Made by a program: the position numbers and the translations under genes
Part shown: positions 1 through 30,707 of the stretch, one piece after another
How positions within the stretch are numbered: position 1 is the first letter of the stretch
Layout: each line of letters opens with the position of its first letter
Source of the DNA: Rhizaria sp. SCN 62-66
Lineage: Eukaryota
Direction: 5' to 3'
Length of the DNA stretch: 30,707 nucleotides
Assembly (NCBI GenBank): GCA_001724265.1
Contig: MEDY01000071.1
Location: 62,001 to 92,707 of the forward strand
The notes under the pieces: generated by a model
Database searches by the model: none
What the model saw: only the letters and a program-made list of their open reading frames with translations
Told to the model about the DNA's origin: nothing

Positions 1-2059
1 TGGGGCGGTCATACGTCGCGTCCTGCTTGTACCACACGCGCACCGCGGGCGCCGTCGCCGTCTCCGGGATCGCGGCCAGCGCGGCCGCGGCGGCGGCGTC
101 GGGAGAGGCGTCGCCCGTGGAGGCCGCGGTGGCCGCCGCGAGGGCCGGAGCGGCGATGGTGTCGACCTCGTGGATGATGACGGGGGGAGCGATGTGCACG
201 ACGGAGTCCTCGGGCACGGTGTCGACGAAGGCGCCACCGTTAAGGTCGTAGAAGGGCTTGAGCTTGAGTGTCTCCTTGGTGGGGAGCCACTTGTTCTTCT
301 CGGGCAGCGCGAAAACATCGCTGGCCTGCGCCAGGAGACTCTTCTGGCCGGGGGCAGCGAAGCGGGCCCAGAGGTCCTTCTGCTCCTCGTTGAAGGAGCG
401 GATGCCGAACTTGATGTTGTAGTGGTGCTCCGTCTGGTCCAGGGTGACGCCGAAGAGCGTGTCAACCTTAGGAGCAGAGATAAAGAGGGTCATCTTGCTG
501 GGAGTGAAGGCGTCAAGCATAGCCGTGACGTCCTTCGCGGACCACTGGTGGAAGAGCACATCGCCCGACACGACATGCTCGCGACGCTGCCAGCGCATCG
601 ACGCGGAGAGACGCGAGACAACCTTGCGCGGGTCGGCCTTGGGCTGCCAGTTGAAGCCGAGCTCGGCGATCTTGGCCATCTCGTCGTAGCGCCACTGCTC
701 CACGCCCTGGGCGCGGACCACCGAGAGGTACTGGTACACGGCGGCGATGATCTCGTCCGCGTGCGGCACGCCGCGCGCAGTCATCGTCACGTCCACAGTG
801 AACAGTCCAAAGGTGTGCGCGTTGACCTGGAGCCCGGCGTTGAGGGCGGTGATCCAGCCCTTAGCGCGCAGCAGCGAGACGAGCGAGCCCGCGCCGTCGG
901 CCTCGATGAGGTGCGCGATGTAGGACGCCGCGTTAGTCTCGTAGCTCGCGATCTGCGACGGGACGGGCCACTGCAGAGACAGCGTCTGCTCGCGGCGCAC
1001 GGGTGCGTAGTAGACGGTGGAGCCGACCAGGGACGCGTTGTACACAGTGGCGTGCGTGTCGTTGTACTTGACGGAGCGCGAGTGCGCAGGGCGCTCACCG
1101 CTGGGGCGGACCTCGGAGAAGGTCTGGTCGACCCACATGGCGAGGGTCTTGAGCTCGTGGCCGCCTAGCACGACGACGCGCATGTTGCCCGCGGTGTAGA
1201 ACTCCTCCCAGAGCTTGACGAGCTCGGCGCGGAGGCGTTCCTTGGGGTGCGCGCCCAGCGTCTCGACGGAGCCGGTGCCGAACTTGGAATAGGGCGACGA
1301 GGGCGACGCGACGTGGCGACGGATCTGCTGCGAGCGCCAGCCGTCAGACTCAATGTTCTTGCGGTGCTCGGCGTTGACGGCGTTCATCTCGCGGTCCGTG
1401 TTATCGACAGAGAGCGAGGGCGCGATGAAGAACTGGGCGAAGTGGTCGAGGCCATCCTTGAGGTACGAGGGGAACACGTCGAAGTAGTAGTTGGTGTTCT
1501 CCATCGAGGTGTATGCGTTATTACCGCCGCCGTGCTTCTGGATGTAGGACTCGAAGGCGTTCTCGGAAGGGTACTTCTTGGTGCCGAGGAAGAGCATGTG
1601 CTCGAGGAAGTGGGCGAGGCCAGCAACGTCAGACGGGTCGTTGAAGTAGCCGACGCCGACATCGACGGAGCAGGCAGCCTTGCCGGTGTCGGGGTCTGAG
1701 ATGAGGAGAACCTCGAGACCGTTCGCGAGACGGATCTGCGCGTACTTGTTCGTGTCCATCTCACCGGATTCGATGGTGGCGTCGCCAGAGTTGTTGAGAC
1801 CCGGGTAGTTGGGGATCTTGGACTCGTCCAGGGTGCCCGCGCCAACACTGTCAAGCATGGTCTTGGCCTTGTTGGTGGGCTTAGCCTGCGCAGCGTCCAA
1901 GCGCATGTAGTTGCGGAGGCCATCACCACGGCGAAGCGGGATGTTCTCGTAGCCCTCAAGCTCCACCACGTTCTCCGAGAAGAGGCCATGGTTAAGCCCC
2001 GTCGCGGCTACAACCGCGACCAGTGCCATCAACAGTGCCAAAAGCACATGCTGTGACAT
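1..2059 (-). CDS. IDE: Insulin-degrading-enzyme-like M16A zinc metallopeptidase (insulinase) with N-terminal signal peptide; 3' end runs off the window
   Basis: Stop-free frame from ATG 2059 to the window edge, so it is absent from the ORF track. Translation MSQHVLLALLMALVAVVAATG...LANGLEVLLISDPDTGKAACSVDVGVGYFNDPSDVAGLAHFLEHMLFLGTKKYPSEN...GGGNNAYTSMENTNYYF...DREMNAVNAEHRKN; inverted zinc motif HFLEH at 1598-1612; ...RVWYKQDATYDRP at the edge. Confidence 0.93.
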   Translation of the reverse strand, partial: MSQHVLLALLMALVAVVAATGLNHGLFSENVVELEGYENIPLRRGDGLRNYMRLDAAQAKPTNKAKTMLDSVGAGTLDESKIPNYPGLNNSGDATIESGEMDTNKYAQIRLANGLEVLLISDPDTGKAACSVDVGVGYFNDPSDVAGLAHFLEHMLFLGTKKYPSENAFESYIQKHGGGNNAYTSMENTNYYFDVFPSYLKDGLDHFAQFFIAPSLSVDNTDREMNAVNAEHRKNIESDGWRSQQIRRHVASPSSPYSKFGTGSVETLGAHPKERLRAELVKLWEEFYTAGNMRVVVLGGHELKTLAMWVDQTFSEVRPSGERPAHSRSVKYNDTHATVYNASLVGSTVYYAPVRREQTLSLQWPVPSQIASYETNAASYIAHLIEADGAGSLVSLLRAKGWITALNAGLQVNAHTFGLFTVDVTMTARGVPHADEIIAAVYQYLSVVRAQGVEQWRYDEMAKIAELGFNWQPKADPRKVVSRLSASMRWQRREHVVSGDVLFHQWSAKDVTAMLDAFTPSKMTLFISAPKVDTLFGVTLDQTEHHYNIKFGIRSFNEEQKDLWARFAAPGQKSLLAQASDVFALPEKNKWLPTKETLKLKPFYDLNGGAFVDTVPEDSVVHIAPPVIIHEVDTIAAPALAAATAASTGDASPDAAAAAALAAIPETATAPAVRVWYKQDATYDRP

Positions 2060-2618
2060 GATTCACTGTAAATGTGCAAACCAAAAGTAGTGAAATGTGC
2101 AAGCAAAGTGAGACACAGAAAGTATAAACCAATGAGTGGGGCCTCCCTTGGGATGGATGGTTCGACGGCAAATAACATCATGTAAAAGAACATTCCCGTC
2201 AGCCTATACAAGTGTCTGGGAAGTATATGATTTTTTAGTGGGTACAATATCGTGTCGAATCACTCTTAAAAGGAAAACCGGAAACTATTCCCCTCTAATA
2301 GATGGCTAAGGTCGTGTCGTCACTCGGCCTCCCCTCCTTCACGATTCCCTCTCGACGATTTTTTGCGAACCGTTCCTGCCAGACAGAGTGATTCTTCTCG
2401 ACGTCAAGGAAGCAAACTTCCGTGTCCTGTAGCCGACCATATGATCGTTCTAATGAAAATGTTTTTTACTAATCAGTATTTCTGTAATGCATTCTTTGTA
2501 TCCATGTAATAATATGTTCTATCATGCCACCTATATCTCCCCGCACCACATTCTGCGAAGATGCTTTGCTCACAGTGCGCGACGCTTTTCCCCCGCTATT
2601 GCTTCCGCGCAGACCCCA

Positions 2619-4547
2619 ATGAGTTCCCTCAACACTCTTGTGTACCAGTACATGATGAGCAAGGGCTTGATCCGCGCGGCCAAGGAGTTCGCCAAGGAGT
2701 CCGGTGTGGCCTCCAACATTGAAGCCAGTGCCATGCTCGAGGCCATCTACAACACGTTCGAGGAGAAGACCGCCGGCCCCAGCGACAAGCGCGCCAAGAA
2801 GGCCGGCGCCAAGGACAGCGACCGCGTCGTTCAGCTCGGCAAGGGCAAGGGCTCCGACTCGGACTCTAGCTCCGACTCCGATTCCGATTCCTCTGATTCC
2901 GACTCGGATGCGAAGCCCGCTGCCAAGAAGGTTGCCGCCCCCGCCGCCAAGAAGGCTGACTCAGACTCGGACTCCTCGGACTCTGACTCCTCTGATTCGG
3001 ACGCGAAGCCCGCTGCTAAGAAGGCCCCCGTCGCCGCCGCCAAGCACGCTGTGAAGAAGCCTATGACCGACTCGGACTCCTCCGACTCCTCCGACTCGTC
3101 CGACTCTGACGCTAAGCCCGCTGCCAAGCCCGTCGCCAAGGCTGCCCCTGCCGCCAAGAAGCCCGCTTCCGACTCCGATTCTGACTCGGACTCGTCCGAC
3201 TCTGATGCAAAGCCCGCCGCCAAGCCCGCTGCTAAGGCCGCTCCCGCTAAGAAGCCTGTTTCCGACTCGGACTCCTCGGACTCTGATTCCTCCGACTCAG
3301 ACGCCAAGCCTGCCACTAAGTCCGCTTCTAAGCCTGCTGTTAAGCCTGCTGCTAAGAAGCCCGTCTCCGATTCCGACTCCGACTCTGATTCCTCGGACTC
3401 GGACGCTAAGCCCGCTGCTAAGCCTGCTGTTAAGCCTGCTGCTAAGAAGCCCGTCTCCGAATCCGACTCCGACTCTGATTCCTCGGACTCGGACGCTAAG
3501 CCCGCTGCTAAGCCCGCTGCTAAGCCTGCTGCCAAGGCCGCCGTCCCTGCTGCGAAGAAGCCTGTTTCTGATTCGGATTCGGATTCGGACTCCTCTGACT
3601 CCGATGCTAAGCCTGCTGCCAAGCCTGCTGCTAAGCCCGCTGTCACGGCCAAGAAGCCCGTCTCTGACTCCGACTCTTCTAGTGACTCTGACTCCTCGGA
3701 CTCTGATGCTAAGCCCGCCGCCAAGAAGCCTGTCGTGGCTGCCAAGCCCGCCGTTGCGTCCAAGAAGGCCTCTGTCTCCTCCGGCTCCGACTCCGACTCC
3801 GACTCGTCTGACTCTGATGCCAAGCCCGTCGCCAAGAAGGCCGCCCCTGTTGCTGCTGCGAAGATGCCAGTCTCGGACTCCGACTCGGATTCCGACTCTG
3901 ACTCTTCGTCGTCTGTGTCTGATGCTAAGCCCGCTGCTAAGCCCGCTGCCAAGGCTGCTCCCGCTGCTGCTGCGAAGCCTGCTGCCAAAAAGCCTGTCTC
4001 GGACTCTGACTCCAGCTCCGATTCCGACTCTGATTCTGATTAGGATGCTAAGCCCGTTGCCAAGAAGGCCATTGCGCCCATGAAGATGGCCGCTGCAAGC
4101 GACAGTGACAGCGACTCCGACGCGAAGCCTGCTGTGAAGAAGGCTGCGCCCCTGAAGATGGCCGCTGACAGCGACTCCGACTCCGACTCTGACTCGAGTA
4201 GCAGCAGCTCCGATTCCGAATCTGAAGACGAGGCCCCTAAGAACAAGAAGGCCGCCGCCAAGACCCCCGCGCGCTCTGCGACGTCGGACCGCATTGTGGG
4301 CTCGGCCAACAACACGCCGTTCCGCCGCGTCGCCGACTCTGAGGCGGAGGAGCTGCACCCTCTGATGCGCAACAACTCCTACGCTGCACAGAAGTCCATC
4401 GGTGCCGCCACCCTTTTTGGCCAGAACGCCGACAACGTGCTGATCAAGACCCAGGGCAAGTCGTTCATCAAGGCCAAGAACAAGTTTAAGAACAACTACC
4501 GCGGCGGTGAGCTCGACTGCGTTGTGCGCAGTCACAAGTTCAACTGA
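2619..4547 (+). CDS. NOLC1: Nopp140/SRP40 nucleolar phosphoprotein (~642 aa) containing one in-frame TAG at 4041-4043
   Basis: N-terminal LisH-like MSSLNTLVYQYMMSKGLIRAAKEFAKESG; alternating Ser/Asp and Lys/Ala/Pro blocks; SRP40 C-terminal domain (TPFRRV...NNSY...LIKTQGKSFIKAKNKFKNNYRGGELDCVVRSHKFN) in the same frame after the TAG; ends TGA 4545-4547. Confidence 0.9.
2852..4230 (+). repeat. Coding tandem repeats of Nopp140: SDSDSDS..SDSDAKPAAKPAAK units
   Basis: Recurrent tccgactccgactctgat and gctaagcccgctgct blocks; near-identical units around 3330-3510. Confidence 0.9.
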
Positions 4548-4825
4548 GCATTAAACCTGATATGATGGTCGAACAAAACAATCCGCTGGTGGTTTGTTTC
4601 GTTGTGCATGTCTGCCGAGCTTCACAAATCTCCTTATCTTTATCATGACGTCCAGTTGATGCCGAAGGTGGCCAAAGAATATAAACAATACAGAGAGAAA
4701 ACATTGAACACAATGCATGCACAACACACGAACTACCATGGACTGGTGTAGATTAAAAATGACTATTGTATACATTGTAGACTAGATAAACGAGCTCATG
4801 TGTGTGTAAATACATCAACGGGAGC

Positions 4826-7800
4826 TCATTCTAACTCGGCAGTCGTCGTCGCCTCCGCACTGCTGTTCGTCGTCGTGCTCGCTGGCACAGCCGCTGCCTT
4901 CGCCATCGCTGCAGCAACTGCAGCACTGACGACGGGCAGCTCGCCTGCGGCCTTGCCGGGTGGCGCGCTCTGCGGCTGCGCACTGAGCCCCGCGCTCATA
5001 ATGAGGTTCACCGGCAGCGCGGTCTGGATAACGTGCTGCACGCGCCGCCGCAGCCGCGAAAGCTCTTGGTCAACCATCTGCATCCGCACCGGCAACGACA
5101 AACCGTCCCCAGCGCCTGTCGCAGCAGCTGCTGCTGCTCCTGCGCCGGACGCTGCTGCGCCCGCGGCGGCTGCGGCCCCGCTGGCAACTGCGCGCGCGGC
5201 CTCGATGCGGCCGTTGAGAGCGGCCATCTCGCGGCCCACGGTCATCATCGCCGCGGTCTGCGCCTTGGCGTCGTTGCGCAGCGCCGCGATGTCGCCCGCC
5301 TGCTGCGTAGCAGTCGCCGTCAGCGCGGTAACCTGGCGCTCCAACGCGCTCGCGCGCGCCGCAGCCGTGGCCGCAGCGGTTGCAGACTCTTGCTGGAGCT
5401 TCGCCAGAGCAGCGCGGAGGGCCTCCGCTGCCGCCGCCTCGGCCGCGCGCTCGTCCGCACGCTCATCAGCTTCGCGGCGCGCGTTAGTCACAGCGGCGGC
5501 GAGATCAGCGTCAGCCTGCGCAGCACGACGCGAGGCCTGCATGCGCTCAGCTGTCGCGTCTGCAGTCGCGGTCTCGAGCTGTGCGCGCGTGGCCGCGGCA
5601 CGGGCCAGCTCGCCCTCGAGCTCGGCGACGCGCTCCTGCAATCGCTCGCGCTGCGCACGCTCCCAGCGCTCCGCGGCAGCCGCCACATCGGCCTCGGCGC
5701 GCGCGGCTGCTGCGTCCTGTGCCGTGCGTAGCTGCGACTGTGCGGCGCGCGCGAGCGCCGTTGTGGCGGCCAGTGAGCGTGCGGCGCGGTCAATGGTCGC
5801 CGCACGGGCCGTGGCCTGTTCCTGTGCGAGTGCAAGGCGCGTGGAGAGATCGTGGCCTTCGCGCAAATGACGCGCCTCCATGGCGCGCACACGGTCGATG
5901 AGCATGCGGATGTGTGCGAGGCCCTCCTGGTGCGACTGATGAGCCTCAGCATGCGACTGGCGCGCCGAGGTGAGCTCCTTCTCGGTGCCCCGCAGCTGCG
6001 CACGCAGAGCTCCAACAGCATGTGAGAGTTCTTCCTTGCCCATCTCTGCCAGCGCGAGCTGCAACACAAGGTCGTCGACCTGTGACTGGAACGCACGCGC
6101 CGCGCGCCGGTCGGACATCGTCCCCGCGCCAGCGCTGCCTGCACCCAGGTCCCCGTATACGCCCGCCGCGGCGAGACCCGTGGCCGCGGCGGTAGCTGCG
6201 GCGACGACGCCGCCCGCGGGCCGCGCGACATCATCAAGCACGTGGCGAGTGAGGTTGTACTCTGTGCCAAGCGCAGCGTACGCGGCCGCGGGGTCGAGCT
6301 GGGACTCATCACGCGCGCGCGTGACCGACGTCCAGTGGTAGAATGTCGACTCGCCGGAGCCCATGGCCCAGATGCGCCGCACAACAAGTGCGTCAGCAAC
6401 GACAAGCGCGTTCGAGTACTTCGCAGACGCCTGTAGCGTGCCACGAAAAGCCATTGTGCGCGCATCCCAGGTGTAGATGCGCGGGTCTTGTCCGCACGAC
6501 CACACTTGGTCCCCGACGAGTAGCAGGCACTGCACGCGCGCGCCGGGAAGCTCGACCGACGACAGTGGCACCGGCGCCGCGCCCAAGGTCCACGACGTGA
6601 TCACGCCCGTCTCCGTCGCCGTCCACACGGTGGAGCCCGTGGAGATGATTGACAGCACAGAGCCGCGGGCCAGGTCCAGCGCGGCCACGCACACGCCCGT
6701 GGAGAGGTCCCACAAACGCAGGACGCCGTCGTCGCCACCAGAGTAGAGCAGAGACAGCGCCGCTGGTCCGCGCGCGGCCGCGGCGTCAATCGCGGCGGCG
6801 GCGGTTGCGGCGTCCTTCGTGTTAGCTGCAGCAGTCGTCATCGCCGTGGACGTCACCGCTCCTGCTGCAGCCGCGTCACCCGCAGTGGTTGCAGCAGTGA
6901 CCGTAGATCCTGTCGGTGAAGGTGCAGGAACGATGGCATCAGTGGGAATCGCGCTGGCGCCGTCGGGCCTGACCGCAAGTCCGCATGACAATGGCAACAG
7001 ACTGCGCACGCCGTTCGTGTGTCCGACAAGCACACGCCTAAATGTGCCATCGCGACTCCACACCGCGATAGAGAAGTCCAGCGACGCTGTGACAACGCAC
7101 GTCGATGTGGGGGCAATCGCGGTGACACAGCCTGCGTGCAAGTGCAGAGTGCGCACGAGGCGGCGGTCCACGGCGCGGTACACCAGCACAGTGCCGCGGC
7201 GAGTGCCGACCCACACCGTATCAAACGGAAAGCCAGTATTAAGCTCTTCAGACAGCGGCGGTGCGACGGGCGATTGCTGTTGCTGCGCAGACGCATCGCC
7301 AGCACCATGGCCGGTTGCGTTGGCAGGAGAAGTGGTGGAGAGCTTTGAGGGCGACGCAGCAGAGGGCGAGAGCGCGCGCCTGCCGCCGGCCAAAGCGCCC
7401 TTGGCGTCGGCGCGGCGGGCTGCGCCGCCGCTGGCGTTGGTGGGCGAGGCTTTGCCCGAAAGTGTGCAGTCGCTCACCGTCGCAGCACCGGCATCACCAC
7501 CGTTGCCGTCACCGCCGTTATCATCGTCGTCATCGTCCTCGTCATCCTCGTTGTCGTCGCCGTCGTCACCACCGTCAAGCCCGTCGCCAGCGCTACCGCG
7601 ACCGCGGGCCTTGGCCGCCAACAGCAGCGCCAGACGTTCCGCGCGCACCACAGGATGGCCCACTGGGATTTTATTGACCGCAGTCAACTGCGCCAGATTG
7701 AGATTGCCGGCGCCACCAGCGGACCCTGCGTTGCTCGCTCCAGCACCGGCCTTGCCCTGTCCGCGAGCGCGACGCGACGCCGCACGGCCTCCTGCAGCAG

Positions 7801-10800
7801 CCACCGCGGTCGAAGCGTCCTCGTCGTCGCCGCCAGCCTCACCCTTGGCAGCGCCGCTGCCGCTGGCATTGCTGTTCGAGTTTGCGTTGTTGGCGCCCTT
7901 GCGCTTCTTGCCGCCTGCAGCAGCGGCGCGCTCCCACTCGGCCAGCGCGCGCTCGTCCGCGGGCACGCCGCCGACGGGCACGAACGCCACACAGGCGGCG
8001 ACGTCCTGCGGCGAGAGACTGGCCAGCACAGCGCCCGTCTTGGGGTCGCGCACCGTCACGCCGCCCGCGCGCTCGACGCACCACATGGCGCCCGCCGCGC
8101 GCACGGCGCCACGCAGCGAGGACGACGGCGTCGCGCCCGCCAGCGCCTGCTGTGGCTCCAGGGCCTGCCACTGGGACACGCTGCCCGCGGCGGGCGACAG
8201 CGGCGACGGGGCGCTCGCGCCGGACCCCGGGCCAGCGCCAGCGCCGGCGCCGGCAGCACCGGAGCGAGTGCCGGCGCGGGCGCCGCGTGCGTTCACGCCA
8301 GCGTTCGCGGCGCTTGAGTTGGACGTCGCGGCGGCGGAGTCGCGCTGCTTGCGGTGCGAAGATGACGCGCGCGAACCTGCGCCAGCGCCAGTGCCACGCG
8401 CGCCAGCGCCGCCGCCGGTCGCGCCAGCGGCGTGTGTGGAAGTGCGGGAAGGGGAGCGCGAAGGCGACCGAGCGGGACCCTCGCGCGACACTGCGCCGCC
8501 GCGCCGGCCCGGCTCCGCAGCAGCGCTAGCAGCAGTAGAGCCTGTGATGGCGGGCACACCGGCGGCCGCGATGACGGCGGCAGCCGCGGCAGCCGCGGCC
8601 GCGCGCCTCTCGAGCGCAGCACCCGCGGCGGGGCCTAGGTAGCGCCGCGCGAGCCGCAGCAGCAGCCCGCCGACGCGCGACGCCACCGCGGGGTCTGCGG
8701 AGGCGCGGGCGCGGAGCCCGCCGGCGACGCCGGGCAGCGCGACACGGGTCACACCCGGGCCGCCCGCGGCGGCGGACGCGGCGGCAGCGGCCGCGGCAGC
8801 GTCAGCGGCGGCGAGCGCGGGCAGCGAGGCCGTCGCAGGGCGGGCCGGCGCCGCAAGGGGCGCCGAGGACAGCAGGCTCGTGCTAAGACTGGCCGCGGCG
8901 GCCGCGGCGGCAGAGGACGCCGAGGCCGAGGCCGCCGTGGCGGAGGCGGCGGCGGCGACAGTGGCGAAGGCGGCCGCAGGGTCCGCCTCGTCGGCCTCGA
9001 CGGGGACGCGGATGAGCCGGAAGCCCGCGGGCATGCGGACGCGCAGCCGCAGCAGGTCGTCGACGTTGAGGATGCTGTCTTCGCCGTCCGCACTCGTGAC
9101 GCGCGGCGCAACCGCGACAGTCGAGCTAGCTGCAGCAGCAGAGTCAAACGCGTTAGCATCAGTCTGGCCGTGGCTCGGGTGGCGCGCGGCAAGAGACGGC
9201 GCGGCAGGGACAACGCCAAAGCCAGACTGTTGTTGCGGCTGCGATGGAGCGTTGGTGACCGTGGCCGCGACGGTCGCTGCGACCGTGGCGGCCACAGTGG
9301 GTGGGAGCGGCCCGGCGTGTTGCGCCTTGCCGAATGAGGTTCCATCCCAGGGCAGTACGGCCGCGGCGTCGGCGGCGTCTTCCGCGGCAGCGCGCTCGGC
9401 CGCACTCAGTCCTGCGCCTGCGCCGGCTTGACTGTGGCCATGCAAACGCGCGCTCGCGAGATTCGCGTTGCTGTTTGGAGCAAAAAACGCGCTGTCGCTG
9501 CCGTCATCAGCGGGCGCAACGCCGCTAGCACCGCCAGCAGCACCAGCACCAGCGCCAGCGCCGGCGCCGACGCCGGGGCGGGGCACAGCGACGCCGCCTG
9601 CGGTGGAGGAGGCCGCGTAAGTGTTGTGGAAGCGCGCTGAGATGGGCCCGCGCAGCAGCACGGCGCGGCGTGCGCTCGCCTGCCTTTGCTGGCCCTGCTC
9701 GACGCCGTGGCTGTGGCCTTCAGCGGCAGCAAGCAAGGCGGCGGCGGCCGAGGTAGTGGTGGCTCCGGCCACAGCGGCGGCGGCGGCGCGGGCCGCAGCG
9801 AGGTCGAGCGGGGCAAGCGCGCCCGCGCCCCACTGCGTCGGCGTCGCGGCGCAGTGCGGCGGCAGCGCTGCCTGGGTCGAGCCCGCGCCGCTGGAGCCCG
9901 AAGCGGCGGCGGAGACGGCCAGGAATCGGGTCAGACGGAGCGAGGCTGGGATCGCGGCGGCCGCAGCTACAGCGGCCGAGGACACATCGTTGTTCTGCGC
10001 GGCCGCTGCGGCCGGTGATGAGCTGCTGGTGGGGCCAGGGAGCAGTGGGATCGAGTACGTCGGGGGGTACTGAGGGGCCGCAGACGCAGCGCTGGCATTA
10101 GGAAGCCCGCCATGTCCGCGCGTATTGCTTATGATTGCGGCGCGCGAGATGCCCGGCACGACAATCCCCGGTACACCCGCAGCCGCGGCAGGCATGGGGG
10201 CACCGCGCACGTGCGGCAGCACCGCGCCGTCCGCAGTCGTCGCGGTGGGCGAGCTGTCTGCCGCTCCCGCGGAGGACGGCATGGGCCGCTGCGGGGCCGA
10301 CGTGAGCGGCATACGCAGGTCGGAGCGCGGGTTGAACGGCCGAGCCGCGTCCCAGCGCACCGCAGCGGAGTCGACCCCCGTGGCGTCGCCGGTGGCCGTC
10401 GCCGTGGCGTGCAGCGGCGGTGGGGGCGGCTGGAGCTGGGAGCCGAGCGTGGCGGCGAGTCCTTCGACTGAGGAGTTCATGACGCGCGTCGTAGTATTGT
10501 TCGCAAGTGACGGCATGTCGGGCGCCAGGTAGAACGGCGCGCCCACGTGTGCCGCGTGCTGCACAGCAGAACTAGTAAGGAACGGGAACACCTCGCGCAG
10601 TGCCGCCTGCAGCGCGGTCGGTGTGCGCAGCGTGTCAACTGCGATCGCGGCTGGGGCAGTGAAGCGCGAGGAGATGCCAGAGTCTGCGCTCTCGGACGCT
10701 GCAGCTGCCAACGCGGCAAAGGCGTCATCGGGGCCCGTAGTCGCCATAGGCGCAGCGGGAAACGCAGGAGACGAGCTGGCATTCAGGGCCGCTGCAGAAA

Positions 10801-11095
10801 TTGGAGGCGCAGAAGTGCGATTTGCTGAACTTAGCGGTTGTGGCTGCATGGGGAACGTGTCGTTGGGGCTGTCGAACTCTGGCGACGGAAGCGCAACCAG
10901 GTCCTCGTTGGAACCTAAATGCTGCTGCTGTTGCTGTTGTGTCTCAATGTGGGATGTGAGAGAAACCGCAAGGTCGTCAGGGGACAATGTGGGAATCTCG
11001 GTAGCCGTTTCTGTCTGGGCAAAAGGCGAAAGCATGTCAACGCCTCCCAAGTCGGACGGGCCAAAGCCATCCTCGTCGGACTAGGCAAACGACAT
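4826..11095 (-). CDS. Large Ala-rich protein with WD40 beta-propeller and C-terminal coiled coil (~2089 aa from ATG 11095 if TAG 11081-11083 is read; otherwise start at ATG 11035)
   Basis: 6.2-kb uninterrupted frame ending TGA 4826-4828. WD40-type strings VWVGTRRGTVLVY, HAGCVTAIA..VVTASLDFSIAVWS, LVGHTNGVRSL, LLYSGGDDGVLRLWDLSTGVC, VWSCGQDPRIYTWD; E/R/A/Q-rich helical C-terminal region. Confidence 0.8.
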
Positions 11096-11513
11096 GGAAC
11101 TATGTGCGGAAAGCTGGGCCAATGGCTCAACAGCAAGGCTCCAAGCAGAGGTGCTGAGTGCAAGAGACTTGAACGGAGGTGAAGTCTGCTATCAGTCTGT
11201 GGAGTACATGATGGCAATAAAGTGAAGAGATGTAAGGCCAACCATCCGTCAGTACAGGATTCATTAGAAATCAAAATGGGCTAGTGCAGATAAATATATG
11301 TACATAAAATTGCAAGGAATATCATTGCGTATATGAGGATATAACCGCAGTAACATGGTAAATCGATAGGTGACCGTGAGCAGTAGCTCACAGTCAGTCC
11401 GCGGCCTGACTTCAAGGCAGTCCCACCGTCGTCCAGTTCCAAGGAGGCCACCCTGGTCTCGAGACGCCCCCTTCGAAAGCCCTTTTGCCGCCAATTGAGA
11501 GGAATATCGAACC

Positions 11514-14500
11514 ATGCGTTTTTTCCTTGCTCTCCTGTTGGCCATTGTGTCGATTGGAGCTGTTGGTACGTCTCTATGTCCTTTTCCCGCGCCCCTGTAC
11601 CCCCCTTTTTCGCTTGGCCCAGGGCTGCTTCACCCCAGATCAAGGGGAATCAGTCCGAGCCTTTGTGTGCCGGTGAACGGCCCTGAAGGATATTTTCAAT
11701 GCCTGTCTAGGACACATCCGCGATCTATCTCGTCTCTTTGTCTCTCCCTTGCCGGATCTTTCCTCTCCGTCATGTCCTATACCCTCATTGGATAACCTCC
11801 ACGATGCCCCTTCTCACCCTGTCCCTGTCCCGAACCCATCCCTCTTTATGCTCTGTGCCTGCCCTGACCTCTGCTTCGTGTATAGCCGCCGATCACCGCT
11901 ACGCGGACCTCTCGCTCCAGGAGCTTGAGGCTCTTGCTGTGGCCGAGGCAGATGCCATGGAGTCCTCTGCTGCCTTCCTCGAAGGCGCTAACGTGACTGT
12001 TCCGGCTCCTCCTGCCTCCAACGCCACTCTCCCTGTCAACGGCACCAACCCCGCGAACGTGACTAATGCCACCGTTCCTGTTGTTGCTCCTGCTGGGAAC
12101 TCGACCGCCGGTGTCAACGTCACTGGCGCCGCTGCTGCTGTCACCCAGCGCCTCGAGGCCGTTAAGGCCGCTGCCTCCATCGCTGCCCGCGACAACGCCC
12201 GCAAGCAGATCATGGCCGATGCCCCCATCATCTACAAGCGCATGCTTGCCGTCGAGGACATTGAGAAGGCCAAGGGCGAGGCTGCGCTTGAGGCCGTGGA
12301 CCAGATCCGCTCCGCCGCGCCTCTCGAGGGCATCCCCGTGCTTGAGGCCCGCAAGTTCGTCCGCGAGGCTGGTGCCAAGGCTGCTGAGCTCGTCGCCCAG
12401 AAGTCTGGCCTCGGCGCTGTCACCGACAAGAACAACGCCATGGCCCGCGCATCCCTTGACACCATGCGCCGCATTCTCCGTGATGCTATTGAGGCCGGTG
12501 TCCAGGCCGGTCTCAAGTCCGTCGAGTCCGAGGTTGACGTCCTTCCCAACTTTGCCACCGCCCTCAACGCGTCCGTCTCGTCGCTCCCGGCCCCCAAGCC
12601 TGTCGTGGTTGCGCCCAACGCCACCGCGAACGCTACCGGCAACGCCACCGTCGCCGTCAACGCGACTGGCCCCCGCCCCAACGGCAACGTGACTGTCCCC
12701 GTTGTTGGCAACAACACCGCGGCCCTCCCCCCTGCGCCTGCCGCCCCCGCCGCCCCTGCCGCCCCTGCTGCCCCCGCCGCCCCTGCTGCCCCTCCTGCCC
12801 CTGCTGCTCCTGCTGCCCCTGCTGCTCCTGCTGCCCCCGTGTCTCTGCTCGAGCTCGAGGCCGGCGTCGACGTGGCCGCCTACATCGCTCTCGAGGCTGA
12901 GCTCGCGCTCGGCTTCGGCATCGACATCGACGCCATGCAGCTCGCTGAGATGGACGCCAGCCTCGACCACGAGGCCGTCGCCGAGGCCCAGGCCGCCGTC
13001 GACGCCGAGGCTGAGGCGGAGGTCGACGCTGAGGCCGAGGCCGAGGCCGAGGCTGAGGCTGAGGCCGAGGCTGAGGCTGAGGCTGCGGCTGAGCTCGACG
13101 CCGAGCTTGACGCCGAGGTCGATGCTGAGGTTGATGTCGAGGCTGAGGCCGACGCCGAGATCGAGGCTGAGGTCGAGGCCGCTGCTGAGGCTGACGCCGA
13201 GGCCGAGGTCGACGCTGAGGCTGAGGCTGAGGCTGAGGCTGAGGTCGACGCTGAGGTCGAGGCTGAGACCGAGGTCGAGGGTGACCCCGTGATCGGCGAC
13301 TCGCCCAACACTGCCGTCAATGACGCCGAGCGCCGTCTCAAGATCGTCCAGTGGCTCAACGCCGCCGCCGCTGCCCCCGCGAACCAGAAGCTGTGGAACC
13401 AGTACGCCGACGACAAAGGTGACTCGTACTACGCCAACACCATCACCATGGAGGTGACCTGGCGCGCGCCCTCAGAGGCCGACAAGCTCAAGCTTGCCCG
13501 CGACTTTTCCTCCGAGTCCGACGTCCCCAGTGCGTGGGGCGCGTGGAAGAACAACTTCATCACGGCCGTCGACCACGACCTCCTGAAGAAGCCCCGCGAC
13601 TGGTGCAACCCCAACCTGTGCAAGAACGGCGTGCCCTGCGTCAACGGCAAGTGCCAGTGCGGCCTGATGTTCGAGGGTGACATGTGTGAGCGCCCCTCCG
13701 CGCTTGCCCGTGACCTCCGCTTCAAGCAGGCTCTCGAGAGTGAGGTACTTTAAACAAACATACTGCTCCTTAGGTCTGGATGGAATGGAATGAGTTGTGC
13801 TGATTTGCTTATAATACTGTGTTGATGTTGTGAGATATATGAACCGAAAATCAAAAGAAAATAACTGTGGAAGCACAGGCAACAACTTGGTATTGTATGT
13901 GTCCCTGAAGTTGTGTATTCTGTGTGTGTCTGGTCTCGGGGTAGTAGCGTACGTCGTCTGTTGTTGTGAGTCAGTCTGAAGTTGCTTGATCGCGCGGTGG
14001 TGGTGTGTGAGTGTTGTGGTGCACCACTGTCACTGCGTACTTACTACTGTCACCTGCGTCATCAAGCAAACGCAGCTCTCCACCACATGCAGACGCGGAG
14101 CTCTAGTCCTATCCGCACCCACGTAATACACACTTGGAACACATTTGAACAAGTACAAAGTATCACTATTAACTTACCGGTTGTCTAAATATTCACTCAC
14201 AAATCACTGTCTTGCCTTCCTTGACTTCGCTTTTTCTCTCTGCTTAGGGTGCTGACCCTTCCGAGCGTCTCGCCCGCGAGGCCGCTGTCGCCAAGGCCGC
14301 TGCCGACGCCGACCTCAAGGCGCGCACTCTGCCCACCTCTGAGAACGACGAGCCCCAGTTCGCGATCGCCGCCGAGGGCTCCTACATTGCGCAGTCGCTT
14401 GTCGACACCGAGACCGGCTACGTGAACCCCAAGGCCAAGATCGAGGGCCCCGTGTCTGCGTCCAAGTACACTCCCAACGTGGCCCGCTACGTTGACCACA

Positions 14501-14787
14501 TGCTGATGCACAACGCCCCGCACCAGAACCTGCCCTCTGCGCCCTCGCAGCTGCGCAAGGCGATGGCCACCACCCGCGAGGCCTTCGTCGCCAGCCATAA
14601 GGTCCGCTCCTTCATGGACAAGAACGGCCCCGCCACGCTCCCCAGCGTCAATAAGACGCACATCGAGCTCTACGTCGCCCCCAAGCCCGTCGTCGCGGTT
14701 CCCGCCGCGCTCAACTACACGCGTGACATCATGAACAAGGAGCCCACCGTCCAGCCTGAGCCCGTGGTTGTCACCTCGCTCGTCTAA
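11514..14787 (+). CDS. Secreted protein (~816 aa): signal peptide, N-glycosylation-rich region, (PAA)n, (EA/EVDA)n tract, WW-like and EGF-like domains; join(11514..11565,11886..13744,14248..14787)
   Basis: Exon 1 MRFFLALLLAIVSIGAV + G|gtacgt; acceptor tatag at 11885; donor GAG|gtactt at 13745; acceptor tttttctctctgcttag at 14247; phases match; ends TAA. WW-like LWNQYADDKGDSYYANTITMEVTWRAP; EGF-like CNPNLCKNGVPCVNGKCQCGLMFEGDMC. Confidence 0.82.
11566..11885 (+). other. Spliceosomal intron (320 nt, phase 1)
   Basis: GTACGT...pyrimidine-rich...TATAG; joins the signal-peptide exon in frame to the long ORF. Confidence 0.82.
12728..13280 (+). repeat. Coding low-complexity repeats: (Pro-Ala-Ala)n at ~12728-12838 and (Glu-Ala)/(Glu-Val-Asp-Ala)n at ~12970-13280
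   Basis: gcccctgcc/gcccccgcc and gaggct/gaggcc tandem units are visible directly. Confidence 0.9.
13745..14247 (+). other. Spliceosomal intron (503 nt, phase 0)
   Basis: GTACTT donor at an abrupt GC-to-AT transition; polypyrimidine tract + TTAG acceptor; biased codon usage resumes in frame at 14248. Confidence 0.78.
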
Positions 14788-15046
14788 ATATCGTGCGCCG
14801 GACTTTGATGATGGTGATTTGGTTGGAGGAACTGTGTCTTGAGACCGAAGACGTGTGCGTTTGCGAAAGTGAACGTGCACTGTACAAATTGCATGCTAGC
14901 AGCGAGTTTATACACCACTGCCGTAATACACATTGATTCAAAAACGAAATCTGCCTTATATATTGTATTGCACAGAGACGTTTATAAAAGTTTTAAATTG
15001 ATATTCGTCGTGCGGTTGTGGCTAAAACTGTTTCTGTTGTTTCCTG

Positions 15047-17021
15047 TCACACCGGCTCTTGCACCCGACGCCGCGCCTCCGCCGCTGCCCGCGCACGCAC
15101 ACACGTGAGACACTGGGGCCGCAGCTCAGCCAGCGTACCGGCATCATCTGCCCCTGTCTCAGCCTCTGTTGTCGCCGTCGAATGGTGGCGCTCAAAGCTC
15201 GAGTGGCGGCTGTAGTCACAGTTGTTGCAGTAGTTGCTGTGAGACCTGCGGTAGCGGCAACTGTTCTAGCTGGTGCTGTTGGGAAGTGAGTGCCGTGACG
15301 GAGCTGAGTGGGCAGCTGGCGACGGTGACTGATGCTGCTGCTGATCGAGGAACTTGACCGTATTGTTGCTGTCGTTGCGAGCGTCAGGGCCCAGTGGTGG
15401 TTTACTGGAGATCGTGGCAGCATGTTGCTTCTGTGTGGGTACCGGTGTAAGTGGAGCAGCTGATGTCACCCGAGCATCCGTGAACACATTTGCATCTGGA
15501 TGCTGTGCTTCTGCCACTGTCAGTACTGCTGCTGCTGCCTTGGCCAGTGGCACATTTGCACTGGTCTCCGTCGTCTTGGTCTTTGGCGTCGTCACTGCTC
15601 CCGGTGCCGTCGTCGGCTCCGATGAGGTCGGTGCTATCATCGTAGCTGATGTTGTTGTTGCAGCAACTACTGCCAGAGCTCGTGTATGTACGAGAGGAAC
15701 CTTGGCAACAGTTCGCGGCTTGGCCTCAGCTACCAGCGGCGGTGGCCGAACCCATGCGTAAGGCGCCACGACGGTCCAGCTTCCTGCAGCCAGTTGAGCG
15801 ACACCGTGGCCAGAGTGCAGCGTCCTCTCCGCCGCTGCTGCGCCTCTTGCTGTCATGGTCTTCGTGGTTGCTGCTGTGGCTTGATTCGCGCCGACAGCGT
15901 AACCATCCCTGGCACCAGCAACAACGGTGAGCAGCAAGGGCATGGACACGGCAGCGGCAGCGACATCGAGTCGACTCACACCGGTGCGGCTGCCTCCACT
16001 GCCAAAGCTAGTCGCAGCACTTGTGACAGCAATCGTCGCCCGCGCTGCCCCTTTTCTTTGAGGAACTCTGGCTGAAACAGCTGCAGCCGCGCTATTGATA
16101 ACGCGGTCAGCTTTTGTTGCGTCATGTGAGGCGGCAGCAGACAGCACTAGCGGTGAGACTCCTCCAGGCTCCGGCGCCGTCGTGATCTGTGCCGTGGCAT
16201 AACTCAGCACGCCTGTGTTGTTAGTGTTTGTGGCTGTACTGCTGATCTTGTCGCAGGGCAGCGCATCAGGCTGGGTGGTAAGCACTGGAAACGCAGAGCG
16301 CGCGTTGCGCAATGCAAGGGGTGGTCGCAGCTTACTGACATTGGCACTGGTGCAACTCGCAAACACTCGAGCGTTAGCCGTTCCTGCACTAGTTTGTATC
16401 GCAGTAGTGTTGTTTGACACAAGTGAGACATCGCTGCTACCCGCTGCTCTCGTCAAAGTATCGGACGCGGCAACGTCTTGAGCCGAGGAGACTGCAGTGG
16501 GGGCAGTGAGGGTGAGAGTGATCGTGGCAGACGTCGGCAGATGAGAGATTGGAACACGCTTGACGCGCTTATGCTTGCAAGAGGCAACAAGGACGTCAGG
16601 GTTAAAAACTCTTGACGGCTACTGTGGCGGCGACAGCGTGGCTCCAGAGTCGGAGTCGCCAGAGACAGCAGAGATGTCAGTCTCATGCTGCGCTGTGTTG
16701 CCGCAATCGTTATCGTCGTCACTCTCGCGCCAGGGAACATGCAAAACAGCACAATCAAGCGCAAACTTAACAGCCCATGCGTCCACAGGTGGACTCAGAC
16801 TGTCTTGCAGCTTTGCATCATCACGGAACACAACTGGCGTGCCCTCATGATCGCGCGATGTCTGGAGCTTATCAACACCCCGTGACACGGTGCCTAGAGG
16901 CATTGTGCTCGGAAATGCACCCTGTAAATCAATGCAATAACAAGAAATTCATTCGTAAGCGTTGTTTATGGATCATTGAGATGATGTACAAGCCTGTTTA
17001 AGCGATGAAGTAGCGTACCAT
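15047..17021 (-). CDS. Thr/Ala/Ser-rich hypothetical protein (~625 aa) with two in-frame TAGs; join complement(17019..17021,15047..16921)
   Basis: ORFs 16619..16903 and 15266..16456 share a frame. That frame has no TAA/TGA from 16921 to TGA 15047-15049, only TAG at 16619-16621 and 15266-15268. Upstream cacgATG|gtacgc (17021-17013) and tttacag| (16922) give an in-frame phase-0 intron. Confidence 0.6.
16922..17018 (-). other. Putative spliceosomal intron (97 nt) directly after the start codon
   Basis: GTACGC donor, T-rich tract, TTTACAG acceptor; restores frame M|GAFPSTMPLG. Confidence 0.6.
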
Positions 17022-18047
17022 CGTGATGTGGGAAGGCTTGGATCCACGCGAGTGACCGTTGAGATATGCGGCCTCAACCGAAACGCTACAAAAGTATAGA
17101 TTTGTGTAAATGTAAGATATAGCAACAAAAATTAGAGTTAGCAACTGATATCTTTAATGACGGACTAATTAAAGCATGGCACTCCTTGGTCTTCGAGACA
17201 CTTATTCAAGTCACTTCACCACAAATATAATCACAGTCGGCCTAGCTGCTGTAGCAAGGGCGAAACAGCCTCAGATACAGCTGATTAAACAAGACAGCAT
17301 CAGTATAACTCATGTCTGCAAATTGTTTAACTACATGCTCCCAAATCTCTTCTCCTGTGTGCGTGAATTCCTCAAATGCCACGAAGATCCCGACGATCTC
17401 ACACATAATATTGCAATTATATCCATGCCCGCAAAGCCGCCAACGGCGTTGCAAACGGCATTAGATTAAAACAATATAGTTGTAAGGTATATCGTAAGGA
17501 TAAAAACGTCTGAGAGGGCTTTATGTTAGTAGAGCTTGTTTAGTGATGAAAGCGACCCCTCCCTTTAGCTCCCGGTCAGTCGACTCAAAAAACCTCGTCA
17601 CCACCTGCCGAAGAACCTCCTTTGTAAAAACGGGGTTTGTGGTTCTTCTCTCCATGAAAAGGCGAATCGGTTTATCAATTCTGCGTTTATATGACTCTTT
17701 AGTACTTCATTACAAATCCGGATGTGCCAGATGGCGACGTCTCGTGTGGTATTGACTCAGTCAAGTCAAGTTGATAGGAAGCGACGACTCCGACGACCCG
17801 CTCTCGTTTCAAGAGTCATTTTCATCATATTACCGTAATTGAAACGAAACAAGTCATGAAGCGCAATATTGCCGGACTGGCGAGGTGCTGAGATTTGATT
17901 ATGATGGTGCTGTTTTACCGACAACTGCAACTTTTTTTTGTTGTTTCCCATCCGAACCTCTCGTAACGCTCCTACCCTTCTCATACCCCTTTACCCTTCT
18001 CACGCGCAACATGCTCGTATAAACCCTTTTGTTTAGACTCGAGGCTA

Positions 18048-21000
18048 ATGCGGTTCATTACCAGCGTTCTCCTCGCCGTCGTGGCATGCTGGGCCGTCGC
18101 TGCACAGGCGTCTGCGGCGTCCCGTGGCGTCTCCCCCATGGCCAAGACGCTCCTCGCCCACTTGGTCACCGAGCTCGAGGACACCAATTCCGGTGCCGCC
18201 GCGTCCTCTCTGAGCAGCGAGGGTCACAACAGCGCGCGTTTGTCCGACTACTCGACTCCGTTCGCGTCGCTCGACCGCTCGCAGAGCCTCAACTCGCGCG
18301 CGTCGGGCGTGTATCGCTCTCACGAGCGCCTCTTCGTCGAGATCTTCTCCGCCGCCCAGCGCTACCACAGCGAGGGCGAGGAGGTCGACGCCGAGGTCCT
18401 TTCGCTGCACGAGAAGCTGTACGACTTCAAAGACGCCCTCGCGCGCGAGATCAGCCCCCGTGACGCGTCCTACACAGCCACCCCCGAGGGCGCGGCCGCC
18501 TTCCTCAAGTCCTACCTGGCCCTCACCTCCGGCGAGGACCGCGCGTCCCCCGCCGCGGTCGCGGCCGCCGAGCGCCTGTTGGCGCAGGTCAAGACGGTGC
18601 TGCCACCGCCCGCCGAGGTGCACGCGCGCCGCCTCGCGGCCCGCAAGCTGACGCTGGATCCCGCGCACCCGTCGCACGTGCAGCTGCTCTCGGCAACCGC
18701 GGGCCTCCGCGCCTTCGCGGCAGACGGCTCGCTGCAGCCGTTGGCGAGCTTCGCCGCCGAGGACCAGCGCGCGCTGCTGGGCTGGATTGTGGCGGGCGAG
18801 CCTGCGACGTTCGCGTGTCAGCAGTGCAAGGACATGGTGCGCGCGATCCGCGACATCGCGAGTGTGCTGGCGCCCGAGCACGTGGTCAAGCTCGTCAAGC
18901 CCATCTGCGCCACGGCCGCGCACTGGCTCGTCCCGCTGATCCCGCGCGAGACGTGCGACCCCGCGGTCGAGGGCGAGTGCACCATGTTCTGCGAGGGCAT
19001 GCTCGAGTCCTGGGGCCCCAGCGTGACCGAGCTCATCATCGGCATCCTGGCCGACCCGCGCAAGCGCTGCCACCAGCTCAAGGTGTGCCCCGCGCCCGAC
19101 GAGGACCCCGTGCCGCAGCCGACGTTCCCGGCCACGATTGTCGAGTCCGCCGGCGCGTCCGCGGCCCACGGGTCCTCGCGCATCCTCCAGTTCTCCGACG
19201 TCCACCTGGACGAGTTCTATGAGGTCGGCTCGCGCGCCGAGTGCAAGATGCCCGTCTGCTGCCGCGGCCCCGCGCCCGCGGGCACGGGCACTGCGGGCAC
19301 CTTTGGCCACTTCAACTGCGACGCGCCCGACGTGCTGATTAAGTCGTGCTTCTCGCAGATCCCGCTGACCAACGTGAGCCACGTCGTCTTCACCGGCGAC
19401 TCACCCGCTCACGACCTCTGGATGCAGACCAAGGAGGGCAACATCGGCGTCATCACGCGCGTCACCGACTGGGCAGTCGAGGCCGTCAAGCTCGCCACGC
19501 ACGTCCAGCGCACGGGCGCAACCATCCTCCCGCCGGTCCCCGCGGCCGCGCGGTACGGCCGCTCCGTCGGCTCCGAACGTGCGCCGCAGTGCCCGCGCAA
19601 CGCCGCCGCGCTCGACATGTGGACCGCGCTTTTCACCGCGCCCTCCGCCGTCAAGCACACCAAAGCCAACTCCGGCTCCGACGCCGGCGCCGAGATCGAC
19701 GCCGCCGTGCGCTCGGCCGCGGCATCTGCCCGCCTGGCTGCTCTGTCGATCGCGCCCGAGGACAACTCGCTCGCGGCCGCCATCAACGCAGGCGTGCGCT
19801 ACTGGCCCGTGCTGGGCAACCACGCCGCGGCGCCCGTCGACCAGTACGGCGGCCCCGCCAAGGACCACTGGCTCTACGGCGCCGTGGGCCGCAACTGGGC
19901 GCGCTTCCTGCCGCCCTCGGCCGTGGCATCGTTCGTCTACGGCGGCTACTATACTGCCGTCATGGAGCCCGGGCTGCACGTCATCGGGCTGCAGACCAAC
20001 TACTACGATCCAGTGAACCTGTACCTGCTGTACGCCGAACACCCCGACCTGGGCGGGCAGCTGGGCTGGCTCGAGTTCGTGCTCGCGCAGATCGAGGCTA
20101 AGGGCGAGAAGGCGCTCATCATCGGCCACGAGCCCGTGTCGACGTGGGCCAAGGGCTACTGGCCCACACGCTACCTGGACATCATCACGCGCTACGCCGG
20201 CTCCATCTCGGCCACGCTCTTCGGCCACGTTCACTCGGACCACTTCCACGTCGTGTCGAAGCAGTCGGTGGCCGAGGCCGCGGCCACGCGCTCCCCGCTC
20301 TCGGACCTTGCGGCCCGCACCGTGACCGCCGCGGCGCGCACACTCTTCGCCGCCGACCCCGCCGCGGCCGCCAAGACGGCCGGCTGCCCCGCCACCAAGG
20401 CCCTGATGAGCGCCTCTAACGTGGACCGCATCGCGCAGTCGCTGTCCGCGCCCGCGGTGGGCCCCGTGTCGGCGCCCGTGGACCCGGCGTCGCTGACCCC
20501 GGTCGCAGTCGAGTACATCCCCAGCTCCGTGTCCCCCATCGGCGAGTCCACCAACCCGTCGTTCCGCGTCTACGTCATGAATCCGCAGACCAAGGGCTTC
20601 ACCGACTACGAGCAGTACCGCGCCGACCTGCTTAAGGCCAACGCGCGCGGCGTCATGACCTGGGAGAAGGTCCACATCGCCTCGCAGGAGTACGGTCTCA
20701 AGGACCTCTCGCCTCAGTACGTTTTAACCATCGTATCGCAATTTCTCTCTCTGATCACAGCATCAAAACATTAGCCTCAAATCACCACCTTCTGACATTC
20801 TATCATCATATCTCTGCCAACGTTTGTTGTTTTTTCTCTCTTTATTGCTGCGCTCTCGTGCAGGGAGATGCACCGCATTGCGCTGCGCGTGACGCAGGAT
20901 GACGCGCTGTTCCGCACTGTCGTCGACAACTACTACGGCGGCACCAACAAGACGCGCACGGGCGACCGCCTGGACAAGCGCGCCATGGGCTGCTACCTGG

Positions 21001-21053
21001 CCACGGCCACCGCGGCCGGCAAGGCCTCTTGCGTCGAGTACTTCAAGCAGTAA
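18048..21053 (+). CDS. SMPD1: Acid sphingomyelinase-like phosphodiesterase with signal peptide and saposin-B domain (~952 aa); join(18048..20716,20864..21053)
   Basis: Signal peptide MRFITSVLLAVVACWAVAAQA; saposin Cys pattern CQQC...C...C...CHQLKVCP; metallophosphoesterase motifs FSDVHLD, C..PVCCR, FGHFNCDAP, FTGDSPAHD, LGNH, IIGHEP, LFGHVHSD, PSSVSP..NPSFRVY; ends TAA. Confidence 0.92.
20717..20863 (+). other. Spliceosomal intron (147 nt, phase 2)
   Basis: GTACGT...ttttttctctcttt...GTGCAG; CA|G joins to GAG ATG CAC in frame. Confidence 0.88.
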
Positions 21054-21878
21054 AAGCGCGACACAAAGTAACGGTAACATATTCTGGAGATGCTAAATCT
21101 CATATTTTTATTAAGTCATTTCTTTGTCTCAAATCATCACCGTAACGCGATGGTTGTTGTTACACTGTATTGTTTGTCACACTTCTGCCGTGAACAACAT
21201 CAACCTTGTTCAGCTTCCTTGTGTGTTGCTACGCTACTAGTATGTCTTTTCGCGGTGGCGCAGAGACTTGCGAATGCCTCTTATAATACAATGTATACAC
21301 TTTGTTGTGTAAATTTGTACAAAATTGCCTGATATTCCGTCGACTTAATCTGACAAGCATCCTAGGCAGGTTTCTCTGCACTGTAATTCTGAAAATGTAA
21401 AAAATATCGGTGGAATGACGCTATTGGCAAAATAATTTTGAATATAACAAGCAACATGGTATTTCATGTTAAAATTCTTTGTTTGTTTTTCGCCCAAGTC
21501 ATGTTTTCAAAATGTATCAATCGTTTATGTTTTTGTGCAACTTTAAGAAAATGAGCTCATTTCGGGCGATCGATATTTTTTGAGTGAAAAAGATTCTGCA
21601 AAAGTGGGAAAATTCTGCGATATTATAAATACACTTCGTGTTGATGATGCGCATTCATCGCAGTTATTTCAAAATGGAGCTCCACTCAGCATTAAGTCGA
21701 GACGTCACAGAAACGCACTTAAAAATATAATCAGGGAACTGTGCTTGTATTCAGCGTCAAAGAACACTCCTGGCCATTCTCTGACCACTCAACCTCGCAA
21801 CAAAGCACATCAAAGCTGCGTTATCGACATGTTGGCTTAATTATTCACGTGTACACATGTATCTCCATCTCTCACAGC

Positions 21879-22940
21879 TCACTCAGGCTTCCTGTCACTC
21901 TGCTGTTGCTGCTGCTGTTGCTGCAGTGCAAGCCCCGGCGCGACGGTGAGCGCGACGTCAGGCAGCACCACGGGCTCGGCTAGCTTCTTCTGCAGCGCGG
22001 CGAGGTTCTCCTTGTGGAACTCGTTCAACCGCTTGAACGCGCCCTCGAGCGCGGCGTTGATCTCGGCCTTGGCGCCACGCACGTACTCGACATTCTTGCG
22101 CCGCTTGAGCTTGCGCGCCGCGCGCTTGCCCTCGCCCAGCGCCGTGGTCGCCTTGACGCGCTCCGCCACGCCCTGCGCGGCCGTGATGGCCATAGCGAGC
22201 GACTGCTGCGTCAGCGAAAGAACCGTGGGCGACGCCAGGTGCGCGTCCATGCGGCTCGCGTTGTGGGCCGCCATGGCGACGTGCGCGCAGGCCCCGTTAA
22301 GCGCGGGGCTCACGCCGGGCGGCACCACCGACGACGACGACGAGTCCGTTGCCGTCTGCGCACTGCTGGTAGCAGCGGTATCGGCGCTCGCGGACGCGGG
22401 CGGGGGTGGCGACGGTAGCGGGAAGAGCGGCGTAAGGCCCTGGGCCGCGCGCTCGGCGTTGCGGCGGGCGACGTACGCGGCCGTCTCGGGCACCGTCGTC
22501 TGCTGCAGCTGCTGCGCGGGCGCAAGCGAGGTAAGCCAGCGCGCGTCGAGCGGGCGGCGGCGCGGCGGCGCGTTGGGGTTGCGCAGGTAGCTGGGCGTCG
22601 TGTCGGGCGTCGGGTCCAGCGCCGTAGGCGTGGCCCAGAAGCCGTAGAGCGTGTTCATGCGGTCCGCCTCCAGGGAAACGTACTGCGAGTGGTCAAACAG
22701 CGTGAAGGACGTGTCAAAAAATGCGTCCGTAATGTCGCGGGCCTGGCGCGAGGAGTCGAGCGCCTTGTACGGAGAGAGGGAGCGGATGGCAGCATCCAGC
22801 GCCTGGTCGGCCACGCAGCCAGCGCCGGGGACGGGCGTGGAAGGCGACGCCGGGACCGTGTGGGAAGACAGACCGCCCAAGGGGGACGTCAATGGAACCG
22901 GAACTGTGGTCAACGACGAGATGAAGGCTTTCAGAGACAT
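21879..22940 (-). CDS. Hypothetical protein (~353 aa) with basic helical C-terminal segment and poly-Gln
   Basis: GC-rich biased ORF MSLKAFISSL...GKRAARKLKRRKNVEYVRGAKAEINAALEGAFKRLNEFHKENL...QQQQQQQQSDRKPE, ends TGA; likely 5'UTR intron GTGAGT(23042)...TTTTCCCCAG(22951). No family recognised. Confidence 0.7.
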   Translation of the reverse strand: MSLKAFISSLTTVPVPLTSPLGGLSSHTVPASPSTPVPGAGCVADQALDAAIRSLSPYKALDSSRQARDITDAFFDTSFTLFDHSQYVSLEADRMNTLYGFWATPTALDPTPDTTPSYLRNPNAPPRRRPLDARWLTSLAPAQQLQQTTVPETAAYVARRNAERAAQGLTPLFPLPSPPPPASASADTAATSSAQTATDSSSSSVVPPGVSPALNGACAHVAMAAHNASRMDAHLASPTVLSLTQQSLAMAITAAQGVAERVKATTALGEGKRAARKLKRRKNVEYVRGAKAEINAALEGAFKRLNEFHKENLAALQKKLAEPVVLPDVALTVAPGLALQQQQQQQQSDRKPE

Positions 22941-23459
22941 CTCTGAGTGCCTGGGGAAAAGCGAGGGGACAGAAGGCACGAGGTCAGTCAACAGATTTCG
23001 TCGAGGACAAAAGGAGCGATATGGCAAACATAATGAACTCACAGAAGGATTTTAAAAACATATCGTAGACATAAACACACATATAATTGCATACTAGCGT
23101 AAAACTTCCATAGATGAACGTTACACAGATATCCTGCAGTCTCAATATTGAGGTTCAATCACGATGTCGACAGTGGTGAGGTGTGTAACAATTGTAACTG
23201 CAACAACTCATCAATTGTGGTTGCAACATCATCAAGGTGCGAGGCCAGCGCATGATAACAGAATTGCAGTGATGAAGAGAAGATAAATATACATGATGAA
23301 TTGAGTACTATTGTATTTACTATCAGTGTTTGTGTGTTTTGTGTTTGCTTTGGATTGGGTGTTTGAGAGGTTATTATCATATAAGATGCTGTCATCGTTT
23401 CACTACACTGCAGCGTTGCGTGTGTATGCGTCCATGTTGGCTGCACAAGCGCGCCGCAC

Positions 23460-24505
23460 TCACGCCTGGACGGTGGCGGCGCGGCGACGCTCGCCGCGCA
23501 TGGTGGCGTGGAAACCGGACTTAATGGGCGCCACGGAGCGGGTCGCGCCGCACGACTCGCACTGGAGGAAGTACAGACGCGTGACCGAGTCGCGGGTGAG
23601 CGACGTCTCGGGGTTCTTGCAAATGACGCAGGTGACGTACTCGCGGATGTAGCTGCGGAGCACGGACTCGGCGTGCTTGAGCAGGAAGCGGCCCTTGATG
23701 ACGAGGCGCTGTTGCGCGTCGAGCGAGCACTCGGCGCCGAGCTCAGTCGTAATGAACGACATGACGTGCTCGGGCGAGCGGCGCATGAGCTGGGCCGTCT
23801 GCGCGAAGTTGGACCACATCGTGCGGCGGGTGCCGACGCGCACGATCTGCGGCAGCGGCAGCACGTGGCGCTTGCGCTCCACCAGCGAAGGGTTGTTGAG
23901 CTGCACAATCTTCATCACGCGGTCCAGGAGCTCGGTGTAGGTGTAGTCGCGGTCCGACGACGCCCACGAGTCGTCGGCGGCGGCAGCGGACTCAGCGGCA
24001 GCGGAACCGTCAGCAGGGGCAGCAGCGTCCGAAGACGCGGCGGCGGCGTCCGCCCTCTTCTTCTTCTTCTTCTTGGACAGGGAAGCGAGGAGCATCTCCT
24101 CAACCTAAAAAAGAAACACAAACGCGGGCAACACGTGGAGGAAGTATGGGGCAAAGAGCATGGGCACAAAGAGCGCACGAGATGCAGATGGGAAGAAGAG
24201 ACAAGCAAGACCAGGCGTAGGGTTGGCGAAGAGGAGAGAAAAGAAAAGAAAATTGAAGGAAGATCGACGTCAGCGAGAGACAAGGATAGAGCGGTAAGAT
24301 ACATCGGCATCATAAGATACTATTCTAAGAAGTCGTGTCAACGGTTGTGGATCGTTAAGATGAGGAGCGCTTTGCGGCACAACTCCAACTCGCTCGTTCA
24401 TTGGGTGGTAGTGGATGGGATAAAACGTACCTCCTGGTCGTCGGACGGGGGCGGAACCTCGCCGTGCTCGTTATCCAGCAGAGTCGCATCGAAAATAGAA
24501 GCCAT
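23460..24505 (-). CDS. EIF2S2: Translation initiation factor eIF2 beta subunit (~239 aa); join complement(24431..24505,23460..24104)
   Basis: Lys box KKKKKKR; DRDYTYTELLDRV; PQIVRVGTRRTMWSNF; RSPEHVMSFITTELG; RLVIKGRF; C2-C2 zinc finger CVICKNPETSL...LQCESCGATRSVAPIKSGFHA; intron GTACGT(24430)...TTTTAG(24105); ends TGA. Confidence 0.96.
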
Positions 24506-25803
24506 CGTGGATGTCTTTTTCTTCGAACCGGGGTACCGGGTGGAATATTCACCCTCAACAACTCCGCCCGCGCCGTCCTGACCCTTCCTGCCAGACCGCG
24601 GTCGCCCGCCGCTCCGCCGGACTTTTTCGGAACAGCCACACCGAGCCAGCCAGGAAAGTTAAGTCGTTGGCATCTTGTTTACATCGAAATCGGGTCATAT
24701 TCAGGGCTTATGGGTCAGTTGTTTTGTGAATATGATACACCGTGGCGTTTTGTTTATTTTCACAAATTGACTCCATTGCAGGTGCAGATATTGCTGTCTT
24801 TGGACTGTCTGAGTGGCACGTCAAAACTACTGAAGGTCTATTCTTGACACTGTTCAAGGGGATATCGCACCCCAATCAGATCTTCATGGCCACTGCTATT
24901 TCAATGTTGCTTAAACTAGAAGGTGGTGCGATGCAGTTTAGCAATGTTTGAAGCTGTTGTAGTGTTCTAAGCTCTGAGAAGTGCCTTGAGATGCGTTGTG
25001 CTGCGACGGTTGCCACCATGATGTTACTAGTATTAATCCTCCTAGGAGCTTGACGCAGGCCATATGCAGGCTCATCAGCGCAATCATAGGGTGTAATTTA
25101 GCTACAGGGACATGGGATGGATCTATCTATGAAACAAACAACTTTACCATATCGTCGCTTGCTTTATCGCTACGATTCGGCTCACAGTGCCACGGTACGC
25201 CTTGTCCCACTAGCTTTGAGTAGCTACATTCGGTGTATCAGCAGCACGTTCAAACAAAAAAGCTGCCACCTAAGCAATCATACGCCTCTGAGGTGTTGTA
25301 TATACACGCATAGCATGAAAAAGGCTTTGTATGTGCTGGTTCAGAGAAACGAGCGTGGATTGAGACTAGTTACTCTCCAGATTTATTGAGACATAAACAA
25401 GCAAGATGTGTAGCTGGCAGGACAAATAAGATATATTATATACAAGCCGTATCTAAATGGCGCGTACTTTATTTTCATTTTCTAGCAAGAAGATCTTGTT
25501 GAGGTCTTTGCCTTAGAAGTGTCGGTCCACAAGTCACTTTACGTTTTGGCGTTGCGGAGGTGATGAGAGGCGATGAGTGTCCGTTGACTTTATTCAAAAA
25601 ACCTCACCGATCTCAACGTAGATTACGCCTGTGTTAATTGTGCGGTTGTTAAGATATTGACTTAGTTCTATTCTCTTTATTTTTTCTCACGCTGTCTCAT
25701 TCTATCGCTTGACTTTCCGTCCAGCTCTTCGCCCCACTTCCTCTCCCGTCCACCAGAGCCAACCTTTCTGTTCCTTTCTCTTTCCCTTCCTCCGAGTTCC
25801 CAC

Positions 25804-26386
25804 ATGGTCAAGGTGCCCTACGGCGCGACTGGCGCTCCCGTCAAGCTTCTTCACGAGGCTGTGGTACGTCCTCATAATCAATTTCTCTCGCACAATTTGT
25901 CCTGCGCTCCTCACGCAACCTCTCGCCATCTCACTGTTGTCTCTCCTCGCTGCCTCACTCTCTCATTCTCTCTCACTTCTTTATTTGTGTTGTTGATCTT
26001 GCTTTTTTTTCCACTCAACGTTTTGCGCGCTATTTTTTCTTTTGCAGGGCTTCACGTGCACTGTGGAGCTCAAGAACGGCGAGCTGTACCGCGGCCTCGT
26101 CGTCGACGTCGAGGACACCTGGAACGTGCAGATGCAGACAGCCGTGCTGACAGACCGCGACGGCAAGACCAGCACGCTCGAGCACGTCTACCTGCGCGGC
26201 TCCCAGGTCCGCTTTGTCATCGTGCCCGACATGCTTAAGAACGCTCCTATGTTCGCCAAGCTCACCCAGCCCGCCGATGAGGCCAAGACCACCGCGAAGG
26301 CGGCCGCCGCCGGCCTTGGTGCCCGCGGCGGCGCGGCCGCGGCCAGCGATGTTTCTCACACTGCGAAGAAGGCGCGCATTGCGTAA
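25804..26386 (+). CDS. SNRPD3: Small nuclear ribonucleoprotein Sm D3 (~132 aa); join(25804..25863,26048..26386)
   Basis: GAPVKLLHEAV|GFTCTVELKNGELYRGLVVDVEDTWNVQM...RDGKTSTLEHVYLRGSQVRFVIVPDMLKNAPMF matches the SmD3 signature; intron GTACGT...TTTGCAG; ends TAA. Confidence 0.95.
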
Positions 26387-27170
26387 AACTACAACTCAAT
26401 GCAAATCTGACACGCAGTGACCAATTTGCCCCTCAATCTCTCAGTCGCCACTGTGCTGTGACTCACAACACCTACGTTTGACTCGTAGTGTTGCCCTTAA
26501 AGGGCTTGTTGTGACATTATGAGCGATATTCATCTGAGACTGATGATGGCAATGGCAAGTGGGACGCCAAGGTGCTGCTTTTTCACTGTTCCAAGCCGAA
26601 AACATAGCAATCTCTTCACAACATTGAAAACACAAGCTAACGATTGTCTAATTTTCTAATAAAGACCGTAAGCTTATGCTGAATACATGATCAATTCATA
26701 TTCTTAATCTCAAGACTTAAACAAACAATGCACTCATAAAATGTCGCGAGAGTGATCGGTTTAACTGCAAATGTATTGTCCCGCCGAGCGCACGACGCCC
26801 CTCATGAGTCAAGATGAGAGTGCACAAGCACAAGCGCGCGCGACGCCGCAGCGGAGGTGAGTCGTCGTCCCGGTTGGCGCCAACCAACGCAGACCGCGAC
26901 TTCCTCACGGAAGTACACGGCAGCAGCGGCAGTGGCGGCGACAGCACGGGGCGGCGGCGTCAGAGAACAGCAACAACAGCGCCTCAGCGGCGCATCAGAG
27001 GGGGCGGACGGCGTGCGGGAGGAAGCGGGCGAGAGCGATCAAACACTCCTGCGTGCATTCACACTCAACCACACGCTGTCTCAAACAAGCAGCCAAGGAA
27101 ACACCGCATGGAGTCGCTGGCGCGGGCTTGGCTGCGGGAAGTACACGGGAGATAGGGAGGGCCGGGAAAT

Positions 27171-28246
27171 TTACTTCTTGCCCTTCTTGACCTCGTAGGC
27201 GGCCTTCTCAGCCTCGTAGCGGGCCTTGTCCTTCTTGGCGAGGTCGGCGTACTTAGTGCGGCCCTTCTCGTCAAGAACCTCCCAGAGCTTGGCGATCTCA
27301 CGGGTGACCTCGGTGAACTTGATGCCGGGGTTGGAGTCGAGGACGGACTGGCGCTTGTCCTGAGTGAAGAAGATGAAGGAGGACTTCGGCTTCTTGGGAG
27401 CGTTGGGGTCCTTCTCCTTCTTGGCTGTGTTGGGCAAGATGTGCAAACGGAAGACAGATTTGGAAATGTGGCGCGGAAGTGATTGGAAAGCAAAAGAAAG
27501 CCAGAGGGCGCGAAAGAGAAGGCAGGATGAGAGGACAGCGTTTAAATGACAAGCTGGCGAGGGGGATAGAAAGCGGAAACGAATGCTGATACGCGCTTCA
27601 AGTAGGTTTTGAAGTAGTAAAGGTCAAGAAAGCAACGCAAATGAATGGGGAGCAGAGGTTAAAGAAGGGCAATCAAGGATACTAGAGCGGGAAACGTACC
27701 AGCCTTGGCGGGGGCAGCTGAGGGCGCGAAAACAGTTTGAGGGGGATGGAAAGGAGACAAAATAGGGATAAAGGCGGTATACGTAAGTAAACACGCAGAA
27801 TGTACGCCCAAATATCAAAAGAGCTAGAAAAAAGAGGAAACAGACGAAGAAAGAGAACCGCATTCAAGGGCAGAAAATCGGCCCTCGGCCCTGTGGAGTG
27901 CAGCAGTCACCCACAGCAACAACTGGGCTCGGAGGCAGCAGATTTCGCGCCACCCCGCCGATGACAAGGTTCCCAGGGGGAAACGTCCCATGATCTTTGC
28001 ACGCCGGGATAGTACAAGTAGTCAAGAGCCCAGATATGCGAAAAAAACAGGGGGTTCTCTCGGCGGAAGTTAGTCGAAACGTGGGGAAAAGGGTGGCTTG
28101 CACCCGCCACCTCACACCGGGTCGACCTGGAGATTTTTTCCCACCCCGAAAAACCACCATCCTCAAGCGCAATTCAAAATGCAAATTAAGAAACAGGTCT
28201 ACAACGTACCAGCAGCGGTCTTGTCAGTCTTAGTCTTGGGAGCCAT
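27171..28246 (-). CDS. NHP6: NHP6/HMGB-like single HMG-box protein (~102 aa); join complement(28210..28246,27700..27717,27171..27424)
   Basis: MAPKTKTDKTAA|AAPAKA|AKKEKDPNAPKKPKSSFIFFTQDKRQSVLDSNPGIKFTEVTREIAKLWEVLDEKGRTKYADLAKKDKARYEAEKAAY; both donors GTACGT, acceptors CTCAG and ACACAG, all phase 1; ends TAA. Confidence 0.9.
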
Positions 28247-28695
28247 GTTGTTAAGCACGGGATTCTTCAGAAACAAAAACCACTCAGAGCTGAGGGCCCT
28301 CTGGTCACTCAGACCGGCCCACACCCTCAGACCGGTCACATGGCGAAATCTTCCCTTCAACCGCGGATTGCGACTTGGAGTTACAATCATGGGGGCTGCA
28401 TTCAAATTTCCAAGTAGATCGCATCTAGAACAACATGAAGCACGTGTTAAAAATTCAAACAAACAATTTTTATATGGTCGAATCTGAGAAAGAAGTGGGA
28501 GATCCGTTGACTAAGGGTCACTCAGAGCACCCGCAAAACATCCTTTAGGATGCTCATACCGTGCCATAAACGTAGATTTAAATAGTTTTTTTGTATTAAT
28601 AATTATCATGACTTTTTTATCTCTCGATACACAATTTATCTCTTAGAACCGCTATGTCATGCCAGATATCCCGCGAAACTGTCTTTTCGCGCCCT

Positions 28696-30707
28696 TTAGA
28701 ACCGCTTTGGGTTGAATATTCCAGCACCGAAGCCGGGTTGGCTGTTCCCAGCTAGCGTATTAAAGCCACCCGGCGCGCCAGCAAGCGCTCCAAACCCGCT
28801 CGACTGGCCCTGTGCGGCTGCGAAGGGGTTGCTCTGCGGCTGTGCACCGAAACCGACGCCGGGACCGCCACGAGCGCCTGCCAACGCGCCGAATCCGCCC
28901 TGGCTACTGCCGGCGAGTGCACCAAATCCGCCCTGGCTGCTCGCAGCAAGCGCGCCGAAGCCGCCCTGACTGCTAGCCGCGAGCGCACCGAAGCCGCCGC
29001 TGCCGGACGAAGCCCCGAGCGCGCCGAAGCCGCCGCCGCCACCCGCTGCGCCGCCGGCACTGGCGTTGCCGGCGAGCGCGCCGAAACTAGTGGTGGTAGA
29101 GCCGCTCGCGAGCGCGCCGAAGCCGCTGCTGAGTGTGGCCGCGCTGGGGCCGAAACCGCTGCCGCCGGCGCTGCTGAACATGCGGCCGCCGCCGCCCATG
29201 GGGCTGGGCCCGAGCAGCCCGCCGCCGCCGCCCATGCCCATGGCCATGCCGCCGCCACCGAGGGTGGTGGTCGTGGAGGACCCGAAGGCGCCGGCGCCTA
29301 TCATGGCCGCCGAGCCCGTCACGGGCTTGTTGGACAGCCCGGCGCCGGCGGTCGCGAGCCCCGTGCCGAGCCCGGCGCCGGCGCCCAGCCCGGCAGACGG
29401 GGAGCCGAAGCCGGCGCTGAACGCAGAGCTGCCGGCGGGCTTGGCGGCGGCGGGGGAGCCGAAGCCACCGATGCCCCAGGACGCGGCGCCGCCGCCGCTG
29501 CGGCCCCAGCTCATGCCAGCGGCGCCGGTCGCGGCGCCAGTAGCGGCGGGCGCGGCGGCGGGGGCCGCGGACGGGGCGGCGCTCCATGCGACCGCAAAGC
29601 CGCCGGCAGGCACGGGAATCGACGGCGCGGGCTTCGCAGGCGCAGCCGCGGCGGCGTTGCTGTTGCTGGCGCCCGGGAGGATGGAGTGCGTCTGAGCGAG
29701 GCCGCCGGGGGGCTTCATGCCCATGAACGACTGCGGCGCCGCTGCGGACAGGCCGGGGCCGGCGGCGGAGCCGGAGCTGGAGCCGAAGGAAAAGGAGCTG
29801 AAGTCGAGCTTCTTGCTCGCCTCCGTGGGTGAGGCCGCCGCAGCAGCGGGCGCAGCAGCATCGGCAGCAACTGCTTCGGCAGCAGTAGGGACGGCAGCGG
29901 CGGCACCGGGGGCGGCCGCTGCAGCCTCAGCAGGCTCTGCAGCATATGCCGCGACTGACTCAGCGACAGCGGTGTCCTGAGGAGCCGCACTAGCGTCCTC
30001 TACCGCGACCGTGGTATCAGCTTCAGCCTCAGCCTCAGCCTCAGCCTCAGCCTCAGCCTCAGCCTCCGCCTCCGCCTCAGCAGCAACGGCCTCGGCCTCG
30101 GCAGTAGGCTTCTCAGTCTGAGCCTCATCCTCATCGTTGTCGTTGTCGTTGTCGTCGTCGGCGGCGCCGGCAGCGAGAGCTACAGAAGCAACGCCGGCGA
30201 TCGCGGTGCCGTCCTTGGCCTTGGCATCCTCCTTGTCGGCCTCACCATCGGCCTCGGCCTCATGCGCGGCCTCGGACGCAGGTGCGGGCACAGCCTTGAC
30301 GGGGACAGCGGGTGCGGCAGCGGAGCTCGCGCTGGCGTCGGCACTGGGGGCGCCAAAAGAAAAGGCGGGCGCGGCCGAAACAGCCTTCTTCGGCGTCTCG
30401 GGCCCGTCGTGGTCCGCGCCGGCACCATCGGCGCTGGCACTTGCGCTCGAGCTGGCGCCAGAGCTGGTGCTGGCGCCGGCGCTGGTAGCGCCAAACTTCT
30501 TACCGAACGAGAACTTTGTCGACGCAGACGCAGAAGCGGCGGGAGCAGCGGCGCCGAAGCCAAAGCTAGGAGTTGCGGGCTTTGAACCAAAGCCAGTCGC
30601 GGCAGCAACGGCAGAAGCGGAGGCGCTAGCAGCGGCGGGCTTGGCGCCAAAGGCGAAAGCGCCAAGCGACGCGCTCTTGACAGGCGGCGCCGCCGTGGGG
30701 GCAGTGA
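28696..30707 (-). CDS. C-terminal part of an FG-repeat nucleoporin (Nup214-like GFGALA tail); 5' end outside the window
   Basis: The frame of ORF 28696..30291 stays open to the window end (AFAFGAKP, TGFGSKP, SFGFG, KFSFGKKFG, FSFG), then an acidic EA tract, FSSFSFG and repeated GGFGALA; ends TAA 28696-28698. Confidence 0.8.
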   Translation of the reverse strand, partial: TAPTAAPPVKSASLGAFAFGAKPAAASASASAVAAATGFGSKPATPSFGFGAAAPAASASASTKFSFGKKFGATSAGASTSSGASSSASASADGAGADHDGPETPKKAVSAAPAFSFGAPSADASASSAAAPAVPVKAVPAPASEAAHEAEADGEADKEDAKAKDGTAIAGVASVALAAGAADDDNDNDNDEDEAQTEKPTAEAEAVAAEAEAEAEAEAEAEAEAEAEADTTVAVEDASAAPQDTAVAESVAAYAAEPAEAAAAAPGAAAAVPTAAEAVAADAAAPAAAAASPTEASKKLDFSSFSFGSSSGSAAGPGLSAAAPQSFMGMKPPGGLAQTHSILPGASNSNAAAAAPAKPAPSIPVPAGGFAVAWSAAPSAAPAAAPAATGAATGAAGMSWGRSGGGAASWGIGGFGSPAAAKPAGSSAFSAGFGSPSAGLGAGAGLGTGLATAGAGLSNKPVTGSAAMIGAGAFGSSTTTTLGGGGMAMGMGGGGGLLGPSPMGGGGRMFSSAGGSGFGPSAATLSSGFGALASGSTTTSFGALAGNASAGGAAGGGGGFGALGASSGSGGFGALAASSQGGFGALAASSQGGFGALAGSSQGGFGALAGARGGPGVGFGAQPQSNPFAAAQGQSSGFGALAGAPGGFNTLAGNSQPGFGAGIFNPKRF
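28877..29095 (-). repeat. Tandem GFGAL(A) FG repeats, including ~33-nt units (GGFGALAASSQ)
   Basis: Repeated gcgcgccgaagccgcc-like units on the + strand. Confidence 0.85.
30018..30080 (-). repeat. (GAGGCT)n hexamer encoding (Glu-Ala)n
   Basis: (cagcct)n tandem run on the + strand. Confidence 0.9.

Follow-up and report, generated by a model that had tools for sequence, protein, structure and literature searches.

The window, that is, the whole 30,707-nucleotide stretch of DNA analysed here, has a GC content of 61% and derives from an uncultured, GC-rich, intron-poor eukaryote, the only source of which is wastewater and bioreactor metagenomes. Its modelled coding sequence amounts to about 7,265 codons in about 11 genes; Pfam matches were obtained for a Nopp140-like gene, an M16 peptidase, an acid-sphingomyelinase-like gene, eIF2-beta, LSM, an HMG box gene and a WD40 gene. 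Neither tRNA genes, Rfam matches nor an eRF1 gene were found within the window, and a search for dispersed repeats shared with other contigs returned only coding low-complexity repeats. The M16 peptidase was the only window gene used for placement of the host. This protein shares 33–40% identity with named taxa, with stramenopiles best and named fungi at no more than 36% among the matches listed. In a quick tree built from 29 hand-picked sequences of 120 listed matches, it joined five environmental sequences (SH-aLRT 99), separate from all named taxa. An atlas look-up of eIF2-beta gave no placement, and as a query this gene had no match among viral contigs or genome contigs; the WD40 region of the 2,069-codon gene had none in metagenome contigs. 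The contigs used for comparison came from other studies (X3 and X4), an RNA library (X5), poly(A) RNA (X8) and a metagenome (L001). The features on which the analysis rests are as follows.

2619–4547, forward strand: Nopp140/SRP40-like gene, a single exon ending in TGA at 4545–4547, from its translation, Pfam matches and repeat units
4041–4043, forward strand: in-frame TAG, codon 475 of the Nopp140-like gene, inside low-complexity repeats
11081–11083, reverse strand: TAG near the start of the WD40/coiled-coil gene, 4 codons into the gene or just upstream of it
11566–11885, forward strand: WW-domain gene intron, GTACGT...TATAG, with a spliced RNA contig in X5
13745–14247, forward strand: WW-domain gene intron, GTACTT...CTTAG, with a spliced X5 contig that has 255 letters on its shorter side
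15047–16903, reverse strand: g3, an intronless orphan reading frame that starts at ATG 16903, ends at TGA 15047 and counts 618 codons
15266–15268, reverse strand: in-frame TAG, codon 546 of g3
16619–16621, reverse strand: in-frame TAG, codon 95 of g3
20717–20863, forward strand: acid-sphingomyelinase-like gene intron of 147 bases, GTACGT...TGCAG, placed from its motif, the fall in GC and the continuing frame, not from a spliced RNA contig
23460–24505, reverse strand: eIF2-beta gene, from Pfam and a donor scan, with exon 1 at 24505–24431, an intron at 24430–24105 (GTACGT...TTTTAG) and exon 2 at 24104–23460 (TGA)
14787, 21053, 26386, 27171 and 28696: TAA termini
4547, 4826, 15047, 21879 and 23460: TGA termini, of which 4547 and 15047 depend on reading through TAG

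The gene carrying TAG 4041 has the make-up of the Nopp140/SRP40 family: LisH at the N-terminus, alternating acidic-serine and basic repeats, and a C-terminal SRP40_C domain are all present. Pfam places LisH at amino acids 4–28 (E 5.8e-05) and SRP40_C at amino acids 567–641 (about 4317–4541; E 3.5e-14), both above the Pfam cut-offs, and the SRP40_C match covers the whole model, positions 1–76 of 76. Between them lie 13 repeat units of acidic Ser/Asp plus Ala/Lys/Pro. TAG 4041, which is surrounded by an acidic Ser/Asp/Glu tract, falls within one continuous frame, with LisH and acidic repeats upstream and SRP40_C downstream. The frame stays open for 167 codons past it, as it does in 0.6% of composition-matched shuffles, and GC3 in this downstream part is 0.81–0.87. 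It is the sole TAG in a gene with homologues, and it sits in the repeats, not in a conserved column. When the repeat units were aligned, the codon opposite the TAG encoded serine (TCN) in all 12 other units, four of them using TCG, one step from TAG. The first-pass annotation had tentatively given UAG the meaning glutamine; as the only alignable TAG matches serine in every paralogous repeat, this assignment has no specific support.

A protein search with the Nopp140-like query was dominated by low-complexity words and gave four distant matches at 31–36% identity, and a search of shorter proteins returned the window's own fragment together with P0129, a 60-aa ORF that is 85% identical, starts at a Met inside SRP40_C and is encoded on a contig of 6,793 bases. 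P0129 in turn had no match in viral or genome contigs, and in metagenome contigs it found only L001, which corresponds to window positions 3061–5443. The fragment that begins after TAG 4041, P0128, was called on five contigs, and the longest contig listed for P0126 and P0128 has 192,589 bases; no read-through variants of the fragment proteins were found, each 90% cluster having a single member. Many spurious joints were seen at the Nopp140 repeats in the contig comparison.

In the case of g3, two TAGs fall within one Ala/Thr/Ser-rich ORF (GC3 0.55) whose last 72 residues form a Cys-rich tail with two CxxC motifs. Its frame contains three stops, against 14–33 in the other five frames, its first codon positions are G-rich and its second C-rich, and its codon usage differs from that of every other gene in the window. 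Searches with g3 among 1.84 billion representatives returned self-matches only, and it belongs to no Pfam family. From ATG 16903 to TAG 16619 the frame is open for 94 codons, with 2.4% of shuffles staying open as long, and in the 450-codon ORF that follows this TAG the first 225 codons include no ATG. Behind TAG 15266 the frame runs on for another 72 codons before TGA 15047, which is weak alone, as 13% of shuffles do the same. The GC-rich block of g3 stops at TGA 15047, not at TAG 15266. Two other explanations of this ORF were rejected. The first takes g3 as the antisense shadow of a forward-strand gene with CTA codons, but the forward frames hold 17–24 stops and the reverse frame has a coding-type position pattern. 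The second takes TAG 16619 as a splice acceptor (CAG-TAG), but the donor motif is absent upstream on the coding strand.

TAG 11081 lies between a candidate ATG four codons before it (MSFA*) and the next ATG 15 codons after it, at the start of the 2,069-codon WD40/coiled-coil gene, which spans either 4826–11035 or 4826–11095. The X4 strain carries a 2-base insertion at 11102, upstream of this TAG, so the sequence there is probably non-coding, and TAG 11081 is most likely part of the 5' UTR and uninformative on the code. Thus, the four TAGs described as in frame by the first-pass annotation were all found at those positions and strands, but only 4041, 16619 and 15266 are exonic, and the use of FA*S here against a nearby FAQT in support of glutamine loses its footing at a site that is probably 5' UTR.

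The introns of the window make it improbable that the remaining three TAGs are spliced out. The donor motif GTAC[GT]T is common to two RNA-supported introns and one frame-inferred intron, and four further GTAC[GT]T sites terminate short 5' exons; the WW-domain intron at 13745–14247 links the ORF at 11886–13744 with that at 14248–14787 (TAA). When the coding strand was scanned for GTA[CAT][GT]T, no donor was found within 2619–4547 or 15047–16948. Moreover, GC shows no dip at the three exonic TAGs, and an in-frame intron excising TAG 4041 would be about 48 bases long, compared with 147–503 for the known introns. By these sequence measures, TAGs 4041, 16619 and 15266 are exonic, not intronic. The related claim that no frameshift or in-frame TAA or TGA interrupts any gene is borne out once introns are modelled (TAG 20772 and TAA 13751 fall inside introns): across about 7,265 modelled codons there are no such interruptions and three disabling-looking changes, all of them TAG.

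The same TAGs recur in other assemblies. X3 contigs covering 3485–5443 and 13285–16050 differ nowhere from the window and keep TAGs 4041 and 15266, and X3 sequence around all three exonic TAGs is identical to the window, while L001 matches the window at every one of 2,383 bases, TAG 4041 among them. X4 has diverged by about 0.35% (20 differences in 5,767 listed bases); it keeps TAG 4041 beside its own changes at 4048 and 4069, and its contig carrying 15316 C>T has no difference listed at TAG 15266. TAG 16619 is kept in both X4 and X8, each with an adjoining 16618 G>A, and X5 depth at 16618 shows the window's letters. Over 16618–16621 the RNA-library contigs from X5 and X8 carry the TAG intact, unspliced and unedited, although contigs of this kind cannot prove mature RNA; RNA contig depth is zero at 4048 and 4069, beside TAG 4041, and there is no RNA cover at 15316, near TAG 15266. 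The listed differences include no other base at any TAG, and the TAGs are present in all assemblies compared, from 2015 to 2025, the diverged strain included. Their recurrence in L001 and in contigs of other studies supports the view that the TAGs are not assembly errors.

Turning to termination, the ten termini reported by the first-pass annotation, all TAA or TGA, are as it described them. After these ten, the frame remains open for just 5–29 codons, and GC over the 210 bases that follow is 0.39–0.48 in nine of the ten cases; the corresponding values are 0.60 after TAG 4041 and 0.64 after TAG 15266. TAA and TGA act as true terminators. None of the eight model-independent termini, a small sample, ends in TAG, and among ORFs whose GC3 looks coding, none in the window terminates at a TAG followed by falling GC. 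The TAG-ending candidates at 15022 and 28752 are off-frame shadows. The argument that none of ten termini is TAG is nevertheless circular, since under the standard code both TAG-bearing genes would end in TAG, giving five TAA, three TGA and two TAG, a normal mix. The M16 peptidase, acid-sphingomyelinase-like, eIF2-beta, LSM, HMG box and WD40 genes are open under the standard code and so have no in-frame TAG; counting full-domain Pfam matches alone, and setting the Nopp140-like gene aside, the five such genes contain none. In-frame TAG thus occurs three times in about 7,265 codons (about 0.04%) and in no conserved column, in agreement with the earlier view that it is rare and lies outside conserved domains.

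The favoured reading of these data, to which we give slightly less than an even chance, is that UAG has an amino-acid meaning but is seldom used, and that termination is left to UAA and UGA. On this view there would be nothing unusual about TAGs 4041, 16619 and 15266, rare codons located in the two genes whose codon bias is weakest. They would be decoded by a tRNA with anticodon CUA that would pair with UAG and not UAA, and eRF1 would no longer recognise UAG efficiently. This reading draws on the position of TAG 4041 inside a canonical Nopp140 arrangement that keeps a single frame, with a full SRP40_C downstream; on the g3 core, which lacks an ATG for 225 codons and has one in frame upstream of TAG 16619; on frame and GC that persist past TAGs 4041 and 15266, unlike after the TAA and TGA termini; and on the recurrence of the TAGs across X3 and X4, three of them with neither frameshift nor TAA or TGA in about 7,265 codons. 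It is weakened by the lack of a TAG in any conserved column, the very low TAG frequency and the absence of a tRNA gene from the window. Of the elements of the reassignment originally proposed, exonic in-frame TAGs (three of the four), TAA and TGA as terminators and the absence, within this window, of genes ending in TAG were recovered; the glutamine assignment was not. With similar, tentative confidence, the host may represent a previously unsampled lineage outside the ciliates, fornicates and rhizarians with UAG-only codes, with a reassignment that is at an early stage or of low usage in weak-bias genes.

Among described systems, nuclear reassignment of UAG alone is reported for Iotanema spirale (UAG as Gln) and for the rhizarian exLh (UAG as Leu), the latter with 384 in-frame UAGs spread over 71 genes, the amino acid being fixed by the many that fall at conserved positions (PMC5304391). 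As described there, these cases resemble the window in that UAG alone occurs in frame, other stops end genes and a tRNA-CUA is the predicted decoder; unlike in exLh, TAG here is limited to three per about 7,265 codons, none conserved, and unlike in Iotanema or exLh, both TAA (five) and TGA (four or five) are found among the termini (PMC5304391). Phyllopharyngean ciliates are described as reading UAG either as Leu or as Gln; usage of the reassigned codons is widespread there, and suppressor tRNA genes were identified in metagenome-derived genomes (PMC11687900). These too are uncultured protists from environmental assemblies in which UAG only is affected, whereas in the window TAG is rare, GC is 61% and the M16 peptidase groups only with environmental sequences (compared with the account in PMC11687900). 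Our literature search found no nuclear UAG-only case for a stramenopile, a labyrinthulomycete or a wastewater-assembled eukaryotic genome.

The strongest rival, which is quite possible though we judge it somewhat improbable, keeps the standard code and takes the TAGs as inherited premature stops. A TCG-to-TAG change would have cut the Nopp140-like protein before SRP40_C, a loss that was tolerated, and g3, with its two nonsense mutations, would be either a recent pseudogene or an orphan that can be dispensed with; the changes would predate the split of the sampled strains yet be so recent that neither composition nor frame has decayed. The serine codons opposite TAG 4041, TCG among them, are in line with such an origin. 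Furthermore, given the codons used, a single substitution that creates a stop would create TAG in 90% of cases for the Nopp140-like gene and in 45% for g3, so the TAG-only pattern carries little weight, and the original argument from seeing only TAG and never TAA or TGA describes what nonsense mutation would be expected to give. Strain differences point the same way. In g3 two are synonymous and five non-synonymous, where chance alone would make 26.5% synonymous; in the WW gene the counts are 18 and four (Fisher p = 0.016 versus g3). This neutral-like pattern of g3 fits a young pseudogene, as would the absence of homologues and the atypical codon usage of g3. Past TAG 4041 two changes are listed, neither of them synonymous. 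Both genes are intronless, so junction-dependent mRNA decay need not be triggered. Against this, two of about 11 genes would have to be disabled by three substitutions with no frameshifts, and pseudogenes are normally disabled by indels at least as often as by substitutions. In addition, the SRP40_C domain is still complete, the TAGs persist in every assembly over a decade, including that of the diverged strain, and the GC-rich block of g3 runs past TAG 15266 to TGA 15047. A single 30-kb window cannot separate inherited premature stops from a sense meaning of UAG.

It is unlikely that standard-code stops are instead rescued in RNA or at the ribosome, either by A-to-I editing that restores UGG from UAG or because termination at UAG is unusually leaky, with no tRNA of its own. 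That UAG alone is affected would suit such a rescue, and there is precedent in Fusarium and Neurospora, where restorative A-to-I editing of premature UAG is reported, some genes needing it, and where, as in the window, an in-frame genomic TAG sits in otherwise intact genes (PMC11156358, PMC10776026). That editing, as these reports present it, is stage-specific and fungal (PMC11156358, PMC10776026), whereas here the RNA contigs show no edited base at 16619–16621. The lack of a listed A-to-G in X5 and X8 is itself a weak objection, as contigs drop minority variants; the four TAGs, however, have no common downstream context (GAT, TCC, AAC, CCG), and an M16 peptidase at most 36% identical to named fungi among the matches listed, and in a separate clade in the tree, argues against fungal-type editing. 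Finally, a base-call or assembly error, a chimeric contig or unrecognised introns removing the TAGs is very improbable and largely refuted: although the window is a metagenome contig whose Nopp140 repeats are hard to assemble and give spurious joints, X3 and L001 match it exactly, X4 retains the TAGs alongside its own SNPs, and donors, GC dips and an intron of plausible length are all missing.

Standard gene callers split genes of this kind, and databases already list P0126, P0127 and P0128 as separate proteins. If the standard code holds, a tolerated loss of SRP40_C from a Nopp140 protein and a dying orphan gene would be ordinary. UAG-only reassignments are few, those met in the literature covered here being Iotanema, the rhizarian exLh and some ciliates. 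If UAG is indeed a sense codon here, this genome, GC-rich, very strongly biased in its codon use and with about 0.04% TAG, would represent a code change at a time when the new codon is uncommon, which is rarely seen.

All four in-frame TAG codons on which the first-pass annotation had founded a candidate reassignment of UAG lie where it placed them (4041-4043 on the plus strand; 16619-16621, 15266-15268 and 11081-11083 on the minus strand), and the strongest case among them is the TAG at 4041, in the second of the genes of the window:

2-2062, minus strand: M16 insulinase-type peptidase (Pfam)
2619-4547, plus strand: Nopp140/SRP40-like gene (Pfam)
4826-11035, minus strand: WD40/coiled-coil gene, 2,069 codons (Pfam)
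exons to 14787, plus strand: WW-domain gene (Pfam)
18048-21053, plus strand: acid-sphingomyelinase-like gene (Pfam)
minus strand: eIF2-beta (Pfam)
plus strand: LSM gene (Pfam)
minus strand: HMG-box gene (Pfam)
28696-30705, minus strand: FG-repeat gene, nucleoporin-like as read from GFGALA repeats alone

The Nopp140-like frame (2619-4547) leads from a LisH domain (aa 4-28) through thirteen acidic-Ser/basic repeat units, with TAG as codon 475, to an SRP40_C domain that is complete past the TAG (aa 567-641, profile positions 1-76 of 76, Pfam E 3.5e-14), and a TGA closes the frame one codon further on. A database protein that begins after this TAG, P0128, is called on five contigs from three sources. 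The SRP40_C fragment of a related organism (P0129), 85% identical to 4365-4544, is filed as 'archaeosine-15-forming tRNA-guanine transglycosylase', apparently a mis-annotation; the ORF of P0129 begins at a Met about 20 residues inside SRP40_C, so that its frame is interrupted upstream by something.

The TAGs at 16619 and 15266 both fall in g3, a single-exon ORF (16903-15047, minus strand) whose frame holds 3 stops, as against 14-33 in the other five, and whose codon positions are G-rich at the first and C-rich at the second, as is typical of coding sequence. An in-frame ATG lies 94 codons 5' of TAG 16619, and the first 225 of the 450 codons between the two TAGs contain none. Among 1.84 billion representatives searched, g3 matched only its own pieces, and it matched no Pfam family. 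Its codon usage differs from that of every other gene in the window (GC3 0.55; usage score -0.53, as against 0.06 to 0.62 for their own frames). Of the 12 cysteines in g3, 5 lie in the 72 residues after TAG 15266 (15050-15265), among them those of two CxxC motifs spaced by about 40 residues; this possible zinc-binding tail would be made only upon read-through. The fourth TAG, at 11081, drops out as evidence: it stands 4 codons past a candidate ATG, a further ATG follows 15 codons later, the diverged strain (contig set X4) has a 2-base insertion just upstream, at 11102, and the codon is probably untranslated.

The TAGs are real. Contigs from another study (X3) match the window at 3485-5443 and 13285-16050 with 0 differences, a further metagenome contig (L001) is 100% identical to 3061-5443, and the P0128 contigs agree. 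In X4, 20 of the 5,767 bases listed depart from the window; its own changes adjoin the TAGs (4048, 4069, 15316, 16618), with none listed at any TAG.

The host is a eukaryote with spliceosomal introns, two of which are seen spliced out in an RNA-library contig (X5) that links 13742 with 14246 and 11564 with 11885, in each case GT..AG. The introns were placed as follows:

11566-11885
13745-14247
20717-20863
24105-24430, minus strand
25864-26047
27699 and 28209, minus strand

They are few and near gene 5' ends, and the motif at their start, GTAC[GT]T, is unusually strict. The two RNA-supported introns and an inferred one in the sphingomyelinase-like gene start with GTACGT or GTACTT, span 147-503 bases and have a GC of 0.41-0.55; four further GTAC-type motifs lie exactly at the ends of short first exons in the eIF2-beta, LSM and HMG genes. 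In the HMG-box gene, the motifs point to a likely 18-base micro-exon (27700-27717, minus strand) bounded by a CAG acceptor and a GTACGT donor. A coding-strand scan for GTA[CAT][GT]T across 2619-4547 and 15047-16948 found no such motif, nor does GC fall at the TAGs, which are exonic. TAG forms 3 of the 4 intron acceptors read; many exons therefore start directly after an in-frame TAG, which can mimic 'TAG-bounded ORFs'.

What follows these TAGs was compared with what follows the ten TAA and TGA termini. Past the latter, the next stop comes within 5-29 codons and the GC of the 210 bases 3' is 0.39-0.48 in nine of ten; the exception is the HMG TAA, followed by a GC-rich block (26850-27170, GC 0.59-0.66) with neither open frame nor codon-position signal on either strand and no Rfam match, perhaps a 3' UTR or a non-coding RNA that has gone unrecognised. 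By contrast, 167 codons stay open past TAG 4041 (GC 0.60, GC3 0.74) and 72 past TAG 15266 (GC 0.64, GC3 0.71). Composition-matched shuffles were open in 0.6% of trials for 4044-4544, 1.1% for 16622-16948 and 13% for 15050-15265. Within the window, no ORF with a coding-signal frame ends in TAG with a drop in GC; the candidates at 15022 and 28752 proved to be off-frame shadows of g3 and the FG-repeat gene.

That UAG is a sense codon is a tentative reading, to which we give slightly less than an even chance. Several points favour it: TAG has arisen by three substitutions in two of about 11 genes; there are neither frameshifts nor other stops; SRP40_C is complete downstream; the TAGs have been stable over strains and a decade; and it is TGA, not TAG, that coincides with compositional gene ends. 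Against the REASSIGNMENT reading, TAG makes up 90% (Nopp140-like gene) and 45% (g3) of one-step nonsense mutations, so the argument from TAG being the only stop encountered carries little weight given this codon usage. There is some circularity in the observation that TAG ends no gene, as under the standard code two genes (2/10) would end in one. Moreover, g3 is an orphan with odd codon usage and neutral-like strain changes, conserved columns lack TAG, which occurs 3 times in about 7,265 modelled codons, and the window contains no tRNA or Rfam match.

Under the standard code the TAGs would be inherited nonsense mutations, a serious contender though somewhat doubtful. Among 40 of 55 strain differences, synonymous changes number 2 in g3 and non-synonymous ones 5 (26.5% synonymous expected at random), so that g3 behaves as neutral DNA; the corresponding counts are 18 and 4 in the WW gene (Fisher p = 0.016) and 3 and 3 in the WD40/coiled-coil gene, and the stretch 3' of TAG 4041 has two changes, both non-synonymous. 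Everything conserved lacks TAG, and there is an obvious path from TCG to TAG: site 4041, the sole alignable TAG, is Ser (TCN) in 12/12 other repeat units, within a Ser/Asp/Glu tract, and judging from this alignment probably arose from TCG. Rescue at the RNA or ribosome level is unlikely; ascomycetes, in which premature UAGs are restored by editing, offer a standard-code precedent (PMC11156358, PMC10776026). Contigs of two RNA libraries (X5 and the poly(A) library X8) cover 16618-16621 with TAG unaltered, and depth is zero in both at 4048, 4069 and 15316, so RNA cover is absent at 4041 and near 15266. An artefact, against which the matching contigs speak, is very improbable.

The window has a GC of 61%, with blocks at 0.65-0.85 (GC3 0.85-0.95) interspersed with spacers at 0.38-0.47. 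Words sampled from 10500-17500 recur in sequencing runs from bioreactors, wastewater and activated sludge, which belong to several studies of 2015 to 2025; the window is therefore a contig assembled from a metagenome, and its source organism is uncultured. Among the matches listed, the M16 peptidase reaches 50% identity at best and 33-40% with named proteins. In a quick tree of 29 hand-picked rows out of 120 listed, it clusters with five environmental proteins (P0006-P0009, P0011; 37-56% identity), outside all named eukaryotes and bacteria in the tree, so that the lineage may be an unsampled one. Of the five, three fall far below full length despite sufficiently long contigs, which introns or in-frame stops could explain. 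Over the roughly 52 bases of 13474-13525, one X8 RNA contig carries 8 differences, of which 7 are synonymous, suggesting that activated sludge also harbours a more remote sister strain or species. Long Ala-Glu (GCTGAG) repeats of 12-base period occupy 12892-13349 in the WW-domain gene, their reverse complement lies at 29994-30102 in the FG-repeat gene, and the 4826-11035 gene contains Ala-rich sequence of extremely low complexity, with GC as high as 0.85; in other runs, contigs end within these stretches.

Glutamine, as first proposed for UAG, rested on two contexts, one of them the probably untranslated 11081, and the Ser alignment at 4041 speaks to the origin of the TAG, not to its coding meaning. 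UAG-only nuclear codes are described in Iotanema (UAG = Gln) and the rhizarian exLh (UAG = Leu), the latter with 384 in-frame UAGs across 71 genes (PMC5304391), and in phyllopharyngean ciliates, with suppressor tRNAs (PMC11687900); the literature searched yielded no nuclear reassignment of UAG for stramenopiles, labyrinthulomycetes or wastewater-assembled eukaryotic genomes. If UAG is indeed a sense codon here, the organism would join these known UAG-only nuclear codes, and would be notable among them for the rarity of the reassigned codon.
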